Notes under the pieces: model-generated | What the model saw: the letters and a program-made list of their open reading frames with translations, nothing else | What the model was told of the DNA's origin: nothing | Database searches by the model: none | Translations under genes and position numbers: made by a program | Shown here: piece by piece, positions 1 through 64,000 of the stretch | How positions within the stretch are numbered: position 1 is the stretch's first letter | Layout of the letters: every line of letters begins with the position of its first letter | Assembly (NCBI GenBank): GCA_945861145.1 | Contig: CAMATL010000004.1 | Coordinates: 8,264 to 72,263 of the forward strand | Source of the DNA: a candidate division TM6 bacterium GW2011_GWF2_37_49 | GTDB lineage: Bacteria; Babelota; Babeliae; Babelales; RVW-14 | Length of the DNA: 64,000 bases | Reading direction: 5' to 3'

Positions 1-453
1 GAATGAGCGAATTTTATCAGCAACGTTACCGAGCTCAAATTTGTCCGCTGATTTAAGCGTCAATAATTGACCAGTTTTATCGACTTCAACAGTAACAGCT
101 GCCGGCACATCAAATTCAATTTTATGTGTATACCCAAGAGTAAACGTCAATTTTGTCCCAGATTGAATTGCTTTGTAACCAAGGCCAACAATGACCATTT
201 TAGTTTCAAAACCTTTTTCAACACCAGTAACTTTATTGGCGAGCAATGCACGATGCAAGCCCCAAAGCATACGATTTGCTCGTGTGTCTTCAGTAACTGT
301 CAGGCGTAACATATTGTCAGCAACAGCTATTTTAACTGTTTCTGGCAATATATGCTCAAACTTGGCTTTGCCACCATCAACTAAAACCTTAGTCCCATTG
401 ATGGTAATTTTAGCGGAGGTAAAGGCAATAGGCATTCTTCCGATTTTTGACAT
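1..453 (-). CDS. rplF: 50S ribosomal protein L6 (3' end runs off window start)
   Basis: Absent from the ORF track because it is open to the window edge. Reverse translation from the ATG at 453-451 gives MSKIGRMPIAFTSAKITINGTKVLVDGGKAKFEHILPETVK..., in frame to base 1. It follows S8 in spc-operon order. Confidence 0.9.
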   Translation of the reverse strand, partial: MSKIGRMPIAFTSAKITINGTKVLVDGGKAKFEHILPETVKIAVADNMLRLTVTEDTRANRMLWGLHRALLANKVTGVEKGFETKMVIVGLGYKAIQSGTKLTFTLGYTHKIEFDVPAAVTVEVDKTGQLLTLKSADKFELGNVADKIRSF

Positions 454-474
454 AATTCGTAACCCTTATAATCC

Positions 475-861
475 TTACCAAACCCGACAAATCAATTCAC
501 CACCAACACTCAACTCACGCGCCCTACGATCTGTAAGCAAACCAACATTAGTTGAAACGATAGCAATTCCCAAACCACCAATCACAGGCTTAATTTTATT
601 TGCACCTTGATATGACCTACGACCTGGGGTGCTCATGCGCTTTATTTCATGAATCACAGGTTCGCCATCAACATACTTCAAGTAAACAGTTAAAAAACCT
701 TTTATGCCTTCTTGTTCAAGTTTGAAGTCTTTAACATATCCTTCATCCTTGAGCAATTGAGCTATTGTTAGTTTCAATTTCGATGTAGCAACTTTAACCG
801 TACGCTTACGAGCGCCGATACCATTGCGAATCACCGTCAAAAAATCTCCGATAGAATCCAT
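475..861 (-). CDS. rpsH: 30S ribosomal protein S8
   Basis: 128 aa, MDSIGDFLTVIRNGIGARKRTV...; operon position between S14 and L6. Confidence 0.96.
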   Translation of the reverse strand: MDSIGDFLTVIRNGIGARKRTVKVATSKLKLTIAQLLKDEGYVKDFKLEQEGIKGFLTVYLKYVDGEPVIHEIKRMSTPGRRSYQGANKIKPVIGGLGIAIVSTNVGLLTDRRARELSVGGELICRVW

Positions 862-885
862 TTAAACACCTTGCTTCAAAATTGA

Positions 886-1191
886 TTACCAACTTGCCTT
901 TTTAACACCAGGCAATAATCCTAGTAGAGCAAATTTTCTAAATGCCATACGTGAAAGGTTAAACATGCGCATAAAAGCTCGCGGTTTTCCTGTCAATGTA
1001 CAACGATTACGCATACGAGTAATCGAAGAATTGTTTGGAAGTTTGTCCATCGCAAACTGAGCTTCACGTTTTTCTTCCAAAGTCGTTGCTGGATTTTTAA
1101 TAACAGCAGCTAGTTTTTTTCTCTTTGCACCATGTTTTTGGTACAAATTACTGCGTTTTTTTTCTTTTTCAATGAGTGCTTTTCTTGCCAT
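886..1191 (-). CDS. rpsN: 30S ribosomal protein S14 (long, non-zinc form)
   Basis: 101 aa, MARKALIEKEKKR...RCTLTGKPRAFMRMFNLSRMAFRKFALLGLLPGVKKASW. Confidence 0.95.
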   Translation of the reverse strand: MARKALIEKEKKRSNLYQKHGAKRKKLAAVIKNPATTLEEKREAQFAMDKLPNNSSITRMRNRCTLTGKPRAFMRMFNLSRMAFRKFALLGLLPGVKKASW

Positions 1192-1211
1192 AATTTTTCC
1201 CGGCTTTGACT

Positions 1212-1757
1212 CTATGATTTCTTACGAAAAGGCATACCAAAAGCTTTCAACAGAGCATATGCCTCTGCGTCTGTCTTTGCAGTAGTCTGAATAGTAATAT
1301 TAAGACCTCTGCTGCCTGCAGCTGTGTCATAATCAATTTCAGGAAAAACCATCCAATCTTTTAGACCAAGATTGTAATTGCCTTTTCCATCAAACTTCGG
1401 TGAAACTCCTTGAAAATCGCGCACTGCAGGTAATATTGCATTGATTAATTTTTCAAGAAAATGATACATACGGTCTGAGCGCAAAGTAACCATTACACCA
1501 ATAGGCATGCCTTCACGCAATTTAAAACTTGCGATAGACTTTTTTGCCTTTGTTGTTACAGCAGCTTGCCCAGTAATCATGGTAAGAATATCTTTGACAC
1601 CGTTTATTACTTTATTGTCAGAAACCGCATCTTTTACACCAATGTTTACTACAACCTTGGAGACTCGCGGTACCTGCATAACATTCGTGTATCCCAACTC
1701 TGCTATGAGTTGATCACGAACTGTTGCTGAATAATGTTCTTGCAAATGAGATTTCAT
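1212..1757 (-). CDS. rplE: 50S ribosomal protein L5
   Basis: 181 aa; operon order L24-L5-S14; typical L5 length and sequence. Confidence 0.95.
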   Translation of the reverse strand: MKSHLQEHYSATVRDQLIAELGYTNVMQVPRVSKVVVNIGVKDAVSDNKVINGVKDILTMITGQAAVTTKAKKSIASFKLREGMPIGVMVTLRSDRMYHFLEKLINAILPAVRDFQGVSPKFDGKGNYNLGLKDWMVFPEIDYDTAAGSRGLNITIQTTAKTDAEAYALLKAFGMPFRKKS

Positions 1758-1775
1758 ACGCCTAATCCATCAGTA

Positions 1776-2090
1776 CTAAAACGATTCCTTACAACGACCA
1801 CACATACGTGCTTTCTCCGATCCTTCGTGAAAGCGCACTTGCACACGGCAAGGCTTTTTGCATGACGGACAGATTGGCATAATTTTACATAACATAATTG
1901 GGCGCTCTTCTTTGACCGTACGGCTCTTTTCGCCAGCCTTACGTGCTTTAACATGGTGTGCTACCACACTCACATCTTTAACAAGAGCTACACCATCTTT
2001 TTGATCAACCGAAATAACTAAGCCCTGTTTGCCCTTATCTTTACCAGAAAGAACAACCACGGAGTCATTTTTCTTAATTCTGCTTAACAT
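1776..2090 (-). CDS. rplX: 50S ribosomal protein L24 with C-terminal Cys4 zinc-ribbon motif
   Basis: 104 aa, KOW-like N-terminus [24 protein letters not shown]-terminus [11 protein letters not shown]...MCGRCKESF resembles the Thermus-type zinc-binding L24. Confidence 0.93.
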
Positions 2091-2110
2091 ATCGCGATGC
2101 CCTTACCTGA

Positions 2111-2479
2111 TTACAGTACTTCCGGTGCCAAAGAAATAATTTTTGCATACCCGGCCGCACGTAATTCTCTTGCCACCGGCCCAAAAATACGTGTACCAAC
2201 CGGCTGTTTGTCTTTACCAATAATCACAGCAGCGTTATCGTCGAAACGAATGTAACTACCGTCTGCACGGCGACATTCTTTTCTCGTTCTGACAATGACG
2301 GCACTAAGAACTTCACTTTTTTTAACAGTGCCACCTGGGATAGCTTTTTTCACGGTAACTCTAACTATATCACCTAAATAGGCGTAGCGTTTACCAGTGC
2401 TTCCAGTCACTTGAATGACTTTAAGTTTTTTTGCACCTGAGTTATCAGCAACTTCGAGCATTGTTTCTTGTTGAACCAT
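2111..2479 (-). CDS. rplN: 50S ribosomal protein L14
   Basis: 122 aa, [24 protein letters not shown]... Confidence 0.97.
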
Positions 2480-2481
2480 CT

Positions 2482-2754
2482 CTAAACCTTTGAGCTATTT
2501 GATTGAATAACCCGACTCAATACCATGTGCTTGGTTTTAGATAATGGTCGACATTCCATAATTTCTACCAAGTCACCAATTTTAGCAACTTCTGCTTCAT
2601 CGTGCGCTTTGTATTTTTTAAAACGACGGATGATTTTGCCATACAATGGATGTGCAAAGGTCCTCGTTACCTTAACGGTAATCGTTTTATCCATCTTGTC
2701 GGAGACAACTTCTCCTTGCAAGACCTTGTTTTTGTTCTCAGAACTCATAACCAT
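2482..2754 (-). CDS. rpsQ: 30S ribosomal protein S17
   Basis: 90 aa, ...[41 protein letters not shown]... Confidence 0.95.
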
Positions 2755-2808
2755 AATGATACTAGTCCTATTAAAACTGGTTTGTTTATTATAAAAGCCG
2801 TAAGTAAA

Positions 2809-3042
2809 TTACTTACGCTTTCCTTTTGGTGATACTTCTTTAGAAGCATCAACCACAACGCCGCCCTGATTAATGAGCGTCAAACATTGCGCAATTTTGC
2901 TTCGCAATTTGCGAAACTGCGAAATATCCTTAACTTGTCCAGCCATAGCCGTAAGCCGTAAGTTGAAGAGTTCTTTTTTCAAAGAATTAACTTCAGAGTG
3001 TAAGGACACCGCGTCCATTTTTTTCATTTCTGTAAAATCCAT
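2809..3042 (-). CDS. rpmC: 50S ribosomal protein L29
   Basis: 77 aa, small helical protein between L16 and S17, ...LKKELFNLRLTAMAGQVKDISQFRKLRSKIAQ... Confidence 0.9.
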   Translation of the reverse strand: MDFTEMKKMDAVSLHSEVNSLKKELFNLRLTAMAGQVKDISQFRKLRSKIAQCLTLINQGGVVVDASKEVSPKGKRK

Positions 3043-3054
3043 AACTGTCCTTAC

Positions 3055-3498
3055 TTACTTCGCTATTGTCGCTGTTGCTGCTGATTCTGGATTTCTCGCA
3101 ACAACCTTTGTCTTGATTGGCAATTTATATGCAGCTGCCTGTAAAATTTCTCGTGCAACAGCAAGATCAAAATCGCCCTTAATTTCAAAAATTACGCGAC
3201 CTCTCTTAACAGGAGCTGCCCAAAATTCAGTGCCACCTTTACCTTTACCCATACGGGTTTCAGCTGGTTTCTTAGAGATTGGCTTATCTGGAAACACTCG
3301 CAAAAAGGCTTCACCAAGCTTTTTCAATTTACGATTTAGTGTTATACGCACTGATTCAATTTGTCTATCGGTAAGCCATACAGGCTCAAGAGCCATAAGA
3401 CCATAATCTCCAAAATGGACCGTGCGCGCCCCCTTAGAAAGACCCTTCAATGATCCTCGTTGTGATTTGCGAAATTTTGTTTTTTTGGGCATTAACAT
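3055..3498 (-). CDS. rplP: 50S ribosomal protein L16
   Basis: 147 aa, MLMPKKTKFRKSQRGSLKG... Confidence 0.96.
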   Translation of the reverse strand: MLMPKKTKFRKSQRGSLKGLSKGARTVHFGDYGLMALEPVWLTDRQIESVRITLNRKLKKLGEAFLRVFPDKPISKKPAETRMGKGKGGTEFWAAPVKRGRVIFEIKGDFDLAVAREILQAAAYKLPIKTKVVARNPESAATATIAK

Positions 3499-3528
3499 GG
3501 CAAGATATCCTTGTTTAAATATTCAATC

Positions 3529-4149
3529 TTAGTATTCACCCTTGCAAATCCAAACCTTAATGCCAATGATGCCATAAATCGTCTTAGCTTCCGCTAAGGC
3601 GTATTGGACATTCGCACGGATGGTATGCAAAGGAATAGACCCAAGTCGCAACCATTCGGAACGAGCAATTTCAGCTCCACCGAGTCGACCCGAGACACAG
3701 ATTTTAATACCTTTAGCGCCACTTTTCAAGGCCGCAAAACCAGCTTTCTTCATTAACTTTTTAACGCTTACACGTTTTTCAAGTTGTTCAGCAATTCCTT
3801 CAGCAACAAGCTGTGAATTTAGTTCAGGAGATTTCTCTTCTTGAACTGAAATATCAATGCTCTTGTTAACTAATTTGTTTAAATCAAACTTAAGCTGATC
3901 AATGCCCTGGCCTTTTTTACCAATAATCAATCCTGGTCGAGACGCGAATAATGTTACGCGAACATTATCCACTGCTTTATCAATAACGACTTTTGATAAA
4001 TCAGTTCTGCTCAACTTATGTGCAAGATATTCTCTAATTCTAAAGTCCTCGATGAGGCTTGCACCATAGGCATTTTTTGAAAACCAATGAGCAGACCAAT
4101 CTTCGTGAACACCGAGCCTAAACCCTAACGGGTGAACTTTTTGTCCCAC
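3529..4149 (-). CDS. rpsC: 30S ribosomal protein S3
   Basis: 206 aa, MGQKVHPLGFRLGVHEDWSAHWF...; KH-domain S3. Confidence 0.97.
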   Translation of the reverse strand: MGQKVHPLGFRLGVHEDWSAHWFSKNAYGASLIEDFRIREYLAHKLSRTDLSKVVIDKAVDNVRVTLFASRPGLIIGKKGQGIDQLKFDLNKLVNKSIDISVQEEKSPELNSQLVAEGIAEQLEKRVSVKKLMKKAGFAALKSGAKGIKICVSGRLGGAEIARSEWLRLGSIPLHTIRANVQYALAEAKTIYGIIGIKVWICKGEY

Positions 4150-4182
4150 CTGACACCTCAGTAAAGAGTATTCTAATTCTTA

Positions 4183-4524
4183 CTAACTTTTCATCTCAAC
4201 AATAACACTAACGTGACACAACCGTTTACGTTGGATAACGCCGCGACCCATTGCACCGGGCTTAAAATAGCGAATAATAGGGCCTTGATCGATGCGAACT
4301 TCTTTAATATTCAGATCATCGATAACAACCGCATCTCCACCCTTATTCTTTGCATTTGCTGCTGCAGACATCATTGTCTTTAGCAACGGTAGAGTTCGCC
4401 TGTTGGCACAAGTCTTGAGCCATGCATACGCCTTACCAACCGTGTTACCACGAATTACATCAGCATACGGTCGTAACTTGTAGGGCGAAAGACGAACATA
4501 TTTACTTATTGCTTGTGCTTGCAT
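4183..4524 (-). CDS. rplV: 50S ribosomal protein L22
   Basis: 113 aa; operon position S19-L22-S3. Confidence 0.93.
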   Translation of the reverse strand: MQAQAISKYVRLSPYKLRPYADVIRGNTVGKAYAWLKTCANRRTLPLLKTMMSAAANAKNKGGDAVVIDDLNIKEVRIDQGPIIRYFKPGAMGRGVIQRKRLCHVSVIVEMKS

Positions 4525-4560
4525 TTCAAGAAATCCTAAACCTTTTGATACTTAACCTAT

Positions 4561-4842
4561 TTATTTTGCTTTTTCAGCCTGACGCTGGCCGCTATGCAAT
4601 CTAAATGTTCTTGTTGGCGCAAATTCACCAAGTGCATGCCCAACCATATTTTCAGTTAAGTACACTGAATTAAACTTCCGCCCGTCATGAACCGCAATTG
4701 TTAACCCTACAAATTCTGGGGTAACAACACTATCCCGTGACCATGTTTTTATTACTTCTTTTTTGCCACCGCTTTGAATTTTTTCAAGCTTGCGCAAAAG
4801 TGAAGAAGCAACGAATGGGCCTTTTTTTATAGATCTTGCCAT
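4561..4842 (-). CDS. rpsS: 30S ribosomal protein S19
   Basis: 93 aa, [21 protein letters not shown]... Confidence 0.96.
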
Positions 4843-4865
4843 TAACTTACCTCGCTTCTAGGTAT

Positions 4866-5681
4866 CTATTTACGACGTTTAATAATAAGGGCACTCTTAC
4901 GCGTACGCGTACGTGCACCTTTACAGCTCTTACCCCATGGAGTTGTTGGGTGAGAACCTGACTTAGAACGACCTTCACCACCACCATGAGGGTGATCAAC
5001 AGGGTTCATTGCCATACCACGCACTGTTGGTCTGATACCAAGATGACGAGTTCTTCCTGCTTTACCAAGAACCATGTTGCGATAATCAGCATTTGATAGA
5101 ACACCAATTGTTGCCCAATTATCAAGCCCCATGTAACGCAACTCACCAGATGGCATTTTCAAAATTGCTTTATCATCTTCTTTTGCTACTAATTGCACAG
5201 AGCAACCAGCACTTCTAGCAATTTTGCCACCCTTACCTGGATACATTTCTACGTTATGAATGAAAAAGCCAACTGGAATACTGCGCATTGGCAGACAGTT
5301 TCCTACTTTTGCTTCAGCTTTTTCACTAGACATAACTGCATCGCCAACTTTGATATTTTCAGGCTTAAGCATGTAAGCTTTTGCACCATTGCTGTAGTAT
5401 ACAAGAGCAATTGGTAAATTTCTATTAGGATCATACTCAATCGCACGTACAACGCCTGGAACATTCTTATGTTTGCGCTGAAAATCGATTATACGGTACA
5501 ATTTTTTTGCACCACCGCCCTTATGACGAGAGGTAATACGCCCGTAAGCATTTCTTCCACCGGTTTTAGGCAACGGAGCAAGTAATGACTTTTCAGGATC
5601 CTTCTTGGTCAGATCTTCATACTTTATAAACTGTTGAAAACGCAACGAAGCGTTTCTTGGTTTTCTACTAACAATAGCCAT
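4866..5681 (-). CDS. rplB: 50S ribosomal protein L2
   Basis: 271 aa, ...MNPVDHPHGGGEGRSKSG... Confidence 0.97.
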   Translation of the reverse strand: MAIVSRKPRNASLRFQQFIKYEDLTKKDPEKSLLAPLPKTGGRNAYGRITSRHKGGGAKKLYRIIDFQRKHKNVPGVVRAIEYDPNRNLPIALVYYSNGAKAYMLKPENIKVGDAVMSSEKAEAKVGNCLPMRSIPVGFFIHNVEMYPGKGGKIARSAGCSVQLVAKEDDKAILKMPSGELRYMGLDNWATIGVLSNADYRNMVLGKAGRTRHLGIRPTVRGMAMNPVDHPHGGGEGRSKSGSHPTTPWGKSCKGARTRTRKSALIIKRRK

Positions 5682-5683
5682 AC

Positions 5684-6031
5684 CTATTCCTTAGCCTCGG
5701 CCTGTTGTACACTAGCCCCATCTTCTACGCCCATTGTCTCGAACATAGAAGGCAAGTTAATCTTATAACCTTCTTTTAACGTAATAATAGCACGTTTTTT
5801 GTCAGAAGTTTTAAATGGTCTTTTCGCATATGTTTTATTTTTACCCTTACGGATCATCATGCGAACATTATCAACTTCAACGTTCCATATTTTCTCAACT
5901 GCACGACGAACCATTAATTTGTTCGCATACAAATTGACTTCAAACGTTACCTTGCCAGCCTTTTGAAAAAGCATAACGCTCTTACTCGTGATGACCGGTT
6001 TTTTTATGATATCGTAAATACTTAGTTCCAT
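5684..6031 (-). CDS. rplW: 50S ribosomal protein L23
   Basis: 115 aa; operon position L4-L23-L2; MELSIYDIIKKPVITSKS... Confidence 0.92.
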   Translation of the reverse strand: MELSIYDIIKKPVITSKSVMLFQKAGKVTFEVNLYANKLMVRRAVEKIWNVEVDNVRMMIRKGKNKTYAKRPFKTSDKKRAIITLKEGYKINLPSMFETMGVEDGASVQQAEAKE

Positions 6032-6666
6032 TTCAAAACCATTTCTTTAAAGAGAGCTACATCACGCTTTAAAATCACCCAAGCATTGGCGCTTGCAAGA
6101 TCATATGCATTTGGTTGATCGTAAAAAATGATCTTTACGTTTGGAATATTTAAGAAAGATGAAAACGTAATTTCATCACCAAACGAAAGAAACATCAAGA
6201 TTTTTCTGTTCGCTATTTCAGCAGCATTCAACAACTTTTGAGCTGTTTTTGTGCTCGGCTTTGAAAGCCCATCCATATCTAAACAGAAAACTCCATCGCG
6301 AGTGATCATGTTTTGAAATAAATTATTCAAAACTAATCGTTTTTGTCCTGCATTAACACTGAGTGTACGTGTCCGTGGCTGAGGACCAAAAATAATACCA
6401 CCTTTTCTCCACAATGGTGAACGGATAGAACTCACACGAGCTCTACCAGTACCTTTTTGCTTCCAAGGTTTTTTATTTGAGAACGCAACTTGACCACGTG
6501 TTTTACTTGCAACGGTACCTTGTCTCCAATTTTGAAACAAAACGCGAATACCAACAGCAAATGCTCTTGGGCTCACTTTTTTTGATTCAAAACCTGTAAG
6601 ATCAAGTGCAAACGGTTGTGGCTGTTGATCAATTCCATAAACATTAATTGTGTGATTCACCATCAA
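6022..6666 (-). CDS. rplD: 50S ribosomal protein L4
   Basis: 214 aa, ...KKPWKQKGTGRARVSSIRSPLWRKGGIIFGP... Confidence 0.95.
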   Translation of the reverse strand: MMVNHTINVYGIDQQPQPFALDLTGFESKKVSPRAFAVGIRVLFQNWRQGTVASKTRGQVAFSNKKPWKQKGTGRARVSSIRSPLWRKGGIIFGPQPRTRTLSVNAGQKRLVLNNLFQNMITRDGVFCLDMDGLSKPSTKTAQKLLNAAEIANRKILMFLSFGDEITFSSFLNIPNVKIIFYDQPNAYDLASANAWVILKRDVALFKEMVLKWN

Positions 6667-7295
6667 ACTCCTTGCAACTTGATGTGTACCAAGGTGGCTA
6701 TTTTTCCTGGCAATGCACCTTTAATAAAAATACACCCTGCTTGTTCGTCCAATTTTACCAACGTCAATCCACGAACGGTAAAATTGCGAAATCCTGTATG
6801 TCCAGGCAAGCGCTTACCTTTAATAACTTCACCCTGACGACGCATGTTACCAATCGAACCAGGCTTACGATGGAATGTTGATCCGTGAGATCCCGGTCCG
6901 CCCGCAAAACCCCAACGCTTAACAACACCCTGAAAACCAAGTCCGCGACTTCTTGCGGAAACGCTTATTTTCGCACCAACCTTTAAAGGCCCATTGGTAA
7001 AATTAAGCGCTTGTCCCATGGTAAAATTTACCGTAGTTGCTGCATCAACAGATACTTCTTTGATATGCAAGAAAAACTTAGCTTTCTCTTTCAACCATTC
7101 CATCAAAAACGGTTTATTTCTATAACGCTCTTTTAATAGACCAAGCTGCAAAGAGCTATACCCGTCGTGTTCTACTGTTTTAACTTGCAACACGTACCAA
7201 TTGGCAACGTTAACCACGGTGACAGGAACAACATTACCCTTTGTATCAAAGAGCTGCGTCATCCCTATTTTTGTTCCTACTATATTCTGCAACAT
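6663..7295 (-). CDS. rplC: 50S ribosomal protein L3
   Basis: 210 aa, ...GTKIGMTQLFDTKGNVVPVTVV... Confidence 0.96.
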   Translation of the reverse strand: MLQNIVGTKIGMTQLFDTKGNVVPVTVVNVANWYVLQVKTVEHDGYSSLQLGLLKERYRNKPFLMEWLKEKAKFFLHIKEVSVDAATTVNFTMGQALNFTNGPLKVGAKISVSARSRGLGFQGVVKRWGFAGGPGSHGSTFHRKPGSIGNMRRQGEVIKGKRLPGHTGFRNFTVRGLTLVKLDEQAGCIFIKGALPGKIATLVHIKLQGV

Positions 7296-7321
7296 AACTG
7301 CCTCTAACTAATCCCAAGTCT

Positions 7322-7630
7322 CTACTTGATTTCCACATCAACACCAGCAGATATGTTCAACTTCATTAACGCGTCCATTGTTTGCTCAACAGGAGCAATA
7401 ATATCAACAATGCGCTTATGGGTTGTCAATTCAAACTGCTCGCGAGACTTTTTATCGATATGCGGGGAGCGCAATACCGTAAAAAGCCGCTTTTTGTTAG
7501 GCAATGGAACAGGTCCCAAAATTTGGGATCCTGTTCTTTTAACGGTCATAACAATCTGTTTTACTGCGTTATCAAGCAGTTGATGATCGTAAGACTTGAG
7601 CGTCAAACGTATTTTTTGTTTTTTCATCAT
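7322..7630 (-). CDS. rpsJ: 30S ribosomal protein S10
   Basis: 102 aa, ...[22 protein letters not shown]... Confidence 0.96.
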
Positions 7631-7648
7631 GAAGATCCTGCCTGATCC

Positions 7649-8839
7649 TTACTCGATAATTTCTGTTACAACGCCTGCGCCGATGGTACGTCCACCTTCA
7701 CGGATAGCGAATTTCAATTCTTTATCCATGGCGACTTTGCTTGTAAGCTCAACTGTGACTAGAACGTCATCGCCAGGCATAACCATTTCACGACCTTCAG
7801 GCAATGTAATGGTACCGGTAACGTCTGTTGTTCTAAAATAAAATTGCGGTCTGTAGCCATTAAAGAACGGGCTATGACGACCACCTTCATCTTTGTTCAA
7901 GATAATGGTTTGAGCTTTGAACTTGTGGTGAGGTTTAATTGAGCCAGGGGCTGCAATAATTTGACCACGTTCAACGTCTTCTTTTTTGATACCACGAAGT
8001 AACAATCCAGCATTATCGCCAGCAATTACTTCTTTTAGTTCTTTGTTAAACATTTCGATGCCAGTTACCGTTGTTTTTACGGTATCTCTGAAACCAACAA
8101 TTTCAACTTCGCCACCAAGAGCCATTGAGCCACGTTCAGCTCTTCCGGTTACTACGGTGCCACGACCTGAAATTGAAAATACGTCTTCAATTGGCATCAA
8201 GAAAGGTTTATCTTTATCGCGAGCTGGTGTTGGTATGTAGGAATCAACAGCATCCATAAGCTTCATTATTGCTAGTGCGCCCAATTCACCTTGATCGCCA
8301 TTCAATGCTTTTAAGCCTGAACCACGGATCACAGGAATTTCATCACCAGGAAAACCATATTTTTTCAATAGATCGCGAATTTCTTCTTCAACAAGATCGA
8401 TCATGTCTTTATCGTCGACCATATCTACTTTGTTTAGAAATACAACAAGCGCCGGGACACCAACTTGACGAGCAAGTAGAATGTGTTCGCGAGTTTGCGG
8501 CATTGGGCCGTCAGCTGCTGACACTACAAGAATACCGCCGTCCATTTGAGCAGCACCCGTAATCATGTTTTTAACATAATCCGCGTGACCAGGACAGTCA
8601 ACGTGAGCATAATGACGCCCTGCTGTTTCATATTCAACGTGAGTAACAGAAATCGTGATACCACGAGCGCGTTCTTCAGGGGATTTGTCAATTTGATCAA
8701 ATGCCTTGAAATCCGCCATACCTTTTCCTGCAAGAACCTTTGTGATTGCTGCAGTTAAAGTTGTTTTACCATGGTCAACGTGACCGATTGTACCAATATT
8801 AACGTGAGGCTTTTTTCTCTCAAATACGCCTTTAGCCAT
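7649..8839 (-). CDS. tuf: elongation factor Tu
   Basis: 396 aa, [22 protein letters not shown] motifs. Confidence 0.99.
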
Positions 8840-8869
8840 TTTTTATCCTTCCACACAAAACCTAAAAAA

Positions 8870-10936
8870 CTACTGTTGCTTCTTGCCTACTATCTCTTCC
8901 TGAATGCTTTTTGGTACTTCTCGATAGACTTCAAATTGCATCGAGTAACTCGCACGCCCTTTTGTCAAAGAACGAAGCGCGGTTGAATACCCAAACATCT
9001 CTCCGAGTGGCACTTCCGCAGTAATAACCTGTGAACCTTGCGCCGCATCCATTCCCAAAATTCTTCCACGACGTGAATTCAAATCGCCCATTACGTCGCC
9101 CATATTTTCATCTGGCGAAACGGCTTCGACTTTCATGATCGGCTCAAGAAGTACTGGAGAACCCTTAGCCAAACCATCCTTAAACGCCATAGAAGCTGCT
9201 ATTTTAAACGCTAATTCAGAAGAGTCAACATCATGAAACGATCCATCAAACACGCTTGCTTTGATGTCAACTACTGGATACGCGCTCAGAACGCCCTGAC
9301 CGAGGGCTTCTCTGATACCTTTTTCAATGCCTGGAATAAATTCTTTAGGAATTGTTCCACCTTTGATATCATTCACAAATTCAAAGCCAGTTGCTCGCTC
9401 TTTTGGCTCTAAACGCAACCAAACGTGGCCATATTGACCATGTCCACCTGATTGGCGAATAAACTTACCTTCCACCTCAATTGAGCGCTGGATGGTTTCT
9501 TTGTAAGCAACTTGGGCTTTACCCACGGTACTTTCAATTTTATACTCACGCAGCAAACGATCAACAATAATTTCTAGATGTAATTCACCCATGCCTGAAA
9601 TTATTGTTTGATTTGTTTCTTCGTTGTAACTAAATCTGAATGATGGGTCTTCTTGCATTAGCTTACGCAATCCGGCAACCATCTTTTCATTGTCGCCCTT
9701 ACCCTTAGGCTCAATAGCCATACTGATAACAGGATCTGGACAATTAATACGCTCAAGCAACAAAGGAAAGCCTTCTGCTGTTAAGGTATCGCCGGTAATA
9801 ACATCTTTTACACCAACAACAGCTGCAATATCGCCAGCTGTAATAACCTTAACTTCATCTCGCTTGTTTGCATGCATACGCATAAGACGGCTAACGCGCT
9901 CTTTTTTGCCTTTAGCAACGTTATACACATACGAACCAGCTTCAAGCTTGCCAGAATACACCCGAACAAAGGTCAACGACCCTACAAATGGATCGACCAT
10001 GATTTTAAAAGCTAATGCACAAAATGGCTCTGCATCATCAACTGATCTTGTTTCTGCCTGTTCGGTCTCTGGGTTGATACCTGTAACAGCATCAATATCA
10101 AGAGGTGACGGCAGATAATCAAGCACAGCATCAAGCAAAAGCTGTACGCCTTTATTTTTGAATGCAGCACCGCAAAATACAGGGGTAACCTTTTGATCAA
10201 GCACACCCTTACGCATTGCAGCTTTAATTTCTTCTACGGTAATTGGCTGAGCTTCAAGATACTTTTCAGCAAGTACTTCGTCAAAATCACCCGCACGCTC
10301 TACGATTTTTTCGTATAATTCATTGGTCTGCGCTACATATTCAGCTGGAATATCTTGCCAAGTAACAACACCCTCTGCATCAGAGATCGCCATTCTTTTT
10401 GTCAAAATATCAATAATCGCTGAAAAATCTTCTGATTTTCCGATTGGAATTTGCATTGCCAATGAGTTACCACGAAGCTTTTCAGATATTTGGCTTACAA
10501 CATTAAAGTAGTCGCCACCAACACGATCAAGCTTGTTAATAAACGCAATGCGCGGAACTTTGTAACGAGTAGCCTGGCGCCAAACCGTTTCCGATTGAGG
10601 CTGAACACCACCAACAGCACAAAATACCGCAACAGCTCCGTCAAGAACGCGCAATGAACGCTCAACTTCAATAGTAAAATCAACGTGACCCGGAGTATCA
10701 ATCAAATTAATTTGATGATCTCTCCAGAAACAGGTAGTCGCCGCTGAGGTGATTGTAATACCACGCTCACGCTCTTGCTCCATCCAGTCCATGGTCGCTT
10801 CACCAGCATGTACCTCACCAATTTTGTGAGAAACACCGGTATAAAACAAAATTCGCTCACTAACCGTGGTTTTACCCGCGTCAATGTGCGCCATGATCCC
10901 TATATTTCTATATTTCGCTAATTTAGGATTAATCAT
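8870..10936 (-). CDS. fusA: elongation factor G
   Basis: 688 aa, [17 protein letters not shown]; sits between rpsG and tuf. Confidence 0.98.
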
Positions 10937-10957
10937 GTGCAGATTCCTTACCTAAAA

Positions 10958-11440
10958 TTACCAAGCGTAATGAGAGAAGGCTCTATTTGCTTCAGCCATT
11001 CTATGAACATCATTACGTTTCTTCACTGCACTTCCATTACCCTCAGCCGCATCCAATAATTCATTTGCTAATCTCTTGCCCATTGTTTTGTCTGAGCGAC
11101 TAGCTGCTGAATCAAGAATCCAACGGAACGCCAATGTCTGCGCACGAGAAGGACGAACTTCGGTAGGAATTTGGTAAACACCACCGCCAACACGACGTGA
11201 TTTTACTTCAACAAACGGGCGAACTTGGCCCATTGCTTTTTCAAACAAAGCTAAAGCTTTTTTTTCATCGCCGCCAATTTTTTTGGCAATGACATCAAAC
11301 GCTTCATAAACAATACCGCGAGCTATGCTTTTTTTTCCGCATTCCATCACGATATTGATAAATTTTTGAACAACACCTGATCCGAAGCGAGGGTCAACAC
11401 CTACTTCTCTGACCAGGTTGACAGATTTACGTCTTGGCAT
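10958..11440 (-). CDS. rpsG: 30S ribosomal protein S7
   Basis: 160 aa, [21 protein letters not shown]... Confidence 0.96.
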
Positions 11441-11823
11441 TATTTAACACCCTTCTTCTTGCGTTTAGCACCATATAATGAACGGCTTTGATTTCTTGCC
11501 GTAACACCAGCCGCGTCTAATGTACCGCGAACAATATGATAACGCACACCAGGCAAATCTTTTACACGACCGCCACGCACAAGCACAACTGAGTGCTCTT
11601 GCAAATTGTGTCCTTCACCAGGAATGTACGCAGTAACTTCTTTACCGGTGGTAAGCTTCACACGAGCAACTTTACGTAATGCTGAGTTAGGCTTTTTCGG
11701 TGTTTGGGTGTATACACGGACGCAAACGCCGCGACGTTGTGGACACTCATTAAGAGCTGGTGCTTTCGTTTTGTACGTTACCTTTTTACGCTTGCAACGA
11801 ACAAGCTGGTTTATCGTTGGCAT
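11440..11823 (-). CDS. rpsL: 30S ribosomal protein S12
   Basis: [14 protein letters not shown]...; start moved to the ATG at 11823, since the track ORF begins 3 codons earlier at a TTG. Confidence 0.96.
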
Positions 11824-12227
11824 ATGTATCAATTCCTACAAATAAAGACCTACTAAACTTCCCTGTTCTTGACTTTGGGCCCAAATCATTTCTAGTTTTT
11901 GGCGGGATATCGGCGTATCCGTCACAAACAACTTAAACTTGGTAAGAGTACACGTACAAAGCCCTGCAGACCTATTTACACACACTTTGCAGGAAGATTT
12001 GTGCTTGTAGCGCACGCCAAAGACAGGTTAATTTTATAGATTCTTTTAATTTTTTCAAGCAAAAAAACCCATTACTGCCGCATGCTAAGAATAAAACCCA
12101 AGCAAGTTTCGTATTACTTGAAATAAGTAAAAATTGTGGAAGCGGTTAAAATGTGAAATACTTTACCCTGGCTTGAAACTTTTTATAAAAATTAAAATTT
12201 TTTTCCTTACAGACAAGAAAGGTCACC

Positions 12228-13388
12228 ATGGTTGCCATAGTCAATTTTATTGCAGAAAAACTTATTCCTTTGTTGCTGTCAGTTCTCGGATTCAGCTCTC
12301 TAGTAGTTGTTCACGAGCTTGGTCATTTGTTTTTTTGTAAATTATTCAATATCTATGTCCCCTCATTTTCTGTCGGATTTGGTCCAAAAATATTTGAAAA
12401 GAAAATCGGTGAAACCACCTATCGTTTGGCACAAATTCCTTTCGGAGGCTACGTAGAAATTGCAGGCCAAGAAGAAATAGCTCAAGGCGAACAAAAATTT
12501 GCTCATGATATTTCTGACCGTTCCTACGCAACCAAGCCGTTTTGGCAAAAAATTCTTGTTTGGCTCGGCGGAATCATGTTCAACCTTATTTTTGCCTACG
12601 TAACATTTGTAAGTCTTTTTGTATTCAGCTCGCAAGACAATAATCGCATCATTATCAGCGGTGTAACTAAAGAGTCCCCAGCAGAAAAAAGCGGGCTACA
12701 AGGCGGTGACGAGATTTTGGCAATTAATGACACCGATATTGCCACCCCCGCGCAACAACAACCCCGCCAAGCACAAAAAACACTACTTGAAATTATTCAA
12801 GAAAATCCCCATAAAAATGTGACTCTCAGTGTAAAACGCAATGACAACACCCAACACACCGTAACCATCCTTCTTGGCTCACGTATTGGCAACGATGGCA
12901 AAGAAATTGGCTCTCTAGGCGCATTCTTCCCTCCTGTAATCCACAAATTGCCATTTATGCAAGCTGTAACTGCAGGCATTGAAACAACCAATGGTTGGAT
13001 TATTACGATTGCAATGGGCCTCAAAAACTTCTTTTCTCAAAAAACTCTTGATGGTGCCGGTGGACCAGTCATGATTCTTGCACAAGGATTCAAAACTGCA
13101 CAGCACGGCGTAACCGCATTATTCATATTTCTAGCAATTATGAGCGTTAATTTAGCACTTTTTAACCTGCTACCCCTTGGCATCACTGATGGCGGGCAAC
13201 TTTTATTTGCCACCATAGAATTCATCACCCGCCGCCCATTACCAAATAAAATTCGCATGGCCATGAATGTAGTGTCTCTGGTCCTTTTCGCAGCTCTTGC
13301 GGCTTATTTAACCTATAAAGACGTGGCATCGCTATTTGGTTCACACCTTGCAACGCTTTTTCAAAAATGCATGACTTGCTTCCGCTAA
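12228..13388 (+). CDS. rseP: RseP-type site-2 zinc metalloprotease with PDZ domain
   Basis: 386 aa, multi-TM, HELGH near the N-terminus, NLLPLGITDGG near the C-terminus. Confidence 0.88.
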   Translation: MVAIVNFIAEKLIPLLLSVLGFSSLVVVHELGHLFFCKLFNIYVPSFSVGFGPKIFEKKIGETTYRLAQIPFGGYVEIAGQEEIAQGEQKFAHDISDRSYATKPFWQKILVWLGGIMFNLIFAYVTFVSLFVFSSQDNNRIIISGVTKESPAEKSGLQGGDEILAINDTDIATPAQQQPRQAQKTLLEIIQENPHKNVTLSVKRNDNTQHTVTILLGSRIGNDGKEIGSLGAFFPPVIHKLPFMQAVTAGIETTNGWIITIAMGLKNFFSQKTLDGAGGPVMILAQGFKTAQHGVTALFIFLAIMSVNLALFNLLPLGITDGGQLLFATIEFITRRPLPNKIRMAMNVVSLVLFAALAAYLTYKDVASLFGSHLATLFQKCMTCFR

Positions 13389-13412
13389 TTTTATTAGCAT
13401 TTTTATAGATTT

Positions 13413-13447
13413 AAAGAGCCCACCTAATTTTTATAGGTGGGCTCTTT
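13413..13447 (+). terminator. stem-loop after rseP, between convergent rseP and lpxC
   Basis: aaagagcccacct (13413-13425) pairs with aggtgggctcttt (13434-13446), followed by a short T-rich run. Confidence 0.6.
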
Positions 13448-13489
13448 ATTACCAATTTTCAGTCTCTTTTTACTTAAAAGAGCAATTTT

Positions 13490-14350
13490 TTAGACAACTA
13501 TCCAAGATTCTGGATGAGTTAAATAATGCTCAACAATCCGCCGATTGAATGCATGACCTGTCTGCGCGGCTTCTACATACCCTGTAAAGGGGTGAGGCAG
13601 CAATCCCAAATCTCCAATAAAATCCAAAACTTTATGGCTAAGCCACTCATCAACAATGCGATGATCATTAATTGCTTCATCAGCATTAAAAACCAACGTA
13701 TTTCCCAATGAACTAGCCATAGCCAATTGATGGCTACGCAAAAAAGGCAACTGCTCTAAAAAGCCGAAGGTCCGGGCCGGCGCAATTTTTTGTTTAAATA
13801 ACTGCTGATCAATAAGACCGGTCATCTTCTTGCTACCCAAGGCATAATGATTAAAAACAGCCTCATAATCACAAAATAACGATCCTGACAACGTATCATC
13901 CTCAAGTGGCTTAAGGTAGATTTTTTTCCCCCCGCGCTCATCAAATGAAATCGCTTGCCGAGGCATTAAAAATTTTTTACGCATTCCTTGGTTCACAAGC
14001 CCTGCACGACAAATGGCGTGAAAAAAAGGTGCCGCGCTGCCATCGAGAATCGGTATTTCATACCCACCCTCAACCATCACGACCGCATTATCAACACCAG
14101 CCATGCGAAGAGCCGCGACTAGATGCTCTACGGTACTAAGAGTCCAGGATTTTTGCCGCAATACGGTAGCATGCATAGCATCCAACGGCACAACAGCACC
14201 AACCACGATGGGCTCTGTCAGGAAATTTTTATGCATAAATATGATACCGGCATCGACCGCTGCAGGCAAAATAGAAACTTGAGCAAACACTGCACTATGT
14301 ACACCAAGCCCAGAGAACGAGATAATTTCTTGTACGGTATTTTGCATCAT
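13490..14350 (-). CDS. lpxC: UDP-3-O-acyl-N-acetylglucosamine deacetylase
   Basis: 286 aa; overall LpxC-like sequence, including the C-terminal ...AQTGHAFNRRIVEH.... Confidence 0.88.
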   Translation of the reverse strand: MMQNTVQEIISFSGLGVHSAVFAQVSILPAAVDAGIIFMHKNFLTEPIVVGAVVPLDAMHATVLRQKSWTLSTVEHLVAALRMAGVDNAVVMVEGGYEIPILDGSAAPFFHAICRAGLVNQGMRKKFLMPRQAISFDERGGKKIYLKPLEDDTLSGSLFCDYEAVFNHYALGSKKMTGLIDQQLFKQKIAPARTFGFLEQLPFLRSHQLAMASSLGNTLVFNADEAINDHRIVDEWLSHKVLDFIGDLGLLPHPFTGYVEAAQTGHAFNRRIVEHYLTHPESWIVV

Positions 14351-14366
14351 TACAACTACCCATAAA

Positions 14367-14396
14367 AAAAGAGGGTCACAAATGTGACCCTCTTTT
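14367..14396 (-). terminator. rho-independent terminator after rplM
   Basis: On the minus strand, aaaagagggtcaca/tgtgaccctctttt forms a hairpin followed by a T7 run. Confidence 0.8.
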
Positions 14397-14413
14397 AAAT
14401 TTACCTAGCAAGC

Positions 14414-14842
14414 TTACGCAGTAACTTGCGCCTGATGTGGATGCTCATTTCCAGCATAAACACGAAGCTTTTTCAGCAACTGACGGCTCAATTTATTTTT
14501 TGGCAACATACCGCGTACGGCCAACATAATCAATGAGCTAGGATCTTTAGCAAGCATGTCTTTTGCAGAGGTTTCTTTCAGACCGGATCTCCAGCCTGAA
14601 TAAGTTGCATACATCTTGCTGTTCCACTTATCGCCAGTAAGCTTAATTTTTTCGCAGTTAACAACCACAACATACACACCTGAATCTGCGTGAGGTGTGA
14701 ACATAGGGTTATCTTTCCCACGTAACATTTCTGTAATCTGAGTCGCTAGACGACCAAGCACTTTATCTGAAGCATCGACTACATGCCATGCCTGGTCATG
14801 CTTCGAATACGCTTCGGTGCGTAAAACAAACGATTTGTTCAT
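14414..14842 (-). CDS. rplM: 50S ribosomal protein L13
   Basis: MNKSFVLRTEAYSKHDQAWHVVDASDKVLGRLATQI...; start set at the internal ATG at 14842. Confidence 0.94.
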   Translation of the reverse strand: MNKSFVLRTEAYSKHDQAWHVVDASDKVLGRLATQITEMLRGKDNPMFTPHADSGVYVVVVNCEKIKLTGDKWNSKMYATYSGWRSGLKETSAKDMLAKDPSSLIMLAVRGMLPKNKLSRQLLKKLRVYAGNEHPHQAQVTA

Positions 14843-14973
14843 ATCCATGAAAAGATCCTTGCATAATTGAAAATTGCAAAACAAAAAATTGATGCCTCGA
14901 AAGTCTAAAATAAAACACCCTTTTGGTCAAACAATAAATGCATGCTTTATACCGCTTGCATGCATTATCTAGC

Positions 14974-16626
14974 CTACAGCCCCTCCTTGACAACCTGAAT
15001 AAAACGATTAAACAGGGCATGAGGATGTAGATATGTCGACTTAAATTCCGGGTGAAACTGCGTTCCAAGCATAAATCGGTGGTTTTTAATTTCTGCTATC
15101 TCAACCAAATTCTTTTCAGTATACATTCCCGAAAAGACCACACCGACCTGCTCTAACCGCTCACGATACACATTATTAAATTCGTATCGATGACGATGTC
15201 GTTCAAGTACCGTCTCTTTGCCATACGCCGCGTATGCTTGCGTACCAGGGATAATATCGCATGGATATTCACCTAAACGCATAGTCCCGCCCTTATCAAC
15301 CACACCTTCTTGCTCATCAAGCAAGGAGATAACAGGCTCAACAGTTTTTTTATTAAATTCCGTACTGGTAGCCTCGACCAGCCCCAGCAAAGACCTTGCC
15401 GCCTCAACAAGCATAAGCTGAAAGCCCAAGCACAACCCAAGGCATGGTACGTTATTTTCACGAGCATAACGCAATGCCAGTATTTTGCCTTCAGCGCCCC
15501 GCTTGTCAAACCCTCCAGGAACAACAATGCCAGCAGCGCTCTTAAGTAATTGCCACGCCTCTTGATTGTTTTCTTCAAGCTGCTCGGCATTCACCACTAC
15601 TACCTCAGGAAAAAGCTGTTCATGATAAACAGCCGTCTTAATAGCCTCGATTACACTGATGTATGGGTCGTTATTACCAGCATATTTGGTTACTAATGCA
15701 ATGGTAACTTTTCGTTTTGCCTTAGCAAATTTTATAAGAATGTCATCCCACTGCTGTAAATCAGTTTTTCTTGTTAAGGCTTTGCCTTCAAAAAAATCAT
15801 TCACCGCTGAGACAAGGCCTTGCTGTTCAAGCATAAAAAACAATTTGAATAATGGGCGCACAGTCACCACTTCAAAAACACGAGCCGCCGGCACACCACA
15901 CATGAGCGCAACTTTTGCTTGAGCTCTCGCATCAATTGTTTGATCCGTACGTAAAAAGAGCGCATCAGGCACAAGCCCCGTTGTTTTAAGATGCTGAACA
16001 CTATGCTGTGTTGGCTTGGTTTTAATTTCGCCCGTCCAAGAAAGGAATGGTACATAGCTTAGATGTGCATGTAAAAGGTTATGAGGACCCATATCATACT
16101 TAAGCTGACGTAGCGCTTCAAGAAAAACCATTCCTTCAATGTCACCAACCGTCCCGCCAATCTCAATTAAAACAGTATCGACATCATGATTAAGTGCAAA
16201 ATTTAAAAAATGCTCTTTAATAACGTCAACAACGTGCGGTACCAATTGAATACATCGGCCCAAATATTCGCCCCGACGCTCGCGCCCAAGCACATGCGCA
16301 AAAATTTGCCCTGCAGATACAGATGAGTCACGGGAAAGCTGGATCCCCAACGTACGCTCATAATGGCCCAAATCAAGATCGGTCTCTGCTCCATCAGCAG
16401 TTACAAAAACCTCTCCATGCTCCATTGGCGACATAGTACCAGGATCAACGTTCAAGTAAGGGTCACACTTGATCACACTTACTCGATGGCCGGCTCCTTG
16501 AAGCAAAACACCGAGAGATGATACCAAAACCCCCTTACCAAGCGACGAACACACGCCCCCAGTAACCACCACAAATTTAATTTTCTTTTCTCGAACCTCT
16601 ACTACGAGATCTTCAACTTTGCGCAT
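14974..16626 (-). CDS. pyrG: CTP synthase
   Basis: VTGGVCSSLGKG and glutamine amidotransferase GLCLGFQ motifs. Start set at MRKVEDL (16626) because the upstream 20 codons of the track ORF are the terminator hairpin of the preceding gene. Confidence 0.96.
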   Translation of the reverse strand: MRKVEDLVVEVREKKIKFVVVTGGVCSSLGKGVLVSSLGVLLQGAGHRVSVIKCDPYLNVDPGTMSPMEHGEVFVTADGAETDLDLGHYERTLGIQLSRDSSVSAGQIFAHVLGRERRGEYLGRCIQLVPHVVDVIKEHFLNFALNHDVDTVLIEIGGTVGDIEGMVFLEALRQLKYDMGPHNLLHAHLSYVPFLSWTGEIKTKPTQHSVQHLKTTGLVPDALFLRTDQTIDARAQAKVALMCGVPAARVFEVVTVRPLFKLFFMLEQQGLVSAVNDFFEGKALTRKTDLQQWDDILIKFAKAKRKVTIALVTKYAGNNDPYISVIEAIKTAVYHEQLFPEVVVVNAEQLEENNQEAWQLLKSAAGIVVPGGFDKRGAEGKILALRYARENNVPCLGLCLGFQLMLVEAARSLLGLVEATSTEFNKKTVEPVISLLDEQEGVVDKGGTMRLGEYPCDIIPGTQAYAAYGKETVLERHRHRYEFNNVYRERLEQVGVVFSGMYTEKNLVEIAEIKNHRFMLGTQFHPEFKSTYLHPHALFNRFIQVVKEGL

Positions 16627-16649
16627 ACACCTCACCCATTGTATATAAT

Positions 16650-16683
16650 AAAAAAAGAGGGCATGGTTTAATACCACACCCTC
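16650..16683 (-). terminator. rho-independent terminator upstream of pyrG
   Basis: Minus strand gagggtgtggt-attaa-accatgccctc followed by T7. Confidence 0.65.
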
Positions 16684-16861
16684 CATCGAAATATTTTGTC
16701 TTTTTTAGCAGTATTACCGAATTATTACTTCGATTCTACTTATTTCAGTCGATCCCCAGATCTGAGCTTCATTGCTTCCGGGCGCGCGCTCACCTTGCAA
16801 GTTTCGGTCAGTTTACGCGAATCCTCAGCATTATCAACTGCAGCAGACAAATCTTTAATAT

Positions 16862-17323
16862 TTAGTCTTGCTTGACGATCTCGGCCTCGACAGGATTCGA
16901 TGACTTTTTTTTTGAGCCAATAGAACCTGCTAACGCAGCTCCTTTTTCCCAACCAGCAACAGCTAAATTCTTTGCACGAGGAGCGCCATAATAAACAGCT
17001 GCTACCACTGCAAGTGTTAATGCTATTTGGCCTATGGTAATAGAACCAATAGCACTACCAGCAAATGCATTACCGTTATTTGTTATAAAAGCTTGAATTG
17101 CAGACCAATCCTTAGCTGAAATATTTTTATCAGCTCCAACAGCTGCCAAAATTTCATCTCTTGAAATGCCTTGTGCTTCAAGTTCTTGAATGACCGCTGA
17201 AATTGATTGCGCCACAACAAATTCTTGGCTATTTGTCATTGGTCCTACAACCTCACTAGCGGAAAGCGCCATCCCGAAGGATAAAACAGCCGCAGAAACA
17301 AACATCATTAATTTTTTCGCCAT
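16862..17323 (-). CDS. hypothetical exported protein with C-terminal hydrophobic segment
   Basis: Start at MAKKLMMFVSAAVLSFGMALSA (signal peptide). Hydrophobic IGQIALTLAVVAAVYYG lies near the C-terminus. No family recognised. Confidence 0.6.
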   Translation of the reverse strand: MAKKLMMFVSAAVLSFGMALSASEVVGPMTNSQEFVVAQSISAVIQELEAQGISRDEILAAVGADKNISAKDWSAIQAFITNNGNAFAGSAIGSITIGQIALTLAVVAAVYYGAPRAKNLAVAGWEKGAALAGSIGSKKKSSNPVEAEIVKQD

Positions 17324-17445
17324 GAAAACTCTCCCTTTAAAAATAGAGTAATCCATTACACTCATGCCGTTTCTCTCAGTGAGAAACAAGATTTAGGTAA
17401 TCGTAGACCAGAATTATTCAAAAAGCAATGGCTTTCTAGGCCCTT

Positions 17446-18720
17446 TTACTTGTTTATCAAATTTTCTAGTTCTTGAGCTTTTTTAGGCAATACAGCGCTC
17501 AAACAAGTAACTCCTGATGCCGTCACTAAATAATCATCTTCTATACGAACCCCTATCGATTCATCGCGCAAATAAAGTCCTGGCTCTATGGTAAACACGT
17601 CGCCAGGTTGCAAAGGCTCGAGATACGTACCAACATCATGCACATCCAAACCCATGTAATGACCAAGACCATGAGGAAAAAATTTCTCTAAACCCTGGGT
17701 TTTAAAAAATTCAGTCACAAGCCAATGTAGCGACTGCTCCTTTACGACAGCGTTACGTAAAAACATTCCTGGCTTGGCGATATTAGCAGCGTACTGCTGT
17801 GCAGCCAGCACCCAATCATAAATTTCACGCTGTCTCGGCGAATATTTACCACTCACAGGATAGGTCCGCGTTAAATCGGCTGCATAGTAGCCATACTCGG
17901 CACCAATATCAACAACCACCAAATCATCTTTCTCTAAAACACGGTTATTTTCAACATAATGCAGCACGGTGGTTTTAACGCCACCACCAACAATTGATGG
18001 AAACGCTGGCAACAAAGCACCCTGACGCACAAATTCTGCTTCAATCTCAGCTTGCAGCTCACATTCTTTTAAACCAGGGCGCAGCACGTTGGCCGCCACA
18101 TGATGTGCCGCAATGGTGATATCAATTGCCTGACGGATAAGCACAATCTCCTGCTCGCTTTTAACCCGCCGCAGCGCATCAACGATAGCAGTCCCGTTAT
18201 AAAATACCCCACCATCCAGACAAGCTTGCTGTAAAAATTGCATGAGGTTACAAATCACTACCTCACCAGCAGTTTCACCCCAAACCCCACCAACAACGCC
18301 TTTTTTATCAAAAATTTTTTTAATATCATTAATCAGTTGCTGATAGCCTCCAGCGGTAAATACCGTTCCGCTTGAATACCCACGCTGCACTTCGCCCATA
18401 GGCTTGATGACTGCTAAACCAAACGAAGAAGGGTCACTGCTCAATGATACCTGCTCATCAACCCACACACTCCGCGCACCACCAAAATCAGGCAGATACA
18501 AAGTTGCATGCCCATCAAGCGAAATTAGCCCAACAGCGCCTGGCTCTGTGATACCAAAGAGATAATAAAAATAACTATTTTGCCTAAACCGCCGCCGCTC
18601 TTCTTCAAACGCAGCACAGACTACAATCGCACCAAGCTCCTGCTGCTGATTGGCTTTACCCACTGCAACGGCTAGTTTTTGTCGCCGCTGTGAAAAAACA
18701 TCTATATCAAACGTAGTCAT
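17446..18720 (-). CDS. pepP: Xaa-Pro aminopeptidase (M24B family)
   Basis: 424 aa, HGLGHYMGLDVHD and the C-terminal EPGLY...IRIED pattern of M24 peptidases. Confidence 0.88.
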   Translation of the reverse strand: MTTFDIDVFSQRRQKLAVAVGKANQQQELGAIVVCAAFEEERRRFRQNSYFYYLFGITEPGAVGLISLDGHATLYLPDFGGARSVWVDEQVSLSSDPSSFGLAVIKPMGEVQRGYSSGTVFTAGGYQQLINDIKKIFDKKGVVGGVWGETAGEVVICNLMQFLQQACLDGGVFYNGTAIVDALRRVKSEQEIVLIRQAIDITIAAHHVAANVLRPGLKECELQAEIEAEFVRQGALLPAFPSIVGGGVKTTVLHYVENNRVLEKDDLVVVDIGAEYGYYAADLTRTYPVSGKYSPRQREIYDWVLAAQQYAANIAKPGMFLRNAVVKEQSLHWLVTEFFKTQGLEKFFPHGLGHYMGLDVHDVGTYLEPLQPGDVFTIEPGLYLRDESIGVRIEDDYLVTASGVTCLSAVLPKKAQELENLINK

Positions 18721-18794
18721 TCTCTCTCCACTTCTATCTACCTAATCATATTGCTCAATCCACTTGAAAATACCGACTTTTTTATATCAAGAAT

Positions 18795-18889
18795 GGATCC
18801 CGGCTCGCAGGCCGGGATGACAATGTAGAAGGTCATTTCTCTCCTGTCATCCCGGCCTGCCAGCCGGGATCCACCAAAATCCTGTTTCC
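18795..18889. repeat. palindromic element, full copy (28 bp terminal inverted repeats)
   Basis: ggatcccggctcgcaggccgggatgaca (18795-18822) versus the reverse complement of 18845-18872 matches at 27/28. The right flank accaaaatcctgtttcc is also conserved at 38538-38555 (inverted). Confidence 0.85.
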
Positions 18890-18974
18890 CAATCGTAAAA
18901 AGTATATTGCTCAACAGTGTAAAAGATCTCTGAATCGACGCCTAGACTTTAAAAATCTTTAGCAACATAAGCAC

Positions 18975-19005
18975 AAAAAGGCCCCCGAGGTTTCCCTCAG
19001 GGGCC
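18975..19005 (-). terminator. rho-independent terminator after the 19038-20066 gene
   Basis: 11 bp GC-rich stem ggcccctgagg/cctcgggggcc (one mismatch) followed by T5 on the minus strand. Confidence 0.75.
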
Positions 19006-19037
19006 GAGCTTTTCAGCTTTTTATCGCGTAGAAGCGA

Positions 19038-20066
19038 TTAGGAATTAAGCGCTTTGAACGCTCTTGCAAGTCTGTGACGGTTTTCAGCTAAGTAAGTCGC
19101 AACCTTGGTTGAATCATTACCGAAGTATGAGTTCAACGAAGCCAAGAGTGTTTGAAGATCTGCATCACTGAATAAGTCAAACACGTCAACTGTTTGTAGT
19201 GAGTCAGTCACGGCAGTATTTACACTAAAGCCAGCAAGGTTATCGCTGTTAATTGTGTAAGAAACTACGCCAGGATTCCAAATAGGATGTGTGGTGTTGA
19301 CGGTGTTATTATTCCAATTTGATTCATAGAAACCTTTATTATTTGTACCACCAGTTGTCAAGTAACCTACTGTGGTGGTGTAATTAGCCCATGGAACAAA
19401 TCCAATTGAAACGTTATTGGTAATTGCTTCCTTGCGCACAGTTAGTGTCAAACGGAAATCATTATTTTCTGTAACGGCTGGACCATTAAACACTCTACAA
19501 GTTGTGGATTGTTTAAAATCCTTTTTACTAACACCATTGACGCCCATGATTTGACCAGGTGTCATTTGTGGGTGGCTATAGATATCTTGTGATCGCAGAG
19601 CAACAGTCGCCATACCATTATTGACAATACCAAGCCTGTAGCTTGTTGCTGTTGTTACGAAGTCAACATCAAGCCATGCGCCACGAGCTGCTGCTGTTTT
19701 GTCTTTAAAACGAAGCTCAAGCTGTTGGTTAACAGGATTAAGTGCTTGTTGGCCCATGATGAATTTCTGGCCAGGTAGTCCGATTTTACCAATAGTTATA
19801 TCACCATTGATACGAGCAGCACCATACACGGTCAAATTACGACCTGTAGCAGCTGAACCAATTACTACATCATCAGTAATCGCTTGTGCTCTTGTAGCAT
19901 CATCATCAACTTCTTCCTCAATAGCTTGTTGTACCAATGCTTCGATGACTGCAGCAGATACTTTAGAATCTTTACGTGCAGTTGCAGCATTCGCTACTGA
20001 GAAAACCAGTGCCGCTGCCAAACTCAATGAACCAAGACGCGCTAATAAAGAATTGAGATTCTTCAT
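19038..20066 (-). CDS. hypothetical secreted protein (candidate abundant surface protein)
   Basis: 342 aa, signal peptide MKNLNSLLARLGSLSLAAALVFSVANA. N/T/G-rich body, strong terminator and a 314 bp AT-rich upstream region. No family recognised. Confidence 0.7.
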   Translation of the reverse strand: MKNLNSLLARLGSLSLAAALVFSVANAATARKDSKVSAAVIEALVQQAIEEEVDDDATRAQAITDDVVIGSAATGRNLTVYGAARINGDITIGKIGLPGQKFIMGQQALNPVNQQLELRFKDKTAAARGAWLDVDFVTTATSYRLGIVNNGMATVALRSQDIYSHPQMTPGQIMGVNGVSKKDFKQSTTCRVFNGPAVTENNDFRLTLTVRKEAITNNVSIGFVPWANYTTTVGYLTTGGTNNKGFYESNWNNNTVNTTHPIWNPGVVSYTINSDNLAGFSVNTAVTDSLQTVDVFDLFSDADLQTLLASLNSYFGNDSTKVATYLAENRHRLARAFKALNS

Positions 20067-20380
20067 CCGTCATTCCTTTCTCTCTTTTTTATTACTAATA
20101 CCTCTCTCACTTTTGTGTAAGCATCCTTACAACATTTTTCCTAATCTGCCCCTTTCTTTAATAATTTTCCATCATGTTAATTTTAAAGGAGTATTTTTTC
20201 GCTACAACAATATCTAACAAAACCGAAAAGTATAAGTCAATGTTAATCAACATTTTTTTGTTTTGTCAAGATGTTAATCTTTCGTTGTAGCGCCACGAAA
20301 CGCTTGATCCGTGAAGAAGACTCTTAAAACTCCACTACTCATTGTAGAAAAATTTTTTTCCACAATACAAGCATCTTTAG

Positions 20381-22756
20381 TTATCTAGAGACAGAGCTTG
20401 AAATCAAGTCACTATTGTTTTTAATTTTTTTGGCAAAAGAACCAAGAGAATCAATGTACACAGACAAAACAAATGCCCGGTCATGTTTATTGTTACCGTA
20501 CTGACGATAAAATTTTTCTTCAACGCCAACATAGCACCCCCAACAGTGGCCTCGATATTCAAGCCGAACCTCATGTTTGACTGGCACAAGCATAAGCCCT
20601 CCCCAGCCAACAACATTCTGCTCAGTGACAAAAAATCCGCTATATTCCAGTCGAGCTCGCGCCCCCAAAGGAAAAGCGGTGCTAATAAAAAAAGAATGCG
20701 CTGATTGTGCTTGCTGGCGACGCGCACGGCTCACCGCAATATCTTGAAATAAGTACCCAAGGTGAAAATCATTATTGCCAAGTGTTGCTTTGGTATGCAC
20801 AAAGCTTGTAAGTAGTTTTTGCTGCACAGGACAAAATTCCTGCTCAAGGCTACATGAAACAGCTCCCCCCTGATACGTGGCCCCATAATCAAGTGATGTA
20901 CTGCGGAAGGTAGATCCTGTGCGTTTCGGCGCAAACCACAATGTCTGCGGCACAATATCATAGCCTTGCTTAACATAGCCGCGTAGCGCTTGCTGGCCTC
21001 CAAGTTTAAGAGAGTAATCACAAGCAACCCCAAACTGCCGCGTTGGGTAATGGCGATCAAATCGATCAAACAGCGGCCACGACTGCTGCTCTACAAACGG
21101 TGCCGCCTGGGCATACAGTCGTGGCTGCACAGCAAAAAAAGTGTCATCTGCGGCATCTACCCATTCAACAACGGGTAAAACATACCCTGCAGTCGCTTTG
21201 ATCAGTGTACGATAAGCACCATGGGCAAATAAACCGTGTTCTTCGACGCCAGCACCTAGCTGTTTCGTTGTTCCAACAACCTGCGATCGCACGCTTAGAA
21301 GAGGCAAACATGTCCCATAAAAAGTTCCCCCGCTAGTCGGCACGTGCAACGCAAGATCACCGCCATATTCAAATCGCAAGGATTCTCCTTCAGCCCGTGG
21401 AATAATGCGTTCTTCTCGCGCTAACTTTGAGAGCAAAAAAATACGCTCATTCTCTTGCTCTCGCATCAGTGCATAATCAGCCATATAAAAATCTTTATAA
21501 GAAAAAAGCCCATGTCGCCGTAGCAACCCAGTCCATAAAATTTGCGGTCTATGCAAAACACTAGAACGATTATCAAATTCCTGTACCGCCCTATCTACAG
21601 GCGCTTGCAAGATAAACTGCGACTGCTCCTGCCCCGTAAACAGCTTGTTAATTGGTACTATGGAAAAATTTTTACGCGACGTTTGTGCAACATCAAATAC
21701 AGCTTGCACAAGGCCTTGTTGGCCATAACCACGCAGCAATAGCCCGTTATAGAAGGTATCATCAACAGATTCAAGGCTATCAAAAAATTCATATCCTGTT
21801 TTTTTATCGGTACCATGATCAAGCAAGGTCAACGCCGAAACATACTCAAACCCCAAAAACTGTGGCGTCCCATACGTATGCTTGCCCTGTAGCCAATATT
21901 GCGGCTTGCCGGTTTGTACAATACTATCCCGCCGCTGCACATAAATTTGCTCCGCGTAGCCGCCATACCCCTTAAAATATCCAGCATGCTGAGCATTCGC
22001 AGCCCAACGAACTTCACCAGTGCCAAAAACGCCCCGCCCATTTTTCCAGTCAATACCGGTCGTTATATCCGCATGTTCATTGATATACCAGTAATAATCC
22101 TGCCGTACGCCAAGCCCATATTTATAATCAAGCATCAGGCGAGGCACCAAGAAGCCTGAATTTGATTTCCGACGCAACGGCACTACAACCCCAGGCAGCC
22201 AAGCCACGGTCATCTTGTTAATTAAAAACTTAATTTTTTCAAGTTTAAGGTAAGAAGGGTTATAACTAACGCTTTTAGCCTGCATTTGCCAATGAGGTGT
22301 ATCAGCATCGCACGGGGTATAAACAACATCCTTCCCCCACCAAGTACCAGCCTCATCACGATACAATTCTTTTGCTGCAAGAAACCCCTCAACCCCCTGA
22401 ATTCGAGCATTGGCAACGGTCACTTCCCCCGAAGCAATATCGATAAAGCAGCGATTGGCAAATAACAGCATCTGCTCATCTTGCAATACGATAGAACCTT
22501 GGTCCTGCGCTTGCGCACGAGCACATTGCTGGTCAACGTCAAAAAAAAGGCGATCTGAAAAAACATGCAGCCGCTGCTCAAGTAAAAAATCTACCTGATC
22601 AAAAAATACAAATTCACGCGCTGACAGTATTTTTTGCCGCACACTTTTTATCCGCACGTTGGCAGGCAACGGCAGCTTAGCAAGCACTGCCTCACCACTG
22701 AGCATGCTCCCTGCGACAGCAAAAATAAAACAAAGGCCGCGGATAAGACGCGCCAT
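20381..22756 (-). CDS. lptD: LptD/OstA-like LPS-assembly outer membrane protein
   Basis: 791 aa, signal peptide MARLIRGLCFIFAVAGSMLSGEAVLA. Size and aromatic-rich beta-barrel-like composition fit. The family call rests on overall resemblance only. Confidence 0.6.
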   Translation of the reverse strand: MARLIRGLCFIFAVAGSMLSGEAVLAKLPLPANVRIKSVRQKILSAREFVFFDQVDFLLEQRLHVFSDRLFFDVDQQCARAQAQDQGSIVLQDEQMLLFANRCFIDIASGEVTVANARIQGVEGFLAAKELYRDEAGTWWGKDVVYTPCDADTPHWQMQAKSVSYNPSYLKLEKIKFLINKMTVAWLPGVVVPLRRKSNSGFLVPRLMLDYKYGLGVRQDYYWYINEHADITTGIDWKNGRGVFGTGEVRWAANAQHAGYFKGYGGYAEQIYVQRRDSIVQTGKPQYWLQGKHTYGTPQFLGFEYVSALTLLDHGTDKKTGYEFFDSLESVDDTFYNGLLLRGYGQQGLVQAVFDVAQTSRKNFSIVPINKLFTGQEQSQFILQAPVDRAVQEFDNRSSVLHRPQILWTGLLRRHGLFSYKDFYMADYALMREQENERIFLLSKLAREERIIPRAEGESLRFEYGGDLALHVPTSGGTFYGTCLPLLSVRSQVVGTTKQLGAGVEEHGLFAHGAYRTLIKATAGYVLPVVEWVDAADDTFFAVQPRLYAQAAPFVEQQSWPLFDRFDRHYPTRQFGVACDYSLKLGGQQALRGYVKQGYDIVPQTLWFAPKRTGSTFRSTSLDYGATYQGGAVSCSLEQEFCPVQQKLLTSFVHTKATLGNNDFHLGYLFQDIAVSRARRQQAQSAHSFFISTAFPLGARARLEYSGFFVTEQNVVGWGGLMLVPVKHEVRLEYRGHCWGCYVGVEEKFYRQYGNNKHDRAFVLSVYIDSLGSFAKKIKNNSDLISSSVSR

Positions 22757-22759
22757 CGC

Positions 22760-23362
22760 TTAAAAAGGGGTTCGGCCAATCAAGGCCTTGGAGATCGTTA
22801 TTTTGTCCATAAATTCAAGTGATGCACCAGTTGGTATACCACTGGCAAATTTCGATACGATAATATTGAGCGGATGGATTTTAGTGGCCAGGTAATTTGC
22901 GGTTGCTTCACCCTCAGGCGTCGGATTTGTGCCCAAAATAATCTCTCGCACTTGGCCATTCGTAAGCCGCTGCATAAGCGCACCAAGCGATAACTGATCT
23001 GGTCCTATGCCTTCCAATGGATTTAAGGCCCCACCAAGCACATGATAACAACCCACAAAGCCAGCAGTTCGCTCAATGGCCATCAGGTCATGCCAGGTTT
23101 CCACCACACACACAACACCCTGATCACGCCCAGCAGAACTACAAATTGAGCAGCGCAGCCCAGCTTCAGTCCAGTTAAAGCATATCTGACATGGTACTAT
23201 ATTTTGTTTGGCCTCAAGAATGGCCTGGCAAAGCGTAGCAATTACTTCAACGTCAGTTGTCAAAAAATAAGAAGCAACACGATAAACATTTTTAGAAGCA
23301 AGATACGGCACCTTTTGTAAGTGCCGTATCAATTTTTGCAAACTAGGTAAAGACTGATTCAT
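22760..23362 (-). CDS. recR: recombination protein RecR
   Basis: 200 aa, Cys4 finger CQICFNWTEAGLRCSICS followed by a Toprim-like region. Confidence 0.92.
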   Translation of the reverse strand: MNQSLPSLQKLIRHLQKVPYLASKNVYRVASYFLTTDVEVIATLCQAILEAKQNIVPCQICFNWTEAGLRCSICSSAGRDQGVVCVVETWHDLMAIERTAGFVGCYHVLGGALNPLEGIGPDQLSLGALMQRLTNGQVREIILGTNPTPEGEATANYLATKIHPLNIIVSKFASGIPTGASLEFMDKITISKALIGRTPF

Positions 23363-23386
23363 TTCTCTTCTCTCCCCTGGCAGAGC

Positions 23387-24970
23387 CTAGGAAAAAAACA
23401 GGCGCCGTGCGTAATCTTCGATTATGGTTAATACGTTATTGATAAACCAATACAGTACTAATCCAACAGGCAACCCAGCAAATACTACTGTCATCACAAT
23501 TGAGACAAAAAACATTGCAACGCGCTGTTTTTCATCATTAACCGGTGCCATCATTTGCTGCCAAATCATACTAACACCCATAAGAATAGGGATAACATAA
23601 AATGGGTCTTTTGCAGAAAGATCAAAAATCCAGCCGAAAAATGGCGCTTGATACAGCTGTATAGAGTTATTCAGAATATCATACAACGAATACATAATTG
23701 GCAGTTGTAAGAAGAGCGGCAAGCATCCTATCATTGGTGTTGATGGCGATAAATTATGCTCTGTATGATACCTTGTTACTTCTTGTAATTGCGTTTGCGG
23801 ATCGTTTTTGAATTTTGCACGAATACGCGTAATAATTGGGGCATGTTTTTGGTAACGCTCCATTTTTATACGCGAGTAAATCGAAAGAGGAACCAACGGC
23901 AATTTAAGCAGCACAGCCAATACAATGATCGCCAAGCCAAGATTCTTAATATACTTGGTTACAAAATCCAGAAACTTAAGCATAAGCTTGGTAATTGAAG
24001 CAAGCCAGCCTCCTGCAAATACCGTGCCCAAGCGATCGTCGACACGCGCAAGATCAGAATACACTTTAGGTCCAAGATAGAATGACAGGTTCCAAGAAGC
24101 CTTTTCTTTGATTTCAGGACCTTCTAACACAAGCTGTAACGCTTGATTGCTACTTATGCGATGAAAATAAGCTCGCTGTACAAATTGGTCTTGATCAGCG
24201 GTCAATGCATGCACAAAATATTTATTTTGCGCGCCAATCAACGATTTTTTCGTCTGCCAATACCAAATAAAGCCCTCTTCAGCGCCAGCCGTTTTCTTTT
24301 CAACTTCATTGCGATGCTCATTGAACATAAACGTGGTCGGCTTGTCTTCGCCAAATTCAGCTACAACGGGTGCGCCGACAAAAAGACGCGGATTGAGAGC
24401 CGCAGCAGGCTGAGCTATTGGCTCAAAGCGCAATACAACGTCAACTTTATAGCTCTCAGAATCAACCGTAAATTCTTTGGTCACCAACCAACCGTTGTAC
24501 TTAGCTTGCAAAGTAACCACATTAAGAGCTGGCTGCTCAGCCTGTACAACTTCATAATTCAATGGCGCAGCTTCATCAAACATAAGCGAGAAAGCCGGAA
24601 TAGATTTAGTTACAGCCTCAGAAGAAATGGTTTGTAGTGCTTGCTTGTCTTTACCCAAGTAGCGCTTAAAACTAAGATTAGTAATACCACCACCATTGGT
24701 CGCAATCGACACGGCGCGCAATGGTGTATCTATAACTATTTCTTCGCTAGTAATGCCTTCTGTAGCAGGCCCAAATAACGCGGCTGTTTTCATAGGCTTA
24801 AACAGATCCTCACGAACGGGAACCTTAATTGCTTCACCAGGTTTTGGCATAGCCTGATTTGCCGAAAGTGAAACCTCACCCGATGCCGGCGTTGGTTTGT
24901 ACCAGTAATATTGGAAAGCCCAAAAGGTTGCTAACGACAGACCAACAGATATTAAAATATTTTTGTTCAT
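23387..24970 (-). CDS. yidC: membrane protein insertase YidC
   Basis: 527 aa, N-terminal TM, large periplasmic domain, C-terminal ...GLVLYWFINNVLTIIED.... Confidence 0.92.
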   Translation of the reverse strand: MNKNILISVGLSLATFWAFQYYWYKPTPASGEVSLSANQAMPKPGEAIKVPVREDLFKPMKTAALFGPATEGITSEEIVIDTPLRAVSIATNGGGITNLSFKRYLGKDKQALQTISSEAVTKSIPAFSLMFDEAAPLNYEVVQAEQPALNVVTLQAKYNGWLVTKEFTVDSESYKVDVVLRFEPIAQPAAALNPRLFVGAPVVAEFGEDKPTTFMFNEHRNEVEKKTAGAEEGFIWYWQTKKSLIGAQNKYFVHALTADQDQFVQRAYFHRISSNQALQLVLEGPEIKEKASWNLSFYLGPKVYSDLARVDDRLGTVFAGGWLASITKLMLKFLDFVTKYIKNLGLAIIVLAVLLKLPLVPLSIYSRIKMERYQKHAPIITRIRAKFKNDPQTQLQEVTRYHTEHNLSPSTPMIGCLPLFLQLPIMYSLYDILNNSIQLYQAPFFGWIFDLSAKDPFYVIPILMGVSMIWQQMMAPVNDEKQRVAMFFVSIVMTVVFAGLPVGLVLYWFINNVLTIIEDYARRLFFS

Positions 24971-25146
24971 TCAGTTTCCTTTGCTACCCAGCACACAAAA
25001 TCTAGCGAATGGGCGCAAGTGTAGCAGATCAATGATAAACAGGCTAGCCTAAAAACAAAATCCCTATATCTTGTCGTATCTGAAAAAACCTGGTACACCA
25101 TTCAAATGGAGTTGATCGTCACGGGACATTAGTTAGAGAAAAAATT

Positions 25147-25917
25147 ATGAAACAAAAACTACACGTACGCCTTGCTACGTTTCTGATTGGTCTACAGCTT
25201 GTTTTGAGTGGTTGTGCTAAAGAAAAAACCAATGAAGAGCTTTCGCTTACAGAAATAAAGGTCAAAGCAACAGCCCATCTTAAAAAACAAGAATTTGAGC
25301 AAGCAGCTGAACAGCTTCAACTAATGATCACTAGATTCCCTGAAGATCCTAAAATTGGTAACTACAAAATCAGCTTAGCCAACTGTAAATTCAACAATGC
25401 TGAGTACGAACCGGCTTACCAGCTCTACGAAAACTTCCATCAATACTATCCTAGCGATAAGCGCTCTGAGTATGCAAAATACAAAGCCGCGCTTTGCAAA
25501 TTTCGCCAATCCCTCGATTTTGACCGCGATCAAACAGCAACCAATGCTGCATTACACGCCTGCAAGTCCTATCAAGAAGTGCCCACCTACCAGAAATATC
25601 GTACTGAAATTGCAGCCGCGCATGAGCAATGCCTGCAAAAATTGGTCGACAAGGAACTATCCATCTGCAAATTTTATATCAAACATGGCAAAACACAGGC
25701 TGCAACGAAGCGCCTAGAACAAGCTCGTAAGATGTTCGGGCTTCACAAAGACCTTGAAGCCAACTTACTGTACCTTGAATGCAAACTTGCCAATAAAACC
25801 GACGACCACCTGGCGCTTGAAGAAAAAATCACGGCACTTACGACAAATTTTGCAACATCTCCGTACACTAAAATGGCAGAAAATTTGGTCAAAAAGCCTG
25901 TAGATTTTATTTTTTAG
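25147..25917 (+). CDS. bamD: BamD/YfiO-like TPR outer membrane lipoprotein
   Basis: 256 aa, lipobox LVLSGC, TPR-like helical repeats with the YP-containing pattern seen in BamD. Confidence 0.6.
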   Translation: MKQKLHVRLATFLIGLQLVLSGCAKEKTNEELSLTEIKVKATAHLKKQEFEQAAEQLQLMITRFPEDPKIGNYKISLANCKFNNAEYEPAYQLYENFHQYYPSDKRSEYAKYKAALCKFRQSLDFDRDQTATNAALHACKSYQEVPTYQKYRTEIAAAHEQCLQKLVDKELSICKFYIKHGKTQAATKRLEQARKMFGLHKDLEANLLYLECKLANKTDDHLALEEKITALTTNFATSPYTKMAENLVKKPVDFIF

Positions 25918-25934
25918 ATAATAAACCGGCCATG

Positions 25935-26080
25935 CCCCCGGATCGGAGTCCGGGAAAGGCTCTTCGAGAAACGACTACGTCGTTCCTCAGGATGAGCGGA
26001 AAAGCTACATGGGTAAATAATCATATAACCAGTCGTCCTGAGGAGCATCCCGCAATGGTGCGTCCTGAAAGATACGAGCC
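25935..26080. repeat. cluster of GC-rich palindromic repeat modules
   Basis: cccccggatcggagtccggga matches the arm of the trmD element. cctcaggatgagc (25985-25997) and tcgtcctgagga (26033-26044) recur at 36862 and 44455/44498. Confidence 0.75.
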
Positions 26081-26101
26081 AATAGATTAAAAGTTTTATA
26101 C

Positions 26102-26476
26102 ATGAGCAAACATTTACTCATCGGTCAGCGCGGCGAACAAGCAGTGGCAAAATATCTTGAACAGCAAGGATTTGCCATCTTAGCCCACAACTACCGCCAA
26201 CGCTGTGGCGAAATTGACCTCATTGCTCAGCTCGGCGAGGTACTGTGTTTTGTAGAAATTAAAACGCGCACCACTGAATATTTCCCCATCTCACAAGTCG
26301 TAACCAAGGCCAAGCAGCAAAAAATCATCAAGACGGCAAAGTGGTATATTCTTACCAATAAGATAAGCAACAAAGTCCTACGCTTTGACGTAGCAATTGT
26401 TACTGGGGCAGTAGATACATTTACTATTCGTTACTTACCCAATGCATTTACAAATTGTTCAAGGTCCCCTTATTAA
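26102..26476 (+). CDS. yraN: YraN/UPF0102 family endonuclease-like protein
   Basis: 124 aa, GEQAVAKYLEQQGFAILAHNYR...GEIDLIA...FVEIKTR. Confidence 0.88.
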   Translation: MSKHLLIGQRGEQAVAKYLEQQGFAILAHNYRQRCGEIDLIAQLGEVLCFVEIKTRTTEYFPISQVVTKAKQQKIIKTAKWYILTNKISNKVLRFDVAIVTGAVDTFTIRYLPNAFTNCSRSPY

Positions 26477-28100
26477 AATCATGAATTGCCAGCCGCTCAG
26501 CAACCTTTTGTGCTAACGGAGCAGCAACATCCGAAGCCCAAAGATGGGCTTTTTCAGGCTCTCTAATAAAGGCTATAACCACACGCCGATAATCATCTTT
26601 TTCTACAAATCCAGCAAATGTATAGATGTGCTGCGTTGTTGAATAATGGCCGTCAACAACCATTCTCGCTGTCCCAGTTTTACCTTTGAGCTTAAACCCC
26701 TTAATTGGGTAACGCTCACCAACCATTTCAAGAATTGCGGTAATTTCATCGATATGTTTTTTATCATAAAGCCGCTTGCGTTCATCAGATAAGTCTTTGC
26801 CTGCAGCTTCACTATCTTGCCGCACCAAAATCGGCTCAACATAATAACCACCATTGGCAATAACGCCAATCGCACGTGCTACTTGCAATAACGTTACGGT
26901 AGCCTCATACCCAAAAGTCAACACCATGGGTGAAAACCTAGACCAATTACGCGGCTGGTTTATATAGCCTGGCCGCTCTCCTGGAAACCCTAGTTGCGTC
27001 TTACGGCCAAAACCAACACGTGAAAGATGCTCATACAGCTGCTCTTTCAATCGCAAGCCAATTCTTGCCAAAACAACATTACTTGAATTTTTAACAGCTT
27101 CATAAAAAGGCATCACGCCGAGCGATTTCCAATTTTCAACACGTAGCCCCTGTATATAAGTTGCCTTTCCCTGGCAATCAAATACTTCGTTAAAATCAAC
27201 AACCCCAGCAGACAGGCCAGCCAGAGCTGAAAAAATCTTCATTACCGAACCAACTTCATAGCATTCAGTAACCGCAACATTTTTCGTAAGAGCAAGATCA
27301 ATACTACTTAAATCATTCGCATTAAATGCTGGGTACGAAACCATAGACAAAATCTCACCTGAAAAAGGCTCTAAAACAATTATAGCTCCTTGTTTAGCCT
27401 TAAAATGATCAACTGTTTTTGCCAGATCTTGGTACAACAAAAATTGCAATTTATGATCAATCGTCACTTGAACCGGCATGCTAGGCACACCTTCTTTTTT
27501 TGTCGTACGGTCAAAATAGAAGCGTTTAGCGCGAGCATCTTTTGCAATGCAATACTGAGTAGGCTCTCCCGTCAAATTCTTATTAAATGCAAGCTCAATG
27601 CCGGCAATGCCATGATTATCAATATCGGTAAAGCCAAGAACATGCGCAAGCTCGGGGTAAGGATAATGACGTACAGATTCTTGCGCGAATTGAATGCCAG
27701 AAATGTCCTGCTGCTTAAGCCAAGCTTGCCGCTCAGGCGTTAACCGCCGTTCAAGCCAAAAAAAATGTCGTTCAGGGTGTCGCTCTACACGCGCTAAAAC
27801 TACTGGATAATGCTTACGCAAAAAATCACATAATGCTTCATGATGAGCACTGACATGAGGTAAAATAAAAGCTGATGGTAGCTCTTTATTAACAACTAAC
27901 GGCTGACCATAACGATCGACAATGTCACCCCGTTGATTTGCCCCTAATCCGCCAACTAAGTACTGCTGCGAAGCTAATCCTTTAAAAAAATCTTGCTGAA
28001 TAACTTGTACCCACAGCAGCCGTACAAGTACGCACAAATAAATCACAACACAAGCGCTCAAAAGCATCCACACACGGATTTTATGGCCCCGGCGAATCAT
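26448..28100 (-). CDS. ftsI: penicillin-binding protein (FtsI/PBP2-type transpeptidase)
   Basis: 550 aa, N-terminal TM, SVMK (SxxK), SSN and KTG motifs. Immediately downstream of the ftsL-like gene. Confidence 0.9.
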   Translation of the reverse strand: MIRRGHKIRVWMLLSACVVIYLCVLVRLLWVQVIQQDFFKGLASQQYLVGGLGANQRGDIVDRYGQPLVVNKELPSAFILPHVSAHHEALCDFLRKHYPVVLARVERHPERHFFWLERRLTPERQAWLKQQDISGIQFAQESVRHYPYPELAHVLGFTDIDNHGIAGIELAFNKNLTGEPTQYCIAKDARAKRFYFDRTTKKEGVPSMPVQVTIDHKLQFLLYQDLAKTVDHFKAKQGAIIVLEPFSGEILSMVSYPAFNANDLSSIDLALTKNVAVTECYEVGSVMKIFSALAGLSAGVVDFNEVFDCQGKATYIQGLRVENWKSLGVMPFYEAVKNSSNVVLARIGLRLKEQLYEHLSRVGFGRKTQLGFPGERPGYINQPRNWSRFSPMVLTFGYEATVTLLQVARAIGVIANGGYYVEPILVRQDSEAAGKDLSDERKRLYDKKHIDEITAILEMVGERYPIKGFKLKGKTGTARMVVDGHYSTTQHIYTFAGFVEKDDYRRVVIAFIREPEKAHLWASDVAAPLAQKVAERLAIHDFNKGTLNNL

Positions 28101-28378
28101 GCTTTTCTCCCGGTAAAGGTAATGAGATGACTCAACGGCAATTGTGTCATACCAAATTCTTGCTCAGCTTGCTTCTTTAATGCCGAATAATCTTTTGCCT
28201 CGGCAAATGTTACCAACATAGCATTGCGCGTTTTTACCAACGTTTGATGCTGCCGATCAAGGCGCTGTTTTTCATATTGCAATTTAATAATCCGGTTTTG
28301 TAGGTAAATTTTGCTAAAAACAATAGCTACGACAAATACCGCCAGACTTTTGATTAAAAAAAAACGTCGAACTTCCAT
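28097..28378 (-). CDS. ftsL: FtsL-like cell division protein
   Basis: 93 aa, single TM plus coiled coil; overlaps the ftsI start by 4 nt. Confidence 0.7.
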   Translation of the reverse strand: MEVRRFFLIKSLAVFVVAIVFSKIYLQNRIIKLQYEKQRLDRQHQTLVKTRNAMLVTFAEAKDYSALKKQAEQEFGMTQLPLSHLITFTGRKA

Positions 28379-28497
28379 GATTTACCTCATACCCTTTTTC
28401 CTTTAGCGTAGGTAGATCTATTTTTATTTTTCCAGATATTATAACATTACCTTGCAGAGAGCAGCTTTGCGCGCAAACAGATCAATCTAATTTTCAA

Positions 28498-29040
28498 ATG
28501 AAAAGGAGTTCAATAATGACAAAATATTTATTAATTTTACCTGTTGCTGTGATGGTTACCTTAGGTGGTTGCTGGTGGAATACGTCAAAATCAAATTCAG
28601 CGCAAACTACAACAACAGAACAATCCGCTCAAGATGCTGCTGAAGCAAAAGTCATATCACAAATGACCAGTGAGCAACAATTTACAGAACTTCTAAAAGA
28701 ATCTTCAAAGCTTGTAATTGTTAAAATTGACGCGCCATGGTGCTCAGCCTGTAAAGACATACATCCTCATTTTGTTGATGCTGCAACCAAAGGCACCGAT
28801 TATATTTTCGCTCGCGTTAATGTTGATATACTGCCAAAAATCGCTCAACAATTCGATATTGTTGGCATTCCTGCACTACTCTTTATTAAAAATGGCAAAG
28901 AAATTACAGATAGCCGGATAGTAGGCGCAGAGATACGCAGTGGCGATGAGCTTCTTGCTAAAATCAAAGCCATTAACACTGCTGCCGAATCTGTCGTTTT
29001 ACCTGAATCAACAGCTCCAGTAGAACAAAAAACTCCATAA
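28498..29040 (+). CDS. thioredoxin-fold lipoprotein
   Basis: 180 aa, lipobox TLGGC, WCSACK active site. The start could be the second ATG at 28516. Confidence 0.85.
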   Translation: MKRSSIMTKYLLILPVAVMVTLGGCWWNTSKSNSAQTTTTEQSAQDAAEAKVISQMTSEQQFTELLKESSKLVIVKIDAPWCSACKDIHPHFVDAATKGTDYIFARVNVDILPKIAQQFDIVGIPALLFIKNGKEITDSRIVGAEIRSGDELLAKIKAINTAAESVVLPESTAPVEQKTP

Positions 29041-29065
29041 TTTTTAACTGGCGAGAGCGTCTCTT

Positions 29066-30394
29066 ATGCTATTACTCCCCCTACAATTGACTAATTCGTT
29101 GTCGAAGAAAAAAGAACCATTTGTCCCTCAGCATCCCCCTCACGTTAATATGTATGTTTGCGGAATAACGCCTTACGATCATGCACACCTTGGACACGCA
29201 CGGTGCTATGTAGCATTTGACACGCTCGCCAGATTTCTTACCATTGCCGGATACTCACTGACTTATGTACGCAACTACACGGACATTGAAGATAAAATTA
29301 TCAACAAGGCACATCAGCTCGGGCAATCAATTGACCAAGTAGCAAACACGTTTATTCAAAGCTACAAAGAAGACATGAAACGACTGAACTGCAGCGAGCC
29401 GGACATTGAGCCAAAGGTAACAACACACATACAAGAAATTATTACCTTCATTGAAGGTCTAGTTACCAACGGAAATGCCTACATAATCGGCTTAGATGTA
29501 TACTTCGACATCACCACACACGCTCAGTACGGCAACCTTGGCGGCAAAAAAATTGACGATTTAATTGCGGGCAGCCGCGTAGCCGTTAATGCAACCAAGC
29601 GCAATCCTGGTGATTTTGCTTTATGGAAAGGCAACGCCGAAGGTCAATTTTGGCCATCGCCATGGGGAAGCGGCAGACCTGGCTGGCATATCGAATGTTC
29701 GGCAATGGCATACAAATATTTAGGATCTACCGTCGACATTCACGGTGGCGGCATGGATCTTATGTTTCCACACCATGAAAACGAAATTGCTCAAAGTGAA
29801 TGCTTAACGGGCAAACCACTAGCTCGGTTTTGGCTGCACAATGCATTTATTAATATCAATAAAGAAAAAATGTCTAAATCCTTGGGCAATGCTATCAATC
29901 TTAAGCAAATTTTCGAATCAATTGATCCAATGGTTTTGCGTTTTTATTTTTTACAGCACCATTATCGCACACCACTTGATTTTGAATTTTCAGAGTTTGA
30001 AGGCGTTAAGACAGCCTACAATAGGCTTTGTGCCTTAAGCAGTCTTGCATCAACCACGCCACAAAGCATTAATCTCGAAGACCCTCTCATCGCCACAATC
30101 ATGCAAGCTCTCAGCGACGACCTCAACACCTCCAAGGCGCTTGGCATTATTTTTGAACACCTAAGCACGATCAAACAAAGTGCTACAATCTGCCAGCAAA
30201 TTAGGCTCATACTGCGGGATATATTTGGTCTAACGCTTGAGCCAATCAATGAACCAAATAACATTACCCCTGAAATTGCTCTTTTGTTGCAAGCGCGTGA
30301 AGAAGCTCGTAAGAATAGAGATTGGGCAAAAGCAGATGCTCTGCGCGCAGAGCTTGCACATTTGGGTTATACAGTTCAAGACAAAAAAACTTAG
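29066..30394 (+). CDS. cysS: cysteine--tRNA ligase
   Basis: 442 aa, HLGHAR (HIGH) and KMSKS motifs. Confidence 0.96.
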
Positions 30395-30432
30395 TACATG
30401 CTCGTTTCCCGTCAACGAAAGGTTGCGTTTGT

Positions 30433-32280
30433 ATGTTAGGCAGATTGACTTCTTCCTGGTTTCAACAATCCTCTATTCCCTCATTTACTAGTATTATTAA
30501 ATCAATGGGGCTTGTGTTCGGTGATATCGGCACAAGCCCTGTATACACAATGACTGCAATTTTTCTGACATTACCGATGACTCCTGCCAATATCTTTGGC
30601 GTTACTTCACTCATTTGCTGGACGCTGCTTTTACTTTTCATAGCTGAATACACTATCCTAGCAATGAGCTTAAGTAAAAAAGGTGAAGGTGGCACAATTG
30701 TTTTACGTGAAATCCTAGCCCCTCTCCTCAAAAACAAAAAGACTGTCGGTTTTGTTTCACTTTTATCCTACATCGGCCTTTCATTGCTCGTTGGCGATGG
30801 CATCATCACCCCCGCAATCAATGTGCTCTCCGCTGTAGAAGGCGTCATGCTCATTCCCTGCTTTAAAGGATTTCCGCAAGGGTACCTCTTGGTTGCAGCC
30901 TGCTGCATCGCAATTTTTTTATTTTGGATTCAAAAGCGAGGTACCGAAAAAGTAGCTTTATTTTTTGGACCTATAATGGTTCTTTGGTTCACGGTATTGG
31001 CGGGATCAGGCGTTATGGCAATTTCAAGCTACCCTGGCATACTAACAGCACTGTCTCCCTGGACAGCAGTCTCATTTTTTTTAGATCACAGCGTCATTAG
31101 CTTTTTTGTCTTAGGTGACGTTATTTTGTGTGCAACAGGCTGTGAGGCTATGTACGCAGACATGGGCCACCTGGGACGCAACCCCATTCGTTTTGCAAGC
31201 TATCTCGTAGCGTTTGCACTTACACTCACTTATCTGGGGCAAGGGGCTTTTTTAATAAATAACCCAAAAGTTAAATTTGTTTTTTATGAATTAATGCTCA
31301 GCCAGCTAGGCAGCAACTTCTATATTATTTTTCTTTGTCTCAATTTTTGCGCACTTGTTATTGCCTCACAAGCCATAATCAGTGGGCTCTTTTCCATTGT
31401 ATACCAAGGAATTATGACCAAAATTCTGCCAAAGATGCGGGTTGAATATACTTCTAGTAATTTCAGGTCACAAATTTATGTCGGCTTTGTTAATTGGTCT
31501 CTTTTATTCGCTGTTTTAATTCTTGTACTAACCTTTAAAGCCTCTTACAATCTCACGATCGCTTACGGTCTCGCGGTAACCGGTACCATGCTGGTGACCG
31601 GCATCATGATGACTTTGGTGTTTTACTTACGTAAAAAATTCTTCAAATGCTCGCTAGCCGGAGTACTTACTACTATCAATGCCGTCTTTCTTGCCTCAAA
31701 TCTTTATAAAATTCCTCATGGCGGGTATATTTCAGTCCTTCTTGCATTGATACCACTGACACTGATTCTTATCTACACAAAAGGTCAACAGCGCATGATT
31801 CGTGCTCTCAAGCCGAAACGGTTAGAGGATTTTCTTGATAAATATCAAAGCGCTTATCAAAACATCAATCACATAAAAGGCACAGCGCTTTTTTTTACAC
31901 AAGATCTCAATGCAATAACGCCATTTATTACCCAAACTATGTTCAAAAACAACATCATGTATGAAGACAATATCATCGTAAGTATCGTTACTCGTGATGA
32001 TCCTTATGGGGTTATTAGTTTTTTTAAAGGCGAGTTAGCCCCTGGGTTACGTATTTTTGAAACCCATATTGGCTATCTTGAAATGATTGATATCGAGAAA
32101 ATTTTACTCAATGCAAACATTCATGCAAAGGTCATTTTCTACGGCCTAGAAGAGATTGTATCGAAAAAAATGGTGTGGCGCATGTACGCATTAATCAAAA
32201 AATTGACTCCTAATTTCGTGCAATTTTACAAGTTACCACCCTATAAATTACATGGCGTAGTAACACTTGTTGAAATGTAA
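30433..32280 (+). CDS. kup: KUP-family potassium transporter
   Basis: GDIGTSPVY motif, multi-TM. Start set at the ATG at 30433, downstream of the cysS stop, rather than the overlapping track start at 30322. Confidence 0.92.
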   Translation: MLGRLTSSWFQQSSIPSFTSIIKSMGLVFGDIGTSPVYTMTAIFLTLPMTPANIFGVTSLICWTLLLLFIAEYTILAMSLSKKGEGGTIVLREILAPLLKNKKTVGFVSLLSYIGLSLLVGDGIITPAINVLSAVEGVMLIPCFKGFPQGYLLVAACCIAIFLFWIQKRGTEKVALFFGPIMVLWFTVLAGSGVMAISSYPGILTALSPWTAVSFFLDHSVISFFVLGDVILCATGCEAMYADMGHLGRNPIRFASYLVAFALTLTYLGQGAFLINNPKVKFVFYELMLSQLGSNFYIIFLCLNFCALVIASQAIISGLFSIVYQGIMTKILPKMRVEYTSSNFRSQIYVGFVNWSLLFAVLILVLTFKASYNLTIAYGLAVTGTMLVTGIMMTLVFYLRKKFFKCSLAGVLTTINAVFLASNLYKIPHGGYISVLLALIPLTLILIYTKGQQRMIRALKPKRLEDFLDKYQSAYQNINHIKGTALFFTQDLNAITPFITQTMFKNNIMYEDNIIVSIVTRDDPYGVISFFKGELAPGLRIFETHIGYLEMIDIEKILLNANIHAKVIFYGLEEIVSKKMVWRMYALIKKLTPNFVQFYKLPPYKLHGVVTLVEM

Positions 32281-32302
32281 TTAAAAAAATACACATTTTT
32301 AT

Positions 32303-32331
32303 TTGACAAAGAGATTGAATGCCAGTAAATT
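32303..32331 (+). promoter_or_regulatory. candidate sigma70-type promoter for tRNA-Gly
   Basis: TTGACA (32303-32308), 17 nt spacer, TAAATT (32326-32331), 40 nt upstream of the tRNA. Confidence 0.4.
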
Positions 32332-32371
32332 TTGTACTCGTTAAAGCAATTGAAACATTCGTCGATCTAGC

Positions 32372-32446
32372 GCGGGAATAGCTCAGCGGTAGAGCATTGC
32401 CTTGCCAAGGCAAGGGTCGCGGGTTCGAATCCCGTTTCCCGCTCCA
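32372..32446 (+). tRNA. tRNA-Gly (anticodon GCC), CCA encoded
   Basis: Manual cloverleaf: acceptor gcgggaa/ttcccgc, D arm gctc-agcggta-gagc, anticodon arm ttgcc-ttGCCaa-ggcaa, T arm gcggg-ttcgaat-cccgt, then tCCA. Confidence 0.95.
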
Positions 32447-32634
32447 TTTTTTCATTACCTAGTCGATCGAATAATAGTTGCTCTTATTCATTGCTGAATT
32501 GCATGGCTTTTTTTCTTCTGCTAGCATCTAAGGAGTGATATTGTACACCTTATGAATCAGCAGCAGATTTTTAATTAGTATTCTATGGTTCTACACGGTC
32601 TTGGGTTTACACGGACACAGAAAGGTTAGAAAGC

Positions 32635-33396
32635 ATGAAATCAGTGCTGCATGAGGCATCTTCGATCTTAAAAGCAATCGAGAAAGCATGGGAAGCCTCC
32701 GGCAAGCCATCTGAATTTAATGTCAAAGTGCTAGAACAAGCTGAAACAAAATTTTTGTTTTTTACCAGCAGGCCTGCCATAGTTTCAATCTCTTTCGACC
32801 CTAGACATGTTCCAAGAACAACTAGCCCTCAACAAAATCAAATCAATGCCAATAACAGACGCCCTTCTCAACAGCATGGCAACAGCAATAGCACCCAAGA
32901 TAAACTTTTGAGTGGTACAAGCATGCCTCAGTTTGATTCTGTCTCTAGAAACAATCCTAGAAGCCGTCAGTACCAACAACGTCAACCGGCGCCACAATCA
33001 GGGCAGCCACAACAAAGAGCTCAACAACCACAGCGCCAGCAAGAGCTAGCGCAATCAAAAACTCAACAGACTAATACTCCAGCACAACCGCAACCTGCAC
33101 GTACTCCGCAGCCACCAAGACAACAAGATCAACAGATCAGCGGGTGGACACCAGAACTTGCACAGTTTGTGAGTAATGAGCTTAGTGGTCTATTGCATAT
33201 CATGGGTATCGGAATAACATTTCAAGAAAAAATTGAGCTAAAGACGTTAACCATCACTTTTGCACAACCTCCGCTGGACAACAAAGAAGATGCGCGCCTC
33301 TTGTATATCAGTCTTTCTTACTTGCTTATTCAGTTGACCAAAAAACAAGAAAAGAAAAAGCTTCGCGACTTCCATCTAGTTATTACTGCTGCTTAA
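32635..33396 (+). CDS. Jag/KhpB-like protein with Q/P-rich linker
   Basis: 253 aa; Jag_N-like start MKSVLHEASSILKAIEKAWEASGKP, long Q/P-rich tract, KH-like C-terminus. Sits directly upstream of mnmE, as jag does in many bacteria. No R3H-like end seen. Confidence 0.6.
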   Translation: MKSVLHEASSILKAIEKAWEASGKPSEFNVKVLEQAETKFLFFTSRPAIVSISFDPRHVPRTTSPQQNQINANNRRPSQQHGNSNSTQDKLLSGTSMPQFDSVSRNNPRSRQYQQRQPAPQSGQPQQRAQQPQRQQELAQSKTQQTNTPAQPQPARTPQPPRQQDQQISGWTPELAQFVSNELSGLLHIMGIGITFQEKIELKTLTITFAQPPLDNKEDARLLYISLSYLLIQLTKKQEKKKLRDFHLVITAA

Positions 33397-33403
33397 TTCA
33401 GCC

Positions 33404-34801
33404 ATGCACGCCCTACTGCCAAAAGACCAAGAGACAATTGTTGCTTTAGCAACAGCGCGTGGAAGCGGGGCGATAGCCCTTATTCGGCTCAGCGGTACTG
33501 ATTCTTTAGAAGTTGCAAATCGCATCGCACAGCTCTCATCACAGCTCATACTCAGCGAACAACCTAGCCATACTATTCATCATGGCTTTGCAGTTGATCA
33601 CCACGGGACCAAGCTTGATGAGGTTCTTTTTTTACTGATGAAAGCACCGAAGACCTTTACCGGTCAAGACACGGTAGAGATCAGCTGCCACAACAACCAA
33701 TTTATTATTGACGCCATCATACAAGCAGCAATCGTTGCTGGAGCTCGTCAAGCAACTGCTGGTGAATTCACCATGCGTGGCTTTTTGACCGGCAAATTTG
33801 ATTTAACGCAGGCTGAGGCGATCAATGAAATCATCCATGCGCCATCAGAAAAAGCCTTACAATGTTCGCTTGCCCAGCTCAAAGGAAGCTTATCTCAGTG
33901 CTTTGAAGGAATTGAAGTACAACTTGTTGAGCTTTTAAGCTTGTGCGAAGCCAGTTTTGAATTTCTCGAAGAAGAACAACGTGATCTTGATTTCAATCTG
34001 ATGGTACACGCGAGGATTGCAGATATTTTATCTAAAATCCAAACAACTAAAAAACATTTCAACATGCAGCAACAAATCAAAGACGGGGTTCGCATCTCGT
34101 TAATCGGTTCAGTCAATGCTGGCAAATCAAGCCTCTTCAACGCACTACTCGGCAAAGAACGAGCAATTGTCACCAATGTTGCCGGCACAACGCGCGACAG
34201 TATCGAGGCAAATTTATACAAAGAAGGCTACTATTGGTTGTTGATTGATACTGCTGGCCTACGCCAAGCAGGTGATAGCATCGAGCAACGCGGCATTGAA
34301 AAATCGTATGAAGAAGCAATCAAAGCCGACGTTATGCTACTCGTTGTTGATGCTAGTCGCCCTACAACAACCGAAGAGCTTGATGTATATCAACGCATGG
34401 CACAAGAATACGCCGCCAAAATTATTGTCATTTTTAATAAAAGTGACCTAGCATGCCACCCTCAGGTGGCTACAATTTTTTCTGGCCTTCCTATGCTGTA
34501 TGTTTCTGCGGCAGAAAATATCGGTATGGCTGACGTTGAGCAGGCTATTGCGCAAAAAATTACATCACTTTTTGATTTACAACAAACAAGTTTCGTTTTA
34601 ACACAACGGCAGTTTAATCTAATGAGTGAAATTGAGAAAAAACTGCTGTATATTGAAAAATCCTTAACCAGTCAAGTACACTACGAGTTAGTGTCCTATG
34701 AGCTTAAAGATTTACTAGAGAAAGTCTGTGAATTAACCGGCAAGCGTGTTTCAGAAGAAATTTTAGACACGGTGTTTAGCAAATTTTGCGTTGGAAAATG
34801 A
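33404..34801 (+). CDS. mnmE: tRNA modification GTPase MnmE
   Basis: 465 aa, GSVNAGKSSLFNAL, DTAG, C-terminal FCVGK. Confidence 0.96.
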   Translation: MHALLPKDQETIVALATARGSGAIALIRLSGTDSLEVANRIAQLSSQLILSEQPSHTIHHGFAVDHHGTKLDEVLFLLMKAPKTFTGQDTVEISCHNNQFIIDAIIQAAIVAGARQATAGEFTMRGFLTGKFDLTQAEAINEIIHAPSEKALQCSLAQLKGSLSQCFEGIEVQLVELLSLCEASFEFLEEEQRDLDFNLMVHARIADILSKIQTTKKHFNMQQQIKDGVRISLIGSVNAGKSSLFNALLGKERAIVTNVAGTTRDSIEANLYKEGYYWLLIDTAGLRQAGDSIEQRGIEKSYEEAIKADVMLLVVDASRPTTTEELDVYQRMAQEYAAKIIVIFNKSDLACHPQVATIFSGLPMLYVSAAENIGMADVEQAIAQKITSLFDLQQTSFVLTQRQFNLMSEIEKKLLYIEKSLTSQVHYELVSYELKDLLEKVCELTGKRVSEEILDTVFSKFCVGK

Positions 34802-34901
34802 CCCGTCGCTACGATTTTCACACCATGAAAATCACTCAGGGTGATCGGAGTTAAATAACGATGAAACTGCGCAAGCTAAGGGACCAGGGGGGAGAGTCGC
34901 G

Positions 34902-36167
34902 ATGAATTACTCTATGCGGTGGTTCATTAAGTTTTTTGTTTTTTTTGCATTTTTAGGTGGCGATTTTATGCCTCCTCTTTGTGCTGCCACATCGACAACG
35001 CGACCAATGAAAAGGAAAAAGAAACGAAGCCTCAAGAAAAAAAAACGTCCACGCAAAATTCGAACAAAAGTTCGTCGTAAAATCTTTTATCCAAAATTTT
35101 CACGCACGTTATCAAAATTTTTTGATCATTCAGAGGATCAATCGCCCACCGGATCGCCATGCATTTGGGAAGGCGAGAGCCTTATTCCATTTGATGAGCT
35201 TATTCTTTCTTGGAATGCTCTGCGCCCAGCCTCAGGTAAAATAACTTTTTTTGTCAGCGTTAAACATTCAGACTGGTCTCCATGGCACCGCCTTGCAGAA
35301 TGGGGTGCAGACTCTCAAAAAACCTTTGTAAATAAGCTCAACCCCTACGTACACACTAAGTACGTTAAAGTAGAAATGCAGCGAAACCTTTTCGCAACAG
35401 CTTTTAGAATTAAGGCTGTATTTTCTGATGGAGCATCCAAACGCTCGCTCAATGCCCTTTTTGCCTGTATCTCAAACATGCCGATGTTTCGTCAAAATCG
35501 CACAGTACCGGTAAAGCCTAGCCTGTTAGTCAAAGGCGTCCCACAGCAATCCCAAATGGTTATCGATCATCCTCGTGCCAAAGATTTATGCTCGCCAGCA
35601 TCAACAAGTATGATCGTGCAATATTTCGCCAATAAATTATATACCGGCAAGGGCCCACTTGGCATGCATGATTACGTTATCGATTTCGCAGGCAAGGTCC
35701 ATGACGACGGCGTGCTTGGCATTTATGGCAATTGGCCGCTTAATGTTGCCCAAGCTCATGATGCGTCCAACGGTCATATTTTTTATCGCGTTGAAAGACT
35801 CAACAGCTTCAACGAACTGTATGATTATATATCAAAAGAGATTCCAGTAGCCGTAAGTGTTCGCCGCCTCAAAGGAGGAGCCACACCTTACAGCAAAGGT
35901 CACTTCATGGTGGTTGTTGGTTGGGATAACATAACCAGCTCTGTCATCTGCATCGATCCTGCATTTCGCAGCAATCGTAAAACATTAAAGCGCTACAAAC
36001 TTGCTCATTTCCTGAACGCTTGGGCACTGTCACGAAATCTCAGCTACATCCCAATGCCAAAAAATGGCATTGGGCAATGGCAAGAAAACATAACCGCAAG
36101 CTTAAGCTTAAAGCCACCGGCACCAGAAGCAGATCTTATTCCTGTAAACCTTGCGCTAGAGACTTGA
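34902..36167 (+). CDS. secreted papain-fold cysteine peptidase-like protein (C39-like domain) with N-terminal polybasic tract
   Basis: 421 aa; hydrophobic signal-like start, then MKRKKKRSLKKKKRPRKIRTKVRRK. The C-terminal half has QSQMVIDHPRAKDLCSPASTSMIVQY and GHFMVVVGWD, which resemble the catalytic Cys and His contexts of C39-like peptidases. Confidence 0.6.
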   Translation: MNYSMRWFIKFFVFFAFLGGDFMPPLCAATSTTRPMKRKKKRSLKKKKRPRKIRTKVRRKIFYPKFSRTLSKFFDHSEDQSPTGSPCIWEGESLIPFDELILSWNALRPASGKITFFVSVKHSDWSPWHRLAEWGADSQKTFVNKLNPYVHTKYVKVEMQRNLFATAFRIKAVFSDGASKRSLNALFACISNMPMFRQNRTVPVKPSLLVKGVPQQSQMVIDHPRAKDLCSPASTSMIVQYFANKLYTGKGPLGMHDYVIDFAGKVHDDGVLGIYGNWPLNVAQAHDASNGHIFYRVERLNSFNELYDYISKEIPVAVSVRRLKGGATPYSKGHFMVVVGWDNITSSVICIDPAFRSNRKTLKRYKLAHFLNAWALSRNLSYIPMPKNGIGQWQENITASLSLKPPAPEADLIPVNLALET

Positions 36168-36338
36168 TATAAATCTTCATTTACTAAATAATACCAATCC
36201 TATGAATACATGATTAATTTGTGTAATTGGTATTAGAATCTACTCTTTAAGAGGGAAGATAGAACAGTTTTTCAGGACATCCAAGCAATCGATTGGTTTG
36301 GAGTGATGCCAAGCTAAAAAAGCTGATGGAATCGTTAA

Positions 36339-36839
36339 TCAAATTTTAGCAGTTATGATTGCTTTCATAGACCTCGAGCAAACAAAAATAGCCCGTAAGT
36401 CAAAATCTGTTGAATCAGTTTTATCCATTTTAAGGTCTAAAAACACCCATCCATGTATCAACGAATATATTAACCTGTTTGCAAAAATATATGATGCAGA
36501 AATAGGAATGGCTTTTTTCCCATCAGATATTGCACCAACAAGAAGATTGAACGATGTAATGGATCTTCCCGTCTTTGTATCATAAAACTTACCCGATCCC
36601 TGCATCCATTGGGAATAAATTTTCTTGATAAGTGTTTCGTCAACGACGAGAATCAACTTTTTTGCATCTTTAAACAACGTCTGGCATAGCTCTTGCAGCG
36701 TTGTAAAAATCCTATCAGCAGGCTGTAAAGTCTTTTTGTTATTGATTTTATTTTCGCGATTAATGTTGGTAAAATTTTTTCTACCAGTAGACATGATTAA
36801 ACAGAATGCATATGTTAAAAGCGTGCTTTTTGTAAGCAT
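36339..36839 (-). mobile_element. DDE transposase gene remnant (IS4/IS701-like N-terminal part)
   Basis: 166 aa with LILVVDETLIKK...YDTKTGRSITSFNLLVG, which resembles the first catalytic-Asp region of IS4/IS701-type transposases. Too short to be complete. Confidence 0.45.
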
Positions 36840-36911
36840 AATACTCTCCTTTTTGATTTGATCGTCCTGAGGAGAGTATTCTTTTTTAGATAATCAATCT
36901 AGATCGGATCT

Positions 36912-37225
36912 TTAAGCTTTTTTAGCTAGTCCTGTAGATTTTTCATCTGCCATGACAGTAAGTAGTGCAATGGCGGCTTGGCCAGCATTAGCATCTGTTG
37001 CTGCTAATGGATTAAATAGCGTTGTAATTTCATCAGAAGTTAAAGAGGAACTAGGCCTTTTTGTTGCTGACTGCGGGTTTTTTTTAGTTGACGCAGCTTT
37101 TTTAAGTATGGTTTGAACTAAAGAGGTGTTTTTTTTAACGCAGGCTTTCCTACAAGTGTTGAAATTTGGCCTAGGCAGAAAACAAGGGCACAAATAGTAA
37201 TCGAAATTTTTCTTATCAAAGTCAT
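36912..37225 (-). pseudogene. frameshifted small secreted protein, paralog of the N-terminus of the ankyrin-like gene
   Basis: ATG at 37225 with a GGAG RBS encodes signal peptide MTLIRKISITICALVFCLGQISTLVGKPALKK, then hits a stop. One extra A in the A8 run (37129-37136) would join it to the track ORF ending at 36912. Confidence 0.6.
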
Positions 37226-37265
37226 AGTATTTGCTCCAAAAGTTATGAACGTGATTAACCAATAT

Positions 37266-38390
37266 CTAGTCTTGAGATATTAAAAACGTTGGAGCGACTA
37301 TCGTTTGAAGCTCAAATTTAGGTGTAGGGACGGCAAGTGTTACGCTAGTTTTTAAATCTGTGGTTGTCATGCCACGTTGCATTGGATCCATGAGAGCGCT
37401 TTTAGTGGTATCAAAAGTTGCATAATCCGCTGGTCTAAAATTCCAGAAATTTTTAATGTTGAGGGCAGCAATTTTTTGGGATTGCGTAATGCCTAGCAAA
37501 AAAGATTTATTTAAAATAGATCCGCTATTCAATAGCGCAGCATAGTGCAGGGGGGTTGCTAACCATTGATCTTGTACTGTCAATGCGGCAATTTTTTGTG
37601 TTGCTGTGGTTCCAATAAAAAGTGTTTTTATCATATCGGTAGCATTTGGTGCAAACGTTGCTGCGTAATGTACTGGTGTGTAGCCCCAAGTATTTTTCGT
37701 GGAGATTGCTGTGGCGATTGAGGCAGAAGACGTTATTCCTGATAGAAGAGCGCTAGTGACAGCAGATTGCCCGCTGGCTGATGACATTGCTGCGTAATGG
37801 AGCGGTATTGAGCCCCATATGTCGACTGCTGTCGCAGCGGCAATGATTTGAGCTTGCGTTAACCCGCTCAAAATGGTTGATATGATGCTTGTGGCACCTG
37901 TTCTGGTATTAATACTTGAATCAACTGAGCTGCCAAATGCTGAATACAGCGCAGCAAAGTGGAGTAGCGTGTAATTGTAGCTATCATTTACCATCTCGAT
38001 CACGCCATTGCTGAGCGCTAGCCTGACGACTGGTGTTGCTAAGCTGATTGGCGTGGCATTGCCGTGAGTTGGATCTGGCGTAGTAAGTGCTAAACAAATA
38101 TTAAAAAAAGCGGTTATTGCATTGGTTTGATTGCCTGCGATAGTTGCGAGGAGCTGTAGCGCATTATTGCCGGCGCTGATTGAGGTTGATGCTAATGCAG
38201 TAGATAAAGAGCTGGTATCAGAGGAGCTTAAAGCTCTTTCCTTTGATTGTTTGACAGCTTTATTGAAGAAATTTTTTGGTAGCGGGCCTTGGTGATTTAT
38301 ATCTTTTTTGGCTTCAAGTCTTGTAGTTAAAGGTCCCATAGAAAAAATAACCGCACACAAGATGGCAGATGTTTTTTTGAATAAATTCAT
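37266..38390 (-). CDS. secreted ankyrin-like repeat protein
   Basis: Start at MNLFKKTSAILCAVIFSMGPL (GGAG RBS). At least four repeats carry the TPLHYAA/IPLHYAA/TPVHYAA core followed by LL.GIT..QKIAAL. Confidence 0.75.
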   Translation of the reverse strand: MNLFKKTSAILCAVIFSMGPLTTRLEAKKDINHQGPLPKNFFNKAVKQSKERALSSSDTSSLSTALASTSISAGNNALQLLATIAGNQTNAITAFFNICLALTTPDPTHGNATPISLATPVVRLALSNGVIEMVNDSYNYTLLHFAALYSAFGSSVDSSINTRTGATSIISTILSGLTQAQIIAAATAVDIWGSIPLHYAAMSSASGQSAVTSALLSGITSSASIATAISTKNTWGYTPVHYAATFAPNATDMIKTLFIGTTATQKIAALTVQDQWLATPLHYAALLNSGSILNKSFLLGITQSQKIAALNIKNFWNFRPADYATFDTTKSALMDPMQRGMTTTDLKTSVTLAVPTPKFELQTIVAPTFLISQD

Positions 38391-38537
38391 AGTATTAGCT
38401 CCAAAGATTAAAAACGACTGAGATACCACACGAACAAGCTAAAAAAAAGAACCAATTGAGCGCAAGATTTGAAGAAGTCTTACGTGCAATTGGTTTTTGA
38501 GCGAGAGCAGTGCGTTGGAAGTATACTCTTCACGGTT

Positions 38538-38582
38538 GGAAAACAGGATTTTGGTGGATCGCGGCTCGGAGGCCGGGATGAC
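38538..38582. repeat. solo arm of the palindromic element family
   Basis: ggaaaacaggattttggtggatcgcggctcggaggccgggatgac is the inverted equivalent of 18845-18889. No partner arm follows. Confidence 0.75.
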
Positions 38583-38809
38583 CTACTAGTAAGTCGTTAT
38601 TAAAAAGTACAGGCGGCTTTATTCCTGCCAATCGCTCTGGGGTAAGAATGGGAATGTTTTTTGAGAGTAGTATTTGCTGTCTTTCACAAATCAAACCGTG
38701 TGTTTATAGGCAGGTCCTGTCATGATAATTATGAAAAATTTCTTTTATCGCCCATGGGGAGCGAATAACTGTTTTGGCATGCTAGCAGGTCCTTTGTAGA
38801 TAATTTGTT

Positions 38810-39682
38810 TCAGGTAATTTTACTAAGAAGTATTTTTGATAAAAACTGTAAATTTTTTTGGATGAGTTCTGACTCAGTATTTTGCCAGTTATTTGTTTCA
38901 AAGTCGCGTGAAGCGAGTAGCCACAAGCTTCCTAAGACAGAGCCTAAGACTAAACCTGTGAGAGCAACTCGTTTTTGATAATCATGAAGCGATGGATGTT
39001 TCCGAAAATGGAAAATATGGTTTTCCATAACATGCAGATGGTTTAATAAACGTTTTTTCCTGTCATGTAATACGTGTAAAATTGTAGCTTTATCTGCTCG
39101 ATGGTTAAGGTATCTAGTTCTCACGGTGAGATCTTCTCTTAACCGTTCAAAAATTTCAAAAAGCTCTTTAAGTGAAATATGCTGCTCATCAAGCAGTGTT
39201 TTATTGATCTTGAGTGCAATGATTGATTCATCGTCATGCCCTTCAACAAAAGCATTGCCTGTAAGCCAATCACCACCAAGAGCCGCTTCGCCAAAAAATA
39301 ATGGCGCGAGACCAATAAAGTATTTACTGACATATGAAATATGATCGATGGCTCTAGCCCACTGGCACAATGTTTTGATGGTAGTAAAGTTGGCGATTGG
39401 GCTTAAATCTGATGGTGTTGTGTTTTCGGTAGCATTTTGCCGTGCTTCTGATGCTGCTTCCTGCTCGTATAATTGAATAGCCATTAGCATTTCTTGTGGT
39501 GTGAATTGCATTGCCCCTGCTTGCAAATGCATAGCTTGGACAATCAACGATAAACTTAGGAGGTACAAAATTGCTAGCATTAAGCCACCTATTTGTTGAG
39601 TTCGACACCGCGCAAATTTGAGTAAGTATACGAAGCTTAATGGTAAAAGCAAAAGAATTAAGGGAAATAAGTTTGGTAGCAT
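38810..39682 (-). CDS. hypothetical membrane protein
   Basis: 290 aa, hydrophobic helices at both ends; no family recognised. Confidence 0.55.
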   Translation of the reverse strand: MLPNLFPLILLLLPLSFVYLLKFARCRTQQIGGLMLAILYLLSLSLIVQAMHLQAGAMQFTPQEMLMAIQLYEQEAASEARQNATENTTPSDLSPIANFTTIKTLCQWARAIDHISYVSKYFIGLAPLFFGEAALGGDWLTGNAFVEGHDDESIIALKINKTLLDEQHISLKELFEIFERLREDLTVRTRYLNHRADKATILHVLHDRKKRLLNHLHVMENHIFHFRKHPSLHDYQKRVALTGLVLGSVLGSLWLLASRDFETNNWQNTESELIQKNLQFLSKILLSKIT

Positions 39683-39766
39683 GCAATGGGACTAACTTCT
39701 TGTATTTTTACCCTGCGTCTTGGTATGATGTTTTTCAATAGCCATATTAAATAAATCGAGGTTGAT

Positions 39767-40579
39767 ATGACAGGTAAGCGTGGATTTTTTTTTAAACGTG
39801 GACTTTTATTTGCGTTAGTATTTGGTTTTGCCTGCAGCATGGGGGACAAAAATAAAACTAATACTACAAACGAGCCGGGGTTTGCCAATCTCGCTGAAGG
39901 AGAGGGTAGCTTTCGAGCTCTTGTTTATGATGATAATAATCAATACACGCTGAAAGATTTTTCATTTTTTGGGCATACCACCGTTGGGGGTGTGCGGCGT
40001 GAAACTGATGATTCAATGACTCGTTTTGAGCTTTCAAAAATCAAAGAGCTTAAGGTTTTAAAGCCTCATTTTGATAGTAAGCGCTTTGGAGATAAAGAGT
40101 TTTTGCTTGCAGAGGTGACGGCGAGTACAGGAGCGGTGACATCTGATCTATTAGTTCCAAAGAAATTAGTAATTTGTGGAATTGATGAAAAATCTGGGTT
40201 AGAAAAATCTTGGTTTTTGCAAAAAATTGATCGTATTGTCATGCAGGGAGCAACACCTTTGGTGCTGCCCAGCATACCCTCAGTCTTGACTAATCCAAAA
40301 GCTGTTACCGCAACAACAGCTCCAACCGCACCAGCACCTTTGACGCCGGCAAGGGCAATACCGACACCTGACTCACAAGGAAAAACTAAGCATACCTTCA
40401 GGCCTGCAAAACCAAATAAATGGGACGCTTTTTATCAAAACAATCAGATGCCAAAGGGTGACACTCAAAAAGTGACGCCACCTGAAAAACGTTCTATCGG
40501 TGGAACGTTTGTGGCGATAGTCGATGCGATTATTGATTTTCTTCGCGCTATAATTAATGGTGTGTTTAAATTATTTTAA
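39767..40579 (+). CDS. hypothetical lipoprotein
   Basis: 270 aa, lipobox VFGFAC, P/T/A-rich linker, amphipathic C-terminus. Confidence 0.6.
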   Translation: MTGKRGFFFKRGLLFALVFGFACSMGDKNKTNTTNEPGFANLAEGEGSFRALVYDDNNQYTLKDFSFFGHTTVGGVRRETDDSMTRFELSKIKELKVLKPHFDSKRFGDKEFLLAEVTASTGAVTSDLLVPKKLVICGIDEKSGLEKSWFLQKIDRIVMQGATPLVLPSIPSVLTNPKAVTATTAPTAPAPLTPARAIPTPDSQGKTKHTFRPAKPNKWDAFYQNNQMPKGDTQKVTPPEKRSIGGTFVAIVDAIIDFLRAIINGVFKLF

Positions 40580-40598
40580 TAAGGTTAGAAGATAAAAA

Positions 40599-40640
40599 AG
40601 AGGCGTGGTACAACTTTGTACCACGCCTCTTCTCATATTT
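40599..40640 (+). terminator. stem-loop terminator after the lipoprotein gene
   Basis: agaggcgtggtaca (40599-40612), loop actt, tgtaccacgcctct (40617-40630), then a T-rich tail. Confidence 0.65.
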
Positions 40641-40671
40641 GTGAATTGAATAATTTCTAAAACTTACTGTT

Positions 40672-40826
40672 GGCGCGATTCGCGTCCGTATCTCTCGATA
40701 CATTTCGCTATGCACAGAAGTGCTGCGCGAAACACTCGAGACGAACTGGCAGGAGAGCCACACAATCCGTTCGCTTCGAGTGTTTTGCTCGTAGAGTAAA
40801 ATGTATCGAGAAGTGCGAACTGGATA
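40672..40826. repeat. long imperfect palindrome (about 150 nt, nested arms)
   Basis: Inner arms 40727-40746 and 40769-40788 pair at 18/20 positions. Outer arms tctcgatacattt (40693-40705) and aaatgtatcgaga (40799-40811) are perfect. Confidence 0.8.
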
Positions 40827-40854
40827 GTTTAGCCCTAAAGACTACATTGGAGGA

Positions 40855-41823
40855 TTATTGTTTGCGGCAATAAATGCCCGAAAGTATTGGCGTAATTGGT
40901 ATTATTTTGAAGATGGTCAGTCCAGCTTGCGTGATTAATGTATTAAATTGCGCAAGAGTACGTTCTTTGACGCCAAAGATGCTAAGTAAGAGCAAATCGA
41001 TTGCTGCAAGCATGCTTGGCTCTTCTGCCTTATCCAAGACTCCTTCGATAATTACCAGCTCTTATTCAGGGCCCATAGTTGCGACTACTTGATGTAAAAT
41101 CGCAAGAGCTTGTTCGTCGGTCCAATCGTGTAAGATTCTTTTAAGGATTAGCGTTTCGGCATTAATATTGAGCGGCTCAAAAAAGCTTCCACCAATGCAT
41201 TCTAGTTTTGGGGTCTCTTGAACTAACTCAACTACATTTGGCAAATCAAACAAAATTGCGGTTGATACTGCTGCTTGATTAGTGAGAATCTTTCTCAGTA
41301 GTTGTCCATTGCCGCCGGCAATATCAGCAATTTTACCATTAAAAATTAGCTGCTGTGCGATTGCCGCGTCTTCATTGCTGGATATGCTATTCATCGCTTT
41401 ATCAAACCGCTCACTGAGCACCGGATTTTTTTTGAGAGAAGTAAAATAATCATGTCCATACAACATATCAAAGGCTGGCTTGCCTGTTTTGATTCAGTAG
41501 CTGAGGTTACCAAAGCTGTTCCAGCGCGTTTCATCATCATGGACTAAAAATGGCTTTATGCTCGCTCCATGGTGCTCAAGCAAGTGATATGAATCTGTAG
41601 GTAAAGAATACGTACCATCTTGTTCACGCGTGAAAATATTTTTGAGACACAAAAAATAGAGTAATCGAGCTAAAGTCGCTGCATCTGCGCCCGTAAGCGT
41701 AGCTAATGCAGCAAGGCTTTGCGGCCCATGCTCCAAGTGTTCGGCTAAATTAAATTCAGCTGCTGTGAATAATGCTCGCGATAAAACAATGGTTTCAAGT
41801 AGGTCAAATTGATTAATACTCAT
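40855..41823 (-). pseudogene. class I O-methyltransferase (family 2, COMT/ASMT-like) inactivated by two in-frame stop codons
   Basis: Track ORFs 41494-41823, 41062-41466 and 40855-41037 share one frame. They encode the dimerisation, SAM-binding (DIAGGNGQLL) and C-terminal parts. They are separated only by a TGA at 41494-41496 and a TAA at 41062-41064. Confidence 0.8.
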
Positions 41824-41886
41824 AACTTATGATGCCTTTGTTTTTAAATTAATGTGAATGTGTGAGGTTAGCTTTTTACGTTCAAG
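41804..41886. repeat. direct repeat A, copy 1 (83 bp)
   Basis: 81/83 identical to 43909-43991. Contains the last 18 codons of a copy of the 43932-44357 gene, its stop, and the first 7 codons of the O-methyltransferase gene. Confidence 0.95.
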
Positions 41887-41890
41887 AAGG

Positions 41891-41995
41891 CACTCTTTTT
41901 TTGAAATTCAACTCAATCATACTTAGAATCGTACCTGCCCATTTTTTTTAAAATATTGGTAGCAACAACATTAAATCGATCCCTATCAAGCGCAT
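41891..41995. repeat. direct repeat B, copy 1 (105 bp)
   Basis: 101/105 identical to 43796-43900. Covers the last 27 codons, the stop codon and 22 nt downstream of the 41913-42869 gene. Confidence 0.95.
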
Positions 41996-42869
41996 GCTTT
42001 GCAACATTCTCGGCCTCATTATCACTAATCAACGCTGTTGGCACCATAGGCGGGGTATGCAGCATCAAAAAGTGCTCTACATATTTTTCATTCTGTGGCT
42101 CTAGCGCCATCGCACGCCTCAAGTGAAAGATTCCTGTAGCATCACAACCAGTTAAATTCCTAGAATATGCTTGTGTCACAAACCTGTAGGCAAGATAGTG
42201 CACTTCAGCGTCTTCTTTTTCTTGCATAAGAAACCAAGTAAAAGCGTATGCACACAAATTGCGCTCCTCGCAACCAAGATAAATCAATACCGCGTGCAAC
42301 TCTCGCTCACTTATAACACCAAGCAGTTGTTTCGCTTGGGTAAATTTCCCCGCAAGAATATGTTGCTCGAATTGCTCTCGCTCATTGCGAGAGAGAACAA
42401 TAGGATCTTCTTTACGCTCTACTGCATCTTTGAGCGCTTCCAAGGCAGATAGGTCTTGAGAATCATGCTTAAGAACTTGTTTAGCAATAAGTGCAATTTC
42501 TTCAGCCCTAATTGGGGTCTCGGGGTAACCAAAAAGAGAAAATAATCCACCGGTATTCGCTGGATCATTGTGTCGAGAAATTTCAAATATACTTCTCGCA
42601 TGATAAGCTGCCGTGCTATAGGCTCCTGCGATAAAACTAATTCCTAATTCCGTTACATTTCGAGCAAATCGATGGAAAGTAATATTACTGTTTGTTGATA
42701 ATAGAAATGCTGCAAAGGCATATGAACAAAAATTGTACTGGTCATAAGCCAGAAGAATCAAAATTTCATTTATTTCTTCCTCATTGAAATTACAAAGCTG
42801 TTCCTGTGCTGCAAAAAAATCACCACGGATAATATTTTGAATGAATTGTTTTTTGATAGTTTTTTCCAA
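41913..42869 (-). CDS. hypothetical protein, internally duplicated; candidate immunity partner of the Hint-domain protein
   Basis: 318 aa; starts 4 nt after the upstream gene stop. The two halves are related (EEEINEILILLAYDQYNFCSYAFAAFLL versus ERELHAVLIYLGCEERNLCAYAFTWFLM). No signal peptide. Confidence 0.7.
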   Translation of the reverse strand: MEKTIKKQFIQNIIRGDFFAAQEQLCNFNEEEINEILILLAYDQYNFCSYAFAAFLLSTNSNITFHRFARNVTELGISFIAGAYSTAAYHARSIFEISRHNDPANTGGLFSLFGYPETPIRAEEIALIAKQVLKHDSQDLSALEALKDAVERKEDPIVLSRNEREQFEQHILAGKFTQAKQLLGVISERELHAVLIYLGCEERNLCAYAFTWFLMQEKEDAEVHYLAYRFVTQAYSRNLTGCDATGIFHLRRAMALEPQNEKYVEHFLMLHTPPMVPTALISDNEAENVAKHALDRDRFNVVATNILKKMGRYDSKYD

Positions 42870-42873
42870 TTTC

Positions 42874-43791
42874 TTACCTCACCCAGCCATTACCAACAGT
42901 CCTTATTCCATCGAGCACAATATATGTCACATCTACTATTCGACCACCAAAGCATACCGTTGCCTGGATAACTTCTTTACTATCTTTGTAGGGCCCATGA
43001 GTACCCGCTGTCATAGCCAGAGTAATAATCTTAACAATCTCATCCCAGTTATTGTTTGGATCAGGAACAAGATCTTGCCATTTATGCTTTTCTTGTAATA
43101 TGTGTGGTCGACTTTGTTTTTCATCAAGTCGATACTTAAAGCACTTTTCCAAGTCCCCCACCGCCTGCGGATTGTTAATTGCTATCCCAGCAGTACCTAT
43201 GGCAATAGCTCCAACAGAAAAAGCTGCTTTAGCAAACGCCCATGTCTTCAAAGCAAGCAAACTATCAAATGCAAACGATACGCCTATTCCTATGGCAGGG
43301 GCAAAATTATGTGTAAGAAATTGCGACTTAGTCACAAAGAATGTATGCGGCGCCTCTGTTGAAATGTCGTAAGCAGTGTACATCTCTTCATTTGCATTAC
43401 ACCGCATCACTTCACGGCACGGTACATGGTTGCCCTTGCTATCAAGCAGATGATTTGTAACCGCAAAATCAGATGCTACAACCCACTGCTGCTCTACTGG
43501 ATCAAGAAATTGTTGATCTGGCGCAGCGGGAATAACCTCTTTTCTTGTTGTTGTGAGCACCACCGTGCTATTGCTTAACCGCCTAGAAATGGCCGTCACC
43601 CGTGATTTCACAATTGTTTGCGCCGCTATGTCAACACCAAACAACTCATCGCCGACTCGAAGATCCTCTACACGCTTTTCGCCAGCCACAGTTGCTATCA
43701 AAGTCCCTTGAATCACAGATGGATTAAGCTGACCAGTACTCAGTAAAGCGACTACTGCAAGAACCGTTATCAATCTAGAAAACATCTTCAT
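42874..43791 (-). CDS. secreted Hint (Hedgehog/intein-like) domain protein with unknown C-terminal domain; candidate polymorphic toxin
   Basis: 305 aa; signal peptide MKMFSRLITVLAVVALLST. Hint-like GTLIATVAGEKRVEDLRVGDELF ... EMYTAYDISTEAPHTFFVTKSQFLTHN. Then a hydrophobic Gly/Ala stretch and a roughly 95 aa tail with RPHILQEKHKW. Confidence 0.6.
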   Translation of the reverse strand: MKMFSRLITVLAVVALLSTGQLNPSVIQGTLIATVAGEKRVEDLRVGDELFGVDIAAQTIVKSRVTAISRRLSNSTVVLTTTRKEVIPAAPDQQFLDPVEQQWVVASDFAVTNHLLDSKGNHVPCREVMRCNANEEMYTAYDISTEAPHTFFVTKSQFLTHNFAPAIGIGVSFAFDSLLALKTWAFAKAAFSVGAIAIGTAGIAINNPQAVGDLEKCFKYRLDEKQSRPHILQEKHKWQDLVPDPNNNWDEIVKIITLAMTAGTHGPYKDSKEVIQATVCFGGRIVDVTYIVLDGIRTVGNGWVR

Positions 43792-43795
43792 ACCA

Positions 43796-43900
43796 CACTC
43801 TTTTTTAGAAATTCAACTCAATCATACTTAGAATCGCACCTGCCCATTTTTTTTAAAATATTCGTAGCAACAACATTAAATCGATCCCTATCAAGCTCAT
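43796..43900. repeat. direct repeat B, copy 2 (105 bp)
   Basis: Orphan 3' end of a 41913-42869-like gene, abutting the start of the Hint-domain gene. Confidence 0.95.
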
Positions 43901-43928
43901 GGGTAAGCTCAAATTGATTAATGCTCAT
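43818..43928 (-). pseudogene. chimeric 36-codon remnant ORF (methyltransferase start fused to partner-gene end)
   Basis: Translates to MSINQFELTHELDRDRFNVVATNILKKMGRCDSKYD. Its first 7 codons match the start of the O-methyltransferase gene. Its last 26 codons match the end of the 41913-42869 gene with one substitution. Confidence 0.8.
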
Positions 43929-43991
43929 AACTTATGATGCCTGTGTTTTTAAATTAATGTGAATGTGTGAGGTTAGCTTTTTACGTTCAAG
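43909..43991. repeat. direct repeat A, copy 2 (83 bp)
   Basis: Genuine 3' end of the 43932-44357 gene plus a copy of the methyltransferase start. Confidence 0.95.
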
Positions 43992-44357
43992 CATGATCAT
44001 TGCTATTTTGCCTGGCTTGGCGATGAGATATGTTTTGACTTGAGGCGTTGCTAAATTATCAAAACGCCAGCCGTTACGTTCAGCATCGGCATATAAAAAA
44101 TCTTCAATTTTATGTAGCGCAAGAGAGCCTTGATAGTGGCAATAAGACATTGGCGTATCTGGCTCGTATGCTACGAGGTGAAAACCAAGAGGGACGGGTA
44201 AATCGCTTAAGGTCAGGTATTCTTGCTCGCTGAGCTCTACGATATGAGCGGGGGCACGTGTTAAAGGTTTGACCTCAGGCGCCTGTTGCTTGATGCATGC
44301 GGTGGTAAAGGTGGTAACCAGAAGTATTAAGACGTAGGCAGAGTTTTTCATTACCAT
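43932..44357 (-). CDS. hypothetical lipoprotein
   Basis: 141 aa, lipobox FTTAC; no family recognised. Confidence 0.6.
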   Translation of the reverse strand: MVMKNSAYVLILLVTTFTTACIKQQAPEVKPLTRAPAHIVELSEQEYLTLSDLPVPLGFHLVAYEPDTPMSYCHYQGSLALHKIEDFLYADAERNGWRFDNLATPQVKTYLIAKPGKIAMIMLERKKLTSHIHINLKTQAS

Positions 44358-44379
44358 GACCTTTCAAGCTCTATTGAAT

Positions 44380-44612
44380 TGCTCATGTTCTTCGAGTCCT
44401 TCAATCCGCTCATACTGACGAGCTGCATAGCAGCGTCTCGAAGTACATGAGCGGTCTCAGGATGAGCAATTTTAAAACGGGTATTTTACCACTTCGCTCG
44501 TCCTGAGGAATGCCGAAGGCCTGTCTCGAAGGAAATGAGCGAAAATAAAATCAACACCGCTCGTGGTGATCCTTCGATACGATTGCTTCGCAATCACTCA
44601 GAATGAGCTGGA
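44380..44612. repeat. cluster of GC-rich palindromic and direct repeat modules
   Basis: tctcaggatgagc (44455-44467) and its near-complement gctcgtcctgagga (44496-44509). Direct repeats gcgtctcgaagtacatgagcg and ctgtctcgaaggaaatgagcg. aatcactcag is shared with 34830-34839. Confidence 0.75.
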
Positions 44613-44647
44613 TCTAATGCGAAAATTGTATTGAACCGTGACTCCAT

Positions 44648-44678
44648 AAAAAAAGGGCGGATCCAATTGGATCCGCCC
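44648..44678 (-). terminator. rho-independent terminator after rplS
   Basis: Minus strand gggcggatcc-aatt-ggatccgccc followed by T7. Confidence 0.85.
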
Positions 44679-44692
44679 TAACTTGTTCAAGC

Positions 44693-45094
44693 TTACTTAG
44701 CTTGATCTTGCATGTGAGCTTTTTGTTCTTTGGTAAGAACACGCTCTTTAATGCGAGCTGAACGGCCAGTACGAGCGCGTAAGTAATTAAGCTTAGCGCG
44801 ACGAACTTTACCTTTTCTAATAATTTTGATTTCTGAAATATTGAGTGAGTAGTAAGGGAAAATACGCTCAACACCAATGTTGTTTGCACCAATCTTACGA
44901 ACGGTGAAAGTTGAGGCGATTCCGTTATTGCTCATTGCCAATACGTCACCTTGAAATAGCTGAATACGCTCTTTTTCGCTGTCTTTAACGATTTGCGCTA
45001 CCTCGATGGTATCACCCACGCGAAATTCAGGGAAACTGCGTTTTTCAACACCATAATCAAGAATGGTCTCTTTAGTTAGCACTTGTGCTTTCAT
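44693..45094 (-). CDS. rplS: 50S ribosomal protein L19
   Basis: 133 aa, ...FRVGDTIEVAQIVKDSEKERIQLFQGDVLA... Confidence 0.95.
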   Translation of the reverse strand: MKAQVLTKETILDYGVEKRSFPEFRVGDTIEVAQIVKDSEKERIQLFQGDVLAMSNNGIASTFTVRKIGANNIGVERIFPYYSLNISEIKIIRKGKVRRAKLNYLRARTGRSARIKERVLTKEQKAHMQDQAK

Positions 45095-45247
45095 TGTGTC
45101 CTCAAGTCGCTTTAAATCTTTTATCGAGTGTTACCGCGTAGATGATCTAATCGAAATCGTTATTTTTCGATTCAATGACCGTTATTATAGCGGCATTCAG
45201 ATACCAAGGCAATATTTTTTTTCAACTACAATCGTTTTCAACTCCGA

Positions 45248-46759
45248 TCATGGTGAGTGTTTTTCGCTATGCGAAAAATGTATCGATCCATACAATTTTT
45301 CATTGAGTCCAAACCAACGGTCAAAGATGACTGCTGCTGCGGATCGGACTGATAAATGGTTGTATGAGGTCATACCATTTACCGGTAAAAGTAGGTAATC
45401 GCATCGTTCAATAATGGATGAAGAAAGGCCATGCGCTGTACCAAAAATAAAGAGTACTGGGCGGTTGTGAGCCCACACCGTTCCTTGACTGTGGTAGTCA
45501 ATTTGCGGAGTTTGAAGTTGTTGCTTTCTCGCGCAGGTGGCTATCATAAGTGGTGCTGCATTTTCGATTTGTGTGATTTTTTCAATAACTTCGTCGATTG
45601 ATGATGCAGTTTGTACGCTATGCATCGCTTGGTAGCGATTTTTATTGTATTCCTTTCCGTCGTGCGATTTCCAGAAATCAAGGAAGGTATTGACCAGTTG
45701 GGCTTGATCCTCAAGCTTGGTTACCAAGAAATACCCCTTGAGGCCAAAGGTTGCGCTTGAACGAGCGATGTCATGAATATCAAGCGAGGCAACTGAACTT
45801 GTGCCGACGGCGCCGCCTTTTAAAACAATTTCGCTATGCATGAGTACGACATAGTGATTAGGGATTATTTTTTGAGCAAGTTTAAGCTCTGCAGGCGTCG
45901 GGTTATGTTCTCTAAACCAATCAAAACGCTTGAGTAGCGTGTTTTTGCATGCTTCTTCGCGTCGCCAGTTGGCTATTGCTAGGTGATTGCCTGACTTAAC
46001 AATGTCGGGCACTGTCTGTTCCCGCCAGGTGATAGTTTGCCCGTACTGCGGGTGATCAAGCAGGGCGCCGCTAAATGATTCATGGTCGACTGATTCTTGG
46101 CTGCCAACTATTCCTGGAATGAGGCGTAAAAAAGCTTCAAGAAATACCTGCGCTGGTAGATCACCACCCATGAGCACGTAGTCACCGATAGAAATTATTT
46201 CGTCAGCAAAGGTTGCTTCTGCACGAGCATCGATGCCTTCGTAGCGTGTTGATACGATGATAAGGTGTGGTTGCTCGGAAGAGGAAGAAGTACTGGATCT
46301 CGGATCGGCGTCCGGGATGACAGAATTTGCAATTGGATGTAGTTGGGTATTATTGAGGGTGTCTTCCTCTAATTCCTTGTCATCCCGGACATTGATCCGG
46401 GATCCATCCTTGACTTGATCGGGAGATATGAGCGGAGTACCCGCAAAAATTTTTGCTTTAAGATTGTGTAAAAGTGGCTGATCGAGGCGTTTACCTTGCG
46501 GCGTGAAAAAAATATTAAACCCTTTGCCCCAGCGTTGCTCAGCTTGTGCGATTCCAGCTTCGATGAGTGCTGGTTTAATAATCATGCCACTGCCTGGGCC
46601 TGCTGTAGCCTCGTCAATGCGTTCTTTGAGTGGGCAGAGCTGCGAAAATTTAATGAGCTGTACCTCTATTAAACGTTGATCAACAGCCCGTTTAACGAGA
46701 CTTGTATTTAAGAAAGGCTCAAAAATTTCTGGAAAAACGGTGATAATTGATATTTTCAT
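45248..46759 (-). CDS. trmD: tRNA (guanine37-N1)-methyltransferase TrmD fused to a C-terminal SPOUT-like domain, carrying an in-frame palindromic-element insertion
   Basis: 503 aa. N-terminal MKISIITVFPEIFEPFL...TRYEGIDARAE...SIGDYVLMGGDLPAQVF is TrmD. The C-terminal 200 aa, ending YNHLSVRSAAAVIFDRW, resembles the TM1570/PF09936-type predicted RNA methyltransferase. Confidence 0.88.
   Translation of the reverse strand: MKISIITVFPEIFEPFLNTSLVKRAVDQRLIEVQLIKFSQLCPLKERIDEATAGPGSGMIIKPALIEAGIAQAEQRWGKGFNIFFTPQGKRLDQPLLHNLKAKIFAGTPLISPDQVKDGSRINVRDDKELEEDTLNNTQLHPIANSVIPDADPRSSTSSSSEQPHLIIVSTRYEGIDARAEATFADEIISIGDYVLMGGDLPAQVFLEAFLRLIPGIVGSQESVDHESFSGALLDHPQYGQTITWREQTVPDIVKSGNHLAIANWRREEACKNTLLKRFDWFREHNPTPAELKLAQKIIPNHYVVLMHSEIVLKGGAVGTSSVASLDIHDIARSSATFGLKGYFLVTKLEDQAQLVNTFLDFWKSHDGKEYNKNRYQAMHSVQTASSIDEVIEKITQIENAAPLMIATCARKQQLQTPQIDYHSQGTVWAHNRPVLFIFGTAHGLSSSIIERCDYLLLPVNGMTSYNHLSVRSAAAVIFDRWFGLNEKLYGSIHFSHSEKHSP
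46295..46405. repeat. 111 bp palindromic element inside the trmD reading frame
   Basis: Arms ggatctcggatcggcgtccgggatgaca (46295-46322) and tgtcatcccggacattgatccgggatcc (46378-46405), same family as 18795-18872. Length is 37 codons, translated as GSRINVRDDKELEEDTLNNTQLHPIANSVIPDADPRS. Confidence 0.85.
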
Positions 46760-46833
46760 TGTGTGTGTCTTAAAAAGAAAAAGCAGGGCGCATGCGCCCT
46801 GCTACTAAATTTTTATGCTTCTCAACGTGCTGG

Positions 46834-47067
46834 TTATTCAAGAATTTCAAGCACGGCGCGCTTGTTTTCCTTGGAGGCAGCTGCATGCACTAGAGTGCGA
46901 ATTGAGCGAGCTGTTCTGCCTTCTTTACCAATCACTTTGCCTAAATCATCAGGAGAAACGCGCAATTCAATAATGGTTGCTTGCTCTCCATTGATCTCGT
47001 TTACCGAAACACTTTCTGGCTTGTCAACGAGCTTTCTGACGATGTGTTCAACAAGTTCTTTAAGCAT
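46834..47067 (-). CDS. KH-domain RNA-binding protein (YlqC/UPF0109 type)
   Basis: MLKELVEHIVRKLVDKPESVSV...LGKVIGKEGRTARSIRTL; lies between rpsP and trmD. Confidence 0.88.
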   Translation of the reverse strand: MLKELVEHIVRKLVDKPESVSVNEINGEQATIIELRVSPDDLGKVIGKEGRTARSIRTLVHAAASKENKRAVLEILE

Positions 47068-47152
47068 TGCATTCTCCACATGAGCCATCTTGTACAACAA
47101 TAATCATGCTTGGTTAAAAGCGTGCATGGTATTTTTTTATCAAGAAAGGCAT

Positions 47153-47401
47153 TTAAGCAGCGCTAGCTTTCTTGTTCATTTTGAACAATTTTTCTACTGT
47201 ATCGCTACAGATTGCGCCTTTAGAGACCCAATCACTGATACGTTCAGCATGGAATTGAACGAGTTGCTTGTTGATTGGATTGTAGGTGCCAAGATTTTCT
47301 AGAAATGCACCATCACGTTTTTTGCGTGAATCGATGGCAACAATACGCCAGATAGGGGTATTTTTTTTACCAATGCGACTCAACCGTATCTTCACAGCCA
47401 T
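47153..47401 (-). CDS. rpsP: 30S ribosomal protein S16
   Basis: MAVKIRLSRIGKKNTPIWRIVAIDSRKKRDG...; start set at the ATG at 47401. Confidence 0.95.
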   Translation of the reverse strand: MAVKIRLSRIGKKNTPIWRIVAIDSRKKRDGAFLENLGTYNPINKQLVQFHAERISDWVSKGAICSDTVEKLFKMNKKASAA

Positions 47402-47570
47402 TTGAAGTTCCCTTTCTTTGTACAATTGGTCACGCGCTTAATCGTGGTTCGATACATTTTTTGTTTCACAAAAAACACTCACCATGAGCAGAGCGAGTTT
47501 ATGTATGTAATTTAGACTTTCACAGAAATAAAAACAGGATTAAGTATACAACGGATTTATTCTTATTCAA

Positions 47571-48902
47571 CTATTTAAAAAACTTACGCATCATGCCACT
47601 TTTCTTAAACATCTTCATCATTTCTTTGCTTTGTTCGAAGCGTTGTAAGAGCTGATTGACTTCCTGCACGGTAACGCCTGAACCAGCAGCAATGCGGCGG
47701 CGGCGTGAGGCATCAATGATGCTTGGTACAAGCTTTTCTTTCTTTGTCATGGAAGAAATGATGGCGCGAAAGCGCTTCATTTCAGATTGTCCTTTTTCCA
47801 TGACTTCTGGGGATAAATTGTTCATGCCTGGAAGGTAGCGGGTAATTTTTTGTAGCGATCCTAAGCGATCAAGCATGCCCATTTGGTCTGCAAAATCTTT
47901 CAGTGTGAAATGCCCGCCAAGCATTTTTTGCGTCATTGATACTTGTTCTTGTTCGCTTATCTGGTCGGTAGCTTTTTCGATCAGCGTCATGATATCGCCC
48001 ATGCCAAGAATACGGGTCGTCATGCGTTCTGGGATAAAAGCTTCTAAATCTTCTGGTTTTTCACCAATGCCAACAAATACAATTGGTTTTTTTAGTACGT
48101 ATCTAAAGCCAAATGCAGCACCGCCTCGCGTGTCACTATCCATCTTGGAAAGTGCCGCATAATCAAAGCCGATTGCAGCGTCAAATGCTTTGGCTACGGT
48201 CAATGATTCTTGTCCTGTCATGGCATCAAGAATCAGGAATTTATATTTAGGCTGTACTTTGGCGGTGATAATCTTGAGCTCTTCCATCATCGTGGTGTCG
48301 ATATGCAAGCGGCCTGCAGTGTCGAGTAGAAGGTGTTCAAAATTATTTTGTTTGAAATGTTCATGGATTTCTTGTGCTGCTTTGACAGGATCTGTGCTGG
48401 TTGCGCGGTAAAACGTGGCGCCGACTTGTTTAGCTAAAATTTCAAGCTGGTCGATAGCTGCAGGGCGATAAAAGTCGACAGAGCCAAGCAAAATGCGCCG
48501 AGACTTGCCGCGTTTTTTTGCTTGATCTTGCATGTAGTAAGCAAGCTTGGCGATAGTGGTTGTTTTACCTGAGCCTTGCAAGCCCATAACCATGATTACT
48601 GAAGGAATTTGAAAGCTAATTGAGGGGGTTGTGTTTTTGCCGCCTAAAAAATCTAAAACTTTATCATGGACTACTTTAATGAGTTGTTGTCCAGGGTTGA
48701 GGCTGTCATGAATTTTGCGGCCAATCATTTCCTGTTGTACTTGTGCTAAAAAGTCTTCAACTACTTCGAGTGGGACGTCAGCTTCAAGTAATGCAGTGCG
48801 TACTTGAGTTGTAGCGTCGCGCAGATTTTCGTCGGTGAGGCGGCCTTTATCTTTGAGCCAACCGAGTACACCAGAGAATTTTTCAGACAGAAAATTGAAC
48901 AT
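47571..48902 (-). CDS. ffh: signal recognition particle protein Ffh
   Basis: 443 aa, GLQGSGKTTT, DTAGR, Met-rich C-terminal domain. Confidence 0.97.
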   Translation of the reverse strand: MFNFLSEKFSGVLGWLKDKGRLTDENLRDATTQVRTALLEADVPLEVVEDFLAQVQQEMIGRKIHDSLNPGQQLIKVVHDKVLDFLGGKNTTPSISFQIPSVIMVMGLQGSGKTTTIAKLAYYMQDQAKKRGKSRRILLGSVDFYRPAAIDQLEILAKQVGATFYRATSTDPVKAAQEIHEHFKQNNFEHLLLDTAGRLHIDTTMMEELKIITAKVQPKYKFLILDAMTGQESLTVAKAFDAAIGFDYAALSKMDSDTRGGAAFGFRYVLKKPIVFVGIGEKPEDLEAFIPERMTTRILGMGDIMTLIEKATDQISEQEQVSMTQKMLGGHFTLKDFADQMGMLDRLGSLQKITRYLPGMNNLSPEVMEKGQSEMKRFRAIISSMTKKEKLVPSIIDASRRRRIAAGSGVTVQEVNQLLQRFEQSKEMMKMFKKSGMMRKFFK

Positions 48903-48969
48903 GAGCCTGTTCCTTGGTAAAGAAAATCCCGTTCATTTGATAAATAAAATTAAACGCATGTAGCCCTGT

Positions 48970-49197
48970 TCACCAAATTTCTTTGGGCGCGAAGCAGAAA
49001 AGCTTATTTGCGTATAAAAACGACTCTAGTTTACACCGAGTGTTAAAAATCGCATTAAAAAAATAAGGGTTGTATTTTGAAGCATACACGGATTCGCCGT
49101 TGTTATGAGCATCTAATCGTTGATTAACATTTTGAGAATAACCAACATAGGTTTTTTTGGGGTAATTGATTGATCGTAAGATGTATACATAGAACAT
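48970..49197 (-). CDS. small GIY-YIG (URI) nuclease-family protein, possibly degenerate at the C-terminus
   Basis: MFYVYILRSINYPKKTYVGYSQNVNQRLDAHNNGESVYASKY matches the GIY-YIG core. After a T7 run the sequence no longer resembles the family. The track ORF's first 10 codons cover a hairpin after tRNA-Phe. Confidence 0.6.
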   Translation of the reverse strand: MFYVYILRSINYPKKTYVGYSQNVNQRLDAHNNGESVYASKYNPYFFNAIFNTRCKLESFLYANKLFCFAPKEIW

Positions 49198-49259
49198 AGA
49201 AAAAAGTCCTTCAGGATGGCCTGCCATCCGTAGCTACAAGCGTAGCGAAGAGCGAAGGA

Positions 49260-49335
49260 TGGTGCCGGGAGACGGAGTTGAACCGACGACACAAAGATTT
49301 TCAGTCTTCTGCTCTACCACCTGAGCTATCCCGGC
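49260..49335 (-). tRNA. tRNA-Phe (anticodon GAA), CCA encoded
   Basis: The reverse complement reads gccgggatagctcaggtggtagagcagaagactGAAaatctttgtgtcgtcggttcaactccgtctcccggcacca, a standard cloverleaf. Confidence 0.95.
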
Positions 49336-49482
49336 AATGATGAGATCAATGTTTCAAAGGAAAATAATTGATGTGAATAATCATACAAAGGTCGCTCATA
49401 ATTGTCAACTAAGAAATAGTTTGTCACATCGGTCAATTCATATGATAAACTATCACTTTAACAGCAAAACTTTATACGAAAG

Positions 49483-50427
49483 TTGATAGCAATGGTAAGG
49501 CGAATTTTATTATTTTACAAGTACGTAAATATTAATAATGTACAAGAAGTTTGTGATTGGATGAAGGCGACGTGTACGGGGCTTGATCTTAAGGGGCGGG
49601 TAATACTTGCCACAGAGGGTATCAACGCGACACTTGCTGGCAGTGTTGAAGCGACAACGTTATTTGTAAAAATAATGGAAGCTCATCCTCTTTTCAAAAA
49701 AATTGATTTCAAAGACTCAATTGAAGATTCAACTCATGAATACTTTCCACGGCTGCGCGTTGTTGTTAAAAATGAAATAGTCCGTATGGATATAGATCCT
49801 AGCCATGTTACCGTGCAAGATACAGGCAAGCACCTTACGCCTGAACAAACACATAAACTTTTGACTAACAAGCCTGAAGATTTAGTAGTGCTTGATGGTA
49901 GGAACTACTATGAAGCTCGAGTAGGGCATTTTGAAGGTGCAATCAAACCAGAGATTCAATATTTTCGGCAATTTCCCGAGTATATAGATCAAAATCTTGA
50001 GCTGTTTAAAGACAAGCAAGTCTTAATGTATTGCACGGGTGGCATACGCTGTGAGCGCGCTTCTGCGTACCTCAAGCTTAAGGGTGTGGCTAAAGAAGTC
50101 TTTCAAATCAAGGGTGGTATTCACCGCTATGTTGAAAAGTTCCCCAATGGATTTTTTCGTGGCAAAAATTATGTGTTTGATGATCGCATTGAAGTTGGCA
50201 TCAATAATGATGTAGTTGGTACTTGCGACCTGTGCCAGGTATCATATGATTCATACACCAATTGCCTAAATGCGCAATGCAATAAGCACTTTATTTGTTG
50301 TCCTGAATGTATGCAAAAATTTGCTGAAACGTGTAGTGCAGAGTGCCAACAGCTTGTCGCTGATGGTAAAGTGCCGGTGCGCCCACCGTTGCGCATCACC
50401 AAGCGAGATTTTTGTTTAGCAGTGTAA
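49483..50427 (+). CDS. trhO: rhodanese-domain tRNA uridine(34) hydroxylase TrhO (YceA/UPF0176)
   Basis: 314 aa, ...GRVILATEGINATLAGS..., active-site CTGGIRCE, Cys-rich C-terminus. Confidence 0.88.
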   Translation: MIAMVRRILLFYKYVNINNVQEVCDWMKATCTGLDLKGRVILATEGINATLAGSVEATTLFVKIMEAHPLFKKIDFKDSIEDSTHEYFPRLRVVVKNEIVRMDIDPSHVTVQDTGKHLTPEQTHKLLTNKPEDLVVLDGRNYYEARVGHFEGAIKPEIQYFRQFPEYIDQNLELFKDKQVLMYCTGGIRCERASAYLKLKGVAKEVFQIKGGIHRYVEKFPNGFFRGKNYVFDDRIEVGINNDVVGTCDLCQVSYDSYTNCLNAQCNKHFICCPECMQKFAETCSAECQQLVADGKVPVRPPLRITKRDFCLAV

Positions 50428-50452
50428 AGAAATTAATTTATAAAACATTTTA

Positions 50453-50479
50453 AGAGCCAGGGACTCCCTGGCTCTTTTT
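50453..50479 (+). terminator. rho-independent terminator after trhO
   Basis: agagccagg-gactc-cctggctct followed by tttt. Confidence 0.8.
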
Positions 50480-50556
50480 GCGTTTAATTGTTCGTCAGAG
50501 GCTTCGGTTCTACCCTGAGTATGTTGTATTAATAATAAAAAAGTGGGGGGAGTCGT

Positions 50557-51873
50557 ATGACGCCAGTTCAAGAGTGTGATGTATTACCTAATGGCTTGTG
50601 TAAACACAGAAGCGAACGTAAGGGAAGTTTTTTTAAAAAATTAGGACCCGGCTTTATTACTGGAGCTTCAGATGATGATCCGTCAGGTCTGGCTACCTAT
50701 GCACAAGCAGGGGCTCAAGTAGGCAAAAATATATTATGGTTTGCTCCATGGACATTGCCCTTGATGATTAGCGTGCAAGAGATGGCTGGTCGCATAGGGT
50801 TAATGACTCAAGGTGGTTTGACTAGGGCGCTTCTCAAAAAATTTTCGCGAGCGAGCGTCTATTTTATGGTTGCGTGCCTTGTGATTGCCAACACCATCAA
50901 CATCGGTGCGGACATTGCCGGGATGGCGGAATCAGTACAAATGACGACAGGTGTCCCTTTTGTATGGTCGGCAATTATTTTGTCGATTGGGATGTTGTTT
51001 TTACAGATTTATCTTCCTTATAAAAAATATGTAACCGTTCTTAAATGGTGCGCAATAAGTCTTTTGAGCTATTTAATTGCAGCATTTACTGTAAACATGG
51101 GGTGGGGAACTATTGCATGGCATGCATTGATTCCACATATCGATATGCACAGTAATGATTTTTGGTATATCTCTACAGCAATTTTAGGCACGACGATTAG
51201 TCCGTATCTTCTTTTTTGGCAGACTAGCCAAGAAATTGAAGAAAAGCGTGTTCGTGATTGCCGTGAAGGCAACATCGGCTATGCCATCAAAGAATGCGAA
51301 ATCAAAAGTATGCGAGAAGAAACCATGCTTGGGATGGCATTCTCAAATACGATTATGTTTTTTGTGATGGCGGTAACTGCCGCAGTGTTGCATGGTAAGG
51401 GCGCTAGTAACAACATAAATTCGATGGTAGAAGCTGCAGCTGCGTTGAAACCATTGGCCGGCGATTTTGCAGCATGGCTTTTTGCAGCCGGTATTATTGG
51501 TACTGGTCTTTTGACGGTGCCTGTACTTGCTGGTTCATCAGCGTACGCCATGGCAGAGCTTTTTGGCTGGCGTCAGGGGCTGCATCTGCAGTGGCATGAA
51601 GCGCGTAAATTTTATGGAGTAATTGCAGCATCAACTGTCATCGGCCTTGCATTAAATGCTTTAGGCATCAATGCGGTGGATTTTCTTCTCTGGTCTGCAA
51701 TCATTAACGGTTGTGTAACGCCAATCATCATCGTTGGTATGATTGCTGTGGCAAATGATGGTGCGTTGCTTGGTAAGTTTAAAAACTCTTGGTTATCCAA
51801 AACGGGCGCTTGGATTACTTTCTTGGTATTCGTAGCGTCAATTGTTGGATTTTTAGTTACTTACAAAAAATAA
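50557..51873 (+). CDS. NRAMP-superfamily transporter, atypical subgroup
   Basis: 438 aa, multi-TM, GPGFITGASDDDPSGLATYAQAG. The canonical DPGN and MPHN motifs are replaced by DPSG and ISPY. Confidence 0.8.
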   Translation: MTPVQECDVLPNGLCKHRSERKGSFFKKLGPGFITGASDDDPSGLATYAQAGAQVGKNILWFAPWTLPLMISVQEMAGRIGLMTQGGLTRALLKKFSRASVYFMVACLVIANTINIGADIAGMAESVQMTTGVPFVWSAIILSIGMLFLQIYLPYKKYVTVLKWCAISLLSYLIAAFTVNMGWGTIAWHALIPHIDMHSNDFWYISTAILGTTISPYLLFWQTSQEIEEKRVRDCREGNIGYAIKECEIKSMREETMLGMAFSNTIMFFVMAVTAAVLHGKGASNNINSMVEAAAALKPLAGDFAAWLFAAGIIGTGLLTVPVLAGSSAYAMAELFGWRQGLHLQWHEARKFYGVIAASTVIGLALNALGINAVDFLLWSAIINGCVTPIIIVGMIAVANDGALLGKFKNSWLSKTGAWITFLVFVASIVGFLVTYKK

Positions 51874-51892
51874 GTTATTTTTAACTTAGAAT

Positions 51893-51927
51893 GAAGAAGG
51901 GGCGAAAGTTAATCTCGCCCCTTCTTC
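51893..51927. terminator. bidirectional stem-loop between convergent NRAMP-like and sod genes
   Basis: gaagaaggggcga (51893-51905) pairs with tcgccccttcttc (51915-51927). Confidence 0.7.
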
Positions 51928-51929
51928 AT

Positions 51930-52682
51930 TTATATCGTGCTAGCTTTTTTATACACAGCTTCAACTTCTTGCCAGTTGACTAGGTGCCACCAAGCATCAA
52001 TATAATCAACACGTTTATTTTGAAATTTGAGATAGTAAGCATGTTCCCACACATCAAGTCCAAGCAATGGGCGTAGCCCTTGTGCTAGCGGATTGTCTTG
52101 ATTTGGCGTTGCGACTACAACCAAATTATCTTTCTGATCCAAGCATAACCATGCCCAGCCGCTGCCAAAAACGGTGCGTGCAGCTTTATCAAACGCTTCC
52201 TTAAATTTATCAAAAGAGCCAAATGCAATATCAATTTTTTGAGCGATTATAGCCGTAGGTTGTTGATCAAATGTTGTTGATAAAATCTGCCAAAACATGC
52301 TGTGGTTATAATGTCCGCCACCATGATTTTGTACTACCATTTTAAGATCAGCTGGCAGTGCGTGTTGGTCGATGATGAGCTCTTCAATCGTGTAGGATTG
52401 GTACTGGGGATATGCTTCTAGCGCTTTGTTTAAATTATCGATGTAGGCCTGATGATGTTTTTGGTGATGCACTGTCATCGTTGCTTTATCAAAATGAGGC
52501 TCAAGCGCTTCGTATGCATAAGGTAGTGCTGGCAATGTGTATGGATAACGTAGCTGTGTAAAAAGGTAAGGTACTAATTTTTTCATGGAGGTCTTTCGAG
52601 ACATAACATAAACAAATAACCCCGCGCTTGCGGCGAGTGTTAGGAGTAGTATAAAAAATTTTTTATACAAGGGAATCACCAA
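51930..52682 (-). CDS. sodA: Fe/Mn superoxide dismutase with N-terminal hydrophobic extension
   Basis: 250 aa, HHQKHHQAY and DVWEHAYY motifs. About 45 extra N-terminal residues include FFILLLTLAASAGLFVYVM. Metal specificity cannot be determined from sequence alone. Confidence 0.9.
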   Translation of the reverse strand: MVIPLYKKFFILLLTLAASAGLFVYVMSRKTSMKKLVPYLFTQLRYPYTLPALPYAYEALEPHFDKATMTVHHQKHHQAYIDNLNKALEAYPQYQSYTIEELIIDQHALPADLKMVVQNHGGGHYNHSMFWQILSTTFDQQPTAIIAQKIDIAFGSFDKFKEAFDKAARTVFGSGWAWLCLDQKDNLVVVATPNQDNPLAQGLRPLLGLDVWEHAYYLKFQNKRVDYIDAWWHLVNWQEVEAVYKKASTI

Positions 52683-52741
52683 TGCTTTTTTTATGCGGCA
52701 GCCGTTTAAATAATAGAACGCACTTCAATATTGAATCTCCA

Positions 52742-52783
52742 TCTAAAAAAACACATCCATGTATCAACGAATATATCAATCTG
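52742..52783. repeat. about 42 bp segment shared with the transposase remnant at 36436-36477
   Basis: tctaaaaaaacacatccatgtatcaacgaatatatcaatctg versus tctaaaaacacccatccatgtatcaacgaatatattaacctg. Confidence 0.7.
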
Positions 52784-52892
52784 GTAGAAACTTTCGCTCG
52801 CTTTTAAGAGTACTGCAGTAGATGCCGTTAAGGTTACCATAGTGCAGAGAAGCAACATCCCCAACGCGTAACGCAAGCTCATACACTCTCTG

Positions 52893-52943
52893 CTAAAAAA
52901 AGTCAACAGAGGCTGGTTTATGGTACTTAAACCAGCCTCTGTT
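52893..52943 (-). terminator. rho-independent terminator after the beta-helix gene
   Basis: 16 bp stem aacagaggctggttta/taaaccagcctctgtt, with T7 four nt downstream on the minus strand. Confidence 0.8.
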
Positions 52944-52956
52944 AAACAAGTGTTAT

Positions 52957-54606
52957 TTATGCAATTGCTATTTGAGTAATTGAAATATTAGACCATGTTG
53001 GGGTTATTAAGTTTTGTGCGATTATATTAGAAAGATCAAGTTCTTTGATTTGGTTATATGAATGCATTCCGGCATCCGTATAAGTGAAAAAATAATTCAT
53101 GGATCCAGAGTCACTTAAAAATGCTGACGCTGCGCTATTAAGCGTTTGGCCATGTGCAAAAGAAATATTACCTCGGATCAAGGCTGTAGAATTATTGGCG
53201 AAATCCTTAAAGCCGTAGGCTCCGCCTGTACCAATATTTGCGAGCATGGTGTTGTATTGGATAGTGCTTTTTATGCAGGTGCGCAGTAGAGCTATACCAT
53301 AACTTTTGGTGCTTGCAATGTTACCATTGGCCTCGCATGCTTGAATGGTTGAGCTTGTTGCACCAAGTAGCGTAAAACCGTATGAGGCACCTTTGGTAGC
53401 AGTATTGCCAATTGACTTGCAGGCTTTAAAAAAACCACTAGAGCAGGTTGTTGTTAAATCAATACCAGATTGAAAGCCATAAGTGGCTCGAGAGGCGCCG
53501 CCATTGCCTATGGCTAAGCAGGTTTGAAAGAAATTGCTATGTGATGAGCTTAATTGAAAACCACTTGTAGTGCCACCGCCAAGATTGCCTTTTGCTTCGC
53601 AGTTGGTGAAAGAATTGCTGTTAGAGCCTTCAGCTAATCTAAAGCCATACGTGGTGCTTGTTGCTATGGTTGATAGGCCGTTATTTGCAATACAATTTGA
53701 AAAGGTGCTGCCTGTTGACCCTGCAAGATCTATTCCTGCAACCACTATCGATGTACCGAGGCTTCCAGTTGAGCTGCTGCGAAGAGCTTTAACGCTATCA
53801 CACATAACGCCCGCACAAGCGCTTAGATAAATTGCTTTTGCAATGCCTGTGGCAGCAGTAGTGTTACAGACTTGAATATTACTCATAGTGAGATTATTGC
53901 ATGCCGCGGCATAAATGCCGTATGCCGGCACTGCACTAGGTGCAGTAGTTTTGTTAAAGGTCGAATCTATGATAGAGATGTCGCTGCATGAAGTTAACAC
54001 AAGCCCTCGAGCCATGCTTGTGTTAGCAGGATTTGTTTGAGATCCATTGTTGTATAAATGCACATTATTTAAAACAACACCGGTGACTGTATTCAAATTT
54101 ATGCCTTCAGTGGCACAGTTAACAACGTGCACATTATCAATAAACAGATTAGTAAGGTTGGTGTTGGCTTTGATTCCTGTGGTTGTACTAACTAAGGTGC
54201 TTTTGCCATTAATGGTACCATTCATGATGGTAATGTTGCTTAAACCCGTGGCAATTTCGATTGCGGAGCTATTTTTTTGATTGGTAGAAGTTGAAAGTGT
54301 TATTGTTTTGCCGCCAAGATCAAGTACAACATCAGAAGTGTTAATGTAAATGCATGCAAGATTGGAGCGAGCAGGTGCAGCCATTAAATCAGTTGATAAA
54401 AAATAGCGACCAGAGGTGCTGATAACAAATTGGCCATTAGAGGCAGTTGATGCCGAACTAAGCGATGAAGATGTAATTGAAAACACTGTTGTACCAACGG
54501 AGTGTGTGGGTTGGTAAATTTTTGACACATTGCCATTATCAGTTGCACCAAGAAATGACACTCCTAAAAATCCAGATAAAAGAGTTAACCAAAAACGTAT
54601 TGCCAT
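52957..54606 (-). CDS. secreted right-handed parallel beta-helix repeat protein
   Basis: 549 aa, signal peptide MAIRFWLTLLSGFLGVSFLG. Iterated roughly 22-24 aa units such as TYGFRLAEGSNSNSFTNCEAKGN, TSGFQLSSSHSNFFQTCLAIGN and SYGFTLLGATSSTIQACEANGN. Confidence 0.7.
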   Translation of the reverse strand: MAIRFWLTLLSGFLGVSFLGATDNGNVSKIYQPTHSVGTTVFSITSSSLSSASTASNGQFVISTSGRYFLSTDLMAAPARSNLACIYINTSDVVLDLGGKTITLSTSTNQKNSSAIEIATGLSNITIMNGTINGKSTLVSTTTGIKANTNLTNLFIDNVHVVNCATEGINLNTVTGVVLNNVHLYNNGSQTNPANTSMARGLVLTSCSDISIIDSTFNKTTAPSAVPAYGIYAAACNNLTMSNIQVCNTTAATGIAKAIYLSACAGVMCDSVKALRSSSTGSLGTSIVVAGIDLAGSTGSTFSNCIANNGLSTIATSTTYGFRLAEGSNSNSFTNCEAKGNLGGGTTSGFQLSSSHSNFFQTCLAIGNGGASRATYGFQSGIDLTTTCSSGFFKACKSIGNTATKGASYGFTLLGATSSTIQACEANGNIASTKSYGIALLRTCIKSTIQYNTMLANIGTGGAYGFKDFANNSTALIRGNISFAHGQTLNSAASAFLSDSGSMNYFFTYTDAGMHSYNQIKELDLSNIIAQNLITPTWSNISITQIAIA

Positions 54607-54822
54607 AGCGTTTCCTATATTTTTTTCTTAAAAAGTGAGCTGTTTATAAAAATTTATGGCATTGCATGAACAAAAAGCCACCAAATATTCAAGGCGGGCA
54701 TTAAAGTGCCCGCCCGCAATATTTTTACGTTGTGCTAATTTCTGATGATAATACGGAAAATTCTAAAATGAAGTGCCGCAAAGGCCCTGATATAATTCAG
54801 GGCAAGTAGAAAAGGTGTCGCC

Positions 54823-55214
54823 ATGGAATTTTACAAGCAATTGAGCTTAGAAGAAAGAAATGAGTTGTTCGTGATGAGGCGTAGTGGTACAAGGGTTAAG
54901 GACATGGCTATGATTATGGGCAGGCACAAATCAACGTTTTATCGAGAATTTGCTCGAAATACACTTGATAATCGGATTAGCTATCTTCCGGATTGTGCTG
55001 CCAGTAAAGCAAAAAAGGGAAAGTATGTGCTCATTCCACCAAGAAAACCGTGCCCGTTATGCAAAATATTTTTAATGTGCTGGCATCGGTACCAGCTCTG
55101 GCTCGAAAGTATATAATATTTGACAACGGAACAAAGTTTGCAAGGCACACATTGTTGAAGTATTAAATGAAGATAGATACATTGTTTTGTGATCCAAGTT
55201 GCCCTTGGCAAAAG
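54823..55214 (+). mobile_element. IS30-family transposase gene remnant, 5' part (internally deleted, with stops)
   Basis: HTH-like LSLEERNELFVMRRSGTRVKDMAMIMGRHKSTFYREFARN. In another frame, FDNGTKFARH ... FCDPSCPWQK. It ends abruptly at 55214. Confidence 0.75.
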
Positions 55215-55397
55215 TGACAGGTAGCGAAAACTAACACAATGTTGCAGGGACTTTATTTGCAGGCACTTTTTTATTCTTTAAAAATATCAAAGTTGTTTTT
55301 ATAAAAAATAAAAAAACAAGGGCTTACCTTATTTAAAAGGCCGTGTATATTTCGCATCAGGAAGTTAATTTTTACTGTTGCGAAAGGGTCTCTAGTT

Positions 55398-56630
55398 ATG
55401 GTCGATGCATTGTTTGCCCCAGAACGCTTGTTGAGTCTGGTAGGCGTTCTTGTTATTCTTGGTGTTGCTATTTTATTCTCCAATAATCGTAGCATGATTC
55501 GTTGGCGCTTGGTTATCAGCGCGTTAATTATTCAGATTGTTCTGGGCCTTGTTATTTTAAAGACGGGGCTTGGGCAAGCTTTTTTTGGTTCGATAGCCAG
55601 TGTTTTTGAAGTGCTTTATCAATTTGCAGGGCATGGTTCATCATTTGTATTTGGTGCTCTTGCCAATGCAGATGGCCCATGGGGAATGATTTTTGCCGTT
55701 AAGGTATTGCCGACACTTATATTTTTCGGCGCCTTCACGAGCTTGTTGTACCATATTGGCGTAGTGCAATTTTTTGTTTCAGGCCTGTCTACAGTTATTA
55801 GGCCTATTCTTGGTACCTCCGGTGCTGAAACATTGGCGGTTGCTGCAAACGTTATGCTTGGTCAAACTGAAGCGCCATTGCTTATAAAAAATTATCTACC
55901 CCGTATGACAGAGTCTGAAATGTTGGTGGTGATGGTTGGCGGCATGTCTCACTTGAGCGGTTCACTTCTCGCTGTGTATGGCGGTATGGGTGTGCCGATA
56001 AGTCATCTACTTACCTCAAGTTTCATGGCGATTCCAGCTGCGATCATGATTGCAAAAATATTGATTCCAGAGACTGAAATGCCTGAGACTCTTGGTGGCC
56101 GTCCAATGAATATGCCGCGTGAATCTAAAAACATTCTTGATGCTGTGTCTCGTGGAACAACCGATGGGTTGAGTCTTGCGGTGAACGTTGGCGCGATGCT
56201 TATTTCATTCATCAGCTTGATGGCGTTTCTTGATTTCGTTCTTGGCTGGGCGACTGGGCAATTTCTTGCTACACCGATTACACTCAATTTCCTCTTTGGT
56301 AAATTGTTTTATGGCGTTGCGTATCTACTTGGTATCCCAATGCAAGATTGTTCTACCGCTGGATCACTGCTTGGTCAAAAGCTTGTAATCAATGAATTTG
56401 TTGCGTACATGTCATTTGCTAAGGCTGATTTATTGCCGCGTAGCAAAGTGTTGCTGACCTATGCTCTTGCTGGGTTTTCTAATTTCTCATGCATCGGTAT
56501 CCAAATTGGTGGTATCGGCGCGATCTGCCCAGAAAAACGTACGTTACTGACTAAGCTTGGCATCCGAGCACTCTTGGGTGGTACATTGGCAAATTTTCTC
56601 AACGCAGCAATAGTTGGGATCTTACTATAA
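55398..56630 (+). CDS. nupC: NupC/CNT-family nucleoside transporter
   Basis: 410 aa, multi-TM, ...GAETLAVAANVMLGQTEAPLLIKNYLPRMTESEM... Confidence 0.88.
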   Translation: MVDALFAPERLLSLVGVLVILGVAILFSNNRSMIRWRLVISALIIQIVLGLVILKTGLGQAFFGSIASVFEVLYQFAGHGSSFVFGALANADGPWGMIFAVKVLPTLIFFGAFTSLLYHIGVVQFFVSGLSTVIRPILGTSGAETLAVAANVMLGQTEAPLLIKNYLPRMTESEMLVVMVGGMSHLSGSLLAVYGGMGVPISHLLTSSFMAIPAAIMIAKILIPETEMPETLGGRPMNMPRESKNILDAVSRGTTDGLSLAVNVGAMLISFISLMAFLDFVLGWATGQFLATPITLNFLFGKLFYGVAYLLGIPMQDCSTAGSLLGQKLVINEFVAYMSFAKADLLPRSKVLLTYALAGFSNFSCIGIQIGGIGAICPEKRTLLTKLGIRALLGGTLANFLNAAIVGILL

Positions 56631-56691
56631 AAAACTGTTATCACTTGATCTTATAAAAATAATCCCCGTACACTAGCGAACAAGTTAGTTA

Positions 56692-57957
56692 ATGTACGGG
56701 GATATCTTATGCGTATTGGGTGTGATCTTGAGTTTAATTATGAGTACTGGGTTTCAAGCGGAAGTTCGTCTTGCTAATGACGTTTTTGCTAGCTGGATTA
56801 ATCCAAAAAGTTTATATTTTCAGCGGTGTATTCCTGATGTTAAGACGGTTGGTACACATGCAATACAGCCAATTAGTAAGTTATCTAAGGCGATGCAGCC
56901 GCTTAAAGAACCCTTGCTTACCCTCGTTGGCAACGAAGATCGTAGCGCTCTTGATGCGCGCAAGCTCAATTTTGTTCAGCACCAAGTAGTGCAGAGTATG
57001 CCTAATTTTATACAAGCTCTTAAGCAAGCGGGGCTTTCTTCGCTATCACTTAATCAGCTTGATGAGCGAGATCCTTTTAATAATGTTTTAAATCGTTACA
57101 GTGGGCTTTTTAGAACGTTATTTTTGGGTGGGCGGAAAAATACGATAGATCGCGAATTTGCAGTAGCAAATCGCTTTGTAGAGTTTTGCTTTGAGCAAAA
57201 AACTTTCCCCTTATTGCAAAAAATATTAGCAGATGATGCTACCAGGCCAGTTGCACGGTTTTTATATACTGGCATATGGAAAAATCTTGCCGGCCAAGGC
57301 TGGAAGTATTGGCATCAAGATACGCTTAAGCGTCTGCATGCTGCCTATCAAGCGGGCAAAACAATCAATTATATTGCCGGCGGTAGCGATGTGTACCAGC
57401 TTTTGATCCATGGGATTTACAATATTAAGGTGATTGATCCGCAGCTCACTAATGCACAAGATAACTACTATGCCGACCAATGGAAATGGCTTTTGAAGGG
57501 TAAAGGCGCCGCCAACGGAGAGGGTGATGAGATGCATTTTACTGCGTTAGGCAAGGCTTGCGTAGCAAAGCGAGCTGAGACCAAAAAAGGTAAGACTTTT
57601 AAGGTTGTATTGGATGGTGGTGATGAGGTACGGCACACCTCTGCGCAAGTGGTGTGGCATGTCTTTGAAGAGGGTGTGCGTAAAGGCACTTTGACATTTG
57701 ATCGCCGCTTGGCAACACAAGAAGATTTTGAGGCGGGTAAAAATGAAGAGCTCTTGATGAGTTTTAATGAGCTTTATTTTATTGCGCTGCCAGAAGATCA
57801 AGGCGGCTGGCCAATTAACCCGCATGCATTCGGTAAAGATTTTAATATGCATATCAAGCAACTGCGTAAGCCTGTTACGAAAAAAGTAGTAGAAAATATC
57901 AGCTGGGTTGATGAAAACAATCTAGCATTTTTGCGGCTTGGAACGGCGGTAAAATAA
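56692..57957 (+). CDS. hypothetical protein with N-terminal hydrophobic segment
   Basis: 421 aa; no motif or family recognised. Confidence 0.55.
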   Translation: MYGDILCVLGVILSLIMSTGFQAEVRLANDVFASWINPKSLYFQRCIPDVKTVGTHAIQPISKLSKAMQPLKEPLLTLVGNEDRSALDARKLNFVQHQVVQSMPNFIQALKQAGLSSLSLNQLDERDPFNNVLNRYSGLFRTLFLGGRKNTIDREFAVANRFVEFCFEQKTFPLLQKILADDATRPVARFLYTGIWKNLAGQGWKYWHQDTLKRLHAAYQAGKTINYIAGGSDVYQLLIHGIYNIKVIDPQLTNAQDNYYADQWKWLLKGKGAANGEGDEMHFTALGKACVAKRAETKKGKTFKVVLDGGDEVRHTSAQVVWHVFEEGVRKGTLTFDRRLATQEDFEAGKNEELLMSFNELYFIALPEDQGGWPINPHAFGKDFNMHIKQLRKPVTKKVVENISWVDENNLAFLRLGTAVK

Positions 57958-57969
57958 ATATTTAACATG

Positions 57970-58021
57970 AATTAAGCCCCTAAAGAAATCTAGGGGCTTA
58001 ATTCATTGGGCTTAAAGCCCA
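57970..58021. terminator. two adjacent stem-loops between convergent genes
   Basis: aattaagccccta/taggggcttaatt (57970-58003) and tgggctt/aagccca (58007-58021). Confidence 0.6.
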
Positions 58022-58059
58022 TCAGATTATAAAATTATTCGCATTAAGCTATTATCCGC

Positions 58060-60120
58060 TTATGCTTGCCCCAAAAGGCTAGCAGTGCGCGTGATAATAG
58101 TGCCTGTATACCCTTCACTGCGCAAGATATCTAGGGCAATGTGTTGTTGCGAGATGCCTGCTTGTATTTTGAATGGATAGCTCAGTGATCCATCCTTATT
58201 GATAGAAACGGTAACCATATAATTTTTGTAGCTACATTCAGCCAGTGCTTCAAGCTTAGTAAGCCGTTCAAAATGTGTTGCTAGTATCGTCATGCTGTTT
58301 AGACGAGCGCCTAGATGCTCGGCTACTGCGTAAGCGGCAGCACTGCCTTCTGTTGGCGTAGTGCCATTAAAAATTTCATCAAAAATGAGCAGCCCGTGTT
58401 GTCCTGGCTGTAGTGAATCAAGCGCTTTAATAAGCTCTTGAGTTCGCAGTACTTCAGCCTTGAAGAGTGAATTTCCCGCGTTGATATCGTCAGTGATGTT
58501 GAGATACGTTGCTACGAGACTGAATGGCGTTAGTATGCAGCGTTTTGCAGCAGCGATGCCCAAGCTTTGCGCCATGAGTGCGTTGATACCGATTGCTTTA
58601 ATAAGCGTTGATTTGCCGCCAGCATTTGGTCCCGTGATGATGCAGTTGCGTGATGGGCCATTGCCACCAAGCTCAATAGTATTTGAAACGAGCGGTTTTA
58701 TTTGAGCTTCAGGTTTTAGGTCTGTCGTATCTGGATTATTGGTTGCAACCAATGGGTTGATAAAATTTTCTAAATATAGGTGTGGCGTATCTGCTTGCTC
58801 AAGCTCAACAAAGCAGTATTTTTCTGGCTCAGCTTTTAAGAGTGAAGCTATGCCCGCATATGCATCGAGTAGGCTGAGAGCCTGTAGTGCAGGGGCAAAA
58901 GATTCTTTAAGGGTATGTAATCCCTTGTATGCTTGAAGAATTTTGCCGCGGTTTGCAAAGAAGCCATTGCAATCTTTGGCGAAGGTATCGCTTTGTATTA
59001 AATCAAGAAACTCACGTAAGGGAGCATTGTCTTTGCTGGTAGTTGTAAACAGTTTTTGTAAGGAGTCTAGCTCTGGTATCAGGATGATTAGTGTTTTTTC
59101 GTTAGCCAAAAGATGCATGCATTGCTTCATGAAATCAAATATGGTTGCAACCTGTGTTAACTTAAAATGTAAAATTTCTTCAAATAACCAGTTGTCAGCT
59201 TGGTTTTCAATGGTGTTATCTAGTGCTACAAAGGTGAAATAAGCCGCACTAGCAGTTAATAACCACTTAGTAGCAAGCGGGCCTTTTTCCCATAAAAATT
59301 TATTAACCAAGCTCCGGTGATGGCCTTTAGCTTGCGCGAGAAGTTTTTCTGTTTCAGGGGCTGAAGGGGCCACCATGATGGCGAGCAAACAGGAAATAAG
59401 AGCTCGTAGATTAGCTGTGTTTGAGATGAGTCCACTGCCTTGCTTAAAGGTATCAAGTGCATACTTACTTGAAAACGCAGCCGAGCTGCCATTAAATCTT
59501 TTTAAGATAAAATCTTTAAATTCATAATGATTAAGGTTTTGTAAGAAATGGTCTTGTTGCCATAAGGTGAATAATAAATTTTCTGATGTGGCGCAGGTTT
59601 CCAGTAAGATTGCTAATTTAGCGTGCAAGGCTTCATTTTCTAAAAATGTCTTAATAATCGCTTGGCGGGTCTTGATTTGAGAGTGATCGTCGGTACTTGC
59701 TGCAAGCAAACCAAGTAATTGTGCTTTGCCAAGCTCTGTTTTGGTCTTGCATACTGTTTTGCCGACATAGCGATCGCCTGGCCGCTTGCCGGCAAACATT
59801 CCTAAATCCTGCCAGGTAGTTGGTTCACGCACGATCGAGGTAGTAGCATGTGACGTTGAGCTAATGATTTTAAAAGAGGTCTCTTGTAACTGATGTGGTA
59901 GCTGCTTGATTTGTGTATCGATGCATTTATTTAAAAATTCATTATAGGTCCAGCTGCTCCAATAACGTGTTTCAACCGGTATGGATTGCTTATTGATCTC
60001 CTGAATTTGATCACGTAAGGTAAGTGGCTTTTTTACTGTGGTTTCAGGGGTACTGTCGTTGGCTTGTAGTAAAGGTATGGCTTGGAAAGCTAAAGCTAAG
60101 AGTAACGCGATGTAATTCAT
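58060..60120 (-). CDS. MutS-family ATPase (domain III/V-like) with N-terminal signal-like peptide, lacking a mismatch-binding domain
   Basis: 686 aa; MNYIALLLALAFQAIPLLQA at the N-terminus. Walker A GPNAGGKSTL, Walker B LLIFDEIFNGT and ILATHF in the C-terminal third. Confidence 0.75.
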   Translation of the reverse strand: MNYIALLLALAFQAIPLLQANDSTPETTVKKPLTLRDQIQEINKQSIPVETRYWSSWTYNEFLNKCIDTQIKQLPHQLQETSFKIISSTSHATTSIVREPTTWQDLGMFAGKRPGDRYVGKTVCKTKTELGKAQLLGLLAASTDDHSQIKTRQAIIKTFLENEALHAKLAILLETCATSENLLFTLWQQDHFLQNLNHYEFKDFILKRFNGSSAAFSSKYALDTFKQGSGLISNTANLRALISCLLAIMVAPSAPETEKLLAQAKGHHRSLVNKFLWEKGPLATKWLLTASAAYFTFVALDNTIENQADNWLFEEILHFKLTQVATIFDFMKQCMHLLANEKTLIILIPELDSLQKLFTTTSKDNAPLREFLDLIQSDTFAKDCNGFFANRGKILQAYKGLHTLKESFAPALQALSLLDAYAGIASLLKAEPEKYCFVELEQADTPHLYLENFINPLVATNNPDTTDLKPEAQIKPLVSNTIELGGNGPSRNCIITGPNAGGKSTLIKAIGINALMAQSLGIAAAKRCILTPFSLVATYLNITDDINAGNSLFKAEVLRTQELIKALDSLQPGQHGLLIFDEIFNGTTPTEGSAAAYAVAEHLGARLNSMTILATHFERLTKLEALAECSYKNYMVTVSINKDGSLSYPFKIQAGISQQHIALDILRSEGYTGTIITRTASLLGQA

Positions 60121-60204
60121 GAGAAGAGCCTTTATTGCTAGATGCTAAATCAAAAATGGTTGTTGAACTTCGGACTAGGCATTACAGGTAAAAATAGAGC
60201 CAAA

Positions 60205-60232
60205 AATTTAAATTGTTTTGCCGAATTGTCAA
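60205..60232 (-). promoter_or_regulatory. candidate promoter for the MutS-like gene
   Basis: Minus strand TTGACA (60232-60227), 16 nt spacer, TAAATT (60210-60205). Confidence 0.3.
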
Positions 60233-60233
60233 T

Positions 60234-60298
60234 CTTGTCTACAGGGATAAAAGCAGCCTCGACGCGCGATCCAGACTTCTTTTATCCCTGTAGACAAG
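60234..60298. repeat. perfect 20 bp inverted repeat with 25 nt GC-rich loop
   Basis: cttgtctacagggataaaag (60234-60253) and cttttatccctgtagacaag (60279-60298), 4 nt after the stop of the 60303-61157 gene. Confidence 0.9.
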
Positions 60299-60302
60299 AA
60301 GA

Positions 60303-61157
60303 TTATTTAAGATCGGCTTTCTCAGCAATCTCTCCAGGCTTGCTATTAAATCGCAGGATTGTTTCTTTTTTATGATCTTTCTTGTTCATTGGAAATGAAA
60401 GAGTAAGGGTGTTTTTCTCAAAACGCATTGTTTTTTGTACATCTGATAGGTCGGTATGTGTGTTTTGTGGTAGATCAATAATGATCGTCACTAAGCCGTT
60501 TTCGATGTTTAGCTCTTCGCGCCGGCCGTTAACATTGCGCATGCTGCTAAAAGTGTTTGTACTGAAAAAACCTGGAGTAGCTGCGCGCATTGTTTTTTGC
60601 TGTGCGGTAACGTGCAAAGTTTGACGTTCTTTACCAAATTCATCAGTGGTATTAACGGTAATTTTGAGATCCTCTTCCGTAATATCTGGCAATGTTGCTG
60701 TCACAATAAAAGCGTCAGTTTTTTCGTCGTTGTTTGTATGTATGGTGCATTTAGGTGTTTTATTGACGTCTTTAGCGAAGCGCGTACGTGAAATATTGTG
60801 AGCTGATTGGAAAATTTCGTGTACTATGCCACCTATTGTCATTTGGCTATTATGCACAGCACTTAATGCTTGATCTATATTGCGCTCTTTATCTGGCTTG
60901 CTAGATTCGCTGGCAAGATCATCAGCTACTTTTACCAAGTTTTTTGCTTCAGCCTGTAGAGCAGCGGCTTGAGAGCGTAGGTCTTTTTCTACGGTTTCAC
61001 TGCTTTTAGTTTGGCGTGAACGCGGGTCCAATTCTTCAAAAAGTTCATTGAATGAAGCGAAAAATGGGTCACGAACAGGAACTCTAGCCGAAGAGTTGTT
61101 CATGGTCGTTAAACAAAGTAATACCAACGCCTTACGCAGTCTAAGTGTGTTTTTCAT
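60303..61157 (-). CDS. exported protein with divergent alpha-crystallin (sHSP)-like C-terminal domain
   Basis: 284 aa; signal-like N-terminus, RDPFFASFNELFEELD. The pattern DAFIVTATLPDITEEDLKITV...TLHVTAQQK...FEKNTLTLSFPMNKK is reminiscent of Hsp20. Confidence 0.4.
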   Translation of the reverse strand: MKNTLRLRKALVLLCLTTMNNSSARVPVRDPFFASFNELFEELDPRSRQTKSSETVEKDLRSQAAALQAEAKNLVKVADDLASESSKPDKERNIDQALSAVHNSQMTIGGIVHEIFQSAHNISRTRFAKDVNKTPKCTIHTNNDEKTDAFIVTATLPDITEEDLKITVNTTDEFGKERQTLHVTAQQKTMRAATPGFFSTNTFSSMRNVNGRREELNIENGLVTIIIDLPQNTHTDLSDVQKTMRFEKNTLTLSFPMNKKDHKKETILRFNSKPGEIAEKADLK

Positions 61158-61242
61158 AAAAGGCCTCCTTATTGCAACACCCCATAGCGGGTTAACTACT
61201 ACTTTTTTTATTTTAAAAAATAATTATAAAAAATTAAAGAGT

Positions 61243-61758
61243 TTACAGTTCAATATTTTTAAATGCTTCATGTAGCGTCTGGTAGGTTTGTCCAAAATCT
61301 GAGCAAATAATGTTGGTTGTTGCGGTAGTTGCCAAAAAGCTTGTATCGCCTTTCCAGCGAGGGAGTACGTGAATGTGTAAATGTGAAGGGATGCCGCCAC
61401 CTCCAGCGATACCGAGATTAATTCCTACGTTGTGACCGTCACAGTTCATGGTTTTTTCTAAAATAACGATGCAATGCGTTACCGCTTCCATCATCTCACT
61501 ACGTGTAGCAGTACCAAGCATCTCAAGTGATGACTTGTGCTCAAGTGGCAGCACCATGATGTGCCCAGCATTGTAGGGATAATAATTCATGACAACGGCG
61601 CAGTACTTAAAACGCCTCACGATGAGATTTTTTTGATCAGCTTGTTCAGAAAATTTGTGACAAAAAACACAATCATTGGTGTGTAATTGTGGATTGCTAG
61701 GGGCTTTGTTTTTTTTAGTAACGTAGTCGTGGCGCCATGGTGCGTATATTTTTTTCAT
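61243..61758 (-). CDS. HIT-family nucleotide hydrolase/transferase
   Basis: 171 aa, histidine triad HLHIHVLPRW; N-terminal YAPWRHDY as in Ap4A-phosphorylase-like HIT proteins. Confidence 0.85.
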   Translation of the reverse strand: MKKIYAPWRHDYVTKKNKAPSNPQLHTNDCVFCHKFSEQADQKNLIVRRFKYCAVVMNYYPYNAGHIMVLPLEHKSSLEMLGTATRSEMMEAVTHCIVILEKTMNCDGHNVGINLGIAGGGGIPSHLHIHVLPRWKGDTSFLATTATTNIICSDFGQTYQTLHEAFKNIEL

Positions 61759-61919
61759 AGTACAAATCTTTTCATAAAAAGTTCATGCTGGCTAGGGTGA
61801 TTTTATTTACTTTTTTCGAGAGGTTCTGGATTCTCGGCATGTTTTGAAATTACTTATGGACTGCGGCGCATAACCTTTGTTCTTGGTTTCATGCCGCATT
61901 TACTTAGAGTTGGGTAAAA

Positions 61920-62123
61920 TCAAGTTCGAAGTGCAACACGATTAATCTCCTGAGTAAAAATTTCAGAGGGAGTTTTGTACTTTAGAATCTTTCGATGATT
62001 GTTATTAAGCTTATCCTGAATGACAGCGCACATTCAACCTTGGTTTCTTGATAGAAAGGAATTTTTACATTGCTTGCAAGAAATTTTGGATCCACAAGGT
62101 CGAGATTGTGCGTGCTGCCTTTT
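61920..62123 (-). mobile_element. IS30-family transposase gene remnant, 3' part (one frameshift)
   Basis: The minus strand reads KGSTHNLDLVDPKFLASNVKIPFYQETKVEC, then shifts frame to AVIQDKLNNNHRKILKYKTPSEIFTQEINRVALRT. This continues exactly where 54823-55214 stops. Confidence 0.75.
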
Positions 62124-62538
62124 ACGATATTCACAGGTGATTCTCCATCTATACAAAGGTCTAAAGCTACTGCGGGTGATGGCTTAGTAGGCGCCGCATC
62201 TGGGACTGCTTCATTGCACTTGTGATATACATAAGTGTAATTAAGCCCAGAGAAATAAACGATAACTTTTTAAAATAACGATTCATAGTAATACTCTCCT
62301 AGAAATAATCTAAATATTTATCTCATAATTGCAATTATGTTTAAATCTGACCACGAAAGCCAAAGAAATAAAATCTCAATAAGGACTTACTGTTGATGCC
62401 TTCGTGAGAAAATATATTTTTTTGGCGATTTTGAGTTTTTCTCAGCGTGCCTTACTTGCCTTGCCTCTAAGGAATAAGCTACGATTTTTTCTGTTAAGGA
62501 TGGTTTGTATCCGTCTAGTTCAAAAAAAGGAGACACAT

Positions 62539-63462
62539 ATGAAGCAGATTCAACGGCTACTAGTAGGAGCCCTTGTATTTACGGCGATTTTTTGCCTAAA
62601 AAGCGCGGTATTTGGTTCCAATGAGGCTGTTGTTGTACCAGCCATCGCTGCCCAGCCAAGTGGGATTAATACTGATTTTGTCAAAATTGAGGGGGTGGCT
62701 CATCGGATCGCTCTGGGTGCTTGCGATGGCAAGTACTTGACGATGATGGTGGGTTTGGCTGATCGCAAAATTTATAAAATGGACCCCGCTAGCATGGGGC
62801 GTTGGCATTTAGTTCATGTTAATGATGGTAATTTAGGGCCTGAAAAATTTGAAGATGTCTCTGTGGCTGCTGATGGTAGCGTTGGTGCGCTAGCTGATAC
62901 TGGTGCTTTGTATATTTCTTATGATGGTGGCAAGAGCTGGAAAAATTTAGATGCGCCTAAAGATCCCAATGGTAAAGCGATTGTAGTTGATCGCGTGGCC
63001 GTAGCTAGTAAAAAAATGATTGCAGTACTAGATAAAGAAACGGCAGGGATTTTTATTTATGACCAGGAAAACTGGAAAAGCATTGTGCTGAACCAGGCAA
63101 TGTCTATTTCTGCCGGATATCCAAACATTCTACTTGCTGTTAACAAATCGCTTGATTGTTACAAATTAGAAGATGGAAACTGGAAAAAAATTCTAAACCC
63201 ATCAGAGATTGGCCGTTTTGCAATCCAGGATAACAATACTATGTATGGTACTCGGGAGCAAGATGGTCGGTTCTGTTTGCAAAAAGTTGAAAATAACGCG
63301 TGGACTGCTGTTATGGATGCAGAGAGAAATCAAGTTGTCGGCATCAAAGAAGTTGTGGTTAATGCTGCTGGTGCCGTATTAGTGATGAGGGTTAATGGTG
63401 AATTGCTCAAAAAAGGAGCTTTGGATCTTCCAGTTTCAATTATTATTGATACGGGTTCTTAG
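62539..63462 (+). CDS. secreted protein with a BNR/Asp-box-like motif (possible beta-propeller)
   Basis: Start at MKQIQRLLVGALVFTAIFCL with an AAGGAG RBS; SYDGGKSWKNL Asp-box-like motif. Confidence 0.6.
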   Translation: MKQIQRLLVGALVFTAIFCLKSAVFGSNEAVVVPAIAAQPSGINTDFVKIEGVAHRIALGACDGKYLTMMVGLADRKIYKMDPASMGRWHLVHVNDGNLGPEKFEDVSVAADGSVGALADTGALYISYDGGKSWKNLDAPKDPNGKAIVVDRVAVASKKMIAVLDKETAGIFIYDQENWKSIVLNQAMSISAGYPNILLAVNKSLDCYKLEDGNWKKILNPSEIGRFAIQDNNTMYGTREQDGRFCLQKVENNAWTAVMDAERNQVVGIKEVVVNAAGAVLVMRVNGELLKKGALDLPVSIIIDTGS

Positions 63463-63595
63463 TCTTGTAGTCGCTAATTAAATACACAGATACCCCCGGG
63501 ATACGTGCATTGAGCCCAGGGTTCTTTTCTCTTTGCGAAGTTCTTTTTCTTGATGCTACACTCGATCCATACTAATCAATTGAGGAGAGTAAAAT

Positions 63596-64000
63596 ATGAA
63601 GAGTTTGTTGCGGGCGTTGTGTGCCTGGAGAGTGCTGCTAGGGGTGATCAGTTTGGCTGGAGCAACTTCATGGTTGGCTGCTAAGCCGCTTGAATACAAT
63701 GTTCCGGTGTGTATCCGGTCTGCGCAATTTAATCGTAGCCTTGTTGTGCGGGCTGGCTTTACCGATGTTAAAGCAACTGATGCGGCAGCACCGTTTGAGC
63801 TAGTTGCAGTGGCGGATGATCAAGGCGCAGCCAAAGATGGCTCAGCTTTTGTTGTTCTTAAGTCGGCCGCAAACCCTACAAAAATAGGGCCGGTACAATT
63901 CAATGAAATTTGCACTATCGAAGCAGTTAAAGCAGGCACTGGTCCTTGGACCGACAAGGTTGGTTTTTTTACAAAACGACGTTTAATCTGGACCTTTCGT
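63596..64000 (+). CDS. hypothetical secreted protein (3' end runs off window)
   Basis: GAGGAG RBS, MKSLLRALCAWRVLLGVISLAGATSWLAA signal peptide; open to the window end. Confidence 0.55.
   Translation, partial: MKSLLRALCAWRVLLGVISLAGATSWLAAKPLEYNVPVCIRSAQFNRSLVVRAGFTDVKATDAAAPFELVAVADDQGAAKDGSAFVVLKSAANPTKIGPVQFNEICTIEAVKAGTGPWTDKVGFFTKRRLIWTFR

Follow-up and report, generated by a model that had tools for sequence, protein, structure and literature searches.

How did a pair of genes come to stand between two neighbouring chromosomal genes, framed by two nested pairs of direct repeats? A repeat search in the window, that is, the whole 64-kb stretch of DNA analyzed, identifies repeat A at 41801–41886 and 43906–43991 (86 nt, identity 83/86) and repeat B at 41891–41996 and 43796–43901 (106 nt, identity 102/106). 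These are the longest direct repeats of the window, and core 28–32-mers of A and of B each occur in it exactly twice, with none expected from shuffles. The nested A–B–cassette–B–A arrangement described in the original prediction is real, and the matches given there, 81/83 and 101/105, widen to the above values. All features are read on the minus strand, in the order lipoprotein gene, A2, TACC, B2, Hint-domain gene, partner gene with B1 at its end, CCTT, A1, O-methyltransferase gene.

Within repeat A, the lipoprotein gene contributes its last 19 codons and its stop, and the methyltransferase gene seven codons plus two nucleotides, with a 4-nt spacer between them; the gene end and the seven codons had been recognized originally. 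Of repeat B, 84 nt are the 3' end of the partner gene with its stop, and the other 22 nt lie past the stop. The former part had been described correctly, while the latter had been missed, and cross-locus comparison identifies it as the conserved start of the toxin leader, directly abutting the partner stop. Each copy is partly functional and partly dead. A2 (43906–43991; identical in L002, L030, and L031) has the intact lipoprotein-gene end, the spacer, and a dead copy of methyltransferase codons 1–7, and A1 (41801–41886) has the dead lipoprotein-gene end followed by the real methyltransferase start and upstream sequence. In B2 (43796–43901), the 84-nt partner-gene end is a dead copy and passes straight into the 22 nt that serve as the functional start of the Hint-gene leader, and in B1 (41891–41996), the functional 84-nt partner-gene end precedes a dead copy of the leader start.

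The first junction, between A2 and B2, has a filler TACC (43902–43905) with the 7-mer TGAGCTT on either side, and the second one, between B1 and A1, a filler CCTT (41887–41890), for which the GROS21 strains have CCGT. Some mismatches between repeat copies adjoin a joint. The chimeric 36-codon ORF noticed originally (43818–43928) exists, with the methyltransferase start codon and seven codons in frame with the partner-gene tail; it has been called as a gene in L030 and L112, and is most likely a by-product of the junction. Neither A nor B has hairpin potential, folding being poorer than in shuffles (z-scores +1.1 to +1.6), and the repeat search found no inverted repeats at the cassette ends. 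An integron gene cassette, whose attC site would be an imperfect palindrome folding as single-stranded DNA, was rejected on these grounds.

Short-read metagenome assemblies can mis-join at repeats, and contig ends within A or at a polymorphic T-run do occur here (L112), so that the structure could be a collapsed or mis-joined repeat, the case that the original prediction had named against itself. However, junction A2–B2 is present in L002, L030, L031, and L112, and junction B1–A1 in L009, L010, L030, and L031, these contigs coming from different samples and different assemblers. Identical joints are found in seven independent metagenome assemblies from three sample series, two contigs (L030 and L031) each span the entire A–B–cassette–B–A structure, and the copy-specific SNPs of the repeats are the same in all assemblies with the joints. 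The probability of an assembly artefact is negligible.

The empty site sought in the original prediction was found in two other assemblies (L003 and L004), where the lipoprotein gene, one A, and the methyltransferase gene follow each other. These single-A sites support an insertion between two once-adjacent genes with duplication of the junction. Two haplotypes of the methyltransferase gene, differing by approximately 6%, carry the same insertion with the same joints, and each also has an empty allele: in h1, the window and L031 are filled and L003 is empty, and in h2, L009, L010, and L030 are filled and L004 is empty. Between L030 and the window, 9 of approximately 1900 cassette positions differ, compared to 34 of 535 methyltransferase positions. 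A1 agrees with the local haplotype in every case, and A2 is invariant. As the same insertion is found on both haplotypes, and both are also found empty, homologous recombination, in the flanks or between the A copies, has spread or removed the cassette. The h2 empty allele is the expected product of an A2 × A1 crossover within the first 48 nt; each of the empty alleles may be either ancestral or re-excised by A × A recombination. Within one population of an uncultured groundwater bacterium, there are strains with the module and strains without it.

The cassette site is the 4-nt gap between the putative lipoprotein gene (43932–44357) and the O-methyltransferase gene (40855–41823), and as A is duplicated, both genes retain their ends. 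The former encodes 141 aa with a lipobox-like TTAC and without a Pfam family match, its last 19 codons and stop being within A2; its ortholog follows rplS in the MAG nzgw201 (L013, 5900–6328). The latter is a pseudogene in this strain, with in-frame stops at 41494–41496 (TGA, replaced by TCA in the other haplotype) and 41062–41064 (TAA); its fragments carry the Dimerisation and Methyltransf_2 domains (Pfam). Genes within 10 kb on either side of the cassette are housekeeping ones or have no Pfam match, and Pfam reveals no recombinase gene in this zone or in the cassette, which comprises two genes only.

The toxin gene (42874–43791) encodes 305 aa, with a signal-peptide-like segment (aa 1–22), a PT-HINT or bacterial-intein-like domain (approximately aa 25–162), a hydrophobic, Gly/Ala-rich linker (aa 163–208), and an Ntox35 RNase domain (aa 225–304). 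The N-terminus, MKMFSRLITVLAVVALLSTGQ, reads as signal-peptide-like by inspection of the sequence and would be a Sec-type signal, and Pfam identifies no known trafficking domain. The Pfam matches are 35.7 bits for PT-HINT (cut-off 27.7, E 1.2e-8) and 48.3 bits for Ntox35 (cut-off 23.6, E 1.6e-12), and the Hint region also matches the BIL domain of PDB 2LWY (E 7e-6). The PT-HINT domain ends in an invariant THN (residues 160–162), a motif that in this family would cleave by Asn cyclisation, freeing the downstream part. The usual TxxH block is replaced by A-x-D-Q-Q, and therefore only C-terminal cleavage would be expected. No homing endonuclease accompanies the Hint domain, the only other domain being Ntox35, an RNase fold; as no host protein is interrupted by the Hint domain either, an intein or homing element was ruled out.

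Ntox35 domains have the BECR fold and carry H and KH motifs (PMC3482391), and the corresponding motif here, H230...KH236, has two histidines six residues apart, invariant in relatives. From the sequence, the BECR fold is predicted for our domain too; the structure model of the toxin has low confidence (pLDDT 40). The domain is 31% identical to that of an Ntox35 toxin from the S8-PTS (E 8e-12), and the Ntox35 toxin of S. aureus is a validated antibacterial toxin that requires the predicted catalytic histidine for its activity (bioRxiv 10.1101/2025.07.24.666436). Judged from these matches, the protein is predicted to be a self-cleaving secreted RNase, cleavage, secretion, and toxicity all being part of the prediction.

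The partner gene, read as an immunity gene (41913–42869), starts with TTG 4 nt 3' of the toxin stop and encodes 318 aa in two homologous TPR-like halves of approximately 155 aa each, 29% identical to each other (E 2e-15). Its AlphaFold model is confident (pLDDT 90.5), all-helical, and TPR-like, and the matches to TPR are weak. BLASTP relates both the C-terminal half (E 1e-19) and the N-terminal half (E 1e-10) to WP_012961290.1, the product of the gene following a BetaH-Ntox35 toxin gene (toxin Ntox35 E 6e-34), with an S8 peptidase gene upstream. The wider family of the partner comprises 463 clusters with single-domain (approximately 145 aa) and double-domain (approximately 310 aa) forms, and TPR immunity families are known for the S8-PTS (PMC9424270). 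The partner is a doubled, tandem version of the TPR-like domain encoded in the immunity slot of Firmicute S8-Ntox35 loci. It is predicted to protect the cell, most likely as a cytoplasmic TPR-like protein that would block the RNase active site. The Ntox35 and PT-HINT domains together with this homology agree with the toxin–immunity type originally assigned to the pair, and the cassette is, on such evidence, a minimal polymorphic-toxin module comprised of a predicted toxin gene and a putative cognate immunity gene.

Cross-locus comparison delimits the conserved module to 1905 bp, from GTTGAA, situated approximately 27 nt 5' of the toxin start, to the partner stop. The toxin leader is conserved from GTTGAA onward in all loci compared, and no homology between loci is seen 5' of GTTGAA or 3' of the partner stop. 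Among these loci, a partner tail upstream of the toxin gene is observed only in the window. In relatives, the module occupies six other chromosomal places, all of them unrelated sites, with neither flanking direct repeats nor A-like sequence near any of these copies. The pair is kept together in L005, L006, L007, L008, L011, L022, and L023, and the partner gene follows the toxin gene at every locus read. Toxins of the relatives align over the full length and all retain Ntox35, with no C-terminal toxin swapping seen within the family. We observe no orphan modules downstream of the cassette and no orphan-module array at any locus read. The polymorphism seen is the presence or absence of the whole module, rather than different toxins on a conserved N-terminal region. 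The sole locus read with a second copy of the whole module, IS-truncated and on the opposite strand, is L023; there, the complete module has an intact IS30-like transposase gene on one side and, on the other, a degraded copy of that gene, which truncates the second module. In several strains the module is decaying, with a frameshift or nonsense mutation in the toxin gene of some and the immunity gene cut to the second domain in others.

How, then, did the module arrive? In B, the module ends are joined head to tail without a spacer, and therefore the insert corresponds to 1.055 units of a circular or tandem module. The inserted DNA would begin 84 nt before one module junction and end 22 nt past the next one, the target being duplicated over the 86 nt of A, and both novel joints having 4-nt fillers, all of which could be produced in one event. 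We consider it probable that a single recombinase-independent insertion from a circular or tandem module was followed by homologous recombination between the two flanking haplotypes or by removal, the mechanism itself being inferred. The sequence is compatible with either of two forms of such an event. Replicative template switching would lead from the chromosome to a module circle, slightly more than one turn around it, and back to the chromosome 86 nt behind the point of departure; alternatively, a concatemer fragment could have been end-joined into a break with 86-nt staggered ends. After the insertion, the cassette would be spread or removed by homologous exchange, either in the flanks or between the copies of A, as is partly shown by the alleles above. 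A circular or tandem copy of the module is seen in none of the contigs, the head-to-tail template being deduced from B only, and no model explains the details of the fillers and of the doubled TGAGCTT at the first junction.

A tentative extension, possible though rather speculative, is that the 1905-bp module is a selfish element without a recombinase of its own, cycling between the chromosome and a circle by host functions alone. Illegitimate copy-choice insertion of a little over one turn of the circle would by itself yield both the terminal redundancy B and the target duplication A, B × B recombination would free a unit circle, A × A recombination would restore the empty site, and toxin–immunity addiction would favour retention of the module.

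The population exchanges alleles by homologous recombination, and the same cassette stands on two flanking haplotypes, which would also suit an origin in two steps. The module would have truncated the lipoprotein gene at its 3' end or the methyltransferase gene at codon 8, and the intact allele of a sister strain would later have repaired it by homology-facilitated illegitimate recombination (a single homologous crossover together with an illegitimate joint), making the second A. The fillers at both joints are typical of illegitimate joining, and the duplication restores complete genes on either side. Still, this scheme requires two rare events with coinciding end points, leaves the B redundancy over, so that a head-to-tail template is needed anyway, and finds no allele with a truncated lipoprotein gene among the contigs examined; we regard it as unlikely. 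Another route to direct repeats around an insert, with exactly one A in the empty site, is site-specific integration and excision of a 2105-bp circle, with A as the attachment site, by a recombinase acting in trans from another genomic locus, as for an integrase-less mobilisable island or gene cassette; the duplication gives the target gene its 3' end back, as in tRNA-targeting islands. This route is made quite improbable by the absence of a recombinase from the cassette and the 10 kb around it, of an inverted-repeat core or hairpin in A, and of flanking repeats or A-like sequence at the six other places of the module. Conservative site-specific recombination would be expected to leave neither 4-nt fillers at its two joints nor a redundancy such as B.

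The original prediction also pointed to cassette replacement of the classical polymorphic-toxin kind, in which the incoming pair would have displaced an older one, leaving B2 as an orphan of the old immunity gene. Indeed, the genes form a polymorphic-toxin type pair, and CDI and Rhs loci are known to carry orphan modules. How such loci are remodelled has been summarized (PMC9424270). Neither the replacement nor the orphan is supported here. B2 shares 96% identity with the resident partner gene at its 3' end, lies upstream and not downstream of the toxin gene, and runs unbroken into the toxin leader, and therefore is the terminal redundancy of a head-to-tail module junction. Moreover, the empty allele has no toxin gene, so nothing was replaced, and all family members have the same toxin domain, without orphan arrays; replacement is accordingly very hard to credit. 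Mobilization of the module by IS30-family elements as part of a composite transposon we hold to be most improbable. The arrangement in L023 is what suggests it, but no IS lies beside this locus, IS30-like sequence in the window is limited to a 40-aa match 18 kb off, the joints have neither IS ends, nor terminal inverted repeats, nor a short target duplication, and 86 nt is far beyond the range of IS target duplications.

Toxin–immunity pairs are dispersed over bacterial genomes, but the arrival of a small pair without a mobility gene at a new chromosomal site is seldom observed as it happens. This locus unites filled and empty alleles in one population, intact joints, and several stages of decay, and its repeat pattern indicates donor DNA in which the module ends were joined head to tail. 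If the selfish-element reading were true, the nested A–B...B–A structure would be the diagnostic scar of a general, overlooked colonization route of small toxin–immunity pairs. Moreover, Ntox35 is now paired with a putative TPR-like immunity domain in two very different delivery contexts, with HINT in cis and with the S8 peptidase in trans, and therefore the toxin–immunity pairing is directly testable.

Compared to known systems, the module resembles PT-HINT polymorphic toxins (Zhang, Aravind and co-workers 2012, PMC3482391) in the putative N-terminal export signal, the predicted HINT autoprotease before the C-terminal toxin domain, and the putative immunity gene directly downstream. It differs in being just 305 aa long, without an RHS, filamentous, LXG, or MafB-N delivery region, in the hydrophobic Gly/Ala-rich linker between the HINT and toxin domains, and in that the whole two-gene module moves, not the toxin tip only, with no orphan array. 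In the 2012 table, Ntox35 is paired with RHS repeats and MafB-N only, and the immunity family is left blank (PMC3482391). Firmicute S8-PTS BetaH-Ntox35 loci (PMC9424270; bioRxiv 10.1101/2025.07.24.666436) share the homologous Ntox35 and an immunity-slot gene related to both halves of the partner, and their Sec signal has a putative counterpart here, but there a separate S8 peptidase acts on the BetaH domain instead of the predicted in-cis HINT processing, the immunity protein is 145 aa rather than a tandem duplication of 318 aa, and the host is a Firmicute and not a groundwater lineage.

As in orphan cdiA-CT/cdiI and rhs-CT/rhsI modules, a toxin–immunity gene fragment adjoins an active pair and recombination gives variation. 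Those orphans, however, are downstream, of different toxin–immunity types, and displaced by recombination in a conserved region, while the fragment here is upstream, matches the resident gene almost throughout, and represents a terminal redundancy. Integrative islands with attL and attR likewise have flanking direct repeats that keep the target gene complete, with one copy at the empty site; unlike them, this insert is 2.1 kb long, has no integrase, a duplication spanning two gene ends, and fillers, and its other copies lack such repeats. Template switching of the FoSTeS or MMBIR type is known mainly from eukaryotic and experimental systems. By analogy, the locus looks like such rearrangements, in which a back-jump duplicates the target, slightly more than one turn on the second template gives a terminal redundancy, and short fillers mark the joints; this likeness is as far as the comparison would go for the mechanism at this locus.

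Two direct repeats, the longest in the entire 64-kb window, bracket the toxin and partner genes located between the lipoprotein and O-methyltransferase genes. They were identified by a repeat finder and direct alignment, the minus strand of the 41.0–45.0 kb region being read for repeat structure. Repeat A comprises 86 nt (A2, 43906–43991, and A1, 41801–41886, minus strand; 83/86 identical), and repeat B, 106 nt (B2, 43796–43901, and B1, 41891–41996, minus strand; 102/106 identical), nested as A2–TACC–B2–toxin gene–partner gene body–B1–CCTT–A1. The cores of A and B occur exactly twice each and never in shuffled sequences. The original prediction had described both repeats and their nesting correctly, only setting the limits slightly too narrow, and the chimeric 36-codon ORF it reported is present as well.

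A2 carries the end of the putative lipoprotein gene (141 aa), namely its 19 terminal codons and stop, then a 4-nt spacer and the first seven methyltransferase codons, and A1 is the same sequence preceding the real O-methyltransferase gene. As A is duplicated, both flanking genes, which are 4 nt apart in the empty allele, retain complete ends in the filled one, as is directly seen in the sequence. B1 comprises the last 84 nt of the partner gene and 22 nt past its stop, and B2 is the same 106 nt directly 5' of the toxin gene. No compositional anomaly is observed across the cassette, and the Rfam and tRNA searches yielded no match near the locus. Scanning for promoters and terminators gave counts near those in shuffles and was not informative; the only clear terminators are those after rplS and at 40595–40634.

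An ENA contig of 76.6 kb (L001) matches the window at 99.99% identity, and exact-protein look-ups yielded further contigs of the same organism at 98–99.6% identity. The filled allele is seen in six of the contigs compared: L002 covers the A2–B2 joint; L009 and L010, the B1–A1 joint; L112, the chimeric ORF from its start inside A2 across the A2–B2 joint into the toxin gene; and L030 and L031 each span the whole structure. Together with the window these constitute seven assemblies from three sample series, with the same joints and identical copy-specific SNPs, and hence an assembly artefact, the objection the original prediction had raised against itself, is excluded. The empty site, which it had proposed to look for, is found in L003 (1090 nt) and L004 (611 nt), where one A copy alone joins the lipoprotein gene to the methyltransferase gene; the empty allele is shorter than the filled one by exactly 2105 nt. 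We consider the insertion polymorphism at this locus to be real almost beyond doubt.

In the nearest GTDB genome, MAG nzgw201 (TrmD 71% identical; from New Zealand groundwater, judging by its name), a convergent gene comes after rplS and the lipoprotein orthologue; both the cassette and the methyltransferase gene are absent at this site, and the cassette is carried on another contig. This MAG was the only one found among the GTDB genomes scanned for the partner. The organism's EF-G points to no particular phylum, being at most 62% identical to sequences from many phyla. JGI metagenome contigs scanned for the A core and partner relatives, and viral contigs scanned for the B core, gave no match.

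The toxin (305 aa) scores above the Pfam cut-offs for both PT-HINT and Ntox35, and its Hint part matches the solved bacterial intein-like domain 2LWY (E 7e-6). A signal-peptide-like N-terminus is followed by the Hint domain, ending in the invariant L-T-H-N, then by a 45-residue Gly/Ala-rich hydrophobic stretch and the toxin domain, which carries the motif H-x5-KH. Ntox35 is predicted to be an RNase of the BECR fold, with two N-terminal histidines as a hallmark (PMC3482391), and Ntox35 of S. aureus is an antibacterial toxin losing its activity upon mutation of the predicted catalytic His (bioRxiv 10.1101/2025.07.24.666436). Modelling of the toxin structure yielded only low confidence (pLDDT 40), too poor for a fold search, and the model was set aside.

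The partner gene starts 4 nt past the toxin stop and encodes a protein of 318 aa matching no Pfam family and consisting of two homologous halves (29% identity, E 2e-15). Its structure model is confident (pLDDT 90.5), all-helical and TPR-like; the profile weakly matches designed TPR proteins, and the fold search with the model yielded only generic TPR matches, all with E > 0.001. Decisive for the partner identity was a tblastn search of plasmids, as each half is homologous to a 145-aa protein of the Alkalihalophilus pseudofirmus plasmid pBpOF4-02 (E 1e-19 and 1e-10). Its gene directly follows those of an S8 peptidase and of a "SAR2788 family putative toxin", the latter with Ntox35 at its C-terminus (E 6e-34), homologous to the toxin domain of the window system. 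This gene order is that of the three-gene S8-PTS loci, whose last gene encodes immunity; TPR families of immunity proteins are described for such systems (PMC9424270). The partner family, collected by a full HMMER search, comprises 463 clusters of single-domain (~145 aa) and double-domain (~310 aa) proteins; close double-domain relatives form just 14 clusters. Judging from homology and gene order, the pair very probably encodes an Ntox35 toxin together with the cognate immunity protein. The S. aureus record NZ_OX441725.1 (L113, 3989–4486) also contains, after dhaKLM, a gene for a 165-aa protein homologous to the partner half-domain; no toxin gene is annotated before it, and it may be an orphan Ntox35 immunity gene.

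Comparison of the cassette with relatives in six loci (L005/L006, L007, L008, L011, L022 and L023) demonstrates that homology 5' of the toxin gene starts at GTTGAA, approximately 27 nt before the start codon, and ends at the partner stop codon. These limits define a conserved module of 1905 bp, equal to the start-to-start spacing of the B copies. Within B, the partner stop TGA is immediately followed by GTTGAATTTC..., the beginning of the leader. In B, two module ends are thus joined head to tail without any spacer, B2 combining a partner tail with the functional leader, and B1, the functional partner tail with 22 nt of leader. The four sites at which the copies differ fit this reading. Two of them are in the dead coding part of B2, one being synonymous and the other changing Tyr to Cys at a position where relatives have Tyr, His, Leu or Ile; the third is in the dead leader part of B1, with one relative supporting the B2 base, and the fourth is beside the A2–B2 joint.

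B2 had originally been interpreted as an orphan remnant of a displaced immunity gene. We do not retain this interpretation, since the partner tail runs straight into the leader and stands 5' of the toxin gene in the window alone. A partner-tail remnant as a general module feature is rejected likewise: in local alignments against shuffles, a partner tail 5' of the toxin gene is significant for the window and for no other locus. We somewhat favor B2 being a terminal redundancy, with the insert representing 1.055 units derived from a circular or tandem module.

Over its first 200–500 nt the methyltransferase gene occurs in two variants, approximately 6% apart, and filled and empty alleles are present on both. 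Haplotype h1 comprises the window and L031 (filled) and L003 (empty), and haplotype h2, L009, L010 and L030 (filled) and L004 (empty). Between L030 and the window, 34/535 positions differ in the methyltransferase region and 9/~1900 in the cassette. A1 always matches the local haplotype and A2 is invariant. As the joints are the same on h1 and h2 except for one filler SNP (CCTT vs. CCGT), the insertion arose once, and it was later moved between backgrounds, or removed, via homologous recombination in the flanks or between the A copies. The h2 empty allele is the exact product expected from an A2 × A1 crossover within the first 48 nt, so that each empty allele may be either ancestral or re-excised. 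Compared to L004, L009, L010 and L030, the window region 41300–41840 shows ~6% divergence, and the lipoprotein side and the cassette, less than 1%; the haplotypes begin to diverge within A1, suggesting that a recombination boundary lies at the repeat.

In relatives the module occupies six other, unrelated chromosomal places, and these insertions have neither flanking repeats nor any A-like sequence. At the window locus each novel joint contains a 4-nt filler, and at the A2–B2 joint the filler is flanked on either side by the 7-mer TGAGCTT, which arose through SNPs that only A2 and B2 carry. Duplication of a chromosomal sequence (A) together with a module sequence (B), the fillers and the lack of a specific site would correspond to a single illegitimate event, to which we give about an even chance. 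By replicative template switching, the nascent strand would leave the chromosome after A, copy a module circle through a little over one full turn and return 86 nt behind the departure point; alternatively, a concatemer fragment could be end-joined into a break with 86-nt staggered ends that were then filled in. The two proposed forms are indistinguishable on sequence grounds, and no module circle or tandem array has been observed. A two-step route, with a disruptive insertion subsequently repaired from a sister allele, is less probable, since more coincidences would be required.

Site-specific integration by a recombinase acting in trans is a less likely alternative, with several observations against it: neither the cassette nor the 10 kb to each side of it encodes a recombinase, no hairpin or attC-like structure is present in A, B or the joints, and no A-like site accompanies the other insertions. 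Mobilisation by IS30-family elements is very improbable: such elements flank and truncate modules in contig L023, but no IS30 element is present near the window locus, the sole trace in the window being 18 kb away. This trace, at 61956–62075, weakly resembles the C-terminus of the L023 IS30-like transposase (40 aa, 47% identity, E 0.003) and may be an IS remnant. In L023 itself (976–5948), two modules on opposite strands each adjoin an IS30-family element, one with an intact transposase gene (976–1968) and the other a degraded copy (3903–4755) standing in for the 5' two-thirds of the second toxin gene.

Maintenance of the module is uneven. L030 and L031 have a common 1-nt deletion in the T-run 43303–43306, right after the THN codons, that splits the toxin gene, with an additional break upstream in L030; the partner protein is unchanged in both. 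The GROS21 strains carry a partner gene interrupted between its halves by a nonsense mutation (Q138*, 42458 C>T). Among more distant relatives, L008 has a toxin gene split by an in-frame stop that precedes THN by three codons, with an ATG after it (L008 5529–5537), and in L007 both genes are degraded. Such breaks in several strains are in keeping with a module that is not essential but selfish, or of use only under certain conditions. The toxin is broken near the same place in independent lineages (window 43303–43308; L030/L031 and L008), leaving the linker and Ntox35 as a separate ORF, which could be a coincidence or a tolerated split form.

Several features of the neighbouring genes were recorded. 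The O-methyltransferase gene (40855–41823, minus strand) is a pseudogene here, with in-frame TGA (41494–41496) and TAA (41062–41064); in the other haplotype (L030, L009) a TCA (Ser) codon stands in place of the TGA, and L009 has an indel of ~39 nt further on. Short, partly palindromic intergenic repeats (REP- or MITE-like) are located at 44397–44640, 40684–40820, 45242–45290/47445–47493 and 18794–18906/38522–38598; one such site lies just 5' of the lipoprotein gene, where L003 lacks ~60 nt (44397–44455). The trmD gene (45248–46759, minus strand; 503 aa) is fused to a Methyltrn_RNA_4 domain, a fusion shared with nzgw201, which lacks an insert of ~58 residues. Ankyrin-repeat and Peptidase_C39_2 genes are found nearby.

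The nested A–B...B–A scar, together with natural empty alleles, constitutes a clear record of the probably recombinase-free acquisition of a toxin–immunity pair. No literature was found on nzgw201, or on Dependentiae in connection with polymorphic toxins. The cassette has most of the defining features of the polymorphic-toxin family, that is, a toxin domain, a pre-toxin HINT domain and an adjacent immunity gene, whereas the feature that gave the family its name is absent, as we observe neither toxin-tip swapping nor an orphan array, and the pair is unusually small. With the S8-PTS of Firmicutes it shares the pairing of Ntox35 with TPR-like immunity, but processing would differ, taking place in cis by HINT in the cassette and by a separate peptidase in the Firmicute systems.

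Follow-up and report, generated by a model that had tools for sequence, protein, structure and literature searches.

A putative polymorphic toxin–immunity cassette of the PT-HINT/Ntox35 type in a member of the Dependentiae (TM6)

The Ntox35 domain, which a 2012 survey predicted to be an RNase of the BECR fold bearing an 'H, KH' motif, was already recorded there for chlamydiae and other phyla; the corresponding table entries for Ntox35 give RHS but not HINT, list the domain among the MafB-type tips, and provide no immunity protein for it (Zhang et al. 2012, PMC3482391). The same survey described toxins linked to immunity genes as rare among intracellular bacteria (Zhang et al. 2012, PMC3482391). 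The Ntox35 protein of S. aureus has since been characterised as a histidine-dependent toxin, the killing activity of which is abolished by the substitution H205A (bioRxiv 10.1101/2025.07.24.666436), and Ntox35 is entered as a tRNA-cleaving RNase in a 2026 review (PMC13460014).

The locus considered here lies in a stretch of 64,000 nucleotides (hereafter the window: contig CAMATL010000004.1, positions 8,264 to 72,263), in which ribosomal protein L2 shared 92 % identity with its counterpart from a 'Candidatus Dependentiae bacterium', and the presence of LpxC, BamD and YidC implied a diderm cell. A chlamydia or Legionella-like organism, to which GC content and ankyrin genes had pointed, was set aside; EF-Tu compared with the PDB, and Rfam, gave no taxonomic information. 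The only Dependentiae (TM6) of which we know are intracellular parasites of protists, and no mention of polymorphic toxin–immunity systems in these bacteria was found in the open-access literature.

A preliminary description of the window, made from the letters of the DNA, had proposed a secreted candidate polymorphic toxin accompanied by a downstream partner gene, a proposal that was upheld in every test run. The reading frame concerned, extending from ATG to TAA and coding for 305 aa, was found at exactly the coordinates originally given, with all of the quoted sequence strings in place, and the suggested order of signal peptide, Hint-like fold, hydrophobic stretch and tail was borne out by both hydropathy and Pfam profiles. 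Full-length homologues with 64–66 % identity, together with the 240 representative clusters recovered when the tail by itself was searched exhaustively with HMMER, indicate that this reading frame is not due to chance. Its component parts are as follows:

42874–43791, minus strand: toxin gene, comprising a signal peptide, degenerate Hint domain, hydrophobic linker and Ntox35 domain (PT-HINT and Ntox35 both above Pfam cut-offs; homologues P0001–P0005)
43717–43791, minus strand: residues 1–25, putative Sec-type signal peptide from hydropathy (MKMFSR, then LITVLAVVALL, then STGQLNPS)
43306–43716, minus strand: residues 26–162, Hint domain (PT-HINT or bacterial intein-like) ending in LTHN, from the PT-HINT profile, the 2LWY alignment and Foldseek
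43177–43305, minus strand: residues 163–205, Gly/Ala-rich hydrophobic segment with two TM-like or glycine-zipper-like stretches, from Kyte–Doolittle windows
42877–43119, minus strand: residues 225–305, Ntox35 toxin domain with H230 and K235–H236 (Pfam E 1.6e-12)

Judged from sequence, the toxin and the gene downstream of it form a pair belonging to the known polymorphic toxin systems, and specifically to their PT-HINT/Ntox35 type: the toxin has an N-terminal leader-like region (recognised by hydropathy only) and a C-terminal toxin domain, the candidate immunity gene lies immediately downstream in conserved linkage and co-varies with the toxin, and the mosaic identities between relatives disclose a conserved N-terminal part followed by a strain-variable C-terminal tip. 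The overall account that we regard as probable is that of a recently inserted two-gene polymorphic toxin–immunity cassette, in which an Ntox35 RNase would be released by the Hint domain and immunity would be conferred by the downstream protein.

The last ~95 residues of the toxin, previously thought to match no nameable family, correspond to Pfam Ntox35 (PF15534), which was matched above its curated cut-off (48.3 bits against 23.6) by residues 225–304, equivalent to positions 3–78 of the 78 in the model, the domain thereby ending one residue short of the stop codon. The 'H, KH' motif, in which the pair of histidines belongs to the N-terminal helix of the domain, is represented by H230, K235 and H236 (H-x5-H), with a spacing between H230 and H236 identical to that of S. 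aureus H199 and H205; these two histidines are invariant in the close family and conserved in at least 90 % of cases across 99 Ntox35 members. A position at the extreme C-terminus was recorded for Ntox35 in nearly all of 150 representatives, among the matches listed (240 clusters in all), and PT-HINT was present in 8 of the 99 Ntox35 representatives of at least 180 aa. The lack of a long delivery region, initially considered unusual, proved not to be so for Ntox35 proteins, the 148 representatives retrieved having a median length of 223 aa, although some of the short ones are presumably fragments. The AF2 model of the toxin was poor (pLDDT 40, with six sequences in the alignment), and for the tail consisted of helices over residues 207–262 and four strands over residues 264–304, with pLDDT values there of 42–56; a BECR fold is predicted from the Pfam match combined with this low-confidence secondary structure. 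No meaningful match was obtained when PDB sequences were searched with a profile of the tail. RNase activity and histidine-dependent toxicity are known for the S. aureus member only, and if the tail behaves likewise it would be an RNase with tRNA as its likely substrate.

The partner gene and its two lobes are located as follows:

41913–42869, minus strand: probable immunity gene, 318 aa, TTG start, directly downstream of the toxin gene in the related loci L001, L002, L003/4, L005, L006, L013, L014, L015 and L016
42405–42869, minus strand: N-lobe, residues 1–155, variable and co-varying with the toxin tail type
41916–42404, minus strand: C-lobe, residues 156–318, the conserved half, containing most of the invariant residues

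The TTG start codon of this gene lies 4 nt past the toxin stop, and a search by hydropathy of its product for a hydrophobic N-terminus or signal peptide found none. The protein consists of two duplicated lobes (lobe-to-lobe E 2e-15) and was modelled by AF2 as all-alpha with a pLDDT of 90.5. Its best profile match in the PDB was to designed TPRs (E 0.0025), Foldseek returned a best E of 7e-3 with TM values of at most 0.3, and TPR_19 matched 5 of 14 homologues (best E 1.8e-4). Because these fold and profile searches yielded only generic TPR-like matches, the protein was placed in no named Imm family, and is best described as TPR-like and outside every curated family. Linkage to the toxin gene suggests that it is probably the immunity protein: the pair recurs in at least six different flanks, and in L014 the TPR-like gene is found behind an Ntox35 gene whose N-terminus is of another, non-Hint kind. 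In L018, a single-lobe relative lies two genes past a 29 %-identical Ntox35 toxin, from which it is separated by an unrelated ~120-aa protein. Since such an unrelated ~120-aa protein is also coded for directly downstream of Ntox35 in five other loci, the TPR-like family is not a universal partner of Ntox35. No relatives of the immunity gene were found in JGI metagenomes, and the GTDB species representatives contributed one locus only; neither toxin nor immunity relatives were found in IMG/VR viral contigs, and hence there is nothing to suggest carriage by phage.

Comparison of the window with its relatives demonstrated a mosaic pattern of identities typical of polymorphic toxins. With P0001 the identities were 54 % for Hint, 83 % for the linker, 79 % for Ntox35 and 80 % for the immunity protein, while with P0002–4 they were 75–82 % for Hint and 43–49 % for Ntox35, with 47 % for the immunity N-lobe and 82 % for the C-lobe. 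The N-lobe tracks the tail, as illustrated by L003 (N-lobe 47 %, C-lobe 82 % identical to the window) and by L001 (N-lobe 80 %, toxin tail 79 %). In L002, L013 and L014 the toxin gene is broken and the downstream gene intact, and in L015 the toxin gene is represented by fragments only, next to a downstream gene that is shortened at the N-terminus (282 aa) but for the most part intact. Frameshifts in metagenome contigs may be assembly errors.

These patterns bear directly on the alternative that the protein is a host-directed effector, the RNase of which is freed within the protist host of this obligate intracellular bacterium and cuts host or organelle tRNA, with the partner serving only to protect the producer from unexported toxin. 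Such a role would suit intracellular parasites of protists, tRNA being universal as a target, and the genes nearby code for a secreted ankyrin-repeat protein and for further secreted or membrane proteins that could not be assigned but are of a kind common among effectors; in addition, many toxins of intracellular bacteria are argued to be aimed at the host (Zhang et al. 2012, PMC3482391). In that survey, nevertheless, an immunity gene dedicated to the toxin and lying beside it is taken to signal that bacteria are in conflict with one another (Zhang et al. 2012, PMC3482391), and the swapping of tail and immunity N-lobe between strains as a module, the survival of the downstream gene beyond toxin decay, and the presence or absence of the cassette in near-identical strains (vide infra) are all as expected in strain-against-strain conflict and not of a host effector. 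A host-directed role is consequently considered unlikely.

In the preferred reading of a toxin deployed against other bacteria, export and release would depend on the N-terminal half of the protein. The N-terminus combines a basic n-region (K2, R6) with a hydrophobic core, Kyte–Doolittle values being 1.5–1.6 in 19-residue windows over residues 1–27, and small residues (S/G/A) directly precede the Hint core in the toxin homologues. Hydropathy alone therefore suggests residues 1–25 as a putative Sec-type leader, with a presumed cleavage site after residue 25.

The Hint-like fold attributed to the succeeding region was confirmed by PT-HINT (PF07591; 35.7 bits, cut-off 27.7) and by NCBIfam intein_Cterm (18.8 bits, cut-off 15.6), with Hint_2 falling slightly below its cut-off (28.1 bits against 28.4). 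The solved bacterial intein-like (BIL) domain 2LWY aligned over its full length with toxin residues 26–162 (E 2.3e-6), and the top Foldseek matches to the Hint part of the low-confidence AF2 model, the one part of it that yielded sensible matches, were BIL domains and inteins. In the 2LWY alignment the Cys1 position is occupied by Ser25 and the block B TxxH by A90-P-D-Q93, while block F is represented by His149 and the C-terminus by His161-Asn162. Among the 11 toxin family members Q93 and T160-H161-N162 are invariant, H149 is nearly so, and the +1 residue, which is Phe163 in the toxin exactly as first described, may be F, V, I, A or T. The preliminary description had also proposed that the N-terminal nucleophile was lost; no nucleophile is indeed conserved, since homologues have S, G or A at the Cys1 position, but in the toxin itself that position is held by a serine. 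Neither a Cys/Ser/Thr nucleophile nor the block B TxxH, the residues serving the N-terminal acyl shift, is conserved in the alignment or the homologues, whereas those required for Asn cyclisation, namely the C-terminal His-Asn and the block F His, are present. The earlier suggestion of C-terminal cleavage mediated by Asn only thus agrees with the residues retained, Asn162 being the sole plausible cleavage site, and the domain can be described as a Hint member by fold and profile with only half of its chemistry left. Operation as a splicing intein was ruled out by the non-nucleophilic Phe163 at +1, where the close homologues have V, I or A.

The Gly/Ala-rich stretch that follows exists as first described, with two windows above a Kyte–Doolittle value of 1.5 (1.72 for residues 163–181 and about 1.6 for residues 185–205), but its length is 43 aa rather than 45, and it would form the N-terminus of any released fragment. 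A comparable hydrophobic segment occurs upstream of Ntox35 in 42 of 110 representatives (38 %) and in 12 of 45 control segments (27 %); this enrichment is too weak (Fisher p = 0.20) for such a segment to be a hallmark of Ntox35, and it is a recurrent feature only. The two TM-like stretches could simply hold the toxin in the inner membrane of the producer, and there is neither an evident route for it across the outer membrane nor a linked outer-membrane export system.

It is very unlikely, in our estimation, that the Hint domain is dead and the protein remains intact as a hairpin-anchored periplasmic or surface protein, working without release or not being a toxin at all. The loss of Cys1 and block B, the two TM-like stretches, and the lack of linkage between the toxin gene and an outer-membrane export system would each accord with this possibility, but the residues for Asn cyclisation (invariant T160-H161-N162 and nearly invariant His149) have been kept while the remainder has diverged down to 27–54 % identity, and the swapped variable module begins directly after THN, just as such modules follow the demarcation motifs in other polymorphic toxins.

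The toxin and immunity genes are enclosed by two nested pairs of direct repeats:

41801–41886, minus strand: D2a, orphan copy of the final 60 nt of a lipoprotein-like gene, together with the authentic start of an O-methyltransferase gene
41891–41996, minus strand: D1a, authentic 3' terminus of the immunity gene, together with 22 nt resembling the upstream/RBS region of the toxin gene
43796–43901, minus strand: D1b, directly upstream of the toxin ATG, in which the final 84 nt of the immunity gene recur as an orphan, together with 22 nt
43906–43991, minus strand: D2b, authentic 3' terminus of the lipoprotein-like gene, together with an orphan copy of the opening 23 nt of the O-methyltransferase gene
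43818–43928, minus strand: 36-codon chimeric open reading frame (MSINQFEL followed by THELDRDRFNVVATNILKKMGRCDSKYD and a stop), a product of the insertion junction

D1 is a 106-nt repeat, with D1b 96 % identical to 41891–41996 and still recognisable by tblastn against the immunity protein (27 aa at 93 %), whereas the two 86-nt copies of D2, nested outside D1, are 97 % identical and represent copies of the target site. The cassette can accordingly be resolved into a 1905-bp unit, a 106-nt terminal redundancy and 4-nt fillers, and the chimeric reading frame at its junction is probably non-functional. Two metagenome contigs (L011 and L012), respectively 99 % and 93–99 % identical to the flanks in the window, have empty sites with a single copy of D2 each. 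One base common to both D2 copies in the window is missing from both empty alleles, which makes it unlikely that these are recent excisions of the window's own allele. From these sequences the cassette appears to have been inserted recently between the lipoprotein-like gene and the O-methyltransferase pseudogene with duplication of 86 bp of the target, and the two kinds of allele indicate that some members of the population have it and others do not. On the coding strand, the GC skew of the cassette runs in the opposite sense to that seen in its neighbours. The ORF list and Pfam disclosed no recombinase, transposase or integrase in or beside the cassette, and scans for promoters and terminators yielded numbers of sites not above chance expectation.

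In-frame stops were observed in the O-methyltransferase gene and in the toxin gene of one homologue. An alternative genetic code was rejected as their explanation, TGA, TAA and TAG all being involved and all serving as normal terminators in the window.

That the cassette is instead chiefly a selfish addiction module, a small mobile unit that persists because any cell losing it falls victim to its neighbours or to toxin left behind, with competition secondary, would be in keeping with its compact 1.9 kb size and terminal redundancy, the duplication of 86 bp of target, the six or more insertion contexts, the empty sites and the discordant GC skew, but is judged highly improbable given the absence of a recombinase, transposase or integrase in or beside it and a leader peptide on the toxin that classical intracellular toxin–antitoxin toxins do not have, and in any case overlaps the main explanation rather than excluding it.

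According to that main explanation, the Sec system would export the toxin precursor and the leader would then be removed, giving the Hint domain a free N-terminus, so that no N-terminal acyl shift would be needed. Cyclisation of Asn162 would break the chain between Asn162 and Phe163 and thereby produce a 143-residue fragment consisting of a hydrophobic head and the RNase. In what is the least certain step, the head may enter the target membrane and aid the passage of the RNase to the cytoplasm, where Ntox35 would cut RNA, possibly tRNA if the analogy with the S. aureus enzyme holds. In the producer and its kin cells the immunity protein would bind and block the toxin domain, probably via its N-lobe, which is predicted to cover H230 and H236. 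A more speculative extension, which we offer tentatively and think improbable as a whole, is of a minimal self-contained device in which Hint is both cage and trigger and, once Asn162 has been cleaved, the Gly/Ala-rich glycine-zipper-like head takes the tRNase over a target membrane without dedicated secretion or import machinery, the device serving strain exclusion among obligate intracellular Dependentiae in a shared protist host, and the cassette spreading via a circular or tandem intermediate that leaves duplications of about 100 bp on both partners.

What had been a puzzle in the preliminary description can now be annotated firmly as a PT-HINT/Ntox35 toxin with a partner gene, which would widen the known range of polymorphic toxin–immunity systems to the Dependentiae (TM6). 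The two-lobed TPR-like protein, with an N-lobe that follows the toxin type, represents a new candidate immunity family, and the toxin offers what may be a natural clean case of a Hint domain cut down to C-terminal cleavage, the N-terminal cut being made by signal peptidase. A toxin cassette is, moreover, apparently seen soon after its insertion and with both filled and empty alleles at hand, so that its mode of spread is testable.

Among described systems, the BetaH-Ntox35 toxin of S. aureus (S8-PTS or ABP; AbpT, AbpP, AbpI) has in common with the present one a Sec leader, a C-terminal Ntox35 domain and the same H-x5-H, as well as a cytoplasmic immunity gene adjoining the toxin gene; for each, proteolytic processing is proposed to liberate a membrane-active stretch situated immediately before the RNase. 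By way of contrast, the S. aureus system deploys an S8 peptidase gene and a BetaH domain, whereas here processing would fall to the built-in Hint domain: no peptidase S8 was detected by ORFs and Pfam among the cassette neighbours, which are the lipoprotein-like gene and the O-methyltransferase pseudogene, and BetaH is presumably absent because the N-terminal part is assigned to Hint. The membrane segment is a cationic amphipathic helix in the S. aureus toxin and a neutral Gly/Ala-rich hydrophobic stretch here, and the hosts are respectively a Firmicute and a diderm member of the Dependentiae. The candidate immunity protein here is a 318-aa two-lobed TPR-like protein.

The PT-HINT polymorphic toxins (Zhang 2012) likewise have Hint directly before a C-terminal toxin that varies and is predicted to be released by autoproteolysis, and share Sec ('T2SS') export and a downstream immunity gene; in most of those described, however, Hint is borne on a long stalk of the RHS, filamentous or another type, at the end of which it stands, whereas here it follows the leader directly. 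The BIL domains (Clostridium thermocellum 2LWY, Tetrahymena BIL2 6TMM) share the fold by sequence, and more weakly by Foldseek, together with the C-terminal His-Asn and a non-nucleophilic +1 residue, as a consequence of which such a domain would cleave rather than splice. The toxin Hint differs from them in having APDQ in place of the block B Thr/His, no conserved Cys1 and no N-terminal cleavage chemistry, its N-terminus being one that signal peptidase would make.

Finally, the toxin is far shorter than Neisseria MafB and differs from it in possessing a Hint domain, and no Pfam match at E ≤ 1 to the MafB N-terminal domain (DUF1020) was found in it. MafB is nevertheless also a Sec-exported polymorphic toxin of a diderm with no dedicated secretion machine recognised, and, as in the cassette described here, its adjacent immunity gene is accompanied by orphan fragments.

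Profile searches conducted on the toxin ORF established that its C-terminal tail (residues 225–304), which the preliminary description had considered to match no nameable family, corresponds to Ntox35 (Pfam PF15534), a known and experimentally supported family, the match covering the whole model with a score of 48.3 bits (cut-off 23.6; E = 1.6e-12). The gene and its partner are located as follows.

42874–43791, minus strand: toxin gene, 305 codons, ATG to TAA
41913–42869, minus strand: partner gene, 318 codons, TTG start, beginning 4 nt past the toxin stop codon

Because full-length relatives with 64–66% identity are present in public metagenome assemblies, and three curated profiles (Pfam, NCBIfam) match the toxin ORF, the latter is not a chance reading frame; all the strings quoted in the preliminary description were found within it, and the finding was confirmed as real and its interpretation as a toxin as right.

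Ntox35 was defined by Zhang et al. (2012) as a predicted BECR-fold RNase with conserved residues 'H, KH' and a phyletic listing of several phyla, chlamydiae among these; RHS repeats are given in the relevant entry, a HINT peptidase and an immunity protein are not (PMC3482391). The counterparts in the window toxin are H230 and K235-H236, both histidines being nearly invariant among 99 family members. The same H-x5-H spacing (H199, H205) occurs in the Staphylococcus aureus Ntox35 toxin of the S8-PTS/ABP system, for which killing of Listeria was abolished in an H205A mutant (bioRxiv 10.1101/2025.07.24.666436), and a 2026 review gives the activity as tRNA cleavage (PMC13460014). An exhaustive HMMER search with the tail profile returned 240 representative clusters at E ≤ 0.001, and in nearly all of the 150 representatives listed Ntox35 formed the extreme C-terminus. 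Since the carriers are mostly short (median length 223 aa, some short entries necessarily being fragments), the lack of a long delivery region, previously regarded as unusual, is normal for the family. Carriers of at least 180 aa (n = 99) included RHS (9), PT-HINT (8), PT-TG (2), glycine zipper (2) and LXG (1) domains.

The toxin N-terminus, MKMFSR-LITVLAVVALL-STGQLNPS, which has no lipobox cysteine, looks like a Sec leader with a putative cleavage site. The succeeding domain matched PT-HINT (35.7 bits; cut-off 27.7), scored above the cut-off for NCBIfam intein_Cterm and just below that for Hint_2, and aligned end to end over residues 26–162 with 2LWY, a bacterial intein-like domain of solved structure (E = 2.3e-6). 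An AF2 model of the whole toxin was poor (pLDDT 40), the best PDB matches to its Hint part being BIL domains and inteins. Hydropathy placed a hydrophobic stretch at residues 163 to 205. The key Hint positions, read residue by residue from the 2LWY alignment with conservation taken from the toxin family, were as follows.

Residue 1, canonical Cys: Ser25; S, G or A in the family, not conserved
Block B, canonical T-x-x-H: A90-P-D-Q93; Gln93 invariant
Block F, canonical His: His149; nearly invariant
C-terminus, canonical His-Asn: His161-Asn162; T160-H161-N162 invariant
Residue +1, canonical Cys/Ser/Thr: Phe163; F, V, I, A or T in the family

Set against established intein and Hint chemistry, this pattern suggests that the N-terminal acyl shift has been lost and Asn cyclisation kept. 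It also supports the earlier proposal that only C-terminal cleavage is plausible, Cys1 and TxxH being lost and His149 and His161-Asn162 kept in the alignment. Small residues at the Cys1 position suit a signal peptidase site, from which we infer that the Hint N-terminus is produced by leader peptidase cleavage.

The partner gene is preceded immediately by GGTGAGG, and its product exhibited no N-terminal hydrophobic segment by hydropathy and no significant family in Pfam or NCBIfam. One half of the protein is homologous to the other (29% identity, E = 2e-15), and the confident, all-helical AF2 model (pLDDT 90.5, pTM 0.79) matched generic TPR-type solenoids only (best Foldseek E = 7e-3, TM ≤ 0.3), as did a PDB profile search (E = 0.0025). 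At all related loci (numbered with the prefix L) a homologue lies directly 3' of the toxin gene, the flanks of the pair being variable.

Window: rplS, lipoprotein-like gene, O-methyltransferase gene
L001, L005, L015: ABC transporter and RF-1-like gene
L002: NupC
L006: periplasmic binding protein
L013: UvrB
L016: triose-phosphate isomerase and SecG

At L014 the homologue follows an Ntox35 gene with an Ala/Pro/Glu-rich N-terminus in place of the Hint domain. At L002, L013 and L014 an intact partner gene sits beside a toxin gene disrupted by a split, a stop codon or a frameshift; at L015 only toxin fragments persist, and the partner is N-terminally shortened (282 aa). Allowing for errors in metagenome assemblies, a partner outlasting a broken toxin is the pattern expected of an immunity gene that is useful after toxin loss, and linkage makes the TPR-like protein a candidate immunity protein. 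At L013 (5061–5981) the toxin gene is interrupted once, by an in-frame TAG immediately preceding the LTHN cleavage motif, and the accompanying immunity gene is intact. An orphan fragment at L002 (1988–2164), resembling the first ~60 residues of the immunity protein and placed right after a complete immunity gene, likewise points to tandem or displaced cassettes.

Comparison of individual modules with those of the window proteins gave the following percent identities.

Toxin P0001 (locus L001): Hint 54, linker 83, Ntox35 79; partner 80 (first 92 residues)
Toxins P0002–P0004 (P0003 from locus L003): Hint 75–82, linker 30–71, Ntox35 43–49
Partner at L003: N-lobe 47, C-lobe 82

These mosaic identities indicate that the unit swapped between strains comprises linker, Ntox35 and partner N-lobe, starting right after the THN cleavage motif. 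Such an exchange of tail plus partner N-lobe is a hallmark of a polymorphic toxin locus, and suggests that specificity may be carried by the N-lobe.

In five more distant Ntox35 loci (L018, at 572–937, and L017, L020, L021 and L022), the gene directly downstream codes for an unrelated, mutually conserved ~120-aa protein with the motifs REFTGxGFFT and DTLEGF and no Pfam family; at L018 a relative of the TPR-like protein with only one lobe comes next (E = 2e-20 with the profile of the TPR-like family). At least two candidate immunity families thus accompany Ntox35 toxins, and the ~120-aa protein is likely to represent the second.

Toxin and immunity genes together constitute a recently inserted cassette bracketed by two nested direct repeats, D1 and D2. 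The minus-strand order is lipoprotein-like gene, D2b (86 nt), TACC, D1b (about 106 nt), toxin gene, immunity gene ending in D1a, CCTT, D2a and O-methyltransferase gene. D2, whose copies are 97% identical, runs from the 3' end of the lipoprotein-like gene through TAA and GTT to nucleotide 23 of the methyltransferase gene, and is therefore the intact target site, now duplicated. D1 (copies 96% identical) combines the 3'-terminal 84 nt of the immunity gene with 22 nt resembling the conserved region upstream of toxin genes. This layout defines the insert as a 1905-bp unit plus a 106-nt terminal redundancy, the structure expected if the copy came from a circle or a tandem array. Contigs from other samples supply both alleles: L010 is filled, while in L011 and L012 the lipoprotein-like gene leads directly to the methyltransferase gene across a single D2, their flanks matching those of the window at 99% identity, except for 93% on the L012 methyltransferase side. 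That the empty alleles are recent excisions of the window allele is made unlikely by one base, G in both window D2 copies and A in both empty alleles, which marks the former as sisters. The coding-strand GC skew of the cassette (+0.19 and +0.10), opposite in sign to that of same-strand neighbours (−0.07 to −0.22), fits a recent arrival. ORF calls and Pfam searches of the window revealed no recombinase gene near the cassette; staggered breaks of ~90–100 nt in donor and target, followed by fill-in, could explain both duplications. At L003, a 71-nt direct repeat (89%; 35–105 and 3061–3131) around the pair and two further genes may be another long target duplication.

The O-methyltransferase gene (40855–41823, minus strand) is one collinear 322-codon frame interrupted by TGA at codon 110 and TAA at codon 254, and so a young pseudogene, whose decay was independent of the insertion since the TGA is common to empty-site contig L011. 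Genes without family assignment form a run next to the cassette (36339–40579) that has the look of a variable or effector island. Among its products are a 387-aa ankyrin-repeat protein whose N-terminus is hydrophobic (37266–38429) and two proteins of 270–290 aa with hydrophobic N-termini. Three large ORFs elsewhere in the window (19038–20066, 20381–22756 and 52957–54606, minus strand; 342, 791 and 549 aa) gave no Pfam match at E ≤ 1e-4. TrmD (45248–46759, minus strand) is a 503-aa fusion protein, also found in related contigs, in which the tRNA m1G methyltransferase domain is joined to another RNA methyltransferase domain (PF09936, Methyltrn_RNA_4). GC skew changes sign at about 34000–38000, close to mnmE and yidC, and its cumulative minimum near 36 kb could be a replication origin; ffh-rpsP-trmD-rplS, to the right of this minimum on the minus strand, runs against the direction expected.

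The window is chromosomal, containing str/S10 ribosomal operons and genes for LpxC, BamD, YidC and a PBP, a gene content that indicates a diderm cell. The L2 protein encoded there shares 92% identity with MBM3886658.1 from 'Candidatus Dependentiae bacterium'. All Dependentiae (TM6) known so far live as intracellular parasites of protists, and no open-access paper was found to mention them alongside immunity proteins or polymorphic toxins. What extends beyond routine annotation is a Dependentiae host for an Ntox35/PT-HINT toxin, a two-lobed TPR-like candidate immunity family, a Hint domain that has apparently kept C-terminal cleavage only, and a cassette of recent insertion for which the filled and empty alleles are both available.

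Domain order, retained and lost catalytic residues, partner linkage and co-variation, and the insertion were all derived by sequence analysis, and from them we infer the following mechanism. The toxin would be exported by Sec and its leader removed, whereupon cyclisation of Asn162 would release residues 163–305; the Gly/Ala-rich head might then insert in a membrane and help the RNase into the target cell. This last is the weakest step, hydrophobic segments preceding Ntox35 in 42 of 110 representatives as against 12 of 45 control segments (p = 0.20). The released Ntox35 would cleave tRNA, and the partner N-lobe would neutralise the toxin in kin cells. The adjacent immunity gene, module swapping and presence/absence polymorphism lead us to favour a rival bacterium rather than the host as target. 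In function, the nearest parallel is offered by the S. aureus BetaH-Ntox35 toxin, whose amphipathic helix is caged until an external S8 peptidase frees it and then aids cell entry of the RNase domain; in the window toxin a built-in Hint domain is proposed to take the part of the peptidase.

Follow-up and report, generated by a model that had tools for sequence, protein, structure and literature searches.

Selfish DNA that is read as part of a protein gene is best known from Rickettsia, and related coding palindromes have been reported in Wolbachia. The Rickettsia palindromic elements (RPEs) are short palindromic repeats of ~100–150 bp that lie between genes and also, in frame, inside unrelated and often essential genes (Ogata et al., 2000, Science; Ogata et al., 2002, Genome Res.; via PMC10969869). 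A second described group is that of the Ssn-related motifs (SRMs), NTS-like hairpins that serve small GIY-YIG nucleases as targets in single-stranded DNA (Chenal et al., 2025; PMC11893778). According to the same study, the Ssn clade consists of small single-domain GIY-YIG proteins (cd10448) whose cut in single-stranded DNA falls upstream of the hairpin by a few bases, SRMs lie beside 71% of the Ssn loci, and Rickettsia and Wolbachia are among the SRM-richest genomes. The NTS repeats around genes in Neisseria modulate the integration of transforming DNA (PMC11893778). Here, we compare with these systems a palindromic element inside the trmD gene of a member of the Dependentiae (TM6/Babeliales), which is contained in a DNA stretch of 64 kb (the window). 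The coordinates of the features are collected in Table 1.

Table 1. Features of the window that bear on the trmD element
Feature	Position	Strand	Basis
trmD-Tm1570-type SPOUT fusion, 503 aa	45248..46759	minus	ORF list, Pfam, NCBIfam, PDB 8B1N
In-frame palindromic element, 111 bp, residues 119–155	46295..46405	minus	Inverted repeat, translation, orthologue comparison, folding
SRM hairpin TGTCATCCCGGACATTGATCCGGGATCCAT; 5′ arm in coding orientation; encodes GSRINVRDD	46378..46407	+	SRM motif, 8-bp stem
SRM hairpin TGTCATCCCGGACGCCGATCCGAGATCCAG; 3′ arm in coding orientation; encodes VIPDADPRS	46293..46322	-	SRM motif
55-bp core of the trmD element	46323..46377	minus	Alignment with L002
Intergenic doublet, arms 97% complementary, 22-bp core	18795..18872		Arm pattern, fold z = -11.3
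Solo intergenic arm	38556..38583		Arm pattern
Small GIY-YIG ORF, C-terminal half decayed, context only	48970..49227	minus	Pfam PF01541, family alignment

Host protein and its variable loop

The host gene stands in the order ffh–rpsP–KH protein–trmD–rplS, and this ribosomal-protein operon context is conserved. A first, sequence-only reading had called the product a plain TrmD; it is a TrmD, but one fused to a Tm1570 domain, with PF01746 at residues 160–278 followed by PF09936 at 302–483. The best match, both by sequence (2.4e-70) and by fold (Foldseek, 2.2e-36), is PDB entry 8B1N, the doubly knotted TrmD–Tm1570 fusion of Calditerrivibrio nitroreducens (PMC11187310). The two proteins share their two-domain architecture and their fold, with a SPOUT fold in both domains, and the Tm1570 domain of the host protein gives a TM-score of 0.92 against 3DCM. 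The NCBIfam TrmD equivalogs match the ORF in two stretches and, because the match is split, score slightly below their cut-offs (201.3 compared with 220). The residues of the host protein agree with all of the invariant columns in an alignment of 120 family sequences. The identical 503-residue protein is called on three independently assembled contigs from at least two samples; therefore, the element is not an assembly artefact.

The element lies in a variable loop that runs from helix 94–104 to strand 165–170, just before the HLIIVSTRYEGID strand. This loop (residues 98–164) comprises 67 residues, compared with a median of 26 among 120 homologues, whose extremes are 14 and 95, and with ~10 in 8B1N. 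Counted between aligned blocks, the ~10 residues at the insertion point in 8B1N correspond to 70 in the host protein. The insertion of ~60 residues before the GRYEGID strand in the sequence-only reading was thus correctly placed, although the whole loop is somewhat longer. In the AlphaFold2 model, residues 109–160 have pLDDT values below 50 and lie between confident TrmD elements, so the structural modelling suggested by that reading predicts the loop to be disordered.

The palindromic element and its hairpin family

The palindrome is formed by arms of 28/29 nt (46294–46322 and 46378–46406) that are 86% complementary and separated by 55 nt. Each arm is itself a hairpin, and the element consists of two inverted SRM hairpins around a core, with their GTCAT heads pointing inward; the stem of the 5′ arm is 8 bp long and that of the 3′ arm contains one mismatch. 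The encoded peptide is GSRINVRDDKELEEDTLNNTQLHPIANSVIPDADPRS. As RNA, the sense strand of the element folds with -52.3 kcal/mol (z = -6.9), which is reached by none of 200 shuffles, and folding as DNA gives z = -5.5. The size first assigned to the element, 111 bp or 37 codons, describes an in-frame interval correctly, but relative to an empty allele the net insertion is 108 nt (36 codons). There is no clear target-site duplication at the junction when compared with the empty site, because the flanks resemble the element ends (…AAGGAT/GGATCC… and …GAGATCC/AGT), which makes the boundary ambiguous by a few bases. No terminator was found inside the host gene, and the single promoter-like match there is at chance level.

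We scanned the 64-kb window with the arm pattern GGATCCCGG-N8-CCGGGATGACA, allowing up to three mismatches, and obtained five matches compared with 0.00 in 100 shuffles. These are the two arms of the 18795–18872 copy, the solo arm at 38556–38583 and the two arms in trmD, all with a GTCAT head and a stem of 7–8 bp. The kinship between the trmD arms and the 18795–18872 copy, which the sequence-only reading had noted, is therefore borne out. The window thus holds one coding copy, one intergenic doublet, which sits between the ORFs 17446..18720 and 19038..20066, and one solo arm, which has ~45 further bases in common with the sequence to the right of the doublet. The core behaves differently from the arms: it has no match in the genome contigs and none in the metagenome contigs, the latter being a weak negative for a collection without even the L002 contig, and the only homologue found is in L002, a relative described below. 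Judged from these searches, only the arms of the element are repeated, and mobility of the whole unit with its core is at most putative.

Both trmD arms fit the degenerate SRM search sequence, HGTCWYN(0-2)YYVSBRHN(0-5)WNVSBRGN(0-2)RNCYNB (Chenal et al., 2025; PMC11893778), exactly, and are the two matches in the window, where 100 dinucleotide shuffles give 0.04 on average. In the 18795 copy, the arms are one position off the strict motif but still share the head, stem and tail. The NTS repeat itself (CGTCATTCCCGCGMAVGCGGGAATCYRG) has the same oriented GTCAT head, GC-rich stem, free loop and ATCC tail as the trmD arms. Hairpins of the trmD type are present at more than 120 loci across many phyla. 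Of 132 copies, 96% have complementary bases at the closing pair of the variable 8 bases, compared with 43% expected; the pair is C-G in 61, G-C in 39 and A-T in 24. By this comparison of copies, the structure of the SRM hairpin is under selection, and its range of hosts is wide. In the SRM-bearing loci we found 19 small GIY-YIG genes of one clade, most of them within ~100 nt of the hairpins and often with hairpins on both sides; that the same hairpin subtype flanks such genes in other phyla agrees with the Ssn system (PMC11893778). A tally of SRM doublets inside long ORFs of other phyla (32 of 135 in stop-free frames) was dropped, since it came mostly from GC-rich genomes with chance frames.

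No Ssn-clade nuclease was found in the 64-kb window, and the best candidate is a decayed GIY-YIG ORF (~48970–49233; E = 0.003 against the SRM-flanked clade) situated 2.2 kb from the element and directly downstream of tRNA-Phe (49260–49335). Only positions 1–41 of the 78 in the PF01541 profile are covered, and the ORF is without residues that are nearly invariant in its own family, of which L002 has an intact copy at 7298–7570. The ORF scores 90 bits with its own family compared with 14 bits with the SRM-flanked clade, and the family adjoins tRNA genes. Around members of this family, SRMs were found at none of five loci, and 80 further loci gave four motif matches in two loci compared with ~1.9 by chance. 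With this scarcity of SRMs, and with a C-terminal half of the family that is unlike that of the SRM-flanked clade, we rejected the ORF as the nuclease of the element.

Relatives and the history of the insertion

The closest relative (L001/P0002) has the same synteny and 93.2% nucleotide identity in the trmD alignment, and it is without exactly 108 nt. The next relative (L002/P0003; 86.7% identity) keeps a decayed copy of 84 nt at the same site, which remains in frame but no longer folds (z = 0.11). Because of this empty-site allele and the decayed in-frame copy, sequence comparison identifies the trmD segment as an insertion and not as old lineage-specific protein sequence. The sequence-only reading had suggested an orthologue alignment, in which relatives with the same segment but no palindrome would have spoken against a repeat element; the alignment gave the opposite, an empty site in the closest relative.

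Differences between the window and L002 are concentrated at third codon positions outside the insert, with 5/3/34 at the three positions in the first 100 codons and 11/6/90 in the 320 codons after the loop, where 81 codon changes are synonymous and 17 are non-synonymous. In the insert, the corresponding counts are 8/4/10, with six synonymous and 12 non-synonymous changes, and the identity is ~76% over 90 nt of core and adjoining arm sequence. These counts indicate that the gene is under purifying selection and that the insert is nearly neutral. The window arms are far better preserved than those of L002 and of the outgroup P0013/L338, which apparently stem from the same insertion and in the latter case leave a decayed arm in the TrmD loop that is identical to the 3′ arm at 22 of 28 positions; simple neutral decay would not predict this.

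More distant members of the phylum have hairpins in the same loop. In L336 and L337 (~54% amino-acid identity), the TrmD loop contains intact solo SRM hairpins in other frames and orientations, with AT-rich stem variants (CCTGAA/TTCAGG) and the same head and tail. The TrmD loop of L125 contains a hairpin of another family (z = -4.0). Compared across these genomes, the TrmD loop is a recurrent landing place in Dependentiae for independent insertions of SRM and other-family hairpins.

Explanations and comparison with known palindromic repeats

We consider it very probable that the element is a selfish, non-autonomous SRM doublet which inserted in the hypervariable TrmD loop and is translated and tolerated there; we infer that the protein contains the insert and that the enzyme stays active. 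The insertion probably preceded the split from L002 and perhaps also that from P0013. One sister lineage, L001, would later have lost the element cleanly, and the others would have let it decay. Transcription and translation of the gene would carry the element along as ~36 additional residues in a disordered loop, and it would be tolerated because this loop has neither a structural nor a catalytic role. Since the gene is essential, selection would remove copies or derivatives that break the frame, which may explain why the lengths of the insert and of the two later deletions are all divisible by three. Movement is most likely to proceed by an Ssn-type GIY-YIG nuclease acting on single-stranded DNA hairpins, followed by repair or recombination between copies, a route proposed by analogy with NTS-ssn-NTS units (Chenal et al., 2025).

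A bolder reading, which we regard as rather unlikely, is that SRM/NTS hairpins also colonise coding sequence and, in Dependentiae, recurrently target, or persist in, a single loop within the knotted TrmD core. The window doublet would then perhaps be maintained, by gene conversion from other copies or by selection, and could be a site that a nuclease can address or could make translation of the mRNA pause before knot formation. Co-option of the hairpin is unlikely as well: it could be kept as a cleavage site for an Ssn-type single-stranded DNA nuclease, which would restrict recombination or transformation across trmD, or as a structure in the mRNA at which ribosomes slow down ahead of the knot-forming strand. 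The window arms, with at most one stem mismatch each, do contrast with the decayed and apparently homologous L002 and P0013 copies, the mRNA hairpin is strong and the effect of NTS repeats in Neisseria offers a precedent. However, L001 has lost the element fully with its gene intact, most of the codon changes within the insert are non-synonymous, the preservation argument comes down to 56 bases in one lineage and no Ssn gene was found nearby.

The sequence-only reading left two options, a tolerated loop or removal of the insert. Tolerance is favoured by the low pLDDT values and by the L002 copy, which keeps the frame although it does not fold. That the insert is removed before the enzyme matures, whether the RNA is excised at the hairpin like an intron or the protein is spliced, is very improbable. 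The exact multiple of three and an RNA hairpin strong enough to bring the ends together would fit removal, but an in-frame length is expected anyway under selection on an essential gene, and L002 retains its non-folding derivative in frame. In addition, no Rfam family, introns included, matches positions 45900–46800 at E <= 1, and 37 residues without a domain are far below the size of an intein. There is an equally slim chance that the trmD copy described here lacks activity, or is a pseudogene, with its function supplied elsewhere. The inspection was confined to 64 kb of the genome, and the split NCBIfam match falls below the cut-off; on the other side, the ORF is full-length, the invariant family columns are all matched, the substitutions relative to L001 and L002 are overwhelmingly synonymous, the operon context is conserved and no second trmD, which had been named as a sign of a pseudogene, was found within the window. 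An ordinary lineage-specific loop that is palindromic by chance, or an assembly artefact, is barely credible despite the hypervariability of the loop in the family, given the empty-site allele in L001, further arms of the family at two sites elsewhere in the window and at more than 120 loci beyond it, and the identical protein on separately assembled contigs.

As a tolerated selfish doublet, the element can be set against several known repeats. A GTAG head marks REP sequences, and the trmD hairpin is without it. REPIN/BIME doublets, which RAYT transposases mobilise, and classical MITEs such as Correia, ERIC and QMITE (PMC5896051, PMC10969869), are similar in having two inverted hairpin repeats and a short spacer that form one long hairpin, and in being non-autonomous and non-coding by origin. 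The trmD element has terminal inverted repeats as a classical MITE does, but it is without a clear target-site duplication. By sequence, the arms of the element are SRMs. In Neisseria, the corresponding dRS3-containing hairpins are the Neisseria Transformation Sequence (NTS), and their nuclease is Ssn; in the 64-kb window, no Ssn-clade gene was found. Chenal et al. (2025; PMC11893778) describe repeats around genes, and the words in-frame, intragenic and intergenic are absent from their account; here, the motif pair is inside coding sequence. A literature search on palindromes of Dependentiae returned nothing relevant.

TrmD serves as a drug target and as a model for knotted proteins, and one of its loops accepts 10 to 95 residues in nature; such a permissive loop could be put to use in engineering and in work on how knots fold. 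A single case will not surprise a specialist in bacterial repeats, and tolerance is the only role that the evidence supports. The tie between coding palindromes and a hairpin family with a biochemically characterised nuclease, Ssn, means that the long-open question of how such palindromes move may become testable.

A close counterpart is the RPE, as the sequence-only reading had proposed. Both are alike in size, in having several copies that include coding and intergenic ones, in being read in frame and in an insertion point that is compatible with the fold, here a loop of pLDDT below 50 that is absent from 8B1N. The trmD element belongs to another phylum, its arms are of the SRM/NTS type and its core is not repeated. 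The view of that reading that the sequence family is unrelated to RPEs may not hold, as the arms are SRMs, in which the genomes of Rickettsia and Wolbachia are among the richest. The high frequency of RPEs is also not seen, with only one coding copy in 64 kb. In summary, protein-coding palindromic repeats are a kind already known, and the trmD element is a further case, which adds the Dependentiae, as a third group of obligate intracellular bacteria, to those with selfish DNA in their protein genes.

Host gene, position in the protein and coding status of the insert

The sequence-only reading placed a palindromic repeat in frame inside trmD, and this holds, since both arms are located in the gene and the ORF of 503 aa spans the element. 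Gene order is usual (ffh–rpsP–KH protein–trmD–rplS). Pfam assigns residues 160–278 of the product to PF01746 (TrmD) and residues 302–483 to PF09936, and the insert splits the match to the NCBIfam TrmD equivalogs into two stretches. The closest solved structure is 8B1N (2.4e-70 by sequence, 2.2e-36 by fold), the doubly knotted TrmD–Tm1570 fusion of Calditerrivibrio nitroreducens (PMC11187310). Both domains are found in 120/120 best homologues, most of which are 440–470 aa long; in Dependentiae/Babeliales, judged from these sequences, trmD is normally fused in this way. A second intact trmD would make this copy a pseudogene; none was found in the 64-kb window.

In the AlphaFold2 model (20-sequence alignment, mean pLDDT 73.5), pLDDT is below 50 at residues 109–160, between helix 94–104 and strand 165–170 (HLIIVS), which leads into TRYEGID. 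8B1N is aligned to residues 3–96 and 167–481 of the window protein, so the gap is bridged there by about 10 residues. In TrmD structures this connection joins two of the three segments that form the trefoil knot and AdoMet pocket, and the insert would extend a loop of the knotted core with no structural element broken.

The trmD palindrome and other features of the window
Feature	Position	Strand	Remarks
trmD host gene	45248..46759	minus	sole long ORF of region, 503 aa
Palindromic element	46295-46405	minus-strand ORF	111 bp; arms 46294-46322 and 46378-46406, 29 nt, 86% complementary
trmD arms	in 46295-46405		two of five arms
Arm-pattern doublet, intergenic	18795-18872		two of five arms
Solo arm, intergenic	38556-38583		one of five arms
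Small GIY-YIG ORF	48970..49227	minus	2.2 kb from trmD, next to ffh
Nested intergenic palindrome, another family	40684-40820		~137 bp, between ORFs 39767..40579 and 40874..41092; outer arms 22 nt, 82% complementary; inner arms 20 nt, 85%
Inverted repeat	60233-60299		30 nt, 90% complementary, 7-nt loop

The element encodes the peptide GSRINVRDDKELEEDTLNNTQLHPIANSVIPDADPRS (residues 119–155). We compared the window with L002, a JGI contig of a relative, by differences per codon position and by type of codon change. At positions 1/2/3, the first 100 codons show 5/3/34 differences (32 synonymous and 9 non-synonymous codons), the 320 codons that follow the loop 11/6/90 (81 and 17), and the insert 8/4/10 over 90 shared nt with 76% identity (6 and 12). 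The insert thus reads as coding sequence that is probably nearly neutral. All length changes are multiples of three (the insert added 108 nt net; later, 24 nt were lost from L002 and 108 nt from L001, the contig of the closest relative), as enforced by selection on an essential gene. An Rfam search of 45900–46800 gave no match at E ≤ 1, so no known intron or ribozyme lies at the insert; no terminator-like site was found, and the single promoter-like site is at chance level. An intein is ruled out, since the 37-residue segment is too small. Together with the codon changes and the multiples of three, these results favour an insert that is translated and tolerated. Of the two fates first proposed, the tolerated loop is thus the supported one, and removal finds no support.

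The arms as Ssn-related motifs and the history of the insertion

The window has five occurrences of the arm pattern GGATCCCGG-N8-CCGGGATGACA (≤3 mismatches) and 100 shuffles have none, which places the trmD arms and the intergenic doublet in one repeat family, as had been proposed. Both non-trmD arm sites fall between ORFs. In trmD, the inverted-repeat search gives a separation of 55 nt between the arms, and the sense strand forms a single long hairpin (RNA, −52.3 kcal/mol, z = −6.9; DNA, −27.5 kcal/mol, z = −5.5). Past the arm, about 45 more bases are common to both intergenic copies (ACCAAAATCCTGTTTYCCAAYCGTRAARAGTATAYT; 18845–18920 and, as reverse complement, 38520–38583), so the hairpin there terminates a longer repeat. 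A pair with heads outward, about 130 nt apart and flanked by two ankyrin-repeat genes, is seen in L002 (16854–17041), which indicates several hairpin architectures within this clade.

Chenal et al. (2025) described the 28-nt Neisseria Transformation Sequence (NTS), CGTCATTCCCGCGMAVGCGGGAATCYRG, with the dRS3 repeat inside, together with a broader class, the Ssn-related motifs (SRM). SRM/NTS hairpins are bound only as ssDNA by Ssn (cd10448), small single-domain GIY-YIG proteins that cut a few bases upstream (PMC11893778). Both trmD arms match the published degenerate motif exactly (2 in the window against 0.04 expected) and by this sequence criterion are assigned to the SRM class. The exact arm pattern is present in at least 120 loci of species-representative genomes (about 1 expected by chance), with Coxiellaceae, Dehalococcoidia, several Patescibacteria, Limnohabitans, Alphaproteobacteria and Cloacimonadota as hosts among the matches listed. 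Within the eight 'free' bases, the outermost two pair with each other in 96% of the 132 copies listed against 43% expected (C–G 61, G–C 39, A–T 24). Inward-facing doublets with a 26–56-nt core, the trmD architecture, are common, with 135 distinct copies in the 120 loci listed. After many SRM copies (loci L004, L012, L024, L026, L080, L091, L094 and L207), the GGGATGACA head recurs in tandem at a spacing of about 12–14 nt, and the remainder of the hairpin is missing; in two of these loci, L207 and L024, the heads cross long open frames as peptide repeats (…DPGTVIPDPGTVIP…).

L001 (a Logan contig; protein P0002), whose trmD DNA is 93.2% identical and whose neighbours are the same, is without exactly 108 nt at the insert site: the junction reads GATCAA TGTCAGGAATCC AGC in L001 and GATCAA GTCAAGGAT (111 nt) AGT in the window. 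The next relative, L002 (P0003, 86.7% identical), has 84 extra nt at this site; the core is recognisable (…CTCAATAATACCCAGCTAGATGCAATTACAAATTCTGTCAT…), one arm is mostly gone, the other is mutated and the folding potential is lost (z = 0.11). The empty site and the decayed copy identify the segment as an insertion, as first read, and not as lineage-specific protein sequence. In the outgroup L338 (P0013, protein 82% identical outside the loop), the loop has TGCCATTCCGGGCGCCGATCCGGGAGAC, which is 22/28 identical to the window 3′ arm, hairpin loop bases included; more distant proteins (P0004, P0006–P0012 and others) have short loops without the element. Most simply, a single insertion would have preceded the split of these lineages, then decayed in two of them and been lost cleanly from L001; repeated insertion or exchange among strains is also possible. 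An assembly error is ruled out, since at least two samples, with three contigs between them, give the identical 503-aa product. Comparison with the empty site of L001 revealed no clear target-site duplication, and the boundary is uncertain by a few bases because the ends of the element are similar both to the flank (AAGGAT/GGATCC…) and to the empty site (AGGAATCCAG). Neither window arm has more than one stem mismatch, and the apparently homologous copies in L002 (10340–10450) and L338 are heavily mutated. A shared insertion that had since decayed neutrally would not predict this gap in preservation (window 46293–46407); the better-kept arms may be due to gene conversion from another copy, to selection or to chance.

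The loop (window residues 98–164) ranges from 14 to 95 residues over 120 homologues (median 26; window, 67), and the long ones contain peptides of the type that translated hairpin repeats give, several of which were checked in DNA. In L336 (P0050, ~54% aa identity), TGTCATCCTGAAATTGATTCAGGATCCAG is an intact solo SRM-type hairpin in another frame (CHPEIDSGS), and TGGATCCTGAATCACGTTCAGGATGACAAG in L337 (P0085) is the same hairpin in opposite orientation. Their stems are AT-rich and altered on both sides, with CCTGAA/TTCAGG for CCCGGA/TCCGGG, and head and tail are the same. L125 (P0005) has a different 60-nt hairpin (…CGCTCGTCCTGAGGAGTCGCACCTGCGACATCTCGAAGGACAAGAGCG…, z = −4.0), of which L126 (P0018) has a decayed relative. 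These hairpins indicate at least three independent insertions, from two families, in one loop, and may reflect a target preference or simply survival where an insertion is harmless. The second, unrelated family (GTCCTGAG…CTCGAAGGAC type) is seen in the TrmD loop of several Dependentiae lineages (L125 1225–1300; L126 5325–5440; loops of P0017, P0024, P0040, P0056, P0057, P0064, P0083 and P0116), with peptides such as VRPEPVEG, FNKLRPNG, HPE…SKG and EPSPRLRPTG.

GIY-YIG nucleases

The window GIY-YIG ORF is rejected as the element's partner nuclease, since its relatives are seldom near SRMs: five loci with relatives have no SRM nearby, and 80 further loci from many phyla give 4 SRM matches in 2 loci against ~1.9 by chance. 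For ssn genes, 71% have SRMs nearby (PMC11893778). The ORF has a decayed C-terminal half and has lost nearly invariant residues; it is intact in L002 (7298–7570) and reduced to 28 codons in L001 (658–741), and by sequence the gene is decaying in the clade. Members of this family (~80 aa) immediately follow a tRNA or tmRNA gene on the same strand, as with tRNA-Phe in the window (33-nt gap; 48970–49335, minus), L002 (7190–7570), L129, L135, L127, L132 and L256–L335. Over the 80 loci, 67/86 genes have a tRNA or tmRNA end ≤600 nt upstream, mostly at 85–250 nt, of thirteen kinds (including tmRNA 14, Gln 14, Ala 9 and Arg 7). The family looks like a tRNA-gene-associated mini-element or a co-transcribed nuclease.

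A profile search of ~240 SRM-bearing loci recovered a different clade of 19 small GIY-YIG ORFs (consensus YFVYILASKKNGTLYVGVTSDLVRRVEEHKEGLVSGFTKKYKVKRLVYFEEFEDVEEAIAREKRLKRWRRKWKLELIEKENP), most within ~100 nt of GGGATGACA hairpins, often on both sides, an arrangement that independently reproduces the NTS–ssn–NTS layout for this hairpin subtype. No member was found in the 64-kb window (best E = 0.003). Hairpins of the GTCATCCCGG type, or doublets, flank small GIY-YIG genes of one clade on both sides among L003–L255 (e.g. L040 2108–2796, L245 4346–4896, L160 3403–3870 and L149 146–606), in Cloacimonadota, Alphaproteobacteria, Rickettsiales, Coxiellaceae and one Leptospira interrogans contig.

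Proposed route and comparison with known elements

One allele of an essential gene carries a doublet of hairpins from a repeat family that is mobile and selected for structure, and relatives are without it or hold it decayed. Its site is a dispensable loop, disordered in the AlphaFold2 model. The element may spread selfishly, most likely by an Ssn-type nuclease that would cut extruded hairpins on ssDNA, followed by repair or recombination with another copy; Chenal et al. suggested IS-like behaviour for NTS–ssn–NTS units (PMC11893778). In essential genes, only in-frame, stop-free insertions in tolerant loops would survive, and the insert would afterwards drift (L002, P0013) or be deleted (L001).

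The words in-frame, intragenic and intergenic are absent from the Ssn paper (PMC11893778), and we found no literature on palindromic repeats in Dependentiae; the coding location and host phylum thus appear new, and the kind of event is already known. Rickettsia and Wolbachia are named among the SRM-richest genomes (PMC11893778), so the initial statement that the sequence family is unrelated to the Rickettsia elements may not hold. The parallel drawn at the outset with the in-frame Rickettsia palindromic elements (RPE) is borne out by behaviour: as RPE are described in PMC10969869, both are palindromic, occur in intergenic positions as well as in frame inside genes of an intracellular bacterium, and are placed where the fold allows.
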